The notes beneath the pieces are model-generated. The model was not told the origin of the DNA and ran no database searches. It saw nothing but the letters and a program-made list of their open reading frames with translations. Positions 1 through 34,584 of a stretch of 34,584 nucleotides of DNA are shown piece by piece. How positions within the stretch are numbered: the stretch's first letter is position 1; each line of letters begins with the position of its first letter. Position numbers and translations under genes: made by a program. Source of the stretch: a virus. The DNA lies in the IMG/VR virus record IMGVR_UViG_3300045988_085215, positions 1-34,584 of that record; one strand, given 5' to 3'.

Positions 1-55
1 TACAAATTAAAAAAGAAATTGTTTGAATACAAATATAAGGTAACTATAAAGGAGA
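1..55. repeat. terminal direct repeat, left copy (identical to 34530-34584)
   Basis: Read base by base: tacaaattaaaaaagaaattgtttgaatacaaatataaggtaactataaaggaga occurs at both window ends. The length of 55 is typical of an assembler k-mer overlap on a circular contig. Confidence 0.95.
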
Positions 56-63
56 CATAGAAA

Positions 64-789
64 ATGGCAAAATGGAATAGAACGGGGACTTACTATGTGT
101 ATAATGCAGATAATGATGAATATTTAGGATGCGGAAGCAGATTTACAGTAGGGAACTACTTTGGAATGAGCAAAGACATTATAGACGCTCACGTTAGAAA
201 GGGAACGGCTTTCCCTGTTCTTAAGTATAAGATTAATTTAAGAATTGAATATAGGGACGGAGTCGTAGAGGACGAGCCTCTAACAGTCAAACTTGAAAGA
301 AGGGATTCTAAGTATTTTAACGCTACTAATAAGAGTGTAAAGCCTTGTAATATGGTAGAAGTATTCAAGATATTTAGAAGACCTAGAAACAAGCAAGAAA
401 TGGAGGAAATGCGAAGCCACTTTTCAATCATTAACTTAAACCGAGTAAGATTGGAACTTGATGGAAAGTCATTCGAAGACGGCTTCCCTTATAGAATCAA
501 CTTTCGTATGAGGGATAAGACAAGAGCCATCGTATTTACTGAGCACTTTTACGATAAGGATTTAGCAGAGCAGAGGTTGAAGTACTTGAAGAAGTTCAAG
601 GCTAAGAAGAAAGATGGCGACTTTTGGTACGATGGGAACTTGTATGATATTTCTAGAATCATTTGTATCAACAGAACTAGAAGCAAGAAAAACGCTATTA
701 TTTCAGCAGATTGTGACACAACGAAGAAGACGAGATATGCTGAGTACTTAGATTTAGTAAGATACGTACAAAACGAATTTATTAGATAG
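64..789 (+). CDS. hypothetical protein (241 aa); weak GIY-YIG-like N-terminal pattern
   Basis: Long ORF with an SD (aaaggagacatagaaaATG). The N-terminus GTYYVYNADNDEYLGCGSR loosely fits GIY-X9-YIG followed by Arg. No other family was recognised. Confidence 0.6.
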   Translation: MAKWNRTGTYYVYNADNDEYLGCGSRFTVGNYFGMSKDIIDAHVRKGTAFPVLKYKINLRIEYRDGVVEDEPLTVKLERRDSKYFNATNKSVKPCNMVEVFKIFRRPRNKQEMEEMRSHFSIINLNRVRLELDGKSFEDGFPYRINFRMRDKTRAIVFTEHFYDKDLAEQRLKYLKKFKAKKKDGDFWYDGNLYDISRIICINRTRSKKNAIISADCDTTKKTRYAEYLDLVRYVQNEFIR

Positions 790-1003
790 TTGCTGAGCCG
801 TTAAACTCTTTATATATAACTCATAAGAAAATTTAAATATAAGAAAATCTATTTAATGAATACCCTAATTGATTTTTTTAACTATCGCATGAGTTTAATG
901 GCTTGCTATATAAATCTGTATTGCAATTGAAAACCTATAAGAGTAAAGGCAGAGTAAAGAGCAGTGCAGATTCTTTTATATTAATTTAAAGGAGTAAAAC
1001 AAC

Positions 1004-1075
1004 ATGGACAACTATATTATTGGTGGACTTATTATCATGACATTAATTATGATATGGGTTTATCTAACTGCATAA
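1004..1075 (+). CDS. possible 23-aa hydrophobic peptide (MDNYIIGGLIIMTLIMIWVYLTA)
   Basis: Not in the ORF track because it is under 60 aa. GGAG lies 9 nt upstream of the ATG. The peptide is a single hydrophobic helix and the ORF lies in an otherwise empty intergenic region. Confidence 0.35.
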   Translation: MDNYIIGGLIIMTLIMIWVYLTA

Positions 1076-1097
1076 ATATAAAGGAGTGGTTTAATAA

Positions 1098-1460
1098 ATG
1101 ACAGTAGAAGAAACTAGGCATTATCTAGAAACCTATAAGAATATGAAGAATAGAGTTGAATACCTAGACAACGTTCTAATTGGTGTTAGTTCAATTAGTT
1201 ACGGAGAAGTCAAGGGAAGCAGTGGAGAACACAAAACAAATAATGACTTCATCATTATGAAGGATGAATACGAGCAACGTATGGCAGACATTAGAAACGA
1301 TATAGAACAGGTAGAAGACCTAAACCATAGGGATGTACTATTCTATAGGTATGTATGTTGTTTGAATTTCTATGAGATTGCCGACATTATGCAGTTTTCA
1401 AAACCACATATTCAAAAACTACTTGGGAAAGCAATTAAAGAACTAAGTAATATAATTTAA
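1098..1460 (+). CDS. late-gene transcriptional regulator, sigma-70 region-4-like HTH (ArpU/RinA/DUF1492-like)
   Basis: 120 aa. The C-terminal part RDVLFYRYVCCLNFYEIADIMQFSKPHIQKLLGKAIKEL looks like a region-4 HTH. Size and position just upstream of the nuclease and packaging genes fit Firmicute phage late activators. Confidence 0.6.
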   Translation: MTVEETRHYLETYKNMKNRVEYLDNVLIGVSSISYGEVKGSSGEHKTNNDFIIMKDEYEQRMADIRNDIEQVEDLNHRDVLFYRYVCCLNFYEIADIMQFSKPHIQKLLGKAIKELSNII

Positions 1461-1570
1461 ATAACTGTATCATCTAGTATCAAAAACTAGATATAACTAT
1501 GTTAGAATATCAACTGATATTATACAACCTATCGCCATATGGTAATATGGTAACATGGAAAAAGATAAAG

Positions 1571-1597
1571 AGGAACGCTTACGAGCGTTCTTTTTGT
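1571..1597 (+). terminator. rho-independent terminator
   Basis: Stem gaacgct / agcgttc with loop tacg, followed by ttttt. Confidence 0.7.
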
Positions 1598-1630
1598 TTG
1601 CATAAATAAATAAAGAAAGAAGGTTATAAC

Positions 1631-1816
1631 ATGGCTGAGGGATTAAGACCACATAAACATGAATACTATACAGACCATAGGATTAGAGTATACGACAGGA
1701 AGAAGAACAGAGATGAAGTCATTGACGTTATGCGCTGTATGATTTGTGGACATCAAGACTATATATATTCGTTTGAGCCTCATAGCGACGATATGGAAGG
1801 CGATAACGATGCCTAG
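1631..1816 (+). CDS. hypothetical protein (61 aa)
   Basis: ORF with a purine-rich SD (gaaagaagg). Its end overlaps the HNH start by 8 nt, consistent with translational coupling. No family recognised. Confidence 0.5.
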   Translation: MAEGLRPHKHEYYTDHRIRVYDRKKNRDEVIDVMRCMICGHQDYIYSFEPHSDDMEGDNDA

Positions 1817-2156
1817 AGGGAACAGACCCGACCAACAGATAAGCGCCCACAGAAGGCAATACGCAGTCAATAAAAAGAAGATACTAGCAACACAGACAGT
1901 ATGTGGAATATGTGGCAAGCCTGTAGACTTTACAAAGAAGTATCCTCATCCATTAAGTCCATGCATAGACCACATTATCCCAATCGCAAAGGGTGGACAT
2001 CCTAGTGATATGGATAACCTACAACTAGCACATTGGATATGTAATAGAGAAAAGAGTGATAAACTATTTAGACGTGTTACAGTCAAGTATGATACTGAAA
2101 TAAATAACAATGACTTACCACATAAAATAGATTGGGAAAAATATAAGGGTTCTTAG
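1809..2156 (+). CDS. HNH endonuclease
   Basis: The internal ATG at 1809 (ggaagg 8 nt upstream) gives 115 aa. Motifs CGICGKP ... IDHIIPIAKGGH ... NLQLAHWICNREK match the HNH core. The track start at 1746 is rejected because it overlaps the previous ORF and has no SD. Confidence 0.85.
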   Translation: MPRGNRPDQQISAHRRQYAVNKKKILATQTVCGICGKPVDFTKKYPHPLSPCIDHIIPIAKGGHPSDMDNLQLAHWICNREKSDKLFRRVTVKYDTEINNNDLPHKIDWEKYKGS

Positions 2157-2176
2157 TGAAATTTTAGTGTAAAAAT

Positions 2177-2346
2177 TAGGGGGGTAGGGTAACCCCAGGG
2201 CATTTTGACGCTGAGGTTCACGCCGTCTATACAAATTTCTCGTAAAATATCGCTATACGCCAAATATAGCCTGTTTAAGAGGCTTTTAACAATATTATGA
2301 AGAAGTATAAGAGGCGCTTAAAATGGCGCTTATACGCTAAATTTAG
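2177..2346. other. candidate packaging recognition (cos/pac) region
   Basis: GC-rich tract taggggggtagggtaaccccagggc (2177-2201) sits in AT-rich DNA. Imperfect direct repeats cgctatacgccaaatatag (2251-2269) and cgcttatacgctaaatttag (2327-2346). ggcgctta occurs twice (2313-2320, 2325-2332). The region lies between the HNH and portal genes. Confidence 0.3.
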
Positions 2347-2356
2347 GGGGTTTTTT

Positions 2357-3664
2357 ATGAACTATAAAGGAATAGACTACTTAAGAAGTTTATTAGGAGA
2401 CAAACAAACAAGGATTGCTAAATGTTATGAATATTATAATCAGAAAGATAGGATGGATAATTCTCAAGCAATTACAGAGAATGCACAAATGCAGAGAATC
2501 ACGAAAAAGGTCGGTTGGATTCCTAAAGCCGTGGATTCATTAACGAACCGATTACAGTTTAGCGCTTTTGGGAATGACGATGAACTATTAGTTAACGATA
2601 TCTTCATGAGGAATAACAGAGATGTCTTATTTAAAACAATGTTTAAAGGGGCTATTATTTCTTCTTGTGATTTCGTTTATATTTCACAGAACACCGACGG
2701 CACAGCAAGGCTACAAGTAATTGACGGCTACAATGCAACGGGTGTTATTGATACTTCTACAATGCTACTAGATGAAGGTTATGCAGTATTAGAAAGAGAC
2801 AGTTACACAGGCAAGCCAACATTAGAAGCCTATTTTATCAAGGGCAAGACTCAGTACTTTAAGGACGGACACCCTATGGGTGAAATTGTTAATAACTTGG
2901 ATTATCCTTTATTAGTTCCGATTATTTACAATCCCGACGCTACAAGACCTTTTGGTAGAAGTCTGATTTCTGATTCACTTATGAAGTACGTAGACGACGC
3001 CAAAGAGACATTGCGACTTATGAGCGTGTCTGCTCAGTTCTACTCATTCCCTCAAAAATGGGTAACAGGATTAGACAATGACACCGACACTTTCGACAAG
3101 TGGCAGATGGTGATGAGCGCCATGATGGCTTTTGGTAGGGATGAAGACGGAAACACTCCGACAGTCGGACAGTTTATCCAACAGTCAATGTCACCTTACA
3201 ATGAGCAGTTAAAAACGCTCGCTTCTATGTTTAGTGGAGAAACAGGCTTGACACTTGACGACCTAGGCTTTGCCACTGCCAACCCATCAAGCGCTGAGGC
3301 TATCAAGGCAACTCATGAGACGCTTAGACTTATGGCAAGAGGAGCACAAGAGACCTTCGAAGTAGGGATTATCAATGTAGCATTCCTTGCTAAGTCATTA
3401 GAAAGCAATATGCAGTTTAAACGTTCACAGTTCGCAAATCTAAATGTTAGATGGAAGCCAACTTTTGAAGTTGACGCCACAATGCTTAGTGGTATTGGAG
3501 ACGGTGCTATTAAAATCAATAATGCAGTAGAAGGATACTTCGACAAAGAAGCACTTGAAGACTTAACAGGTATCAAGGCTTCTGAGGATGATGAACCAAT
3601 CTATAACAAGTTGATTGATGACACTATGACAGACAACGAAGATGAGGAAGTAGAAGATGAATAA
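2357..3664 (+). CDS. portal protein
   Basis: 435 aa from the ATG at 2357 (SD aggggg). It has an acidic C-terminal tail (DNEDEEVEDE) and lies directly upstream of, and overlaps, the MuF-like head gene, which is the canonical SPP1-type arrangement. Confidence 0.7.
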   Translation: MNYKGIDYLRSLLGDKQTRIAKCYEYYNQKDRMDNSQAITENAQMQRITKKVGWIPKAVDSLTNRLQFSAFGNDDELLVNDIFMRNNRDVLFKTMFKGAIISSCDFVYISQNTDGTARLQVIDGYNATGVIDTSTMLLDEGYAVLERDSYTGKPTLEAYFIKGKTQYFKDGHPMGEIVNNLDYPLLVPIIYNPDATRPFGRSLISDSLMKYVDDAKETLRLMSVSAQFYSFPQKWVTGLDNDTDTFDKWQMVMSAMMAFGRDEDGNTPTVGQFIQQSMSPYNEQLKTLASMFSGETGLTLDDLGFATANPSSAEAIKATHETLRLMARGAQETFEVGIINVAFLAKSLESNMQFKRSQFANLNVRWKPTFEVDATMLSGIGDGAIKINNAVEGYFDKEALEDLTGIKASEDDEPIYNKLIDDTMTDNEDEEVEDE

Positions 3665-4331
3665 TGACGTATCACCAACAATCCTTGAAGCAGTGGCAAA
3701 GGATTTTAAGAAAAAATATTCTAGTTCAAAAGAGATTAGCAGGCTACTAGTCAAGATTGAAAATGGCACGGCTTCTCATGCTGATTCCTACCAATTTGCG
3801 CAGAAGGTCAGCGACTATCTAAGCTATGCTATCAAGAAGAATATGACAGGAAGCACCCTTCCCAATGGTAAACTTTATTATCATATTGCAGAAGACGTTC
3901 TAACTCCTCTATTGAAGAATAACCACGCACTAGTTACAAGTTACGCAAAGAACGTTCAAACAATCCTTAATGTAAAGGACGATGTACCTTTTAAGGGAGT
4001 AACGGCAAAAATCAACACAGATAGGATTGAGGGTATTTGCTCAGAGTTCTCAAGAGCCGACAAATTCGAGGAAACACAACAGGAACTTGCAGACACTATC
4101 GAAAATTATTCGCTTTCAAGTGTTGATGATACCATCAAAGAGAATGTCAGATTTCTAAGCAACCTTGGTTATAATGAGGTTGTAGAAAGACATGCAGAAA
4201 GTGGCGCTTGCAAGTGGTGCAGAAGTTTAGATGGTACGTATGACTACTCGCCTAATATGGATAATACAGTATTTAAGCGTCATAAACGTTGTAAGTGCAC
4301 TATAGATGTGCACAGAATTAAACTATTTTAG
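3657..4331 (+). CDS. head morphogenesis / minor capsid protein (Mu F / SPP1 gp7-like)
   Basis: 224 aa. The C-terminal CKWCRSLDG...HKRCKCTI resembles the conserved Cys/His motif of the Phage_Mu_F domain. It follows the portal gene. Confidence 0.75.
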   Translation: MNNDVSPTILEAVAKDFKKKYSSSKEISRLLVKIENGTASHADSYQFAQKVSDYLSYAIKKNMTGSTLPNGKLYYHIAEDVLTPLLKNNHALVTSYAKNVQTILNVKDDVPFKGVTAKINTDRIEGICSEFSRADKFEETQQELADTIENYSLSSVDDTIKENVRFLSNLGYNEVVERHAESGACKWCRSLDGTYDYSPNMDNTVFKRHKRCKCTIDVHRIKLF

Positions 4332-4346
4332 GAGGATATAAAGCAT

Positions 4347-4529
4347 ATGGGCTTTGGATTTTTAAATTTAATTACAGTTATTTTTGTTATTGCAAAACTC
4401 GTTGGGGCGTTCCCTTTTAGTTGGTTGATTGTATTTTTACCAACAATTATTGATGTGGCTGTTATTCTTATTTGCTTCTTGATTGTTGCAATTGTTGCAT
4501 TAATTAACGTATTAAACGGAGACGATTAA
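4347..4529 (+). CDS. small membrane protein (60 aa, two predicted TM helices)
   Basis: Strong SD (aggagg, 9 nt spacing). The sequence is almost entirely hydrophobic. Confidence 0.6.
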   Translation: MGFGFLNLITVIFVIAKLVGAFPFSWLIVFLPTIIDVAVILICFLIVAIVALINVLNGDD

Positions 4530-4531
4530 CG

Positions 4532-5482
4532 ATGGCTTCTAGTACACTATATAAAGGCGACTGCATGGAGTGGCTCAAGAACATCGAGGATAATTCAATA
4601 GACTTGATTTTATGCGACCCTCCTTACGGTACGATGCACGGAGACTTTGGACAGGACACAGACAGCAACAGGAACAGAAAAAGTCTAAGCAAAATTGGAA
4701 AATGGGATATTGCTTTAGACACTGAGAAAATGCTAGAGGAGTGTACAAGGGTTTTACGACCTAATGGTAAATGTATTCTATTTTCACAAGAACCATTTAC
4801 AAGTGAACTAATCACCAAACAGACGGTTGATTTGCCTTTTTCTTATCCGATGTATTGGTTGAAAAACTGCTCGGGTAACGTATTAGGAGCAAAGAAGAAT
4901 TGCTTGCAGTATATCGAGGTTATGTTGCTATTCAAAAAGAAGGTCTATGGCGATGAAGTATATGCAGAAAGCCCCGTCCGTGATTATTTAAAACAGGAAC
5001 TAGAAAAGACAGGGCTAACAGTTCCACAGGTTAATAAACTGCTAGGGTGCTCAAGTATGGCAAGCCATTATTTCGGAGACGGAAGGCAGTTCGCTATACC
5101 GTCGGAAAAGTATTACAAAAAGTTACAGACAACAGGGCATTTTCAAAAGCCTTATGAATGGCTTAAAAATACAAATAAAGTAGATTATCCATCTACATTT
5201 AATTTAAATGGAGCAAAGTCCAAAAGTAACGTATTTCAGTATGCGAAGCCGTCTTCTAATAAGAGCGTACACCCAACGCAGAAGCCAACGGAACTACTAG
5301 AAGACCTTCTCAAGACTTTCAGCAATGAAGGCGATACCGTTTTAGATTTTACGATGGGCAGTGGTTCAACAGGTGTAGCGTGTATGCATACAAACAGAAA
5401 CTTCATCGGCATAGAGAAAGACGAAGACTATTTTAACATTGCTAAGAATAGAATAGACAACGCTCAGAACTCAAAAGAATAA
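4532..5482 (+). CDS. DNA methyltransferase, N6A/N4C beta-class (DPPY)
   Basis: Motif IV LILCDPPYG near the N-terminus. HPTQKPTELLEDLL and motif I VLDFTMGSGSTG lie near the C-terminus, which is the typical N6_N4_Mtase order. Confidence 0.9.
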   Translation: MASSTLYKGDCMEWLKNIEDNSIDLILCDPPYGTMHGDFGQDTDSNRNRKSLSKIGKWDIALDTEKMLEECTRVLRPNGKCILFSQEPFTSELITKQTVDLPFSYPMYWLKNCSGNVLGAKKNCLQYIEVMLLFKKKVYGDEVYAESPVRDYLKQELEKTGLTVPQVNKLLGCSSMASHYFGDGRQFAIPSEKYYKKLQTTGHFQKPYEWLKNTNKVDYPSTFNLNGAKSKSNVFQYAKPSSNKSVHPTQKPTELLEDLLKTFSNEGDTVLDFTMGSGSTGVACMHTNRNFIGIEKDEDYFNIAKNRIDNAQNSKE

Positions 5483-5508
5483 ATATATTATGCAGTAAAG
5501 CGAGGTGG

Positions 5509-5545
5509 TGTCAATTGATTGTTTGATACCAAATTTTAATTGACA
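5509..5545. repeat. inverted repeat upstream of terL
   Basis: tgtcaatt (5509-5516) and aattgaca (5538-5545) form 8-bp arms separated by 21 nt, just upstream of the terL SD. Confidence 0.4.
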
Positions 5546-5563
5546 AGGTAGGAGGGTAGTAAT

Positions 5564-7009
5564 ATGTCAGAACAAAAGAGAATAGGACAACAAACTCCTA
5601 CTAATAGTTACATCATTCCATATGAAAATAGTTTAGGTCAACAGGCTATTGACTTATACAATAACACCAAAAACACAGCGATGGAGTGGCAAGAAATACA
5701 GATGATGGACATCATGGCTATTGACGAGGAAGGTCAATGGCAACATATGAAATATGGCTATTCAATCCCACGAAGAAATGGGAAGTCCGAGTTACTCGTT
5801 ATGCGTGAGTTGTGGGGATTGCTACATGGTGAGCGTATTCTACACACTGCACATAGAACACCAACGTCGCACGCTTCTTGGGAGAAACTCAAGAAGGCAT
5901 TGGACGAAAACGGCTTCGAAGAAGTCAAACGAGCAGATAAGGCCAAAAAGTATAACAAGGCTTATACTGCAACGGCTCAATATGGACTTGAGACCATCAC
6001 AATGCTAGACGAGTTAGAAGGTACTATCAACTTTAGAACAAGAACTTCTAAAGGTGGACTCGGTGAAGGTTTCGACCTTTTAATTATTGACGAGGCACAG
6101 GAATATACCGATGAACAGCAATCAACATTACAGTATGTTGTTACATCATCGGACAACCCACAAACGCTCATGTGTGGAACACCACCAACCGCGGTTTCCT
6201 CGGGTACGGTTTTCGAAAAGTTGAGGGAGTCTTGTTTGAGTGGACAGGCTCAAAATTGCGGTTGGGCTGAATGGTCAGTAGAAAAAATGTCAGATGTCAA
6301 GGCTAAGGACATATGGTATATGTGCAATCCGTCATTAGGTCAGACCTTGAAGGAACGTTCGGTAGCGTCTGAGGATTCTAGCGACGAGGTAGACTTTAAT
6401 ATACAGAGGTTCGGGCTATGGCTCAAGTACAACCAAAAGTCAGCCATCCTTGAAAGGGAATGGGATAACTTGAAGATTGAAGACGTGCCACATCTAACAG
6501 GTAAGTTATACGTTGGTATCAAGTACGCCAAAGATGGTAATAGTGTTTGTATGTCGGTTGCTTGTCTTACAGAGGAAAAACGCATCCTTGTTGATGTAGT
6601 CAACAGAAAGTCGGTAAAAGACGGCAACGATTGGATTATTAATTTCCTAAGACATGCAGACGTAAAGCGTATCGTTGTTGACGGTGCGAACGGTCAAGCA
6701 GTGCTCAAGGAAAACTTAAAAGACGCCAACATAAAAACACCTGTCACATTGCCAAAGGTCAAAGAAGTTATTGAAGCCAATGCACAGTTTGAAAAGTCCA
6801 TAAACGATGGTACGTTGTGCCACTTTGGACAGCCCTCATTGAGACAGGTTGCGACTAACTCAGAAAAGAGGGCTATAGGTACAAACGGAGGCTTTGGGTA
6901 TAGGTCAATCATGGATGATGTAGATATTGCTTTACTTGATTCTACTATTTTGGCTCTATGGGCTTGCAATAAATACAGTAGAAAGAAAAAGCAAAAAGTA
7001 TTTTATTAA
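5564..7009 (+). CDS. terL: terminase large subunit
   Basis: 481 aa. Walker A-like PRRNGKSE, Walker B LLIIDEAQEY, and a C-terminal nuclease-sized domain. SD aggaggg. Confidence 0.85.
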   Translation: MSEQKRIGQQTPTNSYIIPYENSLGQQAIDLYNNTKNTAMEWQEIQMMDIMAIDEEGQWQHMKYGYSIPRRNGKSELLVMRELWGLLHGERILHTAHRTPTSHASWEKLKKALDENGFEEVKRADKAKKYNKAYTATAQYGLETITMLDELEGTINFRTRTSKGGLGEGFDLLIIDEAQEYTDEQQSTLQYVVTSSDNPQTLMCGTPPTAVSSGTVFEKLRESCLSGQAQNCGWAEWSVEKMSDVKAKDIWYMCNPSLGQTLKERSVASEDSSDEVDFNIQRFGLWLKYNQKSAILEREWDNLKIEDVPHLTGKLYVGIKYAKDGNSVCMSVACLTEEKRILVDVVNRKSVKDGNDWIINFLRHADVKRIVVDGANGQAVLKENLKDANIKTPVTLPKVKEVIEANAQFEKSINDGTLCHFGQPSLRQVATNSEKRAIGTNGGFGYRSIMDDVDIALLDSTILALWACNKYSRKKKQKVFY

Positions 7010-7050
7010 CACGCGAACTAGCACGGTAAAACGTAGGAGGATTTAAAATT

Positions 7051-7524
7051 ATGGCTTTTAAAATTATTGAAACTCAAGAAGAACTTGACGCAATTATTAG
7101 AGAAAGATTAGAGAGAGCAGAGAAGAAATACGAAGGATTTATGAGTGCTGAGGATGTGCAGAAAATGAAGGACACATACGAAGCAAAAGTAAAGGAAGAA
7201 ACAGACAAGTATACTACTTTAGAAAAAGAGAAAAACGACCTCGTGGGCAAGGTTAAAGGCTATGAGGTTGGAACACTCAAAACAAAAGTAGCACTTGCTA
7301 ACGGCTTACCTATTGGGGTTACTGATTATCTTAAAGGAGAAACAGAAGAAGAACTTACGGAAAGCGCTAAAGCGTTATCAAGTATGTTTACTCCTAAAGG
7401 TGCAGAACCTAAGCCAAAAGAAGAAGGTAAACCACTAGCACCACAGGGCACAAATTCACAGGGCGCAACTATGAGCGAAGTAGAAAAGCGCTTCATGGAG
7501 TTAAACCCTAATTTAAAGGTTTAA
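7051..7524 (+). CDS. capsid scaffolding protein
   Basis: 157 aa, charged with a coiled-coil-like N-terminus (EELDAIIRERLERAEKKYE). It lies immediately upstream of the major capsid gene. Confidence 0.65.
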   Translation: MAFKIIETQEELDAIIRERLERAEKKYEGFMSAEDVQKMKDTYEAKVKEETDKYTTLEKEKNDLVGKVKGYEVGTLKTKVALANGLPIGVTDYLKGETEEELTESAKALSSMFTPKGAEPKPKEEGKPLAPQGTNSQGATMSEVEKRFMELNPNLKV

Positions 7525-7547
7525 TTATATAGGAGGATTATTTATTT

Positions 7548-8369
7548 ATGGCACAGAACACAGAACTACAGGAAAGATACTCAAGTTTAGTACTTGCTAA
7601 GCAAAGAAAAACTTCTTTATTTATCAACTTATTTAATAGAAATTATGAAGGAACTCCAACAAGTGGAGCAGTAAAGATTCCTGTTAGAGATACAGAAGTA
7701 GAAGTTAACGCTTATGACAAGGTAAACGGTACTTCATTAACAAATTCAAGCACAACTTACAAGACACTCGTAATCGACCACGACAACGCAGTCAATGAAC
7801 TAGTAGATGGATACGTTGCAGAAGCCGTTCCCGACAAATTAATCGCAGAAAGACTTGATTCTTCGGGATATTCAATGGCTTTACAGATTGATACTGATTT
7901 ATGTAATGAATTAATCACAAACGGAACAGCCATTGCAGACACTAAGGCACTTACTAAAACAACTATCTATGAAGCAATCATTGACGCTAGAACACAGGCA
8001 AGAAAGGAACACTTACAGACTTCTGAGTTATGGCTTGCAGTTTCTCCCGACACTTACGCTTTACTATTAAAGTCGCCCGATTTTATCAAGGCTTCAGCAC
8101 TTGGGGATGAAGTAGTGCAGACAGGCGCTGTCGGTAAAATTGGTGGTATCACTGTTTACGAATGTGACAACATGACAGATAAAACAGTTGACTTTATTTT
8201 AGGTAACCGCATCTTCTGTCACTATGTAGACGAATGGGCAGTTAAAATCGGTATTAATAACCTTTACGACGGTGAGCACATCGGAGCGTCTGCAATCCAG
8301 GGTCGTGACGTATACGGCTATATGATTTCAAGACCTAATACCGTATTAGTTAAAAAACACACTGCATAA
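7548..8369 (+). CDS. major capsid protein
   Basis: 273 aa. Called from its position after the scaffold gene, a strong SD (aggagg), and size and composition consistent with a capsid protein. This is a synteny-based call. Confidence 0.7.
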   Translation: MAQNTELQERYSSLVLAKQRKTSLFINLFNRNYEGTPTSGAVKIPVRDTEVEVNAYDKVNGTSLTNSSTTYKTLVIDHDNAVNELVDGYVAEAVPDKLIAERLDSSGYSMALQIDTDLCNELITNGTAIADTKALTKTTIYEAIIDARTQARKEHLQTSELWLAVSPDTYALLLKSPDFIKASALGDEVVQTGAVGKIGGITVYECDNMTDKTVDFILGNRIFCHYVDEWAVKIGINNLYDGEHIGASAIQGRDVYGYMISRPNTVLVKKHTA

Positions 8370-8382
8370 GGAGTAGATGAGG

Positions 8383-8784
8383 ATGAACAGTGCTTTAGCG
8401 ACAACAGAAGAATACGAAGAAGCCTATAGCACTCATCTTTCGGATACAGACAAAAAACGTGTTGAAACCCTATTAATGTATGCTTCCTCCCTTTTGAGGG
8501 TGGAGGCTTCTAATAGGGGCTATAATTTAGATATTATCATTTTGAAAGATGAGGCTAAAAAATACGTAGCAAAGATGGTAGTACTTGCGAGCGTAAAAAG
8601 GGCAATGCATACGAACGAGGTTACAGAAGCACCATTGGAGCAGTTTTCTCAGTCAGCGATGGGGTACACTGTTAGTGGTACATACTTAAACCCTGGGGAT
8701 GATATTTACTTCTTAAACAACGAACTAAAGCGATTAGGTATTTCCAAAAAGGCTCAAGGCTTTTTTATTGACTTATGGCATTAA
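8383..8784 (+). CDS. head-tail connector (gp6-like) protein
   Basis: Synteny after the capsid gene. The ATG at 8383 has 9-nt spacing from aaggag, whereas the track start at 8377 has only 3 nt. Confidence 0.5.
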   Translation: MNSALATTEEYEEAYSTHLSDTDKKRVETLLMYASSLLRVEASNRGYNLDIIILKDEAKKYVAKMVVLASVKRAMHTNEVTEAPLEQFSQSAMGYTVSGTYLNPGDDIYFLNNELKRLGISKKAQGFFIDLWH

Positions 8785-9113
8785 TAAAAGGCATTACAAT
8801 AGCGTTGTATGAGAAGACTAAAACAGGTATAGATGGATTCAATCATGCAGTATATGAGACTAGACCTATTCAAGTAAGTAATGTATTGGTAGCACCTGTC
8901 AACGCTTCTGATATCCCAACTAGCACAAAAGCAGACAGAAGGAAAGCAACATACCAACTAGCGATTCCAAAAGGTGACAACCACAATTGGGATAATGCAG
9001 TAGTCGAGTTTTTCGGTCATGAATGGCACACGGTCGGAATACCTATTGAAGGTATTGAAGAAAATATTCCTTTATGTTGGAATAAGAAAGTGACTGTAGA
9101 ACGCTATGAGTAA
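8775..9113 (+). CDS. head closure / head-tail adaptor protein
   Basis: 112 aa. Overlapping starts and stops with its neighbours suggest coupling. The call rests on synteny only. Confidence 0.45.
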   Translation: MALIKGITIALYEKTKTGIDGFNHAVYETRPIQVSNVLVAPVNASDIPTSTKADRRKATYQLAIPKGDNHNWDNAVVEFFGHEWHTVGIPIEGIEENIPLCWNKKVTVERYE

Positions 9114-9357
9114 CTATCAATTCGAACTAAACAGGGATGGAGTAAAGCAGATTATGCAGAGTGCAGAAATGAAGGCAGTTTTAGACGAGACGGCACAACA
9201 TATCGCACAGAATGCAGAAGGCGACTATAAAGTCGATACAATGACAGGGCGCACACGTGCAAACGCCAAGGTTTCATGTGCTAGTGCTAAAACTTACTAT
9301 GACAATTTAAGAAACAATACATTATTAAAAGCAATGGCTAACACTAGGAGAGGTTAA
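9106..9357 (+). CDS. neck / tail-joining protein
   Basis: 83 aa in the overlapping gene chain. The call rests on synteny only. Confidence 0.4.
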   Translation: MSNYQFELNRDGVKQIMQSAEMKAVLDETAQHIAQNAEGDYKVDTMTGRTRANAKVSCASAKTYYDNLRNNTLLKAMANTRRG

Positions 9358-9359
9358 AC

Positions 9360-9704
9360 ATGAGCACTAAAATTATTGAAGTATATCTGATTGAATATCT
9401 TACAAAAGAACTAGGGATTCCAATTTACGGACAGGAAGAAGACGCAGAAGATGGCACATATGTAGTCGTTGAAAAACTAGGCTCATATGTGGAGAACTTT
9501 ACACGACACGCAACAATAGCGCTAAAAAGTTACGGCACTACATTATTAGAGAGTGCTGAACTAAATGAGCGTGTAAAAGAGGCTATGGACGATATAATCA
9601 AAAAGCCCGAGATTTCATGCAGTAAGTTAAACAGTGATTATAACTATACTGATACGACTACCAAAAAATACAGATATCAAGCCGTGTATGACTTGGTATA
9701 TTAA
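9360..9704 (+). CDS. tail completion / tail terminator-like protein
   Basis: 114 aa, located directly upstream of the major tail protein gene. The call rests on synteny only. Confidence 0.4.
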   Translation: MSTKIIEVYLIEYLTKELGIPIYGQEEDAEDGTYVVVEKLGSYVENFTRHATIALKSYGTTLLESAELNERVKEAMDDIIKKPEISCSKLNSDYNYTDTTTKKYRYQAVYDLVY

Positions 9705-9724
9705 ATAAAGGAGGTTTTAAAGAT

Positions 9725-10312
9725 ATGGCAGGCACAACAGCAGTAAATAAGAATAACAAAGAGAATGTCTCAGAAGCAAAGCCAAAAATCACAGGCTCAG
9801 TTTTTAAAGCACCAACGACAACAACACCCCCAACCACAGCAGACGCAGAACTAGGAAAAGAATTTAAATGTTGCGGTTACGTCTCAGAAGATGGGATTAT
9901 ATTTACGAAGTCAGAGGAATCTGAACCTGTTAAAGCGTGGGGAGGTATTGTAGTAAAGCACCTCGATGGAGACTTTTCCGATGGTTTTAAATTAAAATAT
10001 ATCGAAGCATTAAACGAAGAAGTTTTAAAAGAATATCACGGAGAAAAGGCAGTCACAGGAACACTCGACACAGGTATTACAATTAATGTAGCGCCTAACA
10101 TGCAAGAAGAAAAGATGATTGTTGTTGACATGATTCTAAACAAAGGCAAGGTACTAAAAAGAACAGTCATCCCACGTTGTAAGGTTACTAAGACTTCCGA
10201 TGTCACTTATGTAGACAACAAAACCATTGAATACGAAGTTGAGTACTCATGCGAGGTTGGATATGACGATGGGTCATACCATAAAGAATATATTAAAAAG
10301 GTAGGTGCATAA
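9725..10312 (+). CDS. major tail protein
   Basis: 195 aa. VFKAPTTTTPPTTADAELGKEFKCCGYVSEDGI...KAWGG matches the pattern I recall for phi13/TP901-type major tail proteins. It lies upstream of the chaperone and tape-measure genes. Confidence 0.75.
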   Translation: MAGTTAVNKNNKENVSEAKPKITGSVFKAPTTTTPPTTADAELGKEFKCCGYVSEDGIIFTKSEESEPVKAWGGIVVKHLDGDFSDGFKLKYIEALNEEVLKEYHGEKAVTGTLDTGITINVAPNMQEEKMIVVDMILNKGKVLKRTVIPRCKVTKTSDVTYVDNKTIEYEVEYSCEVGYDDGSYHKEYIKKVGA

Positions 10313-10317
10313 TTATT

Positions 10318-10593
10318 ATGGCAGTTGTAAAAGGAAAGACTAAAACAGGCTTTGAGTTCGAATTGGATACAAAGTTAGTTGATGATTATGAAGTGTTAGA
10401 AATGTATGAGGATATCAAGGACACAGGACTAGGAGCAAGAAAACTCTTAATCAAACTAATCGGGGAAGAAGGTTACAACAGACTAAAGGAACATTGCAGA
10501 AGAAAAGACGGCACTATTTCAGCAAAAAGAATCGGCTATGAAATGAATGATATCATGAGTACAAACGTAGGAGACACAGACGTAAAAAACTAG
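10318..10593 (+). CDS. tail assembly chaperone (G-like, short product)
   Basis: 91 aa between the major tail and tape-measure genes. It ends with a slippery heptamer followed by TAG TAG. Confidence 0.7.
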   Translation: MAVVKGKTKTGFEFELDTKLVDDYEVLEMYEDIKDTGLGARKLLIKLIGEEGYNRLKEHCRRKDGTISAKRIGYEMNDIMSTNVGDTDVKN

Positions 10594-10976
10594 TAGCGCT
10601 CTCTATGTGGCTGAGAGCGTACAAGAAAGAAATAATTTGCGACCTAGCGCAGTACTACAACATATACGACTATCACGACTATAAGCCATCATACATTTTT
10701 ATTTTAGTTGATGGTTTAGAGGATAATAGCCGTTTTAAATTAAAATTAAACGGTATGAAGACCACAACGGACACAATGCTAAGCGCTATCGCTTGCGATT
10801 ACTTGGCTAAGTTATGGTGGTCTAAGACTGAGGACGCTGAACACGGCAGAAACAAGCCAATATCAATCCTTTCACAACTGCTAGAAGAAGACACACAGAA
10901 ACACGAGGAAGACGGCTTCGAAAGCGCTGAGGAATTTAACAAGGCAAGAAGCCGACTCCTCAGAAAGGAGGAATGA
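10318..10976 (+). CDS. tail assembly chaperone, -1 frameshift fusion product (GT-like)
   Basis: The downstream ORF (10605-10976) is in the -1 frame relative to 10318. The -1 frame is open from 10590 (cta gta gcg ctc tct atg...). The downstream ORF has no SD of its own. Confidence 0.65.
10584..10590 (+). promoter_or_regulatory. -1 programmed ribosomal frameshift slippery heptamer A AAA AAC
   Basis: The zero frame reads gtA AAA AAC tag, which fits the X XXY YYZ pattern. The site is at the conserved position at the end of the chaperone ORF. Confidence 0.7.
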
Positions 10977-10979
10977 TAA

Positions 10980-12959
10980 ATGGCAACAGACCTCGGAAAA
11001 GCATATATACAGATTGTACCTTCTGCAAAAGGTATCACGTCGTCTATTAAAGACGTAATCGAAAAGCCTATGACGGAAAATGGGGTTCATGGTGGCTCTT
11101 TATTAGGTGGTGGAGTAGTTAAGACCCTTACGAAAGTTTTAGCGACAGGAACACTCGGAAAGATAGTTGGAAATTCTCTTACAGAAGGAGGAAAACTGCA
11201 ACAGTCCATCGGTGGTGTTGAAACTCTATTTGGCAAGAGTGCCGACAGGCTCAAGAAATACGCAAGCCATGCTTTCCGTACGAGTGGAGTTAGTGCGAAT
11301 GAATACATGGAACAGGCGACATCATTTGCTAGTGCTTTAGTAATGTCTTGTGGAGGAAATACGGCAAAAGCCGTTGAAATGGCGAACATGGCTATTAGAG
11401 ATATGTCAGACAACTCTAACAAGTTCGGTACTAACATAGGAGACATCCAAAACGCATATCAAGGATTCGCAAAGAACAATTATACTATGTTAGACAATCT
11501 GAAGCTTGGCTTTCAAGGCTCGAAGCAAGGCATGGAGCAACTTCTTGCAAAGGCTCAAGAAATAACAGGGGTACACTATGATATTAATAATTTAAGTGAT
11601 GTTTATAGTGCAATCCATGAGATACAGAAGAAGATGGACGTTACTAATACAACGCAGAAAGAAGCGACTAAGACCCTAAGCGGTTCTTTTGGTATGCTTA
11701 AGGCTTCTTGGAGTGATTTCCTGGGCAGTCTATCAACAGGAGGAAACGTTAAGCAGACATTTAGTAACCTTGTAACCTCATTAGGTACATTTGTAGGTGG
11801 TAACCTTATTCCAATGCTAGGTAATATTGTAAAATCAGCATTTACACTTGTGACGGACGGAATGAACAATATGCCACAGATACTTGACGCAGTGCAGAAA
11901 TTCGCAAATAACATTGCTAAGCAAGCCCCACAGTTTATAAAAAGTGGTTTTGAAATGCTGAACAAACTAGCAGAAGGACTTATTAGTGCGTTGCCTGTTA
12001 TGATTGCGAAGATTCCTACAATCGTGAGCACTTTTGCAAACGTGATTAATGACAACGCCCCTACTATTTTAATGAGTGGCGCTAAGTTAATCGGTAAATT
12101 AGTAATGGGTATTATACAGTCTATACCTGTTTTGATTGCGAACGTTCCTAAAATCATCATGGCAATTGTGGATGTATGGTCAGCGTTTAATTGGTTACAA
12201 CTTGGTTCTAACGCAGTAAAAGGGCTTGGCAATGGTATAAAATCAATGTTCGGAGCAATCAAAAACACAGGTCAAGGCTTATTAAACGCAGTTAAGGGAG
12301 GATTATCCAACCTTCCATCTTCTCTTATGAACTTAGGTAGGTCAGCCGTTTATTCTTTAAGTGGTACAATCGGAGGACTAGGACATCTCGGAAGGTCAGC
12401 AATGCTTAAGATTGCTAGTGCTATCGAGAGTGCCATTAGAACGCTACCATCAAAAATGCTTGGAATTGGTAAAGACATTGTAAAAGGTATATGGAGCGGT
12501 ATTTCGGGCATGGGTGGTTGGATTGCAAAACAGGTTGGAGGATTTGCAAGTGGTATCGTAAACAAGTTTAAAAAGTCGCTAGGCATTCACTCTCCATCGC
12601 GTGTCATGAGAGATATGGTCGGTATATATATCGGTCAAGGTATCGGAACAGGTATCATCGCTTCGTTATCAAGCGTTAAAAAGGATATAGACGAGTTCAA
12701 TGATGAAGTTATTGATGGCTTTAATCCATTAAAAAGCGCTCCTGTAGGCTTAGGAGCGATTCAGAGGGTTAAAACGCAGATGGACAATGAAGATATAACA
12801 AACTTAAAACGTGGCTCATATAGTCAGAATGAGGCTAATAACGGCAATGTATATCAGACATTAAACGTCAACAGTCCTACACAGTTAGACCCTAGCGAAG
12901 TGGCACGACAGACACGTAATGCAAACAGAGAATTGATTTTAAAACTTAAGGGGGTATAG
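10980..12959 (+). CDS. tape measure protein
   Basis: 659 aa and the longest ORF in the tail module. It is Gly/Ala/Ile-rich with hydrophobic central repeats and sits at the canonical position after the chaperones. Confidence 0.9.
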   Translation: MATDLGKAYIQIVPSAKGITSSIKDVIEKPMTENGVHGGSLLGGGVVKTLTKVLATGTLGKIVGNSLTEGGKLQQSIGGVETLFGKSADRLKKYASHAFRTSGVSANEYMEQATSFASALVMSCGGNTAKAVEMANMAIRDMSDNSNKFGTNIGDIQNAYQGFAKNNYTMLDNLKLGFQGSKQGMEQLLAKAQEITGVHYDINNLSDVYSAIHEIQKKMDVTNTTQKEATKTLSGSFGMLKASWSDFLGSLSTGGNVKQTFSNLVTSLGTFVGGNLIPMLGNIVKSAFTLVTDGMNNMPQILDAVQKFANNIAKQAPQFIKSGFEMLNKLAEGLISALPVMIAKIPTIVSTFANVINDNAPTILMSGAKLIGKLVMGIIQSIPVLIANVPKIIMAIVDVWSAFNWLQLGSNAVKGLGNGIKSMFGAIKNTGQGLLNAVKGGLSNLPSSLMNLGRSAVYSLSGTIGGLGHLGRSAMLKIASAIESAIRTLPSKMLGIGKDIVKGIWSGISGMGGWIAKQVGGFASGIVNKFKKSLGIHSPSRVMRDMVGIYIGQGIGTGIIASLSSVKKDIDEFNDEVIDGFNPLKSAPVGLGAIQRVKTQMDNEDITNLKRGSYSQNEANNGNVYQTLNVNSPTQLDPSEVARQTRNANRELILKLKGV

Positions 12960-12962
12960 TAG

Positions 12963-13847
12963 TTGAGGAACAAAGAAATAAGAACAATCACGTGTACCAA
13001 CGAATTGGGATATACGATTAACTTTGGGGAAACTTCTATTTTCCCTTTTCTGTTAGTTGATTGCGATGGTATCTATAACTATGAGTATAACGTGACTACT
13101 CAAGACAACGGTAATGTTGACGGGTCAACCGTTATCGGTTCAAAACTCAAGGAAAGAAATATCGTTATAACCGTAGTTGATATTGATAGATTCGCTAGAA
13201 ACCGTGAAATGTTGGACAATATCTTTTCATGTGACGGTGTTCTTACTTATGATGACGGAGTGCATAGAAGAAAAATAAACTACACAGTCGAAAAACTAGC
13301 AGGAACGGATGGAACGTTTCAAAAGCGAACTACTCAGATATCCTTATTATGTGCAGACCCTCACTTTCACGATATAGAGGATAACGAGTTAGATATGGCA
13401 TACATTGACTCGCTTTTTGAATTTCCTCACGAATTCACAGGAGATGAGGAGATTTCTAAAATTGTAAAAACACAAAACATTGAAATTTTAAATAAAAACG
13501 GTGCTGAAACTTCTATGTCTATTTTAATGACAACAAACGGAGCAGTAACCAACCCTTCCATCTCATTACAAGAGACAGGGGAAAGCCTAACGCTAGGAGT
13601 AGAGGGGATTAAAGATTTTACACTAAGTACAGACCAAAAAGTACTCATAACAACGGATTTAAACAACTGTCATGTCTATCTTCTTGATGTTGACGGTTCA
13701 AAAACCAATATTAATAACTACTTAACATCGGATTCTGTCTTCCTCAGATTAAAACACGGAGTAAACCACATCGGATATACTGCTAAAAGTGGCGTTGATA
13801 ACTTAAGCGTGTCAATAACTTTTAAAAACAGTTACTTGAGGGGGTAA
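12963..13847 (+). CDS. distal tail protein (Dit-like)
   Basis: 294 aa with a TTG start 9 nt after aaggggg. It lies directly after the tape-measure gene. Confidence 0.65.
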   Translation: MRNKEIRTITCTNELGYTINFGETSIFPFLLVDCDGIYNYEYNVTTQDNGNVDGSTVIGSKLKERNIVITVVDIDRFARNREMLDNIFSCDGVLTYDDGVHRRKINYTVEKLAGTDGTFQKRTTQISLLCADPHFHDIEDNELDMAYIDSLFEFPHEFTGDEEISKIVKTQNIEILNKNGAETSMSILMTTNGAVTNPSISLQETGESLTLGVEGIKDFTLSTDQKVLITTDLNNCHVYLLDVDGSKTNINNYLTSDSVFLRLKHGVNHIGYTAKSGVDNLSVSITFKNSYLRG

Positions 13848-13850
13848 GAT

Positions 13851-14900
13851 ATGCAATTAAGAATATATAATAGGGATATGGAACCATTAGGGATTATCGA
13901 GAATGCTTACTCCGTTCAATGGATTAGGAACTACACAACTTGTGGCAGTTTTGAAGTACACTTCCCTATCAACACAAAAGCCCTTGAACTCATTAAACTT
14001 GATAATCTAATATGGATTCAAGGCAAGAAAAATTGTGGCGTTATCGAGGGTATCACGATTGAACAGACTGCAACAACTAGCGATGTAAAAGTTATTGGAC
14101 GATTTGCCGAAAGTTACTTCGCACGTAGGCTCATTAAAAACACTTTTAATTTTAACGGTAAGGTCGAAGAAGCGATGAGGGAACTTGTGACACTTGCAGA
14201 TATACCACGAGTTAGACTTGGGAAGCTAAATGGGTTTAATGATAAGATACAGTTTCAAGCAACATATAAGGATACGCTTAAATATATTGAGAAGTTGTCA
14301 CAGGCATCTAATATCGGTTTTAGGTTAGTGCCTAGCTTTGATGAAAAGGTATTTTATTTTGAAACATATAAAGGCTTGAACAAGTCGGAAGAACAGAGAG
14401 ACCGACCACGTGTAATCTTCTCACAGCGTAACGGTGACATTTCAAAAGCAGACTATAACGCAAACTCGCAGAACTACTCAAATGTCTGTTATGTGGGTGG
14501 TCAAGGTGAAGGCTCAAGCCGTCAAATTGTTATTTGTGGGGATGACAGTTTAACGGGATTAGACAGACGAGAAACCTTTATAAATGGCTCAGATATCTCA
14601 AAGGATAATTTAAGCGATTCACAATACATTGAAAGTTTAAAACAGAGAGGAGAAAGCAATCTCAAAGAAAAAGTCCTTGTAAAGTCACTTGAAAAAGAAG
14701 ACCGTATGCATGGGACATATAATTATCCTGTCGATTATGATGTGGGCGATATAGTCACAAGTAGGCTAGAATTTTGGAATTTAAAAAGTAATGATAGAGT
14801 GGTTTCGGTTAATGAAATTTATGAACACGGTAAAATGGTGGCAGTTCCGACACTAGGAACACCACTTGCGAGCAATGTAGATTGGAGTGATAATTTATAA
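13851..14900 (+). CDS. tail-associated / baseplate hub protein (Tal or Gp37-like)
   Basis: 349 aa. The N-terminus MQLRIYNRDMEPLGIIENAYSVQWIRNYTTCGSFEVHFP resembles the siphovirus Gp37-like family as I recall it. It follows the Dit-like gene. Confidence 0.55.
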   Translation: MQLRIYNRDMEPLGIIENAYSVQWIRNYTTCGSFEVHFPINTKALELIKLDNLIWIQGKKNCGVIEGITIEQTATTSDVKVIGRFAESYFARRLIKNTFNFNGKVEEAMRELVTLADIPRVRLGKLNGFNDKIQFQATYKDTLKYIEKLSQASNIGFRLVPSFDEKVFYFETYKGLNKSEEQRDRPRVIFSQRNGDISKADYNANSQNYSNVCYVGGQGEGSSRQIVICGDDSLTGLDRRETFINGSDISKDNLSDSQYIESLKQRGESNLKEKVLVKSLEKEDRMHGTYNYPVDYDVGDIVTSRLEFWNLKSNDRVVSVNEIYEHGKMVAVPTLGTPLASNVDWSDNL

Positions 14901-14901
14901 T

Positions 14902-15792
14902 ATGGCAACAGATAATTTAGGATTTCCATTCGATTCGATAAATCATGATAGAACTATGTCAAGTGCTTCTTTTAGAAAAATGTTTAAAAGTTTTTTCACG
15001 AATGGGATTTTTAGTACGGACGACTTTTGGGTAATGGCAGATAATTCAATGACCCTCACAGTCGGCACAGGAAACGCAAGTATCAATGGAGCGTTTTATC
15101 CTTTAAACGAACAAAAGAAGTTAACCATTGATAGTTCAAACGGTACATATGATAGATATGACGCTATCGCTATCGAATTCAACTTAACAGACCGTCAATT
15201 CTATGTAAAAGTTGTAAAAGGTGGAAGCGATTCGAGATACCCTGTACCTGTCAGAACGGCCTCAGTGTATCAATTGATTATAGCATTTGTTAAAGTCAGC
15301 AGAGGCGTAACATCACTCGTGCAAGAAGACATCAACGATGTTAGAGGTGATACGTGGTATTGTGGCTATGTCACAAGCACAGGGTCACAGGAACGATTCG
15401 AGAAGGAATTGCAGAAACTCAAAACACAGATTGACAATATGAACAATGCGAACACATGGAGCGAGTGGAAGTCATGTGGCAAGAATGCTTGTGGTATTAC
15501 ATTACTGTATAGATACAACGAAGCACTGAAACTTTGCGAATTGAATTGGGATGGAGGCGTCATAGCGCCTGTCGGAAACAATACAATTGGGTACATGTGG
15601 GAAGGATTCCCAACGGATAAAGCACCTAAAATTAATATGTTTATACCTGTTCAAACACAGAGCAACGACCTTACTTTACGTTTTTATCCTGTCACAGATG
15701 ACATCACGGCCAACCATTGGACACTTACGGCAATGCAAGGCACTGTATCAAGTGGTTATATTTGTGGTAAGTATATCTATTCATATGCTTAA
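14902..15792 (+). CDS. tail/baseplate structural protein
   Basis: 296 aa from the ATG at 14902; the track start at 14887 overlaps the previous gene. It lies in the baseplate region. No specific family was assigned. Confidence 0.55.
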   Translation: MATDNLGFPFDSINHDRTMSSASFRKMFKSFFTNGIFSTDDFWVMADNSMTLTVGTGNASINGAFYPLNEQKKLTIDSSNGTYDRYDAIAIEFNLTDRQFYVKVVKGGSDSRYPVPVRTASVYQLIIAFVKVSRGVTSLVQEDINDVRGDTWYCGYVTSTGSQERFEKELQKLKTQIDNMNNANTWSEWKSCGKNACGITLLYRYNEALKLCELNWDGGVIAPVGNNTIGYMWEGFPTDKAPKINMFIPVQTQSNDLTLRFYPVTDDITANHWTLTAMQGTVSSGYICGKYIYSYA

Positions 15793-15807
15793 CAAGGGGG
15801 TGATTAA

Positions 15808-18101
15808 ATGATAAATATTACAATTGCAGAGAATGGCACTCCATCTTCTGAGATAATCAAACTAGGTAACGAGTTTGAAAATTTAGACGAGGTCATACAG
15901 TTCACCTTCCCAACAGACCTTGAACCACTGCATAAATACGTAGTGGCTAAGACTTACGACCCAAAAAAAGAAGGAAAACATAACCCGTGTAACTCCTCTA
16001 GTCAATAACAGATTTGTAGTAGGGACAGCAATTACAAAGGTTGTTGGAACGTGGATGTTATACACATTATGTAAATCATATGCAGTAGATGAAGACGGCA
16101 ACATTACAAACACAGAGCGTGTCAGTATCTCAGACCCAATCATAGCAACCATAAACGAAAATGATATTGATGTAGGAAGTATCGAAAAAGTAGAGTTAGA
16201 CCCTAACATCAAGATAATCTATGATGAATTAATAAGTTTTAAAAAAGAACTAGAGCAGAATGAAGCAGCTAGACAGGAAAATGAGGAAGCACGCGTAAAC
16301 GCTGAAAACGCTAGAGCAGAAGCAGAGGCAAAAAGGGAAGGCGTTATAACTAAGTTAAGAGAAGACCTCGATGGCAATATAAAACTAAGCGATAAGAATG
16401 CTAGAAGTCTAACGGCTTTATGGGACTTAAACAAGGGAATTTCTTATAGGTTTGAAGAAGACAACGAAAAAGCCTATCAAAAGACCGTGCCAAGTGGCGC
16501 TAAACTAGGTGCAGTAAATTCAATCGGTGGAAAAACCATTGTATATAATCAATATGCTAATATTGACGGTATAGTCATGGCGTGGGCAGATAATACTAAC
16601 ATTTATAGTGACTTAAAAAGACTAAGTGGTCACAAACTATATTGTATGAATAAGTGCATAGTAAAAAACATATTGTACGATGATAGAACAACATATTCAA
16701 AACGTTTTTTTGTTGTTTGATTCCGATGAGAGCAAAACCATAAATGTAGAGAATACTCTTATAAAAAAAGAAGACATACAAGTAGGAAAAGTTTTTAGAA
16801 CTAGTAAAATAGTACAAGCACCTAGCAACCTTGTAGAAACACGAGTATATAACATTGGTGATGATACTATAGGCTTAACTGTAGAATGTGACACATAGCT
16901 TATGCTGATTGATTTAACGCAGATGTTCGGAGAAGGCAACGAGCCAACAACGGTTGAAGAATTTGAATCAATGTTCCCTAATGCTTATTATCCATATAGC
17001 GAAGGTGAACTTATGAGTATACCTGTTAACGAGGTTGAGGAAGTCGGGAAGAATATATTTAAATGTAAGAATTTCTCATGTAGTGGATTAGTTGGAGATT
17101 ATAACCCAAGTTTAAGCAATTTTTACGGCACATCTATAAATTCTACTGAACCTTCTAATAGTATCACCGTTACTCAATCAAAAATCGCACAAGAAAATAA
17201 TGCAATAAGTTATTAGAATGGCTACTTTTGTGTTTTATTTAAACCTGTTATTTTGTATGAAGGATATGTATTTTCTTTCGACATAATACCATCAAAGAAA
17301 TTGATTGAAAACCCCAAAATCATGATTCTATTAAATGGTAATAATCCAATTGGAACTGCAAGCGCTCAAGACTTACAGATTGGTAAAAGAACTAAGTTAT
17401 ATTTTGGTTTAAGGGCAAATAATACCAAAATAATATATATTGAGTTCCGTAACAGTGGCATTAGTGGCGTGTTTGAGAATTTCCAAATTGAAAAAGGCTC
17501 TGTCAATACTGCATACGTTCCATACCACGAAAACCATTATCCAATTCCACAAGCCATTCTTAACTTAGACGGTTACGGATGGGGCGTTGGTGATGTATAC
17601 AATTATGTCGATTATGAAAACAAGAAGTTTTATAAGTATGTCAATAATGCTGATTTAGGAACATTTACGGATGTATACGAATATGATGGCTTAACACCAC
17701 AAGAAGGACTGCACATTTTCGCAATCAATATCAGCAACATAAACGTAAAAGATGGCTCTAGCACTATTTGTGAATTATTTAATAGTATCCCTTTTGATGA
17801 TTTAACTAGCGAGGATGGGATGTATTTAAATGTTGCATATAACCAACTTATAATATCTACAAATAAATGTAAGAGCGTAGAAGAATTAAAAGCCTATATC
17901 AGTGGTAAATATTTCTATTATGAACTTGCAGAACCAATCGTAACAGACATCTCAGACATTATCAGAGATACATTCCAAGAGCCGATTAATGTTGAAAGTG
18001 GAGGCTCATTAACTTTCAAGAACTCAAACGGTGACGGCTACCAAGTCGCAGTGCCTAGCGATGTGCAGTATGTCGTATCACTTAAGGAGGTGGCAGAATG
18101 A
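15808..18101 (+). pseudogene. tail fibre / receptor-binding protein reading frame interrupted 4 times (pseudogene, sequencing artefact or recoded gene)
   Basis: There is one strong SD, at 15808 (aaggggg). Five track ORFs lie in a row and the later ones have no SD. Frames overlap across an A7 run (15963-15969) and a T7 run (16705-16711). In-frame TAG codons lie at 16896-16898 and 17214-17216. The sequence has a coiled-coil segment (EQNEAARQENEEARVNAENARAEAEAKRE) and an LIDLTQMFGEGNEPT motif typical of fibres. Confidence 0.6.
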
Positions 18102-18277
18102 CAGACCTACAAAGAAAAATGATAGAGAAACTAGGACTATCAAAAGAAGACTTCGAGCCTATCAATAAAGACAGGCTACTAGAAGAAGCATACCTAAAAG
18201 CAGAGTATAATTCGATTCTATTAGAACAGTTAGGAGGAGTGAGCGATGATTTACAGATTAATGAAACTAAGAATTAG
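18098..18277 (+). CDS. hypothetical small protein (59 aa) downstream of the fibre
   Basis: Not in the track. SD aaggagg lies 7 nt upstream, and ATGA overlaps the fibre stop codon. Sequence: MTDLQRKMIEKLGLSKEDFEPINKDRLLEEAYLKAEYNSILLEQLGGVSDDLQINETKN. Confidence 0.6.
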   Translation: MTDLQRKMIEKLGLSKEDFEPINKDRLLEEAYLKAEYNSILLEQLGGVSDDLQINETKN

Positions 18278-18389
18278 ACGAGAAGGCTTGACAGAAGAAA
18301 ATAAGAACTTGCTTGATGTATATTTGCTAGGTGGCAGAATTTCGCAAGCGCAGTATGAAGAATTAATGCAGATTAAGGAGGATAAGTAA
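18246..18389 (+). CDS. XkdX-like small phage protein (47 aa)
   Basis: Not in the track. SD aggagg. MIYRLMKLRIRREGLTEENKNLLDVYLLGGRISQAQYEELMQIKEDK resembles the XkdX family pattern and lies just before the holin gene. Confidence 0.6.
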   Translation: MIYRLMKLRIRREGLTEENKNLLDVYLLGGRISQAQYEELMQIKEDK

Positions 18390-18392
18390 ATT

Positions 18393-18659
18393 ATGGACTT
18401 TACAAGTTTAACTCAGTACTTTGTGTTGGTTGTTATGGTAGCGTGTTTAGTAGTTGGCTATATTCTCAAAACATCATTTGACTTTGTGCCTAATAAGTAC
18501 ATCCCTACAATTTTGGCAGTAGTTGGCGCAGTCCTAAACGCTATCGTAAGTGGCGTGTCAGTAAACTCTATCGTTTATGGCGCTTTAATGGGTTTAGCCT
18601 CTACAGGCTTACACCAGGCCTTCACTAGATTCGTTGAAGGTGAAAAAGAAGGTGTTTAA
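18393..18659 (+). CDS. holin
   Basis: 88 aa with 2-3 hydrophobic helices and a charged C-terminus (EGEKEGV). It lies upstream of the endolysin gene. Confidence 0.75.
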   Translation: MDFTSLTQYFVLVVMVACLVVGYILKTSFDFVPNKYIPTILAVVGAVLNAIVSGVSVNSIVYGALMGLASTGLHQAFTRFVEGEKEGV

Positions 18660-18662
18660 GCT

Positions 18663-18878
18663 ATGAACGAAGCACAAGCAATCTACACTGTAATTATTGG
18701 AGTAGGAGCATTGTCGGGGGTGATTATGCCTGTTATTAAACTAAACAATAGCATTACAAAACTAACAAGCGCTATTGAATACATGGGTACAGACAATAAA
18801 AGACAGGACACACGACTTGACGCGCACTCTAAGGAGTTAGATGACCATGAGCGCAGAATTTCGCACTTAGAAGGATAA
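18663..18878 (+). CDS. XhlA-like membrane protein (lysis accessory)
   Basis: 71 aa with an N-terminal TM helix followed by a coiled coil ending LDDHERRISHLEG, as in XhlA-family proteins. Confidence 0.65.
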   Translation: MNEAQAIYTVIIGVGALSGVIMPVIKLNNSITKLTSAIEYMGTDNKRQDTRLDAHSKELDDHERRISHLEG

Positions 18879-18893
18879 AGGAGGTTTTTTTAT

Positions 18894-19796
18894 ATGGGAT
18901 ATATCTTTAAAACAAATATTGCAAATAGAGCAAACTATGGCAAGAAAAGAAACACGGCTAACATTAAATATCTTGTATATCATTATACAAGCAATGACGG
19001 AGACCATGACGAGGGAAATGGAAACTATTTCCATAACAACGTTGTAAAGGCTAGTGCTCATTATTTTGTGGATGATGATTCCGTTACGCAGTCAGTCTAT
19101 GATGATTATGTAGCATACTCAGTAGGGGGCAAGTGTCAAAGCAACCATCATCCACTTTATAAAATCTGCACTAACTCAAACTCAATTAGTATTGAGATGT
19201 GTGACACCACAAAAGACGGCACTGTAGCCATCTCAGAAGCCACAATGGCAAACGCAATTGAACTCGGCAAGATTATCATGAAGAAATATAACATTCCATT
19301 AGACCGAGTTATTAGACATTACGACGTAAACGGCAAGTTATGCCCAAACTGCAATGACCTATTAAACGACAATACATGGAATGCCTTTAAATCGCGTTTA
19401 AATGGCGTTACAGTGCAGATTCCTAATACTAATACAAATACACCCGTACGCCATGAAACAGCGCCTACAGGGCATAAAAACGGCTATGACGAATGGGTGG
19501 CTCGACTACAAAGAGAATTGAACGCTCAGTTCCATAAAGGACTAGTTGTGGACGGCTTAAGAGGCTCAAAAACCCTTGGCGCTTGTGTAACAGTCAAACG
19601 AGGAGCAAGGGGCAACATCACTCGCCTAATTCAAGAAAGGCTTAATAGCGTAGGCTTTCACATTTCAACAGATGGTATTTTTGGAAGTGGCACTGAAAAA
19701 GCCGTTAAAGTATTCCAAAGAAATAGAGGGCTAAGCGCAGATGGCATTGTAGGACGCAACACGTGGGATTGGTTACTCCGAGGAACAAAAAAATAG
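18894..19796 (+). CDS. endolysin: N-acetylmuramoyl-L-alanine amidase (Amidase_2/PGRP) with two PG_binding_1 repeats
   Basis: YLVYHYTSN...AHYFVDD...RHYDVNGKLCP is an amidase_2 signature. The C-terminal GLVVDGLRGSKTLGA and GLSADGIVGRNTWDWL are peptidoglycan-binding repeats. Confidence 0.9.
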   Translation: MGYIFKTNIANRANYGKKRNTANIKYLVYHYTSNDGDHDEGNGNYFHNNVVKASAHYFVDDDSVTQSVYDDYVAYSVGGKCQSNHHPLYKICTNSNSISIEMCDTTKDGTVAISEATMANAIELGKIIMKKYNIPLDRVIRHYDVNGKLCPNCNDLLNDNTWNAFKSRLNGVTVQIPNTNTNTPVRHETAPTGHKNGYDEWVARLQRELNAQFHKGLVVDGLRGSKTLGACVTVKRGARGNITRLIQERLNSVGFHISTDGIFGSGTEKAVKVFQRNRGLSADGIVGRNTWDWLLRGTKK

Positions 19797-19807
19797 GCAT
19801 AAAAAAA

Positions 19808-19837
19808 GAGGGTTGGCATAAAGTCAACCCCTTTTTA
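19808..19837. terminator. bidirectional rho-independent terminator between convergent modules
   Basis: Stem gggttggc / gtcaaccc with loop ataaa, flanked by an A-run upstream and a T-run downstream. Confidence 0.75.
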
Positions 19838-20080
19838 TTTTACCTCAAAACTTGCGATTTCTTGACAGCCGACAGGTGAACCGTACTCATCATCTAGTTC
19901 TACTTCATGGACTAGTAAATAGTCATATCCCATCAATTTTGCATTGATTTCAGATGCGCCATGGGCAACGCTTCTCGCCCATGCAATCGCTTCACTCATA
20001 TTACTGTATGAGTACAAATCCCAACTTTCAATAACTGCTCCATCTTTTTCTTTTATGGCTTCTACCAAGTATTCCTTCAT
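19835..20080 (-). CDS. hypothetical protein (81 aa)
   Basis: ORF in a minus-strand operon, 12 nt downstream of the 82-aa ORF. No family recognised. Confidence 0.6.
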   Translation of the reverse strand: MKEYLVEAIKEKDGAVIESWDLYSYSNMSEAIAWARSVAHGASEINAKLMGYDYLLVHEVELDDEYGSPVGCQEIASFEVK

Positions 20081-20092
20081 AGTTCATACCAC

Positions 20093-20341
20093 CTAATATA
20101 ATCTCATTCTAGCAACCCATTCATCACGGTCTAGAACTCTTACTTCTTCATAGTTGCAGTAAGGCTCTTTATTTTCCTTTTCCTTTACTGCTCCCATGAA
20201 TTCGAAGGCTTCATGTTTATCATTTGTTTCAAGGATTGGGGCGTATTGTGTAAGATACCCTTCCAAGTCATAACCGATTAACACAACCTCATATCTCATT
20301 GTTCTGTTTTCGTTTTCGTTTTCTTTTCTAATAATTTTCAT
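20093..20341 (-). CDS. hypothetical protein (82 aa)
   Basis: SD aaaaggaga lies upstream (reverse complement of 20345-20353), and a promoter lies directly upstream. Confidence 0.6.
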   Translation of the reverse strand: MKIIRKENENENRTMRYEVVLIGYDLEGYLTQYAPILETNDKHEAFEFMGAVKEKENKEPYCNYEEVRVLDRDEWVARMRLY

Positions 20342-20370
20342 TTTATTCTATCTCCTTTTCTATACTTCTA

Positions 20371-20398
20371 ATTATACTCATTTATATATGTATGTCAA
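20371..20398 (-). promoter_or_regulatory. sigma-A-type promoter (TTGACA-N16-TATAAT)
   Basis: The reverse complement reads ttgacatacatatataaatgagtataat followed by tagaagtatagaaaaggaga. Confidence 0.6.
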
Positions 20399-20401
20399 TA
20401 T

Positions 20402-20920
20402 TTATTTGTTAATTTCCTCAAAAATAATTTGTTTAGCTAGCATATGATGGCATACATAAATACTACTAAATGGAGGGTTGATACTAGGCTTTTGGTCGTC
20501 ATAGTTCTTAAAATAAGATACCCTCTTATTCAAGTATAAGCACTCGAACTCGTTATCCCTAAACATTTCAAATCTTCTTTTACTCTCAAACAAGCCGACT
20601 ACTCCGACAAGCATTGCGAACGGCTTACCAATTTCAAAGAGTCTCTGCAATACCTCCGTTTTGAGGCTATACGGTGGATTAGAAATGATATAGTCACATT
20701 GTGGGGGATTCATTGTGAAGAAGTCCTCTCCGTTGTCTATGTGGCTATAAATGACCTTACAGCCCATATCTCTAAACTCCTTTACAAATAGACTTTGCTC
20801 AGTATCGAAAGGACACCACACAACCGAGCCTTTCTTTACATATTTCTTTATTGGTTCAATGGCATATGATGGGGTGTAGTACTCATCATTCTTGTTTTTT
20901 GCAACCTCAGAAACTATCAT
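20402..20920 (-). CDS. putative N6-adenine DNA methyltransferase (NPPY)
   Basis: 172 aa. Motifs are EYYTP near the N-terminus, VVWCPFD (AdoMet-site-like) and IISNPPYS (motif IV). Confidence 0.65.
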   Translation of the reverse strand: MIVSEVAKNKNDEYYTPSYAIEPIKKYVKKGSVVWCPFDTEQSLFVKEFRDMGCKVIYSHIDNGEDFFTMNPPQCDYIISNPPYSLKTEVLQRLFEIGKPFAMLVGVVGLFESKRRFEMFRDNEFECLYLNKRVSYFKNYDDQKPSINPPFSSIYVCHHMLAKQIIFEEINK

Positions 20921-20921
20921 A

Positions 20922-21104
20922 CTACATCAACTCCCTCTCCATATCTTCTCTAATGAGTTCTAAGATGTAGCCACCCATAGATGGCTTGCTTTCGAGCCAT
21001 TCGAGCACCTCGGGTTCTAGTTTCTTGTTAACTCTAACAGAAACTAACTTTGTATTGTTCTTTATGTACTTTCTAGCGCTTCTCTTTTGACTTTCTGATA
21101 CCAT
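20922..21104 (-). CDS. ribbon-helix-helix (CopG/Arc-like) DNA-binding protein
   Basis: 60 aa from the internal ATG at 21104 (SD aaggaga). KLVSVRVNKKLEPEVLEWLESKPSMGGYILELIREDME fits a beta-strand plus two helices. The longer track start (21170) lacks an SD. Confidence 0.55.
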   Translation of the reverse strand: MVSESQKRSARKYIKNNTKLVSVRVNKKLEPEVLEWLESKPSMGGYILELIREDMERELM

Positions 21105-21108
21105 AATT

Positions 21109-21285
21109 TTACATCTCCTTTTTAATACGTGTACAAATCTCGTCCATGTCACTATCTTGTGAGCATACATTGTACATGCATGTACCGCAGTTTTTAGAGA
21201 AAGGACATTCCGCTTTTGTCACTTCTCTACATTTCTTAAACTTCTTTGACATGTGTTCCATTCTTTCGTTATCAACAATACTCAT
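21109..21285 (-). CDS. Cys-rich small protein (58 aa)
   Basis: Not in the track. Strong SD aaggagg. MSIVDNERMEHMSKKFKKCREVTKAECPFSKNCGTCMYNVCSQDSDMDEICTRIKKEM contains six Cys residues. Confidence 0.55.
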   Translation of the reverse strand: MSIVDNERMEHMSKKFKKCREVTKAECPFSKNCGTCMYNVCSQDSDMDEICTRIKKEM

Positions 21286-21298
21286 TTTTCGTTCCTCC

Positions 21299-21505
21299 TT
21301 AGTCTTCTCTTAAATTGTATCTTCTTGCATATGTTTTATAAACAAGGCTTCTAGTTCTAAAGTCTGCTTCTTCTGTAGCCAACCATTCGTTGGCTTCTTC
21401 CATGCTTTCAAACTTTCTTGAGTACCCTGTTAGTCTCCCAAAATTGAACTTTTCAGATACTCCGTAAATATAACCGTTCTTTTTGAAATAATTTGTTGCT
21501 TTCAT
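21299..21505 (-). CDS. hypothetical protein (68 aa)
   Basis: SD aggagg. It is the first gene after the promoter at 21553-21580. Confidence 0.6.
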   Translation of the reverse strand: MKATNYFKKNGYIYGVSEKFNFGRLTGYSRKFESMEEANEWLATEEADFRTRSLVYKTYARRYNLRED

Positions 21506-21552
21506 AATCTTTCCTCCTAGGGGGTTTACCCTTTTCCTTTTCTACACTTATA

Positions 21553-21580
21553 ATTATACTCGACTTTACAACTATGTCAA
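21553..21580 (-). promoter_or_regulatory. sigma-A-type promoter (TTGACA-N16-TATAAT)
   Basis: The reverse complement reads atatgcttgacatagttgtaaagtcgagtataat followed by tataagtgtagaaaagg. Confidence 0.6.
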
Positions 21581-21631
21581 GCATATTATTAAACTTTTTT
21601 AAGAAAAATAATAAGGAGTGGTTCACACTCC

Positions 21632-21940
21632 CTAAAAAATGAATTGATATCCTTTATACTCATTATTGACCTTTTCAACCTCAGTAGACATTTCAACAAG
21701 TACTTTTGTAAGTCTGCTCATATCCTTAGGGGTTAACCCTACAAGGTTTACAAATGTTAAACGGAACTCTACATCGTAAACTTGATTAATTTTGAAGTTT
21801 TCATTCTTAAGTTGTATTTTAGCAAGTCTATAGCCGAAGCCGTTAGTTATCAATGATGATTCTAACTTGTCGGCTAACTTGTGTTTGATGTCGCTCACTT
21901 CTCTAAAATTTAATGTTTTCAATAATTCTTCATTAGTCAT
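21632..21940 (-). CDS. hypothetical protein (102 aa)
   Basis: SD aaaaaggaga upstream. No family recognised. Confidence 0.6.
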   Translation of the reverse strand: MTNEELLKTLNFREVSDIKHKLADKLESSLITNGFGYRLAKIQLKNENFKINQVYDVEFRLTFVNLVGLTPKDMSRLTKVLVEMSTEVEKVNNEYKGYQFIF

Positions 21941-21957
21941 AATTCTATATCTCCTTT

Positions 21958-22182
21958 TTAATAATATACCTTTTCAAAAAACATTTCTACTAACTTGTCT
22001 AATAGTTCGTTAGTCATTTCAATCTCTAATGCGAATGTTACATGGTTTAGTTCATGCTTTACGCAGTCAACAAAGTATGCGCTACTTCTCATATAATCAA
22101 GGCTTTCAAACTGCACTTGGTTTTTGATATCCATGTTTTCTTGTGTCTTTCTTACGATTTCTTCTAAGTTGATGTTTTCCAT
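21958..22182 (-). CDS. hypothetical protein (74 aa)
   Basis: It is the first ORF after the promoter at 22213-22240. No family recognised. Confidence 0.55.
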   Translation of the reverse strand: MENINLEEIVRKTQENMDIKNQVQFESLDYMRSSAYFVDCVKHELNHVTFALEIEMTNELLDKLVEMFFEKVYY

Positions 22183-22212
22183 ATCTGTATACCTATTTTC
22201 TTTACAACTCTA

Positions 22213-22240
22213 ATTATACTCTATATCTAGCATATGTCAA
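22213..22240 (-). promoter_or_regulatory. sigma-A-type promoter (TTGACA-N16-TATAAT)
   Basis: The reverse complement reads atatgcttgacatatgctagatatagagtataat followed by tagagttgtaaagaaaa. Confidence 0.6.
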
Positions 22241-22268
22241 GCATATTATGAAAGTTTATGAGGGAATT

Positions 22269-22301
22269 TTTACACCACCCTATAGCAATATTTACACCAC
22301 C
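22269..22301. repeat. two 11-bp direct repeats tttacaccacc with a 22-bp period
   Basis: The copies lie at 22269-22279 and 22291-22301, upstream of the -35 of the 22213-22240 promoter. Confidence 0.7.
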
Positions 22302-22420
22302 TTAAAAAGCCCCATATTTAAGCGTGTAAGAGACTTTACTATAAATTTGATAAGTTGCACCTATAAGATATAAACAACGCTCAGAATGGCAGATTTAAAG
22401 AAATAGAGGTATATACGCAA

Positions 22421-22446
22421 TTAAAAAGGTAGGATAGTTCCTACCA
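22421..22446 (-). terminator. rho-independent terminator of rep
   Basis: On the minus strand: ggtagga-acta-tcctacc followed by tttttaa, starting 2 nt after the rep stop codon. Confidence 0.7.
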
Positions 22447-22447
22447 A

Positions 22448-23284
22448 TTATAGGCTTTCTAATAATCTGCCTAATTCATTATGTAAGCCGTTCAGTTCGT
22501 TGCTTTCTTCTTTCTTGTTATCTGCAACCATGAAACGCTTGCCACTACTAAACTTTTTAGGGTCTGTATAGTCAAAACTAAATTTGTAATATTGAACACG
22601 ACCATTCTTTTTTACTTTCTCATACTTGAGATTCTTGATACATTTACACTTTTCATTTAGTTCTTTTATAGCCTTGTTTATTGTATATCTTTCAAAGTCT
22701 GCTCTATTGAAATTTCCATTTGTAGCCATGTATGCTTCCTTTGGAAGTCCGAACATGTCTTTCAGTTGTTTAGTAGAATAATCAATACCCATGAAGTCAA
22801 TATTTGACATTTTCCATTTATCCTTCATCAAGTTCTGATATAACATCATAGAATATTTAGACTTTAAACCTATTAAATCATCATTTAAGAATCTTACGAA
22901 TTTATCCTTCAATTCATATACTAATGGCAAATAGTCGCTATCAAACATAATATAGAAAGTATTTTTTGATAATCTTACTCGTCTAATTATTGAACCACTC
23001 TCGAAGCCGTCTTCACTATTGAATTCTATCTTAGAGTTATCTCTTAGTTTGTCAAGTTCTTTTTTAATTCTAGTATAGCGTCCTGTCTCATTCTCTATAC
23101 CTAAAAAGTTAAATAGTTCCTGTTTGTTGATTGCTACTTCGTCTCTTTCATTTAATCCGTTTCTTAGTGAAGCAATGCTTACATAAAATAATTTTTGTTG
23201 TGTAACACTGAAACGAGTGCTCTTTTTTGCTAGTGTGTTACTCATTGCCACTACTTGATTTTTTAATGTGTTTCTATCTGTCAT
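22448..23284 (-). CDS. plasmid-type replication initiator (Rep_3 / RepB-like)
   Basis: 278 aa. N-terminal VVAMSNTLAKKSTRFSVTQQKLFYVSIASL and central FVRFLNDDLIGLKSKYSMMLYQNLMK match the Rep_3 pattern I recall (N.L...y.L...E, then F..f.l..l..lkSkYs.rlYelL). Iterons lie directly upstream. Confidence 0.75.
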   Translation of the reverse strand: MTDRNTLKNQVVAMSNTLAKKSTRFSVTQQKLFYVSIASLRNGLNERDEVAINKQELFNFLGIENETGRYTRIKKELDKLRDNSKIEFNSEDGFESGSIIRRVRLSKNTFYIMFDSDYLPLVYELKDKFVRFLNDDLIGLKSKYSMMLYQNLMKDKWKMSNIDFMGIDYSTKQLKDMFGLPKEAYMATNGNFNRADFERYTINKAIKELNEKCKCIKNLKYEKVKKNGRVQYYKFSFDYTDPKKFSSGKRFMVADNKKEESNELNGLHNELGRLLESL

Positions 23285-23308
23285 ATATAATCCCTTCTTT
23301 CTGTCTCT

Positions 23309-23337
23309 ATATTAACTCCTATGGCAACAAATGTCAA
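23309..23337 (-). promoter_or_regulatory. rep promoter (TTGACA-N17-TAATAT)
   Basis: The reverse complement reads ttgacatttgttgccataggagttaatat. The iterons begin 14 nt upstream of the -35. Confidence 0.55.
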
Positions 23338-23350
23338 GCCCATATTTAAA

Positions 23351-23415
23351 CAATCTAAACTCCCCATATATGATAATCTAATTTACCCATATAGAATAAT
23401 CTAAACTCCCCATAG
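23351..23415. repeat. three iterons with a 23-24 bp period
   Basis: aatctaaactccccata (23352-23368), aatctaatttacccata (23376-23392) and aatctaaactccccata (23399-23415). Confidence 0.8.
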
Positions 23416-23468
23416 TATCTATATAATCAAATAATTAAAATAAATAATATAAATAATATAAATAAAGA
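23416..23468. repeat. AT-only tract with a 9-bp tandem repeat (candidate DNA unwinding element)
   Basis: About 53 bp with almost no G or C. aaataatat occurs twice, followed by aaataaaga (23442-23468). The tract is adjacent to the iterons. Confidence 0.55.
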
Positions 23469-23539
23469 GGAACTGAAACATATAGAGAGAAAAGAAAAAA
23501 AGTCTTGACTTTAGATATAAATAGTAGTAGTATATATGT

Positions 23540-23640
23540 GTAGTAAGAAAGCAGTACTTACTACTAACTTGATTCGATTCTTTTCATAATCTATCTCCAT
23601 ATTTTTTAGAGGTGTATCAAAAGATACATCTCATTTTTTT
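23540..23640 (+). ncRNA. candidate sRNA, unit A (about 100 nt)
   Basis: Promoter TTGACT (23505-23510)-N17-TAGTAT (23528-23533). 5' stem gtagtaag/cttactac. An anti-SD/anti-start stretch cttttcataatctatctcc. Terminator gaggtgtatc-aaaa-gatacatctc followed by attttttt. Confidence 0.5.
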
Positions 23641-23698
23641 ATTAAGAAGATTTAAAAATGTATTGACTTTTTAACTATTTAGTGGTAGTATTATAAAT

Positions 23699-23810
23699 GT
23701 AGTAAGGGATAAGTACTTGCTACTAGTGATTTTCTAATGTTTTTCATTAATTGATATCTCCTTTCGTCTATAGAATTAGAGGTGTACTATTGTACATCTC
23801 TTTTTCTTTT
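23699..23810 (+). ncRNA. candidate sRNA, unit B (about 110 nt)
   Basis: Promoter TTGACT (23663-23668)-N17-TAGTAT (23686-23691). 5' stem gtagtaag/cttgctac. Stretch tttttcattaattgatatctccttt. Terminator agaggtgtac-tatt-gtacatctct followed by ttttctttt. Confidence 0.5.
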
Positions 23811-23876
23811 GTCTTAAATGCTTAAAATAAGGCTATAGAGAGACAAAACGCTAAACATGAAGAATAACACCAATTA

Positions 23877-23897
23877 TATATAAAAGTCGCTTAGAAT
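23877..23897. repeat. 21-bp exact direct repeat, copy 1 (tatataaaagtcgcttagaat)
   Basis: Identical to 24138-24158. A diverged copy lies at 22367-22389. Confidence 0.9.
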
Positions 23898-24137
23898 GGC
23901 TATAATGAGCAAATAAGGCTATATCTGTTTATATTATTAGTTTATGAATGTAGGTCTATCAACTAAACACGCCAAGGCGTAGCCTTAGAGACCATTACTG
24001 ATAATAAAATTAGAACACTAATATAGATGATTAAATGAGCGTAGCGCAGATAGACAAAGAAAGAGGGATAAGGCGCGCCACGGCTCAAAAATGGACGTAT
24101 GAGCGACGTTTACGCCTAATAGGTAATTTACCACGGT

Positions 24138-24158
24138 TATATAAAAGTCGCTTAGAAT
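24138..24158. repeat. 21-bp exact direct repeat, copy 2
   Basis: Identical to 23877-23897. The two copies bracket a 240-bp segment that contains a GC-rich island. Confidence 0.9.
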
Positions 24159-24250
24159 CGAAATTTAGGGCTATTTAGAGTGTATAAAAAAGTTATGGAG
24201 GATTTTAATTTGCACTAGACAAGTTATAAAATATATGCTAGTATATATGT

Positions 24251-24358
24251 GTACTAAGAGAACTTAGTACTTTGGTTGTTTGTTTTTTTCATTAGTATTT
24301 CGTCTCCTTTCTTATATCTTAAAGGAAGAACCCTTCGCAATGTCGGAGGGTTTTTCTT
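24251..24358 (+). ncRNA. candidate sRNA, unit C (about 105 nt)
   Basis: Promoter TAGACA (24216-24221)-N17-TAGTAT (24239-24244). 5' stem gtactaag-agaa-cttagtac. Stretch tttttttcattagtatttcgtctccttt. Terminator cccttcg-caatgt-cggaggg followed by tttttcttttt. Confidence 0.5.
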
Positions 24359-24385
24359 TTTGCTTAAGAATATTCATATTTATGC

Positions 24386-24414
24386 TTGACTATGATATAA
24401 ATGTGAGGTAGTAT
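24386..24414 (+). promoter_or_regulatory. early promoter TTGACT-N17-TAGTAT (fourth copy of the sRNA-type promoter)
   Basis: ttgactatgatataaatgtgaggtagtat. The predicted start site is only about 9 nt before the TTG start at 24430. Confidence 0.55.
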
Positions 24415-24429
24415 GTAAGTGCAAAAGGC

Positions 24430-24702
24430 TTGACATTAGAAGAAGCCTATATCTTAGGACGTGTAAAAGCATTTTCAGATGAACATCTTATTTATCGTGA
24501 AACTAATGAATCTATTGCTAAGGCAATTGGTAAAAGCGTAAAATCTGTTAAAAATTGGATTAATAGCCTTGTTAAAAAAGGATATTTACGTAAGGAACAT
24601 CAAGGAAGATGTAGAATGCTATATTCAACAGACAAAAAGGGACTGACTGAAAATATTGAAAATTGGAGAAAAAAAACACATGAATCATTTAAAAAAAATT
24701 GA
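24430..24702 (+). CDS. winged-helix/HTH DNA-binding protein (90 aa), possibly replication-associated
   Basis: TTG start with a very short leader. ESIAKAIGKSVKSVKNWINSLVKKGYLRK looks like an HTH plus wing. The gene lies upstream of the helicase gene. Confidence 0.5.
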   Translation: MTLEEAYILGRVKAFSDEHLIYRETNESIAKAIGKSVKSVKNWINSLVKKGYLRKEHQGRCRMLYSTDKKGLTENIENWRKKTHESFKKN

Positions 24703-24829
24703 AGAAGAACCAAAAGAGCCTAAAAAAACACCGCTTGACGGTATGACACTAGATGAAAAAGTTGCATACTTAAAAGCAATGATAGACCAACGAAAATACG
24801 CAAACGAAAGCGACAGAGATTTTCTATAG
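24680..24829 (+). CDS. 49-aa ORF, either separate or the +1-frame continuation of the previous gene
   Basis: Not in the track. MNHLKKIEEEPKEPKKTPLDGMTLDEKVAYLKAMIDQRKYANESDRDFL. GGAG lies 11 nt upstream. This frame overlaps the 24430 frame across an A8 run (24669-24676). Confidence 0.45.
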   Translation: MNHLKKIEEEPKEPKKTPLDGMTLDEKVAYLKAMIDQRKYANESDRDFL

Positions 24830-24841
24830 GAGATGTAAACT

Positions 24842-26074
24842 ATGATTGATGATAAGGCATTATTCGAAATACAATGTAATATAATAGGTTACTTGTTAAA
24901 GCATAAAGAAGATATAGACAAGTTATCTATTAATGAAAACTATTTTAAAGAGTTTGGCAATTCAAACTTCAAATATTTATTTAAAAGAATAAAGGAACTG
25001 CATAAAGAGGGGAGAGACGCAGAACTTCTCACGGATTTGTTAGAAGATAAAAACATAAATCAAGACTTTGTTTTTAACACTGTTTACAAAAGTAATCCTT
25101 ACGAAGAGATTGCAAGCATTCAAGGACTAGAAGATACAATTATAAGCGCCTATAAAGATAGACTTGTAAGAAGTGAATTTAGAAAATATGATAATGGCAA
25201 ATGTGATATTGATGAATATTTTTCTAATTTAAATATTATTAATAGTTTAGGAACTATTAAACAGGAAACCTTGGGCGTTGCAGATTTTAACTTTCTAGAG
25301 ACTGAAACCAACGCTATTATTGGTTTAGGCTTTCCAAAACTAGAAGCATTTTTGAAGATGAAAGAGCATGACTTTATGGTTATTTCTGCAAGTGGAACAG
25401 GAGGAGGAAAGACGGCTCTCGCTCTTAATATGCTGAGTGAACTATCAAAGCGTTATCCGTGTGTTTATTTTAATATGGAGATGGGCGAAGAAGATATAAA
25501 GGCGCGCTTGTTATCAATTGAAACAGGAGTTCCAATGGATACCCTAGAAAGATACCGTTATATCACTGATACAGCGCTCAAGAGCCGTATTGATAACGGT
25601 ATAAATGAAATAGTAAACAATAAGAGAATAACGCTTGTAACAGGTGCTAAGAGCCTAGAAGCAATAAACACAAATATAAACAGATTGGATACAGATGAAC
25701 ACGTTATCGTGTTTGTAGACCACATCGGCATGATTAGAGGGCTCAGCCGTTCTTCCTTGTATGAGAAGACCACCGAGATAGCAAAGAGCCTCCGTGCGCT
25801 TGCATTAAATCATAACGTTACAATGATAGCATTATCTCAAGTAAGCCGAGGTCAGCCACAACAGGGGCAGAAAGCACAATTCAACGAAGCCCCAACGCTG
25901 AGCAGACTAAAAGAAAGTGGAGAGATTGAAAACAGCGCAAGACAGGTCGTATTCATCTATAATAAATGCGAAGATGATTATTATTTACGTATCGCAAAGA
26001 ATACGCGAGGAAGTGTTGACGTTGATATACCTATCGAGTTCACAAAGAAGATAATGACCATTAGAGAAAAGTAA
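24842..26074 (+). CDS. replicative DNA helicase (DnaB-like)
   Basis: 410 aa. It has a DnaB-N-like N-terminus, Walker A ISASGTGGGKTALALNM, Walker B VIVFVDHIGMI, and SQVSR downstream. Confidence 0.8.
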   Translation: MIDDKALFEIQCNIIGYLLKHKEDIDKLSINENYFKEFGNSNFKYLFKRIKELHKEGRDAELLTDLLEDKNINQDFVFNTVYKSNPYEEIASIQGLEDTIISAYKDRLVRSEFRKYDNGKCDIDEYFSNLNIINSLGTIKQETLGVADFNFLETETNAIIGLGFPKLEAFLKMKEHDFMVISASGTGGGKTALALNMLSELSKRYPCVYFNMEMGEEDIKARLLSIETGVPMDTLERYRYITDTALKSRIDNGINEIVNNKRITLVTGAKSLEAINTNINRLDTDEHVIVFVDHIGMIRGLSRSSLYEKTTEIAKSLRALALNHNVTMIALSQVSRGQPQQGQKAQFNEAPTLSRLKESGEIENSARQVVFIYNKCEDDYYLRIAKNTRGSVDVDIPIEFTKKIMTIREK

Positions 26075-26105
26075 GCCGTAACTATTATGTTATGGCTTTT
26101 TTTTA
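26074..26105 (+). terminator. rho-independent terminator
   Basis: Stem agccgtaac / gttatggct (one G-U pair) with loop tattat, followed by tttttttt. Confidence 0.7.
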
Positions 26106-26135
26106 TTTTATTCAAAACTTTTTTTAAATTAATGC

Positions 26136-26164
26136 TTGCATATATGTATTATATAGCGTATAAT
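26136..26164 (+). promoter_or_regulatory. sigma-A-type promoter (TTGCAT-N17-TATAAT)
   Basis: ttgcatatatgtattatatagcgtataat followed by gaacttgtaaggaaagagagg. Confidence 0.55.
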
Positions 26165-26194
26165 GAACTTGTAAGGAAAGAGAGGAACAGAAAA

Positions 26195-26495
26195 ATGAAA
26201 AAGTTTGATTTATGCGTTAAATTAATTGTTGAAGATGTAAAAGGAAGATTTAACAGGTTACTATAAAAATAGTGACATTGAAACGTGGGTGGACTACCTA
26301 GAGGAAACAGGTAGAGACAGCAGAGAAGTAAAAGAAGATGTATATTATACATTAAACAGATATAGCAATGACAACAATGTAGAACTATACTTCAATGACT
26401 GCAACGAGTTAGAACTTGAAGATGGCTCATTACTAACATACCGTAAACTAATGAATGCGGTTAGAAAAGAACTAAAAGTTGAGGGTTTATTTTAA
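26195..26495 (+). CDS. hypothetical protein with a split reading frame (23-codon ORF plus a +1-frame 84-codon continuation)
   Basis: The promoter and SD serve the ATG at 26195 (ORF ends at 26266). The track ORF 26289-26495 has a GTG start with no SD, and its frame is open from 26241. Removing one A from the aaaa at 26239-26242 joins the two as MKKFDLCVKLIVEDVKEDLTGYYKNSDIETWVDYLEE... Confidence 0.5.
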
Positions 26496-26502
26496 TAAAC
26501 CC

Positions 26503-26531
26503 TTGACTATATGTCATATATAGTATATAAT
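26503..26531 (+). promoter_or_regulatory. sigma-A-type promoter (TTGACT-N17-TATAAT)
   Basis: ttgactatatgtcatatatagtatataat followed by cataagtgtagaaagaaagagg. Confidence 0.6.
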
Positions 26532-26576
26532 CATAAGTGTAGAAAGAAAGAGGTAACCCCTCAAGGAGGAATAATT

Positions 26577-26855
26577 ATGAAGACAAGAAAGAATTCAAGA
26601 CAGAGAAGTTTTGCTATTGCTATGGATATGTACACAAATGAGCAGTACATTGACATGTTAGAAAATGAAAAAGGTATCTTTTACGTTGGTTGGGGCTATG
26701 ACGCAACATCAGACATTGAAGAATATGACGGCGAAGATTTAAGGATTAATCATTCAGCCGTTGCAGAAGTTAAAGTAGTCTACAACAAACAATTTGATGA
26801 ATACATGAATGTTGTAAAGACTTATACAGGAAATACTTACTTTGTACAATTATAG
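26577..26855 (+). CDS. hypothetical protein (92 aa)
   Basis: The internal ATG at 26577 has SD aaggagg. The track start at 26511 lies inside the promoter and is rejected. Confidence 0.6.
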   Translation: MKTRKNSRQRSFAIAMDMYTNEQYIDMLENEKGIFYVGWGYDATSDIEEYDGEDLRINHSAVAEVKVVYNKQFDEYMNVVKTYTGNTYFVQL

Positions 26856-26920
26856 GAGGACAGCCCAAAAATGGGCGCTCCTATTCATTGAATAAAATAT
26901 ATAGAGAATTGAAAAAATGC

Positions 26921-26949
26921 TTGACATTGATGTATAAAAGCAGTAAGAT
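26921..26949 (+). promoter_or_regulatory. sigma-A-type promoter (TTGACA-N17-TAAGAT)
   Basis: atgcttgacattgatgtataaaagcagtaagat, upstream of the Cro-like gene. Confidence 0.5.
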
Positions 26950-26976
26950 AAAGAAGAAGAAAGGAGGGGTGTTAAA

Positions 26977-27183
26977 ATGAATAAAGATTTTGACATGGCA
27001 ATGTTTACACCGAGACAGGCTAGACATTTAAGCGGTTTGAGCGTCCAAAAGGTCGCAGATAAACTCGGGATTAATAGTGTAACCTATTTCAATAAGGAAA
27101 AAGGTAAAACAAGATTCTATGTAGATGAAGCAATCCTTTTTGCTCATATTGTCGGTGTTCCGTTTAAAAATATTAAATGGTAA
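26977..27183 (+). CDS. XRE/Cro-like HTH transcriptional regulator (68 aa)
   Basis: RQARHLSGLSVQKVADKLGINSVTYFNKEKG is a classical HTH_3 pattern. SD aaggagggg. Confidence 0.75.
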   Translation: MNKDFDMAMFTPRQARHLSGLSVQKVADKLGINSVTYFNKEKGKTRFYVDEAILFAHIVGVPFKNIKW

Positions 27184-27204
27184 ATAACAGGAGGATTTAT
27201 AAAC

Positions 27205-27954
27205 ATGTATAATTTAGAAGTATTTAAAAACGAGGACTTTGGTTCAGTTAGAGCACTAGTTATCAACGATGAGCCTTGGTTCGTTGGTAAGGACGTTGCA
27301 GAAGTGCTTGGATATAAAAATCCAAATGACGCATTGGGTAAACACGTTGAAAATGAAGATAAAGATACAATCGCGATTCGCGATTCTATCGGTAGAAACA
27401 GAAACACTCCAATTATTAACGAAAGTGGTTTATATAGCCTAGTGCTTTCAAGCAAGTTAGAGAGTGCTAAGAAGTTCAAGCGTTGGGTAACTAGTGAAGT
27501 ACTCCCAACACTGAGAAAAACAGGCAAGTATAGCATTAATGAAATGGATGGCAAAGAACTACTTGCAAGAGCAGTTATTGAAGCAAACAAACTCATCGAA
27601 GAAAAAGACAGACAGATTGAAGAAATGAAACCGAAGGCACTTTTTACGGATGCAGTTTCTGCAAGTAAAGGAAGCATAACTATTGGAGCACTTGCGAAAA
27701 TGCTTACTCGTAACGGAGTAACAATTGGACAGAACCGTTTATATGCATGGCTTAGAGAAAACGGCTATGTAGTCAAGGATGGCAGAAACAAGAACGTAGC
27801 AACGCAGAGATACGTAGAGCAAGGCTTATTTGAATTAAAGGAAAACTTGACATTTGAAAATGGCGAACCTGTTATTAGAAAACCTACCACAATGGTAACA
27901 GGAAAAGGACAGAAGTATTTTATTAATATGTTTCTAAGAGGATTAAAATTTTAA
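27205..27954 (+). CDS. antirepressor (Bro-N domain plus KilAC/ANT C-terminal domain)
   Basis: The N-terminus FGSVRALVINDEPWFVGKDVAEVLGY...ESGLYSLVLSSKLESAKKFKRWVTSEVLP is Bro-N-like. The C-terminus ITIGALAKMLTRNGVTIGQNRLYAWLRENGYV is KilAC-like. Confidence 0.85.
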   Translation: MYNLEVFKNEDFGSVRALVINDEPWFVGKDVAEVLGYKNPNDALGKHVENEDKDTIAIRDSIGRNRNTPIINESGLYSLVLSSKLESAKKFKRWVTSEVLPTLRKTGKYSINEMDGKELLARAVIEANKLIEEKDRQIEEMKPKALFTDAVSASKGSITIGALAKMLTRNGVTIGQNRLYAWLRENGYVVKDGRNKNVATQRYVEQGLFELKENLTFENGEPVIRKPTTMVTGKGQKYFINMFLRGLKF

Positions 27955-27971
27955 TAAAGGAGAACAGTAAC

Positions 27972-28274
27972 ATGAAAAAAGACATTACAATTTTAGGAGT
28001 ACTTGATGAAGAAAAAGGAAAATTAGAACTGAGTAAGAACGGCTTAAGCGTTCCACATCTAGTCATGACAATTACTGCATTAACAAAAATGTTATTTAAT
28101 GATATGGACGAGGAAGACCACGACACAATGCGAAAACTTCTAAATGACATTGCAGAAGACCCCGAGGAAGAATTGAAAAAACAGTTTGAAGCGATTAGAA
28201 TTTCAAGACTATTAAAAAGCCTAAGAGAACTCGGAGAAGTCCTAGAAGACGATGAAGATGGTGCAGTAAATTAA
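27972..28274 (+). CDS. hypothetical acidic protein (100 aa)
   Basis: SD aaaggaga. The protein is rich in Asp and Glu. No family recognised. Confidence 0.6.
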   Translation: MKKDITILGVLDEEKGKLELSKNGLSVPHLVMTITALTKMLFNDMDEEDHDTMRKLLNDIAEDPEEELKKQFEAIRISRLLKSLRELGEVLEDDEDGAVN

Positions 28275-28405
28275 AGCAAAAGAAAAGGGGGAACTCCTAA
28301 ACGGAGAACCCCCAATTCTTATAACATCTTTATCTATTTATTTTATAAAAAAGATTGATGAAATATCAGACATGTTTATATTAACATACTAAAGGAGAGA
28401 TTACA

Positions 28406-28594
28406 ATGAGCAAATTTGAAAAGATTATATTAACGTTATTTAATATTTTAATTGTAGGAGTGCTAGGCTATAGCGTGATTAATGGCAATAATTACAATGT
28501 TGCAGAAATTAAAACGGTTATGGCTATATCATTAATGTTTAATTTATTGTTAATTGAATATATGCTTATTAGAGTAAGCAAGAAAAGAGGTTAA
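28406..28594 (+). CDS. small membrane protein (62 aa, two TM helices)
   Basis: SD aaaggaga. It has two hydrophobic helices and a basic C-terminus. Confidence 0.55.
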   Translation: MSKFEKIILTLFNILIVGVLGYSVINGNNYNVAEIKTVMAISLMFNLLLIEYMLIRVSKKRG

Positions 28595-28597
28595 GGC

Positions 28598-29536
28598 ATG
28601 GACGGAGTTATTAAAATCCCACTTCCAAAAACGCATGAAGAATGGTTGGAAGACAGAAGAAAAGGAATCGGAGGTTCAGATGTCGGAGTAGTCCTAGGCT
28701 TAAACAAATATAAAAGCCCCTACACTTTATGGGCTGAAAAAAGCGGTTTACTGCATACAGAGGAGATAGACAACGAATCAATGAGGATTGGACGAGACCT
28801 TGAAGACTATGTGGCTAAGCGCTTTATGGAAGCAACAGGACATACAGTTGTAACGAGTGATTATTCTTTTCAATCTGAGCGTTATCCGTTCATGTTGGCA
28901 AACGTTGACAGGCTATTGACGGACGAGCCATGCGGTTTAGAATGCAAGACAGCGAGCGCACTTACAAGATACGACTTTGAGAACGGAGACATACCGCCTT
29001 CATATTATTGTCAATGTATGCATTATATGGCTGTCACGGGGCTAAAGAAGTGGTATATAGCCATTTTAGTAATGGGTAAGGGTTTCTATTGGTTTGAAAT
29101 TAATAGGGATGAAGAAGAAATTAAGGCGCTCATAGAAGCCGAGGAAGACTTTTGGAACAAGGTTCAAACAGGGGAAGCACCACCAATCGACGGAACAAGT
29201 TCCACTGCAACAACACTCGGAGCAGTATTTAACCGTTCTAAAGACAACAAAGAATGCGTATTAGGGCATGAGGCAGAAACAGCGCTAAACATGATTTACA
29301 ATATAAACGAAAAGTTCAAGGAGTTAAAAGAACAGAAGACCTTGTATGAGAATATCGTTAAAAGAGAAATGGAAGACGCAGAAAGAGCAGAAGTTGAAGG
29401 ACTTGTAGTAACATGGAACAGAAAAGAGACGGAGCGCTTTAATCAATCAGACCTTAAGAAGTACGAGCCAAGCACCTATAAAAGATTTATGAAGAAGACC
29501 ACATCCGAAAGATTTATGGTAAAAAAGAAAAAATAG
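28598..29536 (+). CDS. YqaJ-like recombination exonuclease (PD-(D/E)XK)
   Basis: RKGIGGSDVGVVLGLNKYKSPYTLWAEKSG is the YqaJ N-terminal signature. ANVDRLL...GLECKTA fits the D...ExK active site. Confidence 0.85.
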   Translation: MDGVIKIPLPKTHEEWLEDRRKGIGGSDVGVVLGLNKYKSPYTLWAEKSGLLHTEEIDNESMRIGRDLEDYVAKRFMEATGHTVVTSDYSFQSERYPFMLANVDRLLTDEPCGLECKTASALTRYDFENGDIPPSYYCQCMHYMAVTGLKKWYIAILVMGKGFYWFEINRDEEEIKALIEAEEDFWNKVQTGEAPPIDGTSSTATTLGAVFNRSKDNKECVLGHEAETALNMIYNINEKFKELKEQKTLYENIVKREMEDAERAEVEGLVVTWNRKETERFNQSDLKKYEPSTYKRFMKKTTSERFMVKKKK

Positions 29537-29538
29537 TA

Positions 29539-29567
29539 TTGACTTTATGCTATGCATGGCATATAAT
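29539..29567 (+). promoter_or_regulatory. sigma-A-type promoter (TTGACT-N17-TATAAT)
   Basis: ttgactttatgctatgcatggcatataat followed by gaatatagaaattaaaagagagg. Confidence 0.6.
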
Positions 29568-29602
29568 GAATATAGAAATTAAAAGAGAGGAGCAAAAAAG
29601 CA

Positions 29603-29917
29603 ATGACAGAAGAAGAACTACAAAATTCAATGTACAATGTAGAATGCGACCTTGAAAAGGTTGACGATGATGTATCGTATTTAATCGAGGTCTTAAGGTA
29701 CAGAACGGATGAAGTGAGCAGAATTAAAGAAGACCTAAAAGAAGACAGAATTCTTTATAGAGGACTAGACAACGTTCACTTTCATTTAGAAAACTGCACG
29801 GAAACTCTAGAGAAGATTTTAGTAGTATTTAGAGACCGTAGAAGCAAAACAGAAGAATATACAAAGATATGTAGCCGATTGGTTAAAGGAGGAATTGAAA
29901 ACAATGAGAGTAAATGA
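29603..29917 (+). CDS. hypothetical protein (104 aa)
   Basis: SD agaggag. No family recognised. Confidence 0.6.
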   Translation: MTEEELQNSMYNVECDLEKVDDDVSYLIEVLRYRTDEVSRIKEDLKEDRILYRGLDNVHFHLENCTETLEKILVVFRDRRSKTEEYTKICSRLVKGGIENNESK

Positions 29918-30128
29918 AATTGTATCAAGGGTAAGTGAAGATAGTCTATTACAAATTAAGGATTTAAGCCGTGATATTGAACTAAACGGCTTTAAGAAAG
30001 ATATTGTTGAAAATGAGTTATTTAAGAATCTAAAATTAGGTAACTTGTTAGTCACAAATATTTATTTAGGGGTATCACATGACGACCCGATGTTAGTTCC
30101 TATGATGTTTATTTATGCAGAAAAATAG
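29904..30128 (+). CDS. hypothetical protein (74 aa)
   Basis: The ATG at 29904 lies 11 nt after aaaggagg. The track TTG start at 29895 is too close to the SD. Confidence 0.55.
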   Translation: MRVNEIVSRVSEDSLLQIKDLSRDIELNGFKKDIVENELFKNLKLGNLLVTNIYLGVSHDDPMLVPMMFIYAEK

Positions 30129-30143
30129 AGGATGAGAAGAAAG

Positions 30144-30302
30144 ATGTTAAATAACATTACAAGAAGAGACATCGTGGGAGATGTTCTAACATTCTTCGAT
30201 TATGTAGAGGAACTAGAAAGAGAAAACGAGCGCTTAAAAGAAGAAAATGAGCGCTTGAAGCAAGAAAGAAATGCAGAGCCTAGAGAGGCAAAGGAGGAAT
30301 AA
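30144..30302 (+). CDS. small coiled-coil protein (52 aa)
   Basis: Not in the track. MLNNITRRDIVGDVLTFFDYVEELERENERLKEENERLKQERNAEPREAKEE. It fills the gap before recT. Confidence 0.5.
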   Translation: MLNNITRRDIVGDVLTFFDYVEELERENERLKEENERLKQERNAEPREAKEE

Positions 30303-30308
30303 TTAATT

Positions 30309-31115
30309 ATGGCAGAAGTTAAACAAAAAGGAATCATCGCTCAGACTGCTAAAAACGAAGTAGGAAAACAGCAAGGGCAGACAATTAAAGATTATATTAA
30401 ATTATACAAAGGTGAAATTGCTAAGGCGCTCCCTAGTGTCATGACTCCCGAGCGTTTCGCTAGAATCGTTACAACGGCAGTCACTAACAATCCCAAGCTT
30501 GCAGAATGCACCCCACAATCATTCGTGGGGGCGATGTTAAATAGTGCACAACTAGGGCTTGAGCCTAACACATCACTAGGTCAAGCGTATCTAATCCCAT
30601 ATGGCAAACAATGTCAGTTCCAAATTGGATATAGAGGATTAATCGACCTTGCTTTTAGAACAGGAGAGGTCAAGAGTATCACTGCTGAGGTAGTATGTGA
30701 GAATGACACGTTCGAATATGAACTAGGCTTAGAGCCTAAATTGAAGCATATTCCTAGCAAGTCAAACCGTGGGCGTCCTGTCTTCTATTATGCAGTATTC
30801 AAGTTGAAGAACGGAGGAGAGGGCTTTAAGGTCATGTCTAAAGAAGAAATTGACGAGCACGCTCGAAAGTATTCAAAGAACTATAACGGCGGTATATGGC
30901 AGAAAGAATTCGACGAGATGGCTAAGAAAACAGTCCTTAAGAAGTTATTGAAATATATGCCATTGAAGGCTGAGTTTGTTAGAGCGGTAGCACAAGACGA
31001 GACCGTAAAAAGTTTTGACGGTATGAATGCAGAAGATATCGCAGACAAGCCAAACGAATTTATGGAGGCAGAATTTGAAGTAAAAGAAGATACAGGGGAG
31101 GTTATCAATAAATAA
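30309..31115 (+). CDS. recT: RecT-family single-strand annealing recombinase
   Basis: TPERFARIVTTAVTNNPKLAECTPQSFVGAMLNSAQLGLEPNTSLGQAYLIPYG is a typical RecT core. Confidence 0.85.
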   Translation: MAEVKQKGIIAQTAKNEVGKQQGQTIKDYIKLYKGEIAKALPSVMTPERFARIVTTAVTNNPKLAECTPQSFVGAMLNSAQLGLEPNTSLGQAYLIPYGKQCQFQIGYRGLIDLAFRTGEVKSITAEVVCENDTFEYELGLEPKLKHIPSKSNRGRPVFYYAVFKLKNGGEGFKVMSKEEIDEHARKYSKNYNGGIWQKEFDEMAKKTVLKKLLKYMPLKAEFVRAVAQDETVKSFDGMNAEDIADKPNEFMEAEFEVKEDTGEVINK

Positions 31116-31486
31116 TGAACACACTAGAAGAAAAACTAGAGATTTCAGAGTTTAATTATAAAGTCCTTAAAGGCAACTACAAGCACGTTGTCAATGAGCG
31201 TGATAAACTTAAAGAAGACTATAAGAAGTTAGAAGACAGATATATAAAGCGCTACAGTTTATATTGTGAAAAGGTCAAAGACAAGGTGGAACTACAAAAC
31301 GAACTTGAAAAGACAACCAAGGAATTAAAGGAATATAAAGATAAGTACGTGAAAGCAATGAACAATTGCAACGCTTTAATCCTAGAACGTGAGGACTTGA
31401 GAAAGAAAAACCGAGAAGTAAACCGAGACTTCTTCATAGTCTCTATATTAATGTTTATTAGTATATCAATTGTTATACTTTCATAA
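31115..31486 (+). CDS. coiled-coil protein with a C-terminal TM anchor (123 aa)
   Basis: Heptad-rich, Lys/Glu-rich sequence ending in FFIVSILMFISISIVILS. Confidence 0.55.
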   Translation: MNTLEEKLEISEFNYKVLKGNYKHVVNERDKLKEDYKKLEDRYIKRYSLYCEKVKDKVELQNELEKTTKELKEYKDKYVKAMNNCNALILEREDLRKKNREVNRDFFIVSILMFISISIVILS

Positions 31487-31491
31487 TTAAC

Positions 31492-31520
31492 GGCTTGCAG
31501 AAATGCAAGTCTTTTTTTTA
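31492..31520 (+). terminator. rho-independent terminator
   Basis: Stem ggcttgca / tgcaagtc with loop gaaa, followed by tttttttt. Confidence 0.75.
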
Positions 31521-31554
31521 TTTATAAAAACATTAAAATAATTTAAAAAAAGTA

Positions 31555-31582
31555 TTGCAATACATAGAAATAATAGTATAAT
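31555..31582 (+). promoter_or_regulatory. sigma-A-type promoter (TTGCAA-N16-TATAAT)
   Basis: ttgcaatacatagaaataatagtataat followed by gtaagtatagaaagagagg. Confidence 0.55.
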
Positions 31583-31609
31583 GTAAGTATAGAAAGAGAG
31601 GTGATAAGA

Positions 31610-31945
31610 ATGTATAAGGATTTAGAAAAGATTAAAGACATGATGATGTATAAGGCTTTGGAGATGGACGCAGTCGCTCACGCAAACGGAGAAGACCTAA
31701 CAATTACGATTGCTTCTGAGGAAAGCGCAGAACTAATCCAAGCGTTGTCTAAAATCAAGCGATACGGTTTTGACGGAGACTATAAAGACAACCTCCAAGA
31801 AGAAGTTGCAGATGTGCTCATCTGTATTAGTGAGTTATTATCCCTTGGTTATATTGATATGGACAAAGTAGAAGAATGGCATACCTATAAAGTCAATAGA
31901 GAAATTGAAAGAGCAGAGCAAAGAAGAAAGGAACAGAAAAGATGA
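31610..31945 (+). CDS. MazG-like nucleotide pyrophosphohydrolase
   Basis: EESAELIQAL...LQEEVADVLICISEL fits the EExxE...ExxD metal-binding helices of the MazG family. The ATG at 31610 lies 8 nt after gagagg. Confidence 0.55.
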   Translation: MYKDLEKIKDMMMYKALEMDAVAHANGEDLTITIASEESAELIQALSKIKRYGFDGDYKDNLQEEVADVLICISELLSLGYIDMDKVEEWHTYKVNREIERAEQRRKEQKR

Positions 31946-32352
31946 AGACTGTAGAAGACATTACAGGGCTTAAAAAGCCGACGTTTGAGGACTATTTAAA
32001 GGAACAGAAGAAAAAGCCCGAGGATGATTGTTATGACGCTTACGTGGACAATTTAGAGGCATATGCATATAACCTTGAAAGGTTCATCGAGAGACAGGAA
32101 GCCAAAAAAGAAGGCTATATGAATCTTCTATATGGAGATTTAAAAGACCTAGAGCACTTCAACGATAGGGCTATAGACTTAAACTATGATATCTATTTAG
32201 CACTTGCAGAAATGCTCAGAGAGGAACATCAAAACGTTTTTGACGCTTTACATGAGCAGTGGTACGATAACCTAGCAAGACAAGAGCGTATAATCATGGC
32301 TTTACAGAATTTTATAAATACAGAAAGAGGAGAGAAGAAAGATGGAAACTAA
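31942..32352 (+). CDS. hypothetical protein (136 aa)
   Basis: ORF in the overlapping gene chain. No family recognised. Confidence 0.6.
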   Translation: MKTVEDITGLKKPTFEDYLKEQKKKPEDDCYDAYVDNLEAYAYNLERFIERQEAKKEGYMNLLYGDLKDLEHFNDRAIDLNYDIYLALAEMLREEHQNVFDALHEQWYDNLARQERIIMALQNFINTERGEKKDGN

Positions 32353-32812
32353 TTATAAGGAGCAGTACGAAGAACTCGTACAAAACTATCAAGACTTCAA
32401 GGAAGCTGTTATTAACTCATTAGAGAGCCTAAAAGGTCATGTGGTTTGTGATTATGATAAGGGATATAATCAAGGAGTAGAAGAAAGTATCGCAGTCGTT
32501 GCAGATATGGCAATACCTTTATATTTTGAGGCTGAGCAGAAACCGTTCTTCCTGTTAAGACGATTAGAGTATGAGTTACTTAAATATTGGAAGGATAAGG
32601 GATATAAATATATCGCACGTGATAGAGATTTAACGTTATATATCTATAAAGATGAACCGTTAAAGAATGAAGATGTATGGGCGACTGAGTACGGACACGC
32701 TGAATGTTGCAGTTATTTTGATGACTTCTTTCAATTTATCGAATGGACTGATAAATACCCATTTAATATCGAAAAATTATTAAATACTAGCGAGGTGATT
32801 GAAAATGACTAA
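32342..32812 (+). CDS. hypothetical protein (156 aa), paralogue 1
   Basis: The C-terminal ~80 aa is similar to the next ORF (LEYELLKYW...YIARDRDLTLYIYKDEP...FFQFIEWTDKYPFNIEKLL). Confidence 0.6.
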   Translation: METNYKEQYEELVQNYQDFKEAVINSLESLKGHVVCDYDKGYNQGVEESIAVVADMAIPLYFEAEQKPFFLLRRLEYELLKYWKDKGYKYIARDRDLTLYIYKDEPLKNEDVWATEYGHAECCSYFDDFFQFIEWTDKYPFNIEKLLNTSEVIEND

Positions 32813-33332
32813 TGCTGAGAAATATAAGGAACAACTTAGAAATGTAAACAGAGATACAGCAACGTTTGAGCGTTGGGGTTTTGACAAAAGGATAAAGGCA
32901 TTTACACCGTGCGGATGTATCTTCTGCAAAAATTGTGCTATGAACGAGTTAAAAGAGAAGCAAGGAGAGAAAGACTATGTCGGTTGTAATCATGCTAGAA
33001 TGACTTGGCTATTATCTGAGTATGAAGAACCTATCATGCTTACAGAACTAGAGTATAATATTTTGAAGTTTATTGCAGATAATACAAACAATATATATAT
33101 TGCTAGAGACATGAAAGGAAGCTTGTTCCTATATGAGCAAGAACCTAAAAAAATGATTACCGATAATTTTTGGATTGGACGAGGAGTTACACCGTTAACG
33201 CCATTCGATAAATTGTTTAGATTTGTCATGTGGGAAGACAAAGAACCTTATTCAATCAAGGAAATTTTAAAACATTGCCGTGTGATTGGTGATAATATAG
33301 CGGTGCATAAGGTAGGTGATGAAAAATGTTAA
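32799..33332 (+). CDS. hypothetical protein (177 aa), paralogue 2, Cys-containing N-terminus
   Basis: The C-terminal LEYNILKFI...YIARDMKGSLFLYEQEP...LFRFVMWEDKEPYSIKEIL is similar to the previous ORF. The N-terminus carries CGCIFCKNC...GC. Confidence 0.6.
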   Translation: MKMTNAEKYKEQLRNVNRDTATFERWGFDKRIKAFTPCGCIFCKNCAMNELKEKQGEKDYVGCNHARMTWLLSEYEEPIMLTELEYNILKFIADNTNNIYIARDMKGSLFLYEQEPKKMITDNFWIGRGVTPLTPFDKLFRFVMWEDKEPYSIKEILKHCRVIGDNIAVHKVGDEKC

Positions 33333-33547
33333 ATAATGAAGATTATAAAGTAAAAGACTATGGAAACGGATATATAACTAAAAAGATTGACTATTTCACT
33401 TATAGCCAATTTATGAATGAGTTAGAAGAACTTAAAAAAGACTATTATATTATTGGATATAAGGTTATTTCACAATTAGGAATTGCAAAAGTAACACTCT
33501 TTAAAAAAGGATTTAAAAGAAACAAGGAGCAAGCAGAGTATGAGTAA
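33326..33547 (+). CDS. hypothetical protein (73 aa)
   Basis: ORF in the overlapping gene chain. Confidence 0.55.
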   Translation: MLNNEDYKVKDYGNGYITKKIDYFTYSQFMNELEELKKDYYIIGYKVISQLGIAKVTLFKKGFKRNKEQAEYE

Positions 33548-33845
33548 TACAATAGGGATGGAACTTCACGAAGAAATTGTAACCGAGTTACAATACAAGT
33601 TAGAGGAGTTAGAACGTGATGTTGACGACTTAAACGAAGAAATAGCAGACAACGAACAGGCATATAAAGAAACCATTGTAGATTTAGAAAAAAAGATACT
33701 TAAAGTACTTGAAGACAAGAAGTGTAAAGAGTATGATGAAGCCGATGAATCTTACAACTATGGTATTGAAGTTTGTATCTGCTATGTAGAGGATTTATTC
33801 AAAGACTTATTAAATAAACTAGGAGGATATACAAATGTTGAATAG
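33540..33845 (+). CDS. hypothetical acidic coiled-coil protein (101 aa)
   Basis: ORF in the overlapping gene chain. Confidence 0.55.
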
Positions 33846-34254
33846 AGTTACACTAATTGGAAGAATGACAAGAGACCCCGAGTTAAGAAGAACAGGAAAC
33901 GGAAAGGCGGTTGCTTCTTTCAATTTAGCAGTTGGAAGAAACTACACACAAAGAGAAGGAGAGCCAACGGCTGATTTCATTAACGTAGTATGTTGGAGCA
34001 AGGTTGCAGAAAGCACGGCGCAGCATTGCGGTAAAGGCTCACTAGTTGGAGTTGATGGAAGGTTACAAACTAGAAATTATGAAAATAATCAAGGTCAGCG
34101 AGTATTTGTTACTGAGGTAATCGCTGATACTATTCAGTTTTTAGACCCTAAAGGAAACAACAACAGACAGGCAACACCAAAACAGGAAGCAACACAACCA
34201 ACAGTAGACAATAGCGCTATTAGAGAGTTTGAAGAAAGCGACATTCAATTTTAA
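33835..34254 (+). CDS. ssb: single-stranded DNA-binding protein
   Basis: [33 protein letters not shown]...FINVVCWSK...[16 protein letters not shown] is a canonical OB-fold SSB. It has an acidic C-terminal tip, EESDIQF. Confidence 0.95.
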
Positions 34255-34584
34255 TGAGTAAATACAATTCAAAAAAGACAATTATTGACGGTATAACGTT
34301 CGATTCTAAGAAAGAGGCTAGAAGGTACGTAGAACTAAAAAAGAAGGCTGAGAACGGAGAAATAAGCGATTTAAGGCTACAAGTACCCTTCGAACTTGTA
34401 CCGTCCTTTACAATCGAGATAGACGGCAAGAAAAGGAAACGAAGAAACATTCGCTATATAGCCGATTTCGTCTACTATGAGAACGGTCAAAAAGTTGTTG
34501 AAGATGTAAAAGGTAGGAAGACCGACATATACAAATTAAAAAAGAAATTGTTTGAATACAAATATAAGGTAACTATAAAGGAGA
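34254..34584 (+). CDS. DUF1064 protein (PD-(D/E)XK, putative resolvase-like); continues across the circular junction to position 60
   Basis: The ATG at 34254 overlaps the ssb stop codon. [50 protein letters not shown]...IRYIADFVYYENGQKVVEDVKG matches the DUF1064 pattern. There is no stop before the window end, and the frame continues through 1-60 to TAG. Confidence 0.85.
   Translation, partial: MSKYNSKKTIIDGITFDSKKEARRYVELKKKAENGEISDLRLQVPFELVPSFTIEIDGKKRKRRNIRYIADFVYYENGQKVVEDVKGRKTDIYKLKKKLFEYKYKVTIKE

Follow-up and report, generated by a model that had tools for sequence, protein, structure and literature searches.

Positions 15808 to 18101 of the viral sequence analyzed here (34,584 nt, IMG/VR record IMGVR_UViG_3300045988_085215, hereafter called the window) most probably hold a pseudogene with four lesions that descends from a long accessory tail fiber gene of an otherwise functional human gut phage, a reading to which we assign a probability of about 78%. 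The ancestral product would have been a protein of ca. 763 amino acids (aa) composed of a beta domain at the N terminus, a coiled coil of the trimer type, beta-sandwich domains resembling CBMs, and a conserved tail at the C terminus. Replication slippage would have lengthened an A6 tract and a T6 tract by one base each, and two point mutations would have turned sense codons into TAG, in one case a Trp codon and in the other a Lys or Glu codon. With only one Shine-Dalgarno (SD) sequence to start from, translation would then stop after 66 codons so that no fiber is made, and we propose that the phage owes its survival to another, intact receptor-binding protein (RBP) at its tail tip that resembles those of p2 and TP901-1 (encoded at 14902–15792). 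This separate RBP would have freed the fiber gene to decay, either neutrally or via selection for lower adsorption, with the other genes meanwhile being kept under purifying selection. For annotation, this means that the five open reading frames (ORFs) in the region should be treated as one dead gene, i.e., as neither a recoding event nor five small proteins.

Once one A and one T are deleted, a reading of 763 codons with two TAGs extends over 15808–18101. It starts with an ATG at 15808 and is preceded by its only strong SD sequence (AAGGGGGTGA, 15794–15803, plus strand), which lies directly upstream of ATGATAAA and is kept in all relatives; no comparable SD was seen at the internal candidate starts 16055, 16902, and 17253. 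Piece 1 (15808–16008, plus strand like all others) comprises 55 native N-terminal codons (MINITIAENG...DPKK; tblastn q1-55, frame 1), 11 out-of-frame codons, and a TAA, and it is probably the sole product that is still translated. Piece 2 (15970–16710, frame 2) covers the remaining N-terminal beta domain, the coiled coil, and the beginning of the first beta-sandwich domain (tblastn q53-302, 99%; domain map drawn on the intact homolog P0001). The following pieces share frame 3, with piece 3 (16712–16895) ending at the first TAG, piece 4 (16899–17213) containing the conserved LIDLTQMFGEGNEP motif and a linker, and piece 5 (17217–18101) encoding the C-terminal beta-sandwich domains and the conserved tail ...YVVSLKEV up to a TGA at 18099–18101. 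Piece 5 has no start signal of its own, and its 282-aa ORF (17253–18101) begins with a TTG after 12 open codons. A preliminary description of this region had correctly placed the A7 run (15963–15969), the T7 run (16705–16711), and the two TAGs (16896–16898 and 17214–17216), and it was also right about frame 2 being open from 15944 and frame 3 from 16665, about the single strong SD sequence, and about the C-terminal 282-aa piece that lacks an initiation signal. The repaired A7 junction, which it had given as DPKKEENITR, actually reads DPKKKENITR.

The repaired product has a continuous counterpart in P0001, a 762-aa protein that is encoded without interruption in a related gut phage and shares 85% identity with it over 100% of the 763 residues, and P0002 (751 aa) likewise spans it entirely. 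Altogether, 478 homologs were found at E ≤ 0.001, most of them 750–960 aa long; this size range also applies to most of the 120 best matches, which have the N terminus MINITI... and the C terminus ...YVVSLKEV in common. Given the end-to-end match to P0001 and these hundreds of homologs, the repaired reading is, as judged from the alignments, far beyond what chance would produce. The earlier suggestion that homologs in other phages might instead be separate genes with their own starts did not hold, since they are continuous. The fiber motif LIDLTQMFG.GNEP, named in the preliminary description, proved to be genuine, with L368, T369, G373, N376, E377, and P378 (P0001 numbering) invariant in 25 homologs.

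DNA alignments to six relatives (L001, L002, L003, L005, L014, and L018) show that all four lesions, each on the plus strand, are derived, as they are absent at the same sites in these genomes. The first is a surplus A in the A7 run at 15963–15969 within the Lys run PKKKEN, where the relatives have CCC-CAAAAAG, CCAAAGAAAAAG, or CCAAAGAAGAAG, i.e., A runs that are shorter or interrupted but never A7. At the second site (16705–16711), the window has one T too many, while L001 and L002 share CGTTTTTTATTG with a T6 tract that reads R F L L. The third lesion is the TAG at 16896–16898, directly ahead of the conserved LIDLTQMFGxGNEP motif, which differs by a single G>A change from the TGG (Trp) of L001, L002, and P0002. 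The fourth, the TAG at 17214–17216, corresponds to AAA (Lys) in L001 and GAA (Glu) in L002.

Two of these lesions are +1 homopolymer changes, a classic error type on several sequencing platforms, and assembly of the hypervariable region that holds the gene is complicated by strain mixtures. We nevertheless regard it as very unlikely that some or all lesions are sequencing or assembly artifacts and that the true gene is intact. The terminal overlap of the genome is 55 nt long, which suggests a short-read (de Bruijn) assembly with k = 55, and a short-read consensus rarely contains errors at 7-nt homopolymers. Together with the absence of damage in any other gene, this makes sequencing error an improbable source. 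None of the 34 genic homopolymers of at least 6 nt outside the fiber gene breaks the frame, and two stop-creating substitutions within one gene are no error signature. Independently assembled relatives (ENA SPAdes, Logan, and IMG/VR) show other kinds of lesions in the fiber gene, i.e., deletions, start-codon loss, and nonsense codons. These observations also speak against the combination of homopolymer errors with real amber codons that had been offered previously.

Another explanation raised at the outset is conditional or programmed expression, in which transcriptional slippage or +1 ribosomal frameshifting at the A7 and T7 runs plus amber suppression would give rare full-length fiber. In a weaker version considered here in addition, short homopolymer contingency tracts would switch the gene on and off reversibly at the DNA level. 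The window and its relative L022 both gained one A in the same Lys run, L026 is broken by an A6-to-A7 change alone, and TAG accounts for three of the four nonsense codons seen in the clade. According to a preprint (PMC12633550), phage repeats of at least 6 nt mutate at ~3e-4 and can be reversible contingency loci. Even so, we find expression of this kind extremely improbable. The four sites all lack conservation, and relatives with an intact gene are single-frame and do not need any recoding. The sequence A AAA AAA is a −1 slippery site, whereas the frame needed here is +1 and the −1 frame closes almost at once; programmed frameshifting or slippage was rejected on the basis of these non-conserved sites and the wrong slip direction. 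TAG reassignment was rejected as well because TAG terminates 14 of the 56 genes with in-frame TAGs occurring only in the fiber gene, because neither tRNA genes nor Rfam elements are present in the phage genome, and because the TAGs align with different residues (W, K or E, S or N), so that no single amino acid would be recoded. TAG-recoded gut phages (e.g., some Crassvirales) do resemble the window in having in-frame TAGs in a late structural gene, but the window uses TAG as a genuine stop, has just one gene affected, and encodes no suppressor tRNA. As four low-efficiency events would have to multiply, we estimate the yield of full-length protein at well under one per million translations.

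Contingency switching encounters difficulties of its own. At hypermutable homopolymer tracts such as those of T2 agt and T4 rIIA, one-base A-tract indels of either sign switch a conditionally useful gene off (PMC12633550). In contrast, the tracts of the window are short (6 to 7 nt), unconserved, and not enriched in the fiber gene. Homopolymers occur in fiber genes at 1.1–2.2 per kb, a density judged not to exceed the genome-wide mean of 1.19 per kb, and this lack of enrichment led us to reject evolved contingency tracts. L022 additionally carries a TAA ahead of its shifted run, and the deletions seen in many relatives are irreversible, which together with the two nonsense codons of the window points to loss rather than a reversible switch. 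We also considered the fiber gene as the target of a diversity-generating retroelement and rejected this candidate, given that there is no reverse transcriptase among the annotated ORFs and that the lesions include indels and G>A.

The window is a complete circular phage genome of 34.5 kb in which damage is confined to the fiber gene. The 20 other genes that were compared show one frame and no internal stops in the window and in five relatives, and the remaining ORFs are tightly packed without visible breaks. All four lesions fall into 2.3 kb of ~31 kb coding sequence (p ~3e-5 under an even spread). Pairwise dN/dS against L001 amounts to 0.03–0.22 for the 15 other genes of more than 200 nt, 0.39 for a 59-aa gene, and 0.21 for the fiber gene, and this last value is well below 1, so that the gene was inactivated only recently compared with the divergence from L001. 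Window-specific N/S counts are 33/21 in the fiber gene and 68/141 in the 15 other genes, which, judging from these substitutions, are under purifying selection; the resulting odds ratio of 3.3 (p = 2.5e-4) is suggestive of relaxed constraint on the fiber gene, with values of 2.2 in the intact L003 and 1.2 in L001, i.e., the excess is not exclusive to broken copies. The preliminary description had considered a decaying fiber gene in a defective prophage, of which the decaying gene stands while the defective element does not, considering the 20 intact genes, the N/S of 68/141, and the circular replicon of the Rep3/iteron type.

It could still be argued that the fiber is essential and the genome a non-infectious dead end or cheater, either inherited vertically as a plasmid-prophage that was crippled recently or propagated as a defective genome that obtains its fibers in trans from co-resident relatives through phenotypic mixing. 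A hypervariable mosaic fiber locus usually sets host range, whereas the 296-aa protein encoded upstream is conserved, and intact and broken relatives were found in runs with neighboring accessions (ERR11029055, ERR11029069, and ERR11029102 for L001, L014, and L002). As a Rep3/iteron replicon in whose scanned ORFs no integrase was found, the element could be maintained as a plasmid without any infection of new cells. However, there are zero lesions in the ~28.6 kb of other coding sequence where ~50 would be expected at the lesion density of the fiber gene, and several relatives have two to four lesions that are all confined to the fiber gene, unlike the decay of a dead element. Moreover, changes specific to the window show a strong synonymous bias in virion genes, and an intact RBP-like protein is present, so that we consider such a dead end unlikely. 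Scans of contigs of named genomes for prophage copies yielded only a distant 31% match in a Bacteroidales MAG, and the homolog P0003 sits in a prophage of a 2.6-Mb chromosome where it adjoins comGC, efp, and nusB. Searches of the phage and plasmid collections and an exact-pattern search of IMG/VR gave no DNA nearly identical to the window, and no exact protein match was obtained for two of its genes.

Taken alone, the window would contain just an ordinary pseudogene, and it is the recurrent, gene-specific loss across a clade that we find moderately interesting. Differing, independent lesions have broken the gene at the fiber position in 8 of ~14 related genomes, a fraction that is inflated by L024 and L026 having been picked for contigs without a full-length fiber match; in the unselected, neighbor-anchored set, it is broken in four of seven. 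No such lesions were found elsewhere in these genomes, and five or six relatives have an intact fiber gene. The damage ranges from one in-frame TAG (L005) or the single A6-to-A7 change of L026 to an internal deletion with a frame change (L002), two 1-nt deletions plus a large one (L006), and mere remnants of the gene (L024 and L025). In L022, a TAA lies upstream of an extra A that arose independently in Lys codons neighboring the first lesion of the window, and L011, which has a different fiber module, combines an ATG start changed to ACG with a deletion of ~350 nt and another of 1 nt. Being independently broken in about half of the relatives, the fiber gene looks expendable, and the clade offers a clean natural case in which one gene, that of an accessory adhesin, has been lost repeatedly and by multiple hits in phages otherwise kept under purifying selection. 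If borne out by reads and a cultured host, this case would make the costs and benefits of high adsorption in the gut and the identity of the essential receptor-contact tail protein accessible to experiments.

The genomic position of the fiber gene, flanked by baseplate genes and a lysis cassette, is that of a tail-tip component, with genes for TMP, Dit (12963–13847), a Tal-like Sipho_Gp37 tail-tip protein (13851–14900, plus strand, intact), and the 296-aa protein followed by the fiber gene, the 59-aa gene, holin, and amidase. Dit and Sipho_Gp37 place this region in the context of an adsorption apparatus. The 296-aa gene (14902–15792, plus strand) is intact, lies immediately upstream of the fiber gene, and is predicted to encode a p2/TP901-1-type fold with shoulder, neck, and head. 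In its structural model, the C-terminal part has a pLDDT above 90 while the N-terminal half is of low confidence, and the model matches the p2 RBP, the TP901-1 ORF49 head (TM up to 0.77, rmsd ~3 Å), and Listeria PSA gp15. Since there is no sequence-level match of this protein in PDB or Pfam, its assignment as an RBP is based on fold similarity, which makes it the likely primary adhesin. Members of its family have a uniform length and are conserved from end to end; such conservation instead of hypervariability is unusual in a specificity determinant.

The fiber family itself combines conserved N and C termini with a mosaic middle, and the locus behaves as a mosaic, hypervariable module. Its model, which is of moderate confidence (pLDDT 63), shows a helix at residues 131–190 between beta domains, and Foldseek matches include CBM and glycan-binding beta-sandwiches as well as the central fiber of mycobacteriophage Douge. 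An anchoring N-terminal domain, a coiled-coil shaft, distal binding domains, and mosaic variability as expected of a tail fiber can thus all be recognized. A sequence-profile search of PDB with the fiber returned coiled-coil noise only (including a weak match of the coiled coil to entry 8hqz), so that the assignment is built on the predicted fold; the homolog P0088 was labeled “L shaped tail fiber protein” by its source. In light of the RBP-like fold encoded by the intact gene upstream, the long fiber with its coiled coil and glycan-binding-like beta-sandwiches would most likely be a second, dispensable adhesin, and the eight relatives with a broken fiber gene in otherwise intact genomes are consistent with this role. 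Host-range prediction for the window should use the intact RBP-like gene.

Among known systems, the closest parallel is stf of phage lambda (laboratory PaPa compared to Ur-lambda), where an accessory fiber beside an essential tip adhesin has been split by a frameshift. Laboratory lambda is fully viable with this frameshift, and the side fibers of lambda and T5 are non-essential (PMC12617516). The two fibers share no sequence homology, and the primary adhesin is gpJ in lambda but would be of the p2/TP901-1 RBP type in the window phage, for which we infer a Gram-positive host. While lambda stf has one laboratory lesion, the window carries four in a natural gut phage, and fiber loss recurs across a natural clade. 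Frameshifts that inactivate stf are easily selected when cultures are dense and structured, and under biofilm-like conditions the gene was mutated in 19 of 21 selected lambda isolates, including 15 frameshifts that were nearly all located at short homonucleotide runs (PMC2762979). More tentatively, the fiber of the window's group might be a natural presence/absence polymorphism maintained by selection, a possibility that we consider less likely than not. Loss would be repeatedly favored in the dense, structured gut and presence when reaching new hosts, with short A/T tracts serving as the usual first-hit switches. Phages without the fiber could benefit by adsorbing less to debris and immune lysogens or by evading a defense that senses the fiber. 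If this were true, the clade would be a wild counterpart of Stf loss in biofilm-like culture.

Other phages share only parts of this arrangement. The L-shaped fiber of T5 (pb1, Ltf) resembles the fiber of the window as a long, coiled-coil, glycan-binding accessory that speeds adsorption without being needed for infection (PMC12617516), but the likeness is limited to a low-complexity coiled coil and the domain sets differ. With the lactococcal p2/TP901-1 baseplates (Dit, Tal, BppU, and RBP), the window shares the order of TMP, Dit, Tal-like, and RBP-like genes. The p2 RBP and the TP901-1 ORF49 head resemble the modeled 296-aa protein in fold but not at the sequence level, and TP901-1 baseplate chains of ~295 aa (4v96) gave low-TM Foldseek matches to the fiber model. 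Unlike the window, these phages have no extra fiber of 760 aa encoded downstream of the RBP. In the window, the fiber gene is followed by the intact 59-aa gene (18098–18277, plus strand), which overlaps the fiber stop codon. It has been deleted together with the fiber in L002 and L006, and its product may for this reason be a fiber-associated protein or an assembly factor.

The fibre locus (15808-18101) is best read as a real pseudogene with four lesions, derived from an accessory tail-fibre gene in a phage genome that is otherwise functional and complete, a reading to which we give a probability of roughly 0.78. A strong SD (AAGGGGGTGA, 15794-15803) lies upstream of the ATG at 15808, from which frame 1 runs to a TAA at 16006-16008, while frame 2 is open at 15944-16717 and frame 3 from 16665. 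The overlap of frames 1 and 2 contains an A7 run (15963-15969), that of frames 2 and 3 a T7 run (16705-16711), and the last three pieces, all in frame 3, are separated solely by in-frame TAGs at 16896-16898 and 17214-17216. The sequence matches the preliminary description in all these features; its sole slip was a junction peptide given as DPKKEENITR that actually reads DPKKKENITR. Removing one A and one T yields a reading of 763 codons. In DNA alignments, the A-run site of relatives reads CCC-CAAAAAG, CCAAAGAAAAAG or CCAAAGAAGAAG, in frame in every case, and the relatives L001 and L002 have a T6 tract at the T-run site (CGTTTTTTATTG, reading R F L L), TGG (Trp) at the first TAG and AAA (L001) or GAA (L002) at the second. 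All four lesions, absent from the intact relatives, are thus derived: two are +1 insertions by slippage, and two are substitutions that create stop codons.

The repaired product has 478 homologues (E <= 0.001), the best of which (P0001, 762 aa) is 85% identical across 100% of its length. Another, P0002 (751 aa), also covers it in full, so the treatment of the pieces as one broken gene with continuous homologues was borne out. Most of the 120 best homologues are 750-960 aa long and commonly share an N terminus (MINITI...) and a C terminus (...YVVSLKEV) around a mosaic middle; the fibre motif named in the preliminary description was also recovered, with L368, T369, G373, N376, E377 and P378 (P0001 numbering) unchanged across 25 homologues. 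The gene follows those for TMP, Dit, a Tal-like Sipho_Gp37 protein and a 296-aa protein, and precedes a 59-aa gene, holin and amidase. An AlphaFold model of P0001 (moderate confidence, pLDDT 63) has a beta domain at the N terminus, a long helix (131-190) and three regions of beta-sandwich fold. Foldseek matches it to sandwiches of the glycan-binding and CBM-like kind, to a central fibre of a mycobacteriophage and to the baseplate of TP901-1, while PDB profile matches are limited to coiled coils, those of T7 gp17 and of the L-shaped fibre of T5. The protein is thus predicted to be a tail fibre whose shaft is a coiled coil and whose distal domains are carbohydrate-binding-like.

The preliminary description had considered a decaying gene in a defective prophage, of which the decay stands and the defectiveness does not. 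Positions 1-55 recur exactly at 34530-34584, so the assembly in the window is complete and circular, with a length of about 34,529 bp. It encodes portal, minor head protein, methyltransferase, TerL, scaffold, capsid, tail tube, TMP, Dit, Tal-like protein and lysis genes as well as a Rep3 initiator, DnaB, an antirepressor, YqaJ/RecT and SSB. Twenty genes compared with five relatives each occupy a single frame without stops and agree in length in all of them, and the ORFs beyond these 20 are densely packed. With four lesions in the 2.3 kb fibre gene and none across the other 28.6 kb that are coding, p is ~3e-5, assuming an even spread of lesions. Pairwise dN/dS against L001 is 0.03-0.22 in 15 other genes >200 nt, 0.39 in the 59-aa gene and 0.21 in the fibre gene. 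Among window-specific substitutions, N/S is 33/21 in the fibre gene versus 68/141 in the 15 other genes (odds ratio 3.3, p = 2.5e-4), a contrast that is suggestive only because L003, with an intact fibre, also has an odds ratio of 2.2.

Both frame changes fall at homopolymers, and homopolymer sequencing errors combined with real amber codons were a second explanation proposed in the preliminary description. However, none of the 34 homopolymers of at least 6 nt in other genes is associated with a frame shift, and the 55-nt overlap has the length expected from a k=55 short-read assembler, which probably produced this assembly; this explanation is not supported. Conditional expression through slippage or frameshifting plus amber suppression is not supported either. 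TAG serves as an ordinary stop (14/56 genes), and the in-frame TAGs align with different residues, namely W for the first, K or E for the second, and S or N for a third in relative L005. The window contains no tRNA genes and no Rfam matches. A slippery A AAA AAA run would favor slippage to -1, whereas reading on past A7 requires +1 and the -1 reading meets a stop immediately, and a full-length chain would require four independent low-efficiency events. A DGR was excluded, with no reverse transcriptase found among the annotated ORFs.

Relatives were gathered both via the fibre itself and via neighboring genes. The fibre is intact in L001 (762 aa), L003 (945 aa), L014 (751 aa) and L018 (877 aa), and L010 and L012 carry a different intact module of 363 aa. 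By contrast, L002 has an N-terminal domain deletion and a frame change, and its downstream gene also lacks the 5' end; L005 has a single in-frame TAG; L006 has two 1-nt deletions plus a deletion that fuses residue ~190 with the next gene downstream; L011 has ATG changed to ACG, a deletion of ~350 nt and a 1-nt deletion; L022 has a TAA at codon 22 and an extra A in the window's Lys run (adjacent codons); L024 and L025 retain only a remnant, which has suffered deletions at its 5' end and internally as well as two frame changes; and L026 has one A6 to A7 change alone. L024 and L026 had been selected as contigs without a full-length fibre match, and in the unselected neighbor-anchored set the fibre is broken in 4/7. 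The flanking genes are otherwise intact in each broken relative, and none of the lesions is common to two of the genomes compared, so the breakage events are independent. As a single locus the pseudogene is ordinary; what merits pursuit is this recurrent, gene-specific fibre loss throughout the clade. The window phage is from the human gut, and L012 carries a human gut metagenome label.

The 296-aa gene directly 5' of the fibre (14902-15792) is intact, and its protein family is uniform in length (290-314 aa) and conserved end to end. Its model (C-terminal half pLDDT >90) resembles the RBPs of the lactococcal phages p2 and TP901-1 (TM up to 0.77 for the head domain, rmsd ~3 A) and Listeria PSA gp15; there is no sequence-level match, and the predicted receptor-binding role is thus assigned at the fold level only. 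Such a second adhesin would explain why these phages tolerate fibre loss. A phage that has its own baseplate RBP and, in addition, a long glycan-binding fibre would resemble lambda, with gpJ and Stf, and T5, with pb5 and Ltf; the side fibres of these two phages accelerate adsorption yet are non-essential, and an stf frameshift is present in laboratory lambda (PMC12617516). In biofilm-like culture, 19/21 selected lambda isolates had stf mutations, 15 of them frameshifts, which fell almost exclusively in short homonucleotide runs (PMC2762979). For phage repeats of at least 6 nt, a recent preprint gives indel frequencies of ~3e-4 (PMC12633550), which would explain why the first hit usually falls in an A6 or T6 tract. 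The fibre gene is not enriched in such tracts, so we set aside the idea that they evolved as switches.

Several other features of these genomes deserve mention. A fibre homologue, P0003 (L015, 10001-12580), is 74% identical in the central and distal part and belongs to a prophage whose structural module differs in all other respects and which is integrated beside comGC, efp, nusB and xseA in a chromosome of 2.6 Mb. Unrelated phages, which presumably have hosts in common, thus exchange the fibre module. Homologues P0087 and P0116 share an end point (...FDVIPSKK, ~ window residue 497) that may be another recurrent truncation site or merely reflect contig ends. The 59-aa gene (18098-18277) overlaps the fibre stop codon, is cut short along with the fibre in L002 (~11430-11540) and L006 (~10740-10860), and is kept beside every fibre type including that of the unrelated prophage L015; its product may help to assemble the fibre. 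The window (10980-12959), L001 and L024 have an uninterrupted tape-measure gene (659 aa), but in L018 (1137-4058), L019-L023 and L005 (5424-5703) the gene is split into ~186 aa and ~487 aa parts by an insertion that either encodes a NUMOD4/HNH_3 homing endonuclease or measures 230-280 nt, which looks like a mobile intron. The Rep3-type plasmid replication initiator (PF01051/PF21205; 22448-23284, minus strand) adjoins a low-GC (29%) intergenic region with three iteron-like repeats of ~20 nt at 23-nt spacing (23349-23414), and none of the ORFs scanned in the window was identified as an integrase. This could be a phage-plasmid, or else a temperate phage that does not integrate. The head-gene order (2297-7009) is unusual, with portal, minor head protein, a small ORF and an N6/N4 DNA methyltransferase before the large terminase, and an HNH endonuclease (1746-2156) lies 5' of the portal gene. 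The two DNA methyltransferases, one EcoRI-methylase-like (20402-20920, minus strand) and one of the N6_N4_Mtase family (4532-5482), suggest anti-restriction protection.

Follow-up and report, generated by a model that had tools for sequence, protein, structure and literature searches.

A Plasmid-Type Rep_3 Iteron Cassette as the Probable Main Replication Origin of a Human Gut Siphovirus and Candidate Phage-Plasmid

The segment at 22.43–23.47 kb of the phage genome described here is likely to be a working, plasmid-derived replication cassette and the main theta-replication origin of the phage. The nucleotide sequence of this segment matched that of a Rep_3 iteron replicon in its initiator domains, iterons, AT-rich region and predicted autorepression repeat, and related gut phages carried such a cassette at the same place. 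The prophage may be a circular episome kept by this cassette, a reading to which we give nearly even chances. Phage-plasmids are increasingly viewed as links through which genes pass between phages and plasmids; to our knowledge, few well-supported ones have been described in gut Bacillota.

Genome Features and Gene Content

The window, that is, the whole stretch of DNA analyzed (34,584 nt, positions 1 to 34,584 of IMG/VR record IMGVR_UViG_3300045988_085215), was the complete 34.5-kb genome of a tailed phage of human gut origin. The closed genome assumed in the sequence-only reading was supported by an identical terminal overlap of 55 nt. Virion, packaging and lysis genes were present (portal, TerL, scaffold, capsid, tail, tape measure, Dit, Tal, holin and endolysin), and no small terminase subunit was recognised in the genome. 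The coordinates of the replication features are listed in Table 1.

Table 1. Features of the replication region and replication-associated genes of the phage.
Feature	Position	Strand	Description	Evidence
Intrinsic terminator	22428..22445	-	directly 3' of rep stop codon	terminator scan
rep	22448..23284	-	278-aa Rep_3-family initiator, WH1 + WH2 domains	Pfam, PHROG 4402, RepE-type structures
rep promoter	23309..23337	-	TTGACA-17-TAATAT	promoter scan
Inverted repeat	23320..23344	.	TATGG(C)...(G)CCATA, iteron 5' half-sites	read from sequence
Iterons	23349..23414	.	three of 19-20 bp, 23-bp period	repeat search, TRF
AT-rich tract	23416..23468	.	3 G/C in 53 nt, 9-bp tandem repeat	TRF
sRNA-like units	23496..24368	+	three in tandem: 23496-23645, 23654-23815, 24207-24368	
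DnaD_N/HTH_36-type winged-helix gene	24384..24829	+		PHROG O-like/DnaD-like matches; orthologues
DnaB-family replicative helicase	24842..26074	+		PHROG 19, 5e-47; TIGR00665/TIGR03600
YqaJ/RecE-like exonuclease	28598-29536	+		PHROG 434, 4.6e-96
RecT	30309-31115	+		PHROG 148, 9e-95
Single-strand DNA-binding protein	33835..34254	+		PHROG 44, 6e-54

Gene functions were scanned with PHROGs, Pfam, NCBIfam and PADLOC between them, covering every non-overlapping ORF of 170 aa or more and most of the smaller ones, all but about a dozen that lay chiefly in the structural block. Within this scope, no integrase or other recombinase, no CI/S24-type repressor, and no ParA/ParB/ParM, toxin-antitoxin or resolvase was found, in agreement with the sequence-only reading, which had seen no integrase, S24 repressor or ParA/ParB. 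The only HTH repressor candidate was a 68-aa Cro-like protein adjoining Ant, with a weak HTH_3 match. The Cro-like and Ant genes had been taken as hallmarks of a temperate phage; both were present, but they do not prove temperance.

The DnaB-like helicase noted earlier was confirmed (Table 1). The DnaD-like gene upstream of it was interrupted by an in-frame TAG at 24409 and by a +1 frame change near the A8 runs at 24670/24692, as seen by two-frame tblastn, and its readable ORFs were 24430-24702 and 24656-24829. Intact orthologues of 147–159 aa carried Pfam DnaD_N/HTH_36, and the protein is likely a helicase adaptor. The YqaJ/RecE-like exonuclease and RecT presumably shift replication towards concatemers, as substrates for packaging at cos.

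The left arm consisted of four short units, three of them with almost identical consensus promoters. Its small proteins received no Pfam, NCBIfam or PADLOC assignment except for one short methyltransferase. A 60-aa ORF (20922-21104, minus strand) was considered as a ribbon-helix-helix protein and rejected, its single-sequence AlphaFold model being all-helical with no Foldseek match; a 102-aa ORF gave a low-confidence structure model with no significant match. GC skew tracked the coding strand and was uninformative.

Rep Protein and Structure of the Origin

Residues 12–153 of Rep matched Pfam Rep3_N (PF01051; E 1.4e-21, 77.8 bits against a cut-off of 22.4), and residues 171–237 matched Rep3_C (PF21205; E 3.5e-11, 43.6 bits against a cut-off of 21.1). 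The Rep_3 identity of this minus-strand ORF, read earlier from two signature regions with PF01051 named as the profile to search, was thereby established with both domains above their cut-offs. The ORF also matched PHROG 4402, "replication initiation protein", and a profile of its homologues aligned with the RepE/RepB-family structures 2z9o and 1rep over Rep residues 11–238 (RepE residues 32–258). Because an intrinsic terminator directly follows the stop codon, rep forms a single-gene unit; the next promoter past the terminator, at 22240-22213, matched the consensus at 12/12 positions in the promoter scan.

The three iterons were located at 23349-23368, 23372-23391 and 23395-23414, with a spacing of 23/23 bp (TRF period 23), or roughly two turns of the helix. 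In the whole genome, the iteron 19-mer with up to three mismatches was found three times, against 0.03 expected, and was confined to this array. The sequence-only reading had placed three 17-bp iterons at 23352-23415; their number, place and period of about 23 bp held, while the unit length was corrected to 19–20 bp. The adjoining AT-rich tract, reported earlier with the same limits and 9-bp repeat, was confirmed, and no other 53 nt of the genome proved as AT-rich; windows with three or fewer G/C started only at 23412-23416, and the period-9 repeat comprised 4.7 copies at 23425-23466. This tract is the presumed DNA-unwinding element.

The rep promoter lay between the iterons and the start codon, with TTGACA at 23337-23332 and TAATAT at 23314-23309 separated by 17 nt, and its position was kept in the related contigs L001, L009 and L017. 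Its -35 box was enclosed by an inverted repeat whose right arm was in phase (24 bp) with the iterons. The equivalent repeat of L009 (TATGGCT..AGCCATA) was built from L009's own iteron half-site, so that this operator-type repeat co-varied with the iteron sequence. By analogy with RepE and RepA, the repeat is presumed to be the operator for Rep dimers.

No DnaA box with one mismatch or fewer was found at 21.3–28.8 kb, and none within about 2 kb of the origin; genome-wide, DnaA boxes occurred at chance level. A DnaA box is found at the origin of many Rep_3 iteron replicons, but not of all. The iteron-plasmid anatomy that had been proposed from initiator, iterons and AT-rich tract was upheld, and was extended by the promoter-covering inverted repeat and the terminator. 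The same layout was present in small Rep_3/Mob_Pre plasmids of the sister clade.

Related Phages and Plasmids

All related phages examined that spanned the rep region carried the cassette at the same place, and the iteron sequence differed from phage to phage. Three to four iterons with the same 23-bp period and different sequences were found in L001, L009, L010, L011, L012, L017 and the plasmid L003; the exception was L002, whose contig starts about 200 nt upstream of rep, so that only the promoter was visible. In L009, L012, L017 and the plasmids L003 and L004, the iterons had an AT-rich tract on the side seen in the present phage. The phage-borne Reps, 38 clusters with 63–95% identity to the phage Rep, formed one clade, which argues that rep has been kept intact over a long divergence. 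Their sister clade comprised the Reps of Rep_3/Mob_Pre plasmids of about 3.7 kb (58–64% identical). These plasmids (L003-L008), with Rep_3, RNase_T and Mob_Pre, came from gut metagenome assemblies.

Between relatives, rep and the iterons were 61–84% identical at the nucleotide level, whereas the adjoining flanks were 94–100% identical. On this comparison of sequences, the divergence has the pattern of an allele swap, as in plasmid incompatibility determinants. In L011, a more distant phage contig, a plasmid-type Rep was flanked by two overlapping fragments of a Mob_Pre gene, and the contig looks like a recent plasmid-phage cointegrate; capture of a plasmid by a phage thus appears to happen.

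None of the approximately 80 related Rep or portal clusters listed was on a contig longer than 36.6 kb, which argues that the lineage does not integrate; contigs with more distant portals reached 66–92 kb. No integrase was seen in the 11–21-kb views of the relatives, and many related contigs ended at the presumed cos site, which in the present genome is placed at about 2.2 kb.

No near-identical DNA was found among GenBank phages, and Rep had no match above 31% identity in PLSDB. The portal matched one streptococcal "plasmid" in PLSDB (49% identical), which was rejected as a relative of the replicon, being an ordinary prophage with integrase and LexA; in this element a tyrosine integrase and a LexA-family repressor occupy the slot where the phage has its rep cassette. 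Among GTDB representative genomes, the Rep profile had no match, and the endolysin profile gave only a 46% match in an uncultured Clostridia MAG. The best plasmid matches for Rep and Mob pointed weakly to a plasmid of Amedibacterium (Erysipelotrichaceae). No clade member was seen in isolate genomes or PLSDB.

Proposed Replication Mechanism

A search of the DnaD-like and DnaB genes and their surroundings gave no other iteron-like cluster, and the genome scans (ORFs of at least 170 aa and most small ORFs) gave no further initiator family. Judged from these searches, the cassette was the only recognisable origin in the genome. Since a second origin was not found, the phage probably depends on Rep_3 for its ordinary replication under either lifestyle.

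After injection, the cos-ended genome would circularise. At the origin, we infer that Rep monomers would bind the three in-phase iterons, that the adjoining AT-rich tract would be opened, and that the DnaB-type helicase would be loaded, probably through the neighbouring small DnaD_N/HTH_36 winged-helix protein. Loading of the phage's own helicase is proposed because no DnaA box was found. The opened strands would be coated by the phage SSB, and host primase and polymerase would carry out theta replication, while Rep dimers on the half-iteron inverted repeat around the -35 box would keep transcription of rep at a low level. At a later stage, circles would be turned into concatemers by the YqaJ-type exonuclease and RecT, and the HNH/TerL machinery would cut these at cos.

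Helicase, SSB, exonuclease and RecT were all present, which counts in favour of a main origin at the cassette. Three points count against it. The N-terminal winged helix of the DnaD-like protein also resembles "O-like" phage initiators, and this protein may act as a second initiator at an unrecognised origin. An initiator under tight autorepression and subject to iteron handcuffing fits copy-number control better than burst replication, and transcription of rep alone, divergent from the helicase operon, is unusual for a purely lytic initiator.

sRNA-like Array Beside the Origin

The most unusual extra of the region was a conserved array of three tandem sRNA-like units adjoining the origin, each laid out as promoter, hairpin, anti-Shine-Dalgarno sequence and terminator. 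The units resemble csRNA in architecture only: the match of csRNA (Rfam RF02379) to 23537-23635 scored 22.2 bits (E 3.5), below the gathering threshold of 57. The folds were obtained by single-sequence folding; RNAalifold on a MAFFT alignment of the units, which aligned poorly, returned no structure. Target scans for duplexes and for ungapped complementarity gave only generic Shine-Dalgarno matches. Minus-strand mini-ORFs within the units were rejected, as their start codons were not kept (ATA and ACG in L009).

We give little credence to a wider proposal in which the clade consists of par-less phage-plasmids of gut Bacillota, the Rep_3 replicon having replaced the integrase and an RNA, not a CI-type protein, restraining the lytic genes. 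The restraining RNA would come from the three-unit array adjoining the origin and would act in the manner of P1 c4 and P4 CI RNA.

Lifestyle of the Phage

The reading held at nearly even chances is that of a phage-plasmid, a temperate phage whose prophage is a circular episome kept by the Rep_3/iteron cassette. Such membership is plausible from gene content: a full virion set, a plasmid-type initiator and non-integration were found, and partition functions were not. Neither the genome scans nor the views of relatives gave an integrase or recombinase, and the clade's contigs stayed short beside those of distant portals. The minus-strand cassette, between lysin and early operon, sits in the integrase/LexA slot of the streptococcal element; rep has its own terminator and a predicted autoregulated promoter, rep and iterons diverge between conserved flanks like incompatibility determinants, and the sister clade consists of real small plasmids. 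Precedents are Miko-type phages (PMC7157519) and crAssphage (PMC10983915).

Set against a phage-plasmid are a 34.5-kb replicon in which no ParA/ParB/ParM, toxin-antitoxin or resolvase was found, and the finding of no CI/S24-type repressor, only the weak Cro-like candidate. The near-consensus promoters ahead of the left-arm genes appear constitutive, like those of early genes, the ends of many related contigs coincide with the presumed cos site, as they would in virion DNA, the clade was not seen in isolate genomes or PLSDB, and ordinary phage replication already accounts for Rep. A phage-plasmid with no par system would be inherited by random segregation of multiple copies, by analogy with the sister plasmids of about 3.7 kb. 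Within the phage-plasmid reading, it is possible, though rather doubtful, that the same replicon serves the lytic and prophage states, as in N15 or lambda-dv; a dedicated prophage replicon, with DnaD-like protein and DnaB firing another origin as in P1 or Miko, is unlikely.

Somewhat under even chances are given to an obligately virulent phage, whose temperate ancestor lost its integrase/repressor module and whose slot now holds early genes and a captured plasmid initiator of lytic use only. The scans, which found no repressor, partition or addiction genes, agree with this, as do the left arm of four short units with its repeated consensus promoters, the orphan methyltransferases, which are typical anti-restriction cargo, the ends of relatives' contigs at cos, and a RepB-family gene in a strictly lytic Skunavirus record. 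Cro-like and Ant genes, which may persist in lytic descendants of temperate phages, count on the same side. A virulent phage is nevertheless at odds with the temperate-type backbone (ArpU, Ant, RecT/YqaJ), with a TerL 54% identical to those of streptococcal prophages, and with an initiator that is autorepressed, prone to handcuffing and encoded in a separate divergent unit, which would be odd in a purely lytic phage. Diversification of rep/iteron alleles is also more easily explained if related genomes must coexist in one cell.

That the cassette is a passenger or relic, a recently captured plasmid fragment with no phage role, was already disfavoured and is very improbable: the cointegrate-like L011 contig and the Skunavirus RepB-family case show how one might arise, but rep was intact and monophyletic in 38 clusters, down to 63% identity, with matching iterons and operator at the same position, and no other origin was found.

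Significance

A whole clade of non-integrating gut siphoviruses holds one plasmid-derived replicon in common, and the replicons closest to it are those of small mobilizable plasmids assembled from gut metagenomes, with at least one related contig being cointegrate-like. If the episomal state is true, the clade would offer a tractable case of replacement of an integrase by a replicon with no partition system. The 1.1-kb cassettes would then supply cloning replicons for poorly tractable gut bacteria, mutually compatible because the iterons differ from one relative to the next. Should the phage be virulent, it would show that a plasmid initiator under copy control can be taken over for a lytic origin, and phage-plasmid calls from a Rep match alone call for caution.

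Comparison with Known Systems

The closest likeness was to Rep_3 iteron theta plasmids, including L003-L008, which have the same two winged-helix domains as the phage Rep. In plasmids of the L003-L008 type the order is also the same: AT-rich tract, three to four iterons (23 bp), promoter with inverted partial iteron, and rep. Unlike in these plasmids, the cassette lies in a 34.5-kb phage, has DnaB and DnaD-like genes next door and its own iteron sequence, and is not accompanied by mob.

The lambda origin consists of four iterons and an AT-rich region, where O recruits DnaB helicase via an adaptor, and the module can run as the lambda-dv plasmid. Because lambda shares it, the layout of iterons and AT-rich tract alone does not prove a plasmid lifestyle. 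The O protein does not belong to the Rep_3 family, and the lambda origin is contained within its gene, whereas here the iterons are upstream of rep and accompanied by a predicted autorepression operator.

P1 (RepA, incC/incA iterons, ParAB) and N15 (RepA) resemble the present phage in having an iteron-binding initiator in a phage genome, and N15 may use one replicon in both states. P1 has, in addition, a distinct lytic replicon, a further iteron array for control, genes for partition and addiction, and Cre/lox, none of which were found here. In P1-like elements, replicase alleles swap at one position (PMC7969092).

Skunavirus sv66901, a Lactococcus phage, is likewise a cos-type siphovirus that infects low-GC Bacillota and carries a Rep_3-family gene. 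It differs in that its Rep is 23% identical, is an isolated case in the genus and has another genome position, and in that the phage is known to be virulent.

Among cluster A mycobacteriophages, those that carry repA (Miko, Rachaly and Jeeves) have extrachromosomal prophages (PMC7157519). The plasmid-like repA of these phages occupies the integrase slot and is needed only for stable lysogeny; when repA is deleted, burst size and DNA synthesis of Miko remain normal in lytic growth (PMC7157519). The prophage role in Miko was shown by deletion, while the gut phage is known from sequence alone. Miko-type phages differ further in having parABS, a known repressor and another RepA family, with no iterons seen. 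In both, the initiator gene lies downstream of the virion genes and is read in the direction opposite to the structural genes, and there is no integrase.

Carjivirus communis (crAssphage) is a RepL-bearing phage-plasmid although it has no lysogeny genes (PMC10983915). It is an unrelated phage with a host of another phylum and an initiator of another family. Like the present phage, Carjivirus communis, which is abundant in the gut, combines the lack of integrase, classical lysogeny genes and par with a plasmid-type replication gene.

Genome organization

The window ended in an exact 55-nt copy of its start; the 34,584-nt sequence was therefore considered an assembly closed into a circle, about 34.5 kb in length, as the sequence-only reading had proposed. 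The G+C content was 36.5%, and annotation with PHROGs and Pfam showed a siphovirus layout in three blocks (see table). GenBank phages gave no near-identical match to the window. The large terminase was at most 54% identical to streptococcal and other Bacillota prophage terminases, and the related contigs came from human gut metagenomes. The gene order at 64-7009 was unusual (HNH, portal, minor head, methyltransferase, TerL), no small terminase subunit was recognised, and the 241-aa ORF at 64-789 was not matched by any entry of Pfam, PHROGs, NCBIfam, or PADLOC. A conserved 60-aa ORF (20922-21104) was translationally coupled to the shorter of two orphan DNA methyltransferases.

Strong, near-identical promoters of one family (ATGCTTGACAT-N16/17-TATAAT-like) divided the left arm into short, separate units that all ended in a terminator; one promoter of this family also headed the HTH-Ant unit. 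At 22266-22296 (-), GGTGGTGTAAA occurred twice with a spacing of 22-23 bp, immediately upstream of the 22240 perfect-consensus promoter; the two copies may form a regulator binding site. The DnaD_N/HTH_36 gene upstream of dnaB was interrupted in comparison with the intact orthologues of 147-159 aa: it contained an in-frame TAG (24409), and its frame changed by +1 close to the A8 runs at 24670 and 24692. This could be real decay, slippage, or assembly error.

A probable cos site was located at about 2113-2299, immediately past the HNH endonuclease gene, with a GC-rich segment at about 2170-2230. Many related contigs had their start no more than 190 nt from a single point just beyond this gene; the starts of six contigs from six assembly records, two of them from the same sequencing run, were equivalent to window positions 2113, 2228, 2228, 2235, 2299, and 2299. 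Other contigs, including the window, ran through this point.

Features of the phage genome and of its replication region
Feature	Position	Strand	Content
Late block	64-19796	+	ArpU-like regulator, HNH endonuclease, portal, methyltransferase, large terminase, scaffold, capsid, tail tube, tape measure, Dit, Tal, holin, amidase endolysin
Middle block	19835-23284	-	Small ORFs, short methyltransferase, rep
Early block	24430-34254	+	DnaD-like winged-helix protein, DnaB helicase, 68-aa HTH protein, Ant, YqaJ/RecE-type exonuclease, RecT, MazG, SSB
Orphan DNA methyltransferase	4532-5482		
Orphan DNA methyltransferase, short	20402-20920		172 aa
ATGCTTGACAT-type promoters	22240-22213, ~21585, ~20400	-	
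ATGCTTGACAT-type promoters	26921, 24386	+	
rep	22448-23284	-	Rep_3 initiator
Inverted repeat	23320-23344		TATGG(C)...(G)CCATA
Iterons	23349, 23372, 23395		Three direct repeats, 19-20 bp
AT tract	23416-23468		9-bp tandem repeat
sRNA-like units	23496-23645, 23654-23815, 24207-24368	+	Three in tandem, between origin and early operon
DnaD_N/HTH_36 gene	24384-24829	+	Interrupted

The rep gene and its probable origin

In Pfam, the rep ORF scored clearly over the curated cut-offs for the two halves of the Rep_3 initiator, which bears out the Rep_3-like 278-aa initiator of the sequence-only reading, and a profile of its homologues aligned end to end with the solved structures of RepE and the RepB family. 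The iterons upstream of rep had a spacing of exactly 23 bp; a genome-wide search found these three, with 0.03 expected, and none elsewhere. The adjoining AT tract, with 3 G/C in 53 nt, was more AT-rich than any other stretch of the genome. The earlier description and coordinates were therefore right within a few bases. No DnaA box was found near the cassette formed by rep, iterons, and AT tract.

A promoter (TTGACA-17-TAATAT) was located between the iterons and the rep start codon. Its -35 box was enclosed by the inverted repeat, whose arms were the 5' half of the iteron, and whose right arm kept the phase (24 bp) of the three full iterons. Such an arrangement of operator and iterons allows dimers of RepE and RepA to shut down transcription of the genes that encode them; the inverted repeat matches this autorepression layout and is a predicted operator. 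In the related phage locus L009, the iteron was TATGGCAAGAAGTAGTTAT and the operator was TATGGCT..AGCCATA; as this operator matched L009's own iteron, the two elements change together. An intrinsic terminator directly followed the rep stop codon and a perfect-consensus promoter opened the next unit, so rep forms a cassette complete in itself, about 1.05 kb long.

No further iteron-like cluster was found in or near the DnaD-like and DnaB genes, nor any other initiator family in the genome; the cassette was therefore taken as the main replication origin of the phage, which it probably is. Judging from family behaviour, iteron-bound Rep monomers would melt the AT tract, loading of the phage DnaB helicase would follow, probably via the DnaD-like protein, and theta replication would be completed by SSB, host primase, and host polymerase; RecT and the exonuclease would then feed concatemer formation for cos packaging.

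Relatives of Rep and of the cassette

A protein database search gave 221 Rep homologues, and the neighbour-joining tree of the best 120 showed a clean two-way split. One group consisted of 38 clusters of 276-281 aa and held all the phage-sized contigs (at most 36.6 kb). The other comprised 82 clusters (283-285 aa), whose contigs measured about 2.5-4.4 kb and were small circular mobilizable plasmids encoding, besides Rep_3, an RNase_T-like exonuclease and a Mob_Pre relaxase. Their origins had the same order as that of the phage: AT-rich tract, 23-bp iterons, and promoter with an inverted partial iteron. Six examples (L003-L008) represented abundant circular gut plasmids of about 3.7 kb, with an exonuclease that was RNase_T/DnaQ-like; no member of this family was present in PLSDB, in which the closest plasmid, from Amedibacterium intestinale, showed 29-34% identity.

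Among the related phage loci, the cassette was compared in those whose sequence was readable upstream of rep, L002 showing the promoter only. In L001, L009, L010, L012, and L017, it was at the same place with 3-4 iterons, each locus having its own iteron sequence. In the three loci reaching far enough (L009, L012, and L017), the DnaD_N/HTH_36 gene and dnaB were divergent from it across a non-coding gap of 1-2.2 kb. The window shared 94-100% DNA identity with L001 left of 22300 and 61-84% in the rep cassette; at the protein level, the neighbours were 97-100% identical and Rep 71%. This steep divergence of Rep and iterons beside near-identical flanks indicates that the initiator and its sites act as a specificity module that diversifies rapidly or can be exchanged.

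In L011, a 25-kb IMG/VR contig of a more distant phage (portal 65%, TerL 69% identical), positions 1-2760 carried a plasmid-type Rep_3 gene (291 aa) with 3.5 iterons, between two overlapping Mob_Pre pieces and just upstream of ArpU-HNH-portal. It looks like a recent cointegrate of small plasmid and phage or an assembly chimera.

sRNA-like units beside the origin

Each of the three sRNA-like units had a promoter (TTGACT/TAGACA-17-TAGTAT), a 5' hairpin beginning about 7 nt past the -10 box, an unpaired U-rich stretch with UUUUCAU...CUCC, complementary to a start codon and Shine-Dalgarno sequence, and an intrinsic terminator. The same three units were present in each of L009, L012, and L017, and all 12 units folded as hairpin plus terminator (z-scores -2.6 to -6.8 against mononucleotide shuffles); the stems varied between copies with pairing kept. 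Compared with L012, this region was 79.5% identical over 1,059 nt, while Rep was only 64% identical at the protein level. Rfam gave a sub-threshold match to streptococcal csRNAs, a likeness in architecture only, and no convincing target was found within the phage. The units could serve in early-gene control, immunity, or host manipulation. A relatively GC-rich 240-nt segment (23897-24137), absent in L009 and present in L012, was located between direct repeats of about 20 nt, TATATAAAAGTCGCTTAGAAT (23877, 24138), and held a 47-aa ORF without a ribosome-binding site.

Integration genes and lifestyle

Four profile libraries, applied to the large non-overlapping ORFs and most small ORFs, detected no tyrosine or serine recombinase, excisionase, S24/LexA-type repressor, ParA/B/M, toxin-antitoxin pair, or resolvase, in agreement with the earlier statement that recombinase, excisionase, CI/S24 repressor, and ParA/ParB were absent. 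Integration, repressor, partition, addiction, and resolution genes were likewise absent from the gene tables of the relatives. Among the listed Rep-clade clusters and 43 portal clusters at a minimum of 81% identity, the longest contig was 36.6 kb, and portals at 53-55% identity were on contigs up to 66-92 kb; the lineage therefore does not reside in chromosomes. An annotated element whose portal was 49% identical had an integrase and a LexA-family repressor in the slot between lysin and early operon; in the window, this slot was occupied by rep and small ORFs.

An episomal (phage-plasmid) lifestyle has close to an even chance. The cassette occupies the integrase slot in opposite orientation, and its transcription unit is autonomous and, by prediction, autorepressed, but partition and addiction functions and a recognisable repressor are absent. 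The temperate-type backbone of the rest of the genome, the diversification of Rep and iteron alleles, and the plasmids of the Rep sister clade also point to an episome. Experimental precedents are the Miko-type mycobacteriophages, Cluster A phages with extrachromosomal prophages, in which a plasmid-like repA at this position is required only for stable lysogeny (PMC7157519), and crAssphage (PMC10983915). By the screening logic that Pfeifer et al. use, the genome would count as a putative phage-plasmid, and these authors caution about such candidates (PMC7969092). However, the left-arm genes stand behind three nearly identical consensus promoters and are thus early-gene-like, many contig starts after the HNH gene are as expected of cos-ended virion DNA, and the element was not found in isolate genomes, though its host appears uncultured.

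An obligately lytic lifestyle is only slightly less likely than the episomal one. The lambda origin also consists of iterons and an AT tract, and a RepB-family gene is present in a lytic Skunavirus; therefore, the Rep hit alone cannot decide the lifestyle.

Phages with Rep_3 genes are already known, as are iteron replicons and phage-plasmids. What is new here is a clade of gut Bacillota siphoviruses with a common small-plasmid replicon and no par system, and also the RNA array beside the origin.

What the first reader, a model, noticed from the sequence alone, without database searches (positions are those of the whole stretch)
23505..24360. Three paralogous promoter / 5' hairpin / anti-SD / terminator cassettes: an undescribed sRNA family beside the origin
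The 1.1-kb non-coding gap between rep and the first early gene holds three units of identical architecture on the plus strand: A (23505-23640), B (23663-23810) and C (24216-24358). Each unit has the following parts, in order:
- A promoter with an unusual TAGTAT -10 (TTGACT-N17-TAGTAT in A and B, TAGACA-N17-TAGTAT in C).
- An 8-bp stem-loop 6-7 nt later, at the predicted 5' end: A gtagtaag/cttactac, B gtagtaag/cttgctac, C gtactaag/cttagtac. The arm changes in C are compensatory.
- A U-rich single-stranded stretch of about 45 nt containing ttttcat...tctcc(ttt). This is the exact complement of an SD followed by ATGAAAA.
- A strong intrinsic terminator. Those of A and B are homologous.

Predicted RNAs are about 100-112 nt, and no plus-strand ORF exceeds 7 codons. 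The opposite strand shows SD+ATG mini-ORFs of 7, 18 and 12 codons (23564-23587, 23691-23747, 24254-24292). I find no minus-strand promoter for them, and the peptides are not hydrophobic.

Partial complementarity exists to real translation initiation regions. Unit A matches ggagataga and atgaaaa of the 20341 gene. Unit B matches 11 nt (aaaggagatat) of the 21940 gene. Unit C matches 9 nt (aaaggagac) of the ORF at 64. Because all SDs in this genome are aaaggag-like, these matches are not statistically convincing.

Possible roles:
- trans-acting translational repressors of the minus-strand accessory operons
- copy-number or incompatibility RNAs of the adjacent Rep_3 origin
- decoy RNAs

A fourth copy of the same promoter (24386-24414) drives the first early protein gene.
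Basis: partly seen in the sequence, partly recalled or inferred. Interest (0 to 1): 0.75.

Follow-up and report, generated by a model that had tools for sequence, protein, structure and literature searches.

The report
Three phage-plasmid antisense small-RNA genes
The gap between the plasmid-type replication gene and the early genes of this uncultured phage holds three real-looking, conserved small-RNA genes whose exposed middle is the mirror image of a ribosome-binding site, so they most likely switch off translation of chosen messages (in relatives, the phage's own anti-repressor), a known kind of control in a previously undescribed RNA family.

Summary
Units A (23505-23640), B (23663-23810) and C (24216-24358) each have a promoter, an 8-bp hairpin at the 5' end, an unpaired U-rich stretch with CAU...CUCC, and an intrinsic terminator.

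All three units occur in the same order in all nine related phage-plasmid genomes found in metagenomes. The promoters, hairpins and terminators are kept, and the terminator stems show compensatory changes. A is at least as conserved as the flanking genes. The middle of B is hypervariable.

The minus-strand mini-ORFs are not conserved (lost start codons, frameshifts), so the plus-strand RNAs are the functional products.

No Rfam family reaches threshold. Unit A gives a sub-threshold, full-length match to streptococcal csRNA. It has the same design, but it lacks the CiaR promoter and the csRNA nonamer, so it is an analogue and not a member.

The target evidence concerns B:
- In relative L075, B is an antisense copy of the anti-repressor (ant) ribosome-binding site plus 17 codons: 76% over 67 nt, duplex z = -10.
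- In L073, B covers the start of another ant-family gene.
- In this window, B best matches the start region of gene 20341 (duplex z = -6.1) and rep codons 4-14 (z = -4.1).

No target was found for A or C.

Verdict: a new family of trans-acting anti-ribosome-binding-site sRNAs, with expression and targets still untested.

The parts
23505..23533 (+). Promoter of unit A (TTGACT-17-TAGTAT)
   Evidence: Scan. The -35, the 17-nt spacing and the -10 (TAGTAT or TAATAT) were found in 7 of 9 relatives by a regex scan and in an eighth, L078, by reading its sequence. In L058 the -35 region is deleted.
23540..23564 (+). Unit A 5' hairpin (GTAGTAAG / CTTACTAC), starting 1-3 nt from the predicted 5' end
   Evidence: Fold. 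A hairpin is present in all 10 A homologues, with 94% of cells paired in the alignment.
23578..23602 (+). Unit A unpaired anti-ribosome-binding-site core (UUCUUUUCAUAAUCUAUCUCCAUAU). CAU lies at 23585-87 and CUCC at 23595-98.
   Evidence: Unpaired in the MFE fold. Nearly invariant in 9 of 10 genomes. Its complement scores as an ordinary real start region in a PWM. It resembles the csRNA consensus core.
23609..23640 (+). Unit A intrinsic terminator plus U tract
   Evidence: Compensatory pairs are seen across relatives, e.g. UA:5, AU:3, CG:1 at one position.
23663..23691 (+). Promoter of unit B (TTGACT-17-TAGTAT, with TG upstream)
23699..23723 (+). Unit B 5' hairpin (GTAGTAAG / CTTGCUAC)
   Evidence: Relatives keep a hairpin here, but with different 3' arms and loop insertions of up to 33 nt.
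23724..23777 (+). Unit B unpaired, hypervariable targeting segment. CAU lies at 23745-47 and CUCC at 23758-61.
   Evidence: At least six sequence versions occur among 10 genomes. B is 58-68% identical to relatives, against 75-93% for A in the same seven genomes. It is complementary to the gene 20341 start region and to the rep 5' coding region.
23778..23810 (+). Unit B intrinsic terminator plus U tract (homologous to the A terminator)
   Evidence: The homologous terminator in L075 differs by two compensatory pairs, read from the sequence.
24216..24244 (+). Promoter of unit C (TAGACA-17-TAGTAT, with TG upstream)
24251..24270 (+). Unit C 5' hairpin (GTACTAAG / CTTAGTAC)
   Evidence: In relatives the stem is lengthened by matched arm changes (AAGAG/CTCTT, AAGAAG/CTTCTT, AAGA/TCTT) and the loops grow to 9-32 nt. 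90% of cells are paired.
24271..24322 (+). Unit C unpaired anti-ribosome-binding-site region. CAU lies at 24290-92 and CUCC at 24304-07. The core UUAGUAUUUCGUCUCCUUUCU is nearly invariant.
   Evidence: The anti-start CAU is lost in L053 (CGU) and L056 (UAU), while the CUCC block is kept.
24323..24358 (+). Unit C intrinsic terminator plus U tract
   Evidence: Fold. Compensatory pairs CG:4/UA:4/AU:1 and CG:5/GC:2/AU:1.
24386..24414 (+). Promoter D, a paralogue of promoter A, in front of the first early gene (24430-24702)
20324..20364 (-). Candidate target of unit B: the start region (-23..+18) of gene 20341 (82 aa, function unknown, own consensus promoter at 20398-20371)
   Evidence: Best of 72 start regions (duplex -34.5 kcal/mol). 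z = 4.7 against shuffles by alignment and z = -6.1 by duplex energy. Matching blocks are AAAGGAGATA, ATGAAAA and ATTAGAAAA. The homologous start regions in L052, L001 and L058 also match.
23245..23274 (-). Second, weaker candidate target of unit B: rep codons 4-14
   Evidence: 25 of 30 nt complementary. Alignment score 32 against 16.5 +/- 2.5 for shuffles. Duplex -38.6 kcal/mol, z = -4.1. Not reproduced in relatives.

Best explanation
**What it is.** A, B and C are three separately transcribed, paralogous small-RNA genes of about 100-112 nt. They sit beside the Rep_3 origin of a phage-plasmid-like temperate phage.

**Parts of each RNA**
- A 5'-terminal hairpin. It is inferred to protect against 5' exonuclease, as 5' hairpins do in Bacillota.
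- An unpaired segment that is the complement of a ribosome-binding site plus start codon (CUCC ... CAU).
- A Rho-independent terminator.

**How it works (inferred).** The unpaired segment pairs in trans with the translation initiation region of a target mRNA and the first codons after it. This occludes the ribosome and probably destabilises the message.

**Division of labour**
- A and C are conserved units. Their targets are not in the phage genome and are presumably host genes or genes of another element.
- B is an exchangeable targeting unit. Its promoter and terminator are kept while its interior is replaced by an antisense copy of the 5' end of some gene.

**Targets of B**
- In relatives the captured gene is the anti-repressor (ant), which gives an immI-like RNA brake on prophage induction or superinfection.
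- In this window the best candidates are the mRNA of the small accessory gene 20341 and, less strongly, rep.

**Shown.** The architecture, its conservation, the non-coding nature of the minus strand, and the complementarity statistics.

**Inferred.** Transcription of the units, pairing in vivo, and the regulatory outcome.
For: **Architecture**
- It is above chance.

**Conservation**
- The same three units occur in the same order in ten genomes whose rep genes are only 68-76% identical at the nucleotide level.
- A covariance model built from the ten A units recovers all ten at 60-113 bits, by construction. It also detects this window's B and C at 35.8 and 25.1 bits.
- 90% of stem cells are paired, against 25-63% when the partner columns are slid. 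The terminator stems show compensatory changes.
- Hairpin C keeps pairing through arm extensions and loop insertions.

**Coding on the minus strand is unlikely**
- Start codons are lost in A of L053 and in C of L053 and L056. Peptide lengths and frames differ between genomes.

**The minus-strand image looks like a real start region**
- It scores at percentiles 18-71 of real start regions (most at 30-71), while random positions average -15.

**Targets of B**
- L075: B is 76% identical over 67 nt to the antisense of ant from the SD to codon 17, with a 15-nt perfect block in its 5' hairpin loop. Its pseudo-peptide matches Ant at 14 of 19 residues. Alignment z = 16; duplex -65.8 kcal/mol, z = -10.
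- L073: B against the pRha/ANT start region, z = 6.2; duplex -49.9 kcal/mol, z = -5.3.
- Window: B against gene 20341 is top of 72 start regions, duplex z = -6.1.

**Known precedent for the design**
- The same design is established for csRNAs, which carry anti-SD plus anti-AUG between two stem-loops (PMC3091779). Unit A aligns full length to that Rfam model below threshold.
Against: - There are no expression data of any kind.
- No target was found for A or C, the two best-conserved units. This holds for the whole 34.6-kb contig and for up to 20 kb of each relative.
- Candidate A targets failed covariation tests: methylase 20920 and the dnaB start region.
- B's targets differ between genomes. 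For several relatives (L060, L054, L056, L072) no target stands out.
- Any CU-rich, U-rich RNA pairs fairly well with any AG-rich start region in this genome, so background scores are high.
- The 5' hairpins show wobble changes but no double compensatory change in the part that can be aligned.
- The host is unknown.
Confidence: 0.55

Rival explanations
1. Replicon control. The RNAs, above all B, act in trans on the rep mRNA of the adjacent Rep_3 origin. They would set copy number or incompatibility, as plasmid counter-transcripts do.
For: - The units lie next to the iterons and the AT-rich origin.
- B of this window is complementary to rep codons 4-14 at 25 of 30 nt. Its CUCC block can reach the rep SD. 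Duplex -38.6 kcal/mol, z = -4.1.
- The A model gives weak hits (38-39 bits, E about 5e-4) upstream of rep in small Rep_3 plasmids.
Against: - The units do not overlap the rep transcript. The rep promoter is at 23337-23309 and is conserved.
- B-to-rep complementarity is not significant in L060, L073, L075 and L054. A and C show none.
- The B type does not follow the iteron type, read from the alignment.
- The small-plasmid hits have no promoter and no CAU/CUCC core, and they overlap the Mob terminator.
Confidence: 0.12
2. The cassettes work through the act of transcription, not through the RNA product. They could be promoter-terminator units that activate or insulate the origin. They could also be a chain of terminated leaders that an antiterminator reads through into the early operon, in the way the lambda 6S RNA unit works.
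For: - All four promoters (A-D) point towards the early operon and are paralogous.
- Promoter A abuts the AT-rich origin region in this window.
- A hairpin right at the 5' end could be a protein-recognition site.
Against: - This does not explain why the unpaired middles of A and C are nearly invariant and mirror a start region.
- It does not explain why B's interior is an antisense copy of a gene's 5' end in L075 and L073.
- The early operon has its own promoter D after terminator C.
- In L056, L054 and L078 about 130 nt separate the origin from promoter A.
Confidence: 0.08
3. Evolutionary debris. The units are relics of partial duplications of gene 5' ends, picked up next to a recombination-prone origin, and now have no function.
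For: - The minus-strand images look like ordinary start regions followed by decayed ORFs.
- B in L075 is plainly a partial copy of ant.
- Contigs of relatives often break in this repeat-rich region.
Against: - In eight relatives compared, A is 60-93% and C 66-93% identical to the window. A exceeds rep (68-76%) in six of the eight and C in three of them.
- A promoter of this type and a terminator are present at every unit across the genomes, with one exception: the -35 of unit A is deleted in L058. Terminator changes are compensatory.
- The conserved elements are those of a plus-strand transcription unit, not those of the decayed minus-strand gene.
Confidence: 0.08
4. The minus strand is the functional one. 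The SD+ATG mini-ORFs would be translated as leader peptides or small toxins, with the plus-strand RNAs as their cis-antisense partners (type I toxin-antitoxin, or tap/CopA-like).
For: - Each unit has a well-spaced SD and ATG on the minus strand.
Against: - The start codon is lost in three unit homologues. Peptides range from 1 to more than 20 residues, with frameshifts.
- The peptides are not hydrophobic in this window.
- There is no conserved minus-strand promoter. The two weak sites at 23962-23933 and 23902-23873 are not kept in relatives.
Confidence: 0.03

Closest known systems
csRNAs (cia-dependent small RNAs, ccnA-E) of Streptococcus, Rfam RF02379
   Same: - Several sibling sRNA genes per genome, each with its own promoter and terminator.
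- A 5' stem-loop plus a terminator stem-loop.
[quoted passage not shown]
- Proposed or shown to block translation initiation of several mRNAs (PMC3091779).
- Unit A aligns end to end with the Rfam model. Its core UUUUCAUAAUcUAUCUCC compares with the consensus UUUUUUCAUAAU.AAUCUCC.
   Different: - The score is 22 bits against a gathering score of 57. The A homologue in L056 gives no csRNA hit at all.
- The promoter is TTGACT/TAGACA-17-TAGTAT, with no CiaR repeat NTTAAG-N5-TTTAAG.
- There is no [A/C]UCCUAAA[A/C] nonamer after the first stem-loop.
- The units are encoded on a phage-plasmid of an unidentified host, not on a streptococcal chromosome.
- One unit has an exchangeable interior copied from phage genes.
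c4 antisense RNA of the immI region of phages P1 and P7, and sar RNA of P22 (from established knowledge, not tested with a paper here)
   Same: - A small phage RNA blocks the ribosome-binding region in front of the anti-repressor gene and so helps keep the prophage quiet.
- P1 is itself a plasmid prophage.
- Sequence variation in the RNA and its target gives different specificities (P1 versus P7). The hypervariable B unit is comparable.
- In L075 and L073, B covers the ant start region.
   Different: - c4 is cut out of the same transcript that carries its target. sar is cis-antisense.
- Here the RNA has its own promoter and terminator and lies about 3 kb from ant.
- There is no Rfam hit to any described family, C4 included.
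- In this window B does not match ant (z = 0.9). It matches gene 20341 and rep instead.
- A and C have no phage target.
LhrC sibling sRNAs of Listeria and other CU-rich SD-blocking sRNAs of Bacillota (from established knowledge)
   Same: - Multicopy sRNAs of about 100 nt, each with its own promoter and terminator.
- They use CU-rich single-stranded motifs to pair with SD regions.
   Different: - No sequence or model similarity was found.
- Those are chromosomal and stress-regulated.
- The units here carry one CUCC plus an anti-start CAU, and they are phage-borne.
Plasmid counter-transcript RNAs (ctRNA; e.g. RF00489, and RNAIII of the pIP501 family)
   Same: - A small, terminator-ended RNA next to a rep gene.
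- Weak Rfam hits (14.6-18.7 bits) fall on the terminators of B and C.
   Different: - ctRNAs are transcribed from the strand opposite the rep leader and overlap it. These units lie beyond the origin and do not overlap rep.
- The Rfam hits cover only the terminator hairpins.

Membership tests
csRNA (RF02379) | Reaches the curated Rfam score for the family | tested here: not met
   No hit at the gathering threshold in the window or in 9 relatives. Unit A scores 22.2 bits against 57. There is no hit for the A homologue of L056.
csRNA (RF02379) | CiaR-dependent promoter: direct repeat NTTAAG-N5-TTTAAG ten bases upstream of the -10 (PMC3091779) | tested here: not met
   The promoters are TTGACT or TAGACA, a 17-nt spacer, then TAGTAT. 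No TTTAAG repeat is present.
csRNA (RF02379) | Two stem-loops with anti-SD and anti-AUG in the unpaired region between them | tested here: met
   Folds. CAU and CUCC are unpaired in A, B and C.
csRNA (RF02379) | Conserved nonamer [A/C]UCCUAAA[A/C] just after the first stem-loop | tested here: not met
   After the hairpin the sequence is UAACUUGAUUCG in A, UAGUGAUUUUCUAAUG in B and UUUGGUUGUUUG in C.
P1/P7 c4 - immI type antisense control of ant | The RNA is complementary to the ribosome-binding region in front of the anti-repressor operon | tested here: inconclusive
   Met in relatives L075 (z = 16) and L073 (z = 6.2). Not met in this window, where B against Ant 27205 gives z = 0.9.
P1/P7 c4 - immI type antisense control of ant | The RNA is processed from the same transcript that carries its target (c4-icd-ant operon) | tested here: not met
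   Each unit has its own promoter and terminator. The units lie about 3 kb upstream of ant, separated from it by other genes and terminators.
Plasmid counter-transcript (ctRNA) copy-number control | Transcribed antisense to, and overlapping, the rep mRNA leader | tested here: not met
   The rep promoter at 23337-23309 lies next to rep. The units start at 23505, on the far side of the iterons.
Type I toxin-antitoxin | A conserved small hydrophobic toxin ORF with its own promoter, opposite the antisense RNA | tested here: not met
   The mini-ORFs are not conserved in start codon, frame or length. No conserved minus-strand promoter was found.
Trans-acting base-pairing sRNA (general class) | A discrete stable transcript made in vivo | not testable with these tools
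   Only promoter, terminator and fold predictions and their conservation are available.

The most novel reading that the evidence does not exclude
**Modular antisense platform.** The cassettes could form a modular RNA platform carried by a group of gut phage-plasmids. A fixed frame of promoter, 5' hairpin and terminator would take in new interiors by capturing gene 5' ends in antisense orientation.

**Evidence pointing that way**
- In L075, B differs from the resident ant at 8 of the 17 aligned codons. Four of those differences are synonymous and two are conservative replacements.
- This suggests the copy came from another phage's ant allele.

**What it would mean**
- The variable unit would be an RNA-encoded immunity or exclusion code aimed at superinfecting relatives.
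- The two invariant units (A and C) would mimic host csRNA-type regulators to shut off host messages such as competence or surface-receptor genes.
Probability: 0.2. Interest if true: 0.8.

Novelty: new variant of a known kind. Interest (0 to 1): 0.6.

Why it matters
Regulatory RNAs of temperate phages of Gram-positive gut bacteria are almost unknown. RNA control of anti-repressors is textbook only for P1, P7 and P22.

If these cassettes are expressed, three points would follow:
- Phage-plasmids of Bacillota would be shown to carry several sibling anti-ribosome-binding-site RNAs.
- One of these RNAs is re-targeted between close relatives by swapping its interior.
- Two of them are conserved and aimed outside the phage.

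This gives a testable handle on three open questions: how such elements hold lysogeny without an obvious repressor at the switch region, how they exclude relatives, and how they reprogramme the host. The cassette frame might also serve as a compact natural scaffold for designed antisense RNAs in low-GC bacteria.

Tried and rejected
**Searches for relatives and known families**
- Rfam at gathering scores on the window and on 9 relatives found nothing relevant. In E-value mode there were only sub-threshold hits.
- blastn of the whole gap, and of A and C alone, against the phage and plasmid collections gave no homologue. Only start-region-like chance matches appeared, at E >= 0.09.
- A pattern scan of viral contigs with promoter plus hairpin gave 47 chance hits. 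One double hit was a leucine-rich-repeat gene.
- Exact scans of genome, metagenome and viral collections with the C core gave only chance matches. The A core, scanned in viral contigs only, gave one true relative, L072.

**Host identification (failed)**
- A Rep peptide scan of species genomes found none.
- The closest plasmid Reps are 30% identical (Spiroplasma, Amedibacterium).
- The portal protein is about 50% identical to those of Streptococcus and Lactococcus phages.
- Relatives of the endolysin carry no organism names.

**Targets for A and C**
- All start regions were tested, and the whole window was scanned with sliding windows. Nothing rose above background.
- Methylase 20920 was rejected as a target of A. 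A changed in L058 without a matching change in the target.
- The dnaB start region was rejected. It changes in L060 and L073 while A stays the same.
- No gene in any locus starts with the pseudo-peptides MKRI(E/K) or MKK(Q/T).
- C against the DUF739 or HTH gene upstream of ant is suggestive in L056 and L075 but not consistent.

**Other tests**
- B against ant in L060 and L054 matched outside the start region and was no better than other genes. These matches were not counted.
- Small Rep_3 plasmids gave CM hits of 38-39 bits. These have no promoter or core and overlap the Mob terminator, so they were judged inconclusive.
- Gene 20341 has no Pfam, PHROG, NCBIfam or PADLOC family. Its only homologues are within this phage group.
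- The conserved element between B and C was tested as a structured RNA. It has no covariation support and no conserved ORF.
Full report
**1. What is in the sequence**

The 1.15-kb gap lies between the Rep_3 initiator gene (22448-23284, minus strand) and the first early gene (24430-24702, HTH_36; DnaB follows). It begins with iterons and an AT-rich stretch. Three plus-strand units follow.

The consensus scan finds:
- TTGACT-17-TAGTAT at 23505-23533 and 23663-23691.
- TAGACA-17-TAGTAT at 24216-24244.
- A fourth TTGACT-17-TAGTAT at 24386-24414.
- Six terminator-like sites, against 0.4 expected.

Folding the predicted RNAs gives the same picture three times: an 8-bp hairpin at the very 5' end, an unpaired U-rich middle, and a strong terminator. 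Energies are 3.4-4.3 SD better than dinucleotide shuffles. CAU and CUCC lie in the unpaired part of each unit. Two corrections apply: plus-strand ORFs do exist if GTG and TTG starts are counted, and the roughly 400 bp between B and C is a conserved element of its own.

**2. Relatives**

DNA searches of the phage and plasmid collections found nothing. The Rep protein has many relatives in metagenome assemblies. The contigs around them gave eight further genomes with the complete gap (L053, L054/55, L056, L058, L060-62, L073/74, L075, L077/78). A DNA pattern gave one more, L072.

All of them have the same genome layout: Rep_3 and small accessory genes on one side, and DnaD/HTH_36, DnaB, Bro/ANT anti-repressors, YqaJ and RecT on the other. 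Lysis and tail genes lie beyond. This is the layout of a siphovirus with a plasmid replicon. The host could not be identified. Related small Rep_3 plasmids come from human gut samples.

**3. Conservation**

Units A, B and C are present in that order in all ten genomes.
- The -35, the 17-nt spacer and the -10 (TAGTAT or TAATAT) are kept.
- A covariance model of A recovers every A at 60-113 bits. It also picks up this window's B and C at 35.8 and 25.1 bits.
- A is 75-93% identical to the window in seven of the eight relatives compared and 60% in L075. Rep is 68-76% and dnaB 70-80% at the nucleotide level. B is only 58-68% identical outside its closest relative.
- About 90% of stem cells are paired, against 25-63% when the partner columns are slid.
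- The terminator stems carry compensatory changes: UA/AU/CG at one A position, and CG/UA/AU and CG/GC/AU at two C positions.
- The 5' hairpin of A is nearly invariant.
- The 5' hairpin of C is kept through matched arm extensions (AAG/CTT, AAGAG/CTCTT, AAGAAG/CTTCTT) and loop insertions of up to about 30 nt.
- The 5' hairpin of B is kept with different 3' arms and a 33-nt loop insertion.

This pattern fits selection on a plus-strand RNA.

**4. The minus strand is not coding**

The complement of each middle looks like a normal ribosome-binding site. In a weight matrix built from 62 genes of the window, the pseudo-sites score like average real sites, while random positions average -15.

The ORFs behind them are not conserved.
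- The ATG is lost in A of L053 and in C of L053 and L056.
- Lengths run from 1 to more than 20 codons.
- Frames differ between genomes.

The two weak minus-strand promoter-like sites in the gap are not conserved. The terminators work only in the plus direction, as read from the sequence.

**5. What the middles recognise**

For every sRNA I scored complementarity (G-U allowed) to the 5' regions of all genes in its own genome, and against shuffled sRNAs. I also computed duplex energies. A and C never stand out. B does, but with a different partner in different genomes.

- **L075.** B (8502-8611) is the antisense of the AntA/ANT gene from its SD to codon 17. It is 76% identical over 67 nt, with a 15-nt perfect block that sits in the loop of B's own 5' hairpin. 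Its pseudo-peptide is MNDLIKINYNADRITLPTA, against Ant MAELIKVNYNADRITLSAR. Alignment z = 16; duplex -65.8 kcal/mol, z = -10. It also covers the start of the second ant-family gene (z = 4.5). Its promoter and terminator are homologous to those of the window's B. The terminator differs by two compensatory pairs.
- **L073.** B covers the SD, the start codon and the first codons of the pRha/ANT gene (z = 6.2; duplex -49.9 kcal/mol, z = -5.3).
- **L078.** B matches a 54-aa early gene (z about 5). However, L056, which has the same B type, does not seem to have that gene.
- **This window.** B is the best partner of the start region of gene 20341 among 72 start regions. The match runs from -23 to +18 through the blocks AAAGGAGATA, ATGAAAA and ATTAGAAAA. 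Duplex -34.5 kcal/mol, z = -6.1. The start regions of 20341 homologues in L052, L001 and L058 also match. B can also pair with rep codons 4-14 (25 of 30 nt; z about 4).

Gene 20341 has its own consensus promoter (20398-20371), no known family, and relatives only within this phage group.

**6. Mechanism proposed**

Shown:
- Three conserved transcription-unit-like cassettes.
- Their only invariant single-stranded content is an anti-SD (CUCC) with, in most homologues, an anti-start CAU.
- One cassette has an interior that is replaced between relatives by antisense copies of gene 5' ends.

Inferred:
- The RNAs are made and are stabilised by the 5' hairpin.
- They pair in trans with translation initiation regions, blocking ribosome entry.
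- Where B is aimed at ant, this would be a brake on anti-repressor synthesis. That is the logic of the immI regions of P1/P7 (c4 RNA) and P22 (sar RNA), which I cite from established knowledge.
- In this window the likeliest B target is gene 20341, with rep as a weaker second.
- A and C are invariant and have no partner in the phage, so they probably act on host messages or on another element. I could not test this.

**7. Comparison with known families**

The closest design is that of the streptococcal csRNAs. These are two to six sibling genes per genome, most with two stem-loops, carrying anti-SD plus anti-AUG in the unpaired region, and proposed to block initiation (PMC3091779).

- Unit A aligns end to end with the Rfam csRNA model, with a nearly identical core. 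The score is only 22 bits against the required 57.
- The A homologue of L056 gives no hit.
- The two other defining features, the CiaR-repeat promoter and the UCCUAAA nonamer, are absent.

The units therefore work like csRNAs but are not members of that family, and the likeness may be convergent. They also differ from the other known types:
- They are not counter-transcripts, because they do not overlap the rep mRNA.
- They are not type I antitoxins, because there is no conserved toxin ORF.
- They are not c4-type RNAs in organisation, because they have their own promoter and terminator and are not co-transcribed with the target.

**8. Rivals**

- Replicon control rests on one window-specific match and on position (confidence 0.12).
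- A transcription-only role, or a chain of antiterminated leaders, does not explain the conserved anti-site cores or the captured ant fragment (0.08).
- Non-functional relics are hard to reconcile with the conservation of promoters, terminators and cores (0.08).
- Minus-strand peptides are contradicted by the loss of start codons (0.03).

**9. Novelty and score**

The kind of element is known: trans-acting sRNAs that mask ribosome-binding sites, and RNA control of ant. The family is not described in Rfam or in the phage and plasmid collections searched.

Three features go beyond known examples:
- Three sibling cassettes beside a phage-plasmid origin.
- One cassette with a swappable interior.
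- Two conserved cassettes with targets outside the phage.

I rate it a new variant of a known kind, with interest 0.6. The score is limited by the absence of expression data, of a host, and of targets for A and C.

Noticed in passing
window 23811-24208 (direct repeats at 23879-23897 and 24140-24158): A conserved non-coding element of about 400 bp lies between units B and C. It is bounded by 19-bp direct repeats (TATAAAAGTCGCTTAGAAT). Blocks such as CCTTAGAGACCATT and AAAAGTCGCTTAGAAT are invariant in 7 genomes, and GGCGCGCCACGGCTC is nearly so. The element is deleted between the repeats in L053 and is shorter in L072 and L078. It has no covariation support as a structured RNA and no conserved ORF. 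It may be a protein-binding or partition site.
   Followed up: partly
window 24386-24702, compared with L053, L054, L056, L060, L073, L075 and L078 downstream of promoter D: The window's first early gene is 90 aa. In eight relatives it is 143-159 aa with a DnaD_N-like N-terminus; in L077 it is called at 121 aa. The window also lacks the operator-like repeats that follow promoter D in relatives. These repeats differ between genomes: TTAGACA x3, TGTTCATATAGAACA-like x3-5, and GGTTAAATATTAACC. The window looks like a deletion variant, and the repeats look like immunity-type operators.
   Followed up: partly
window 22240-22213, 21580-21553 and 20398-20371 (minus strand): Three perfect TTGACA-16-TATAAT promoters head the small minus-strand accessory gene units. 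One of these units contains an orphan EcoRI-like methylase fragment gene (20402-20920). This promoter class differs from the TAGTAT/TAATAT class shared by the sRNA units, promoter D and the ant module.
   Followed up: no
window 26921-27954: A repressor-like 68-aa HTH gene (26977-27183) and an Ant anti-repressor gene (27205-27954) lie behind their own promoter-like site (26921-26949). This is an immI-like module. No CI-type repressor gene lies at the rep/early divergent region.
   Followed up: partly
L075 8502-8611 compared with L075 4553-5302: The ant fragment inside unit B differs from the resident ant at 8 of the 17 aligned codons. Four of these differences are synonymous and two are conservative replacements (D/E, I/V). 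This suggests that it was captured from a diverged ant allele of another phage.
   Followed up: partly
L079-L083: Plasmids of about 3.7 kb (Rep_3 + RNase_T + Mob_Pre) occur in human gut metagenomes, including Hadza samples. Their Rep is about 61-63% identical to the window's. They are sometimes assembled as tandem copies.
   Followed up: partly
L072 5711-5804: A group II intron domain hit (RF00029, 41.5 bits, above the gathering score) lies in a related phage contig.
   Followed up: no
L001-L003, L051, L052, L057, L059 (contig ends): Many assemblies of related phages break inside this intergenic region, within about 80-210 nt of rep or of the first early gene. The repeated promoters, terminators and iterons are the probable cause. 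The cassettes are therefore likely under-represented in assembled data.
   Followed up: no
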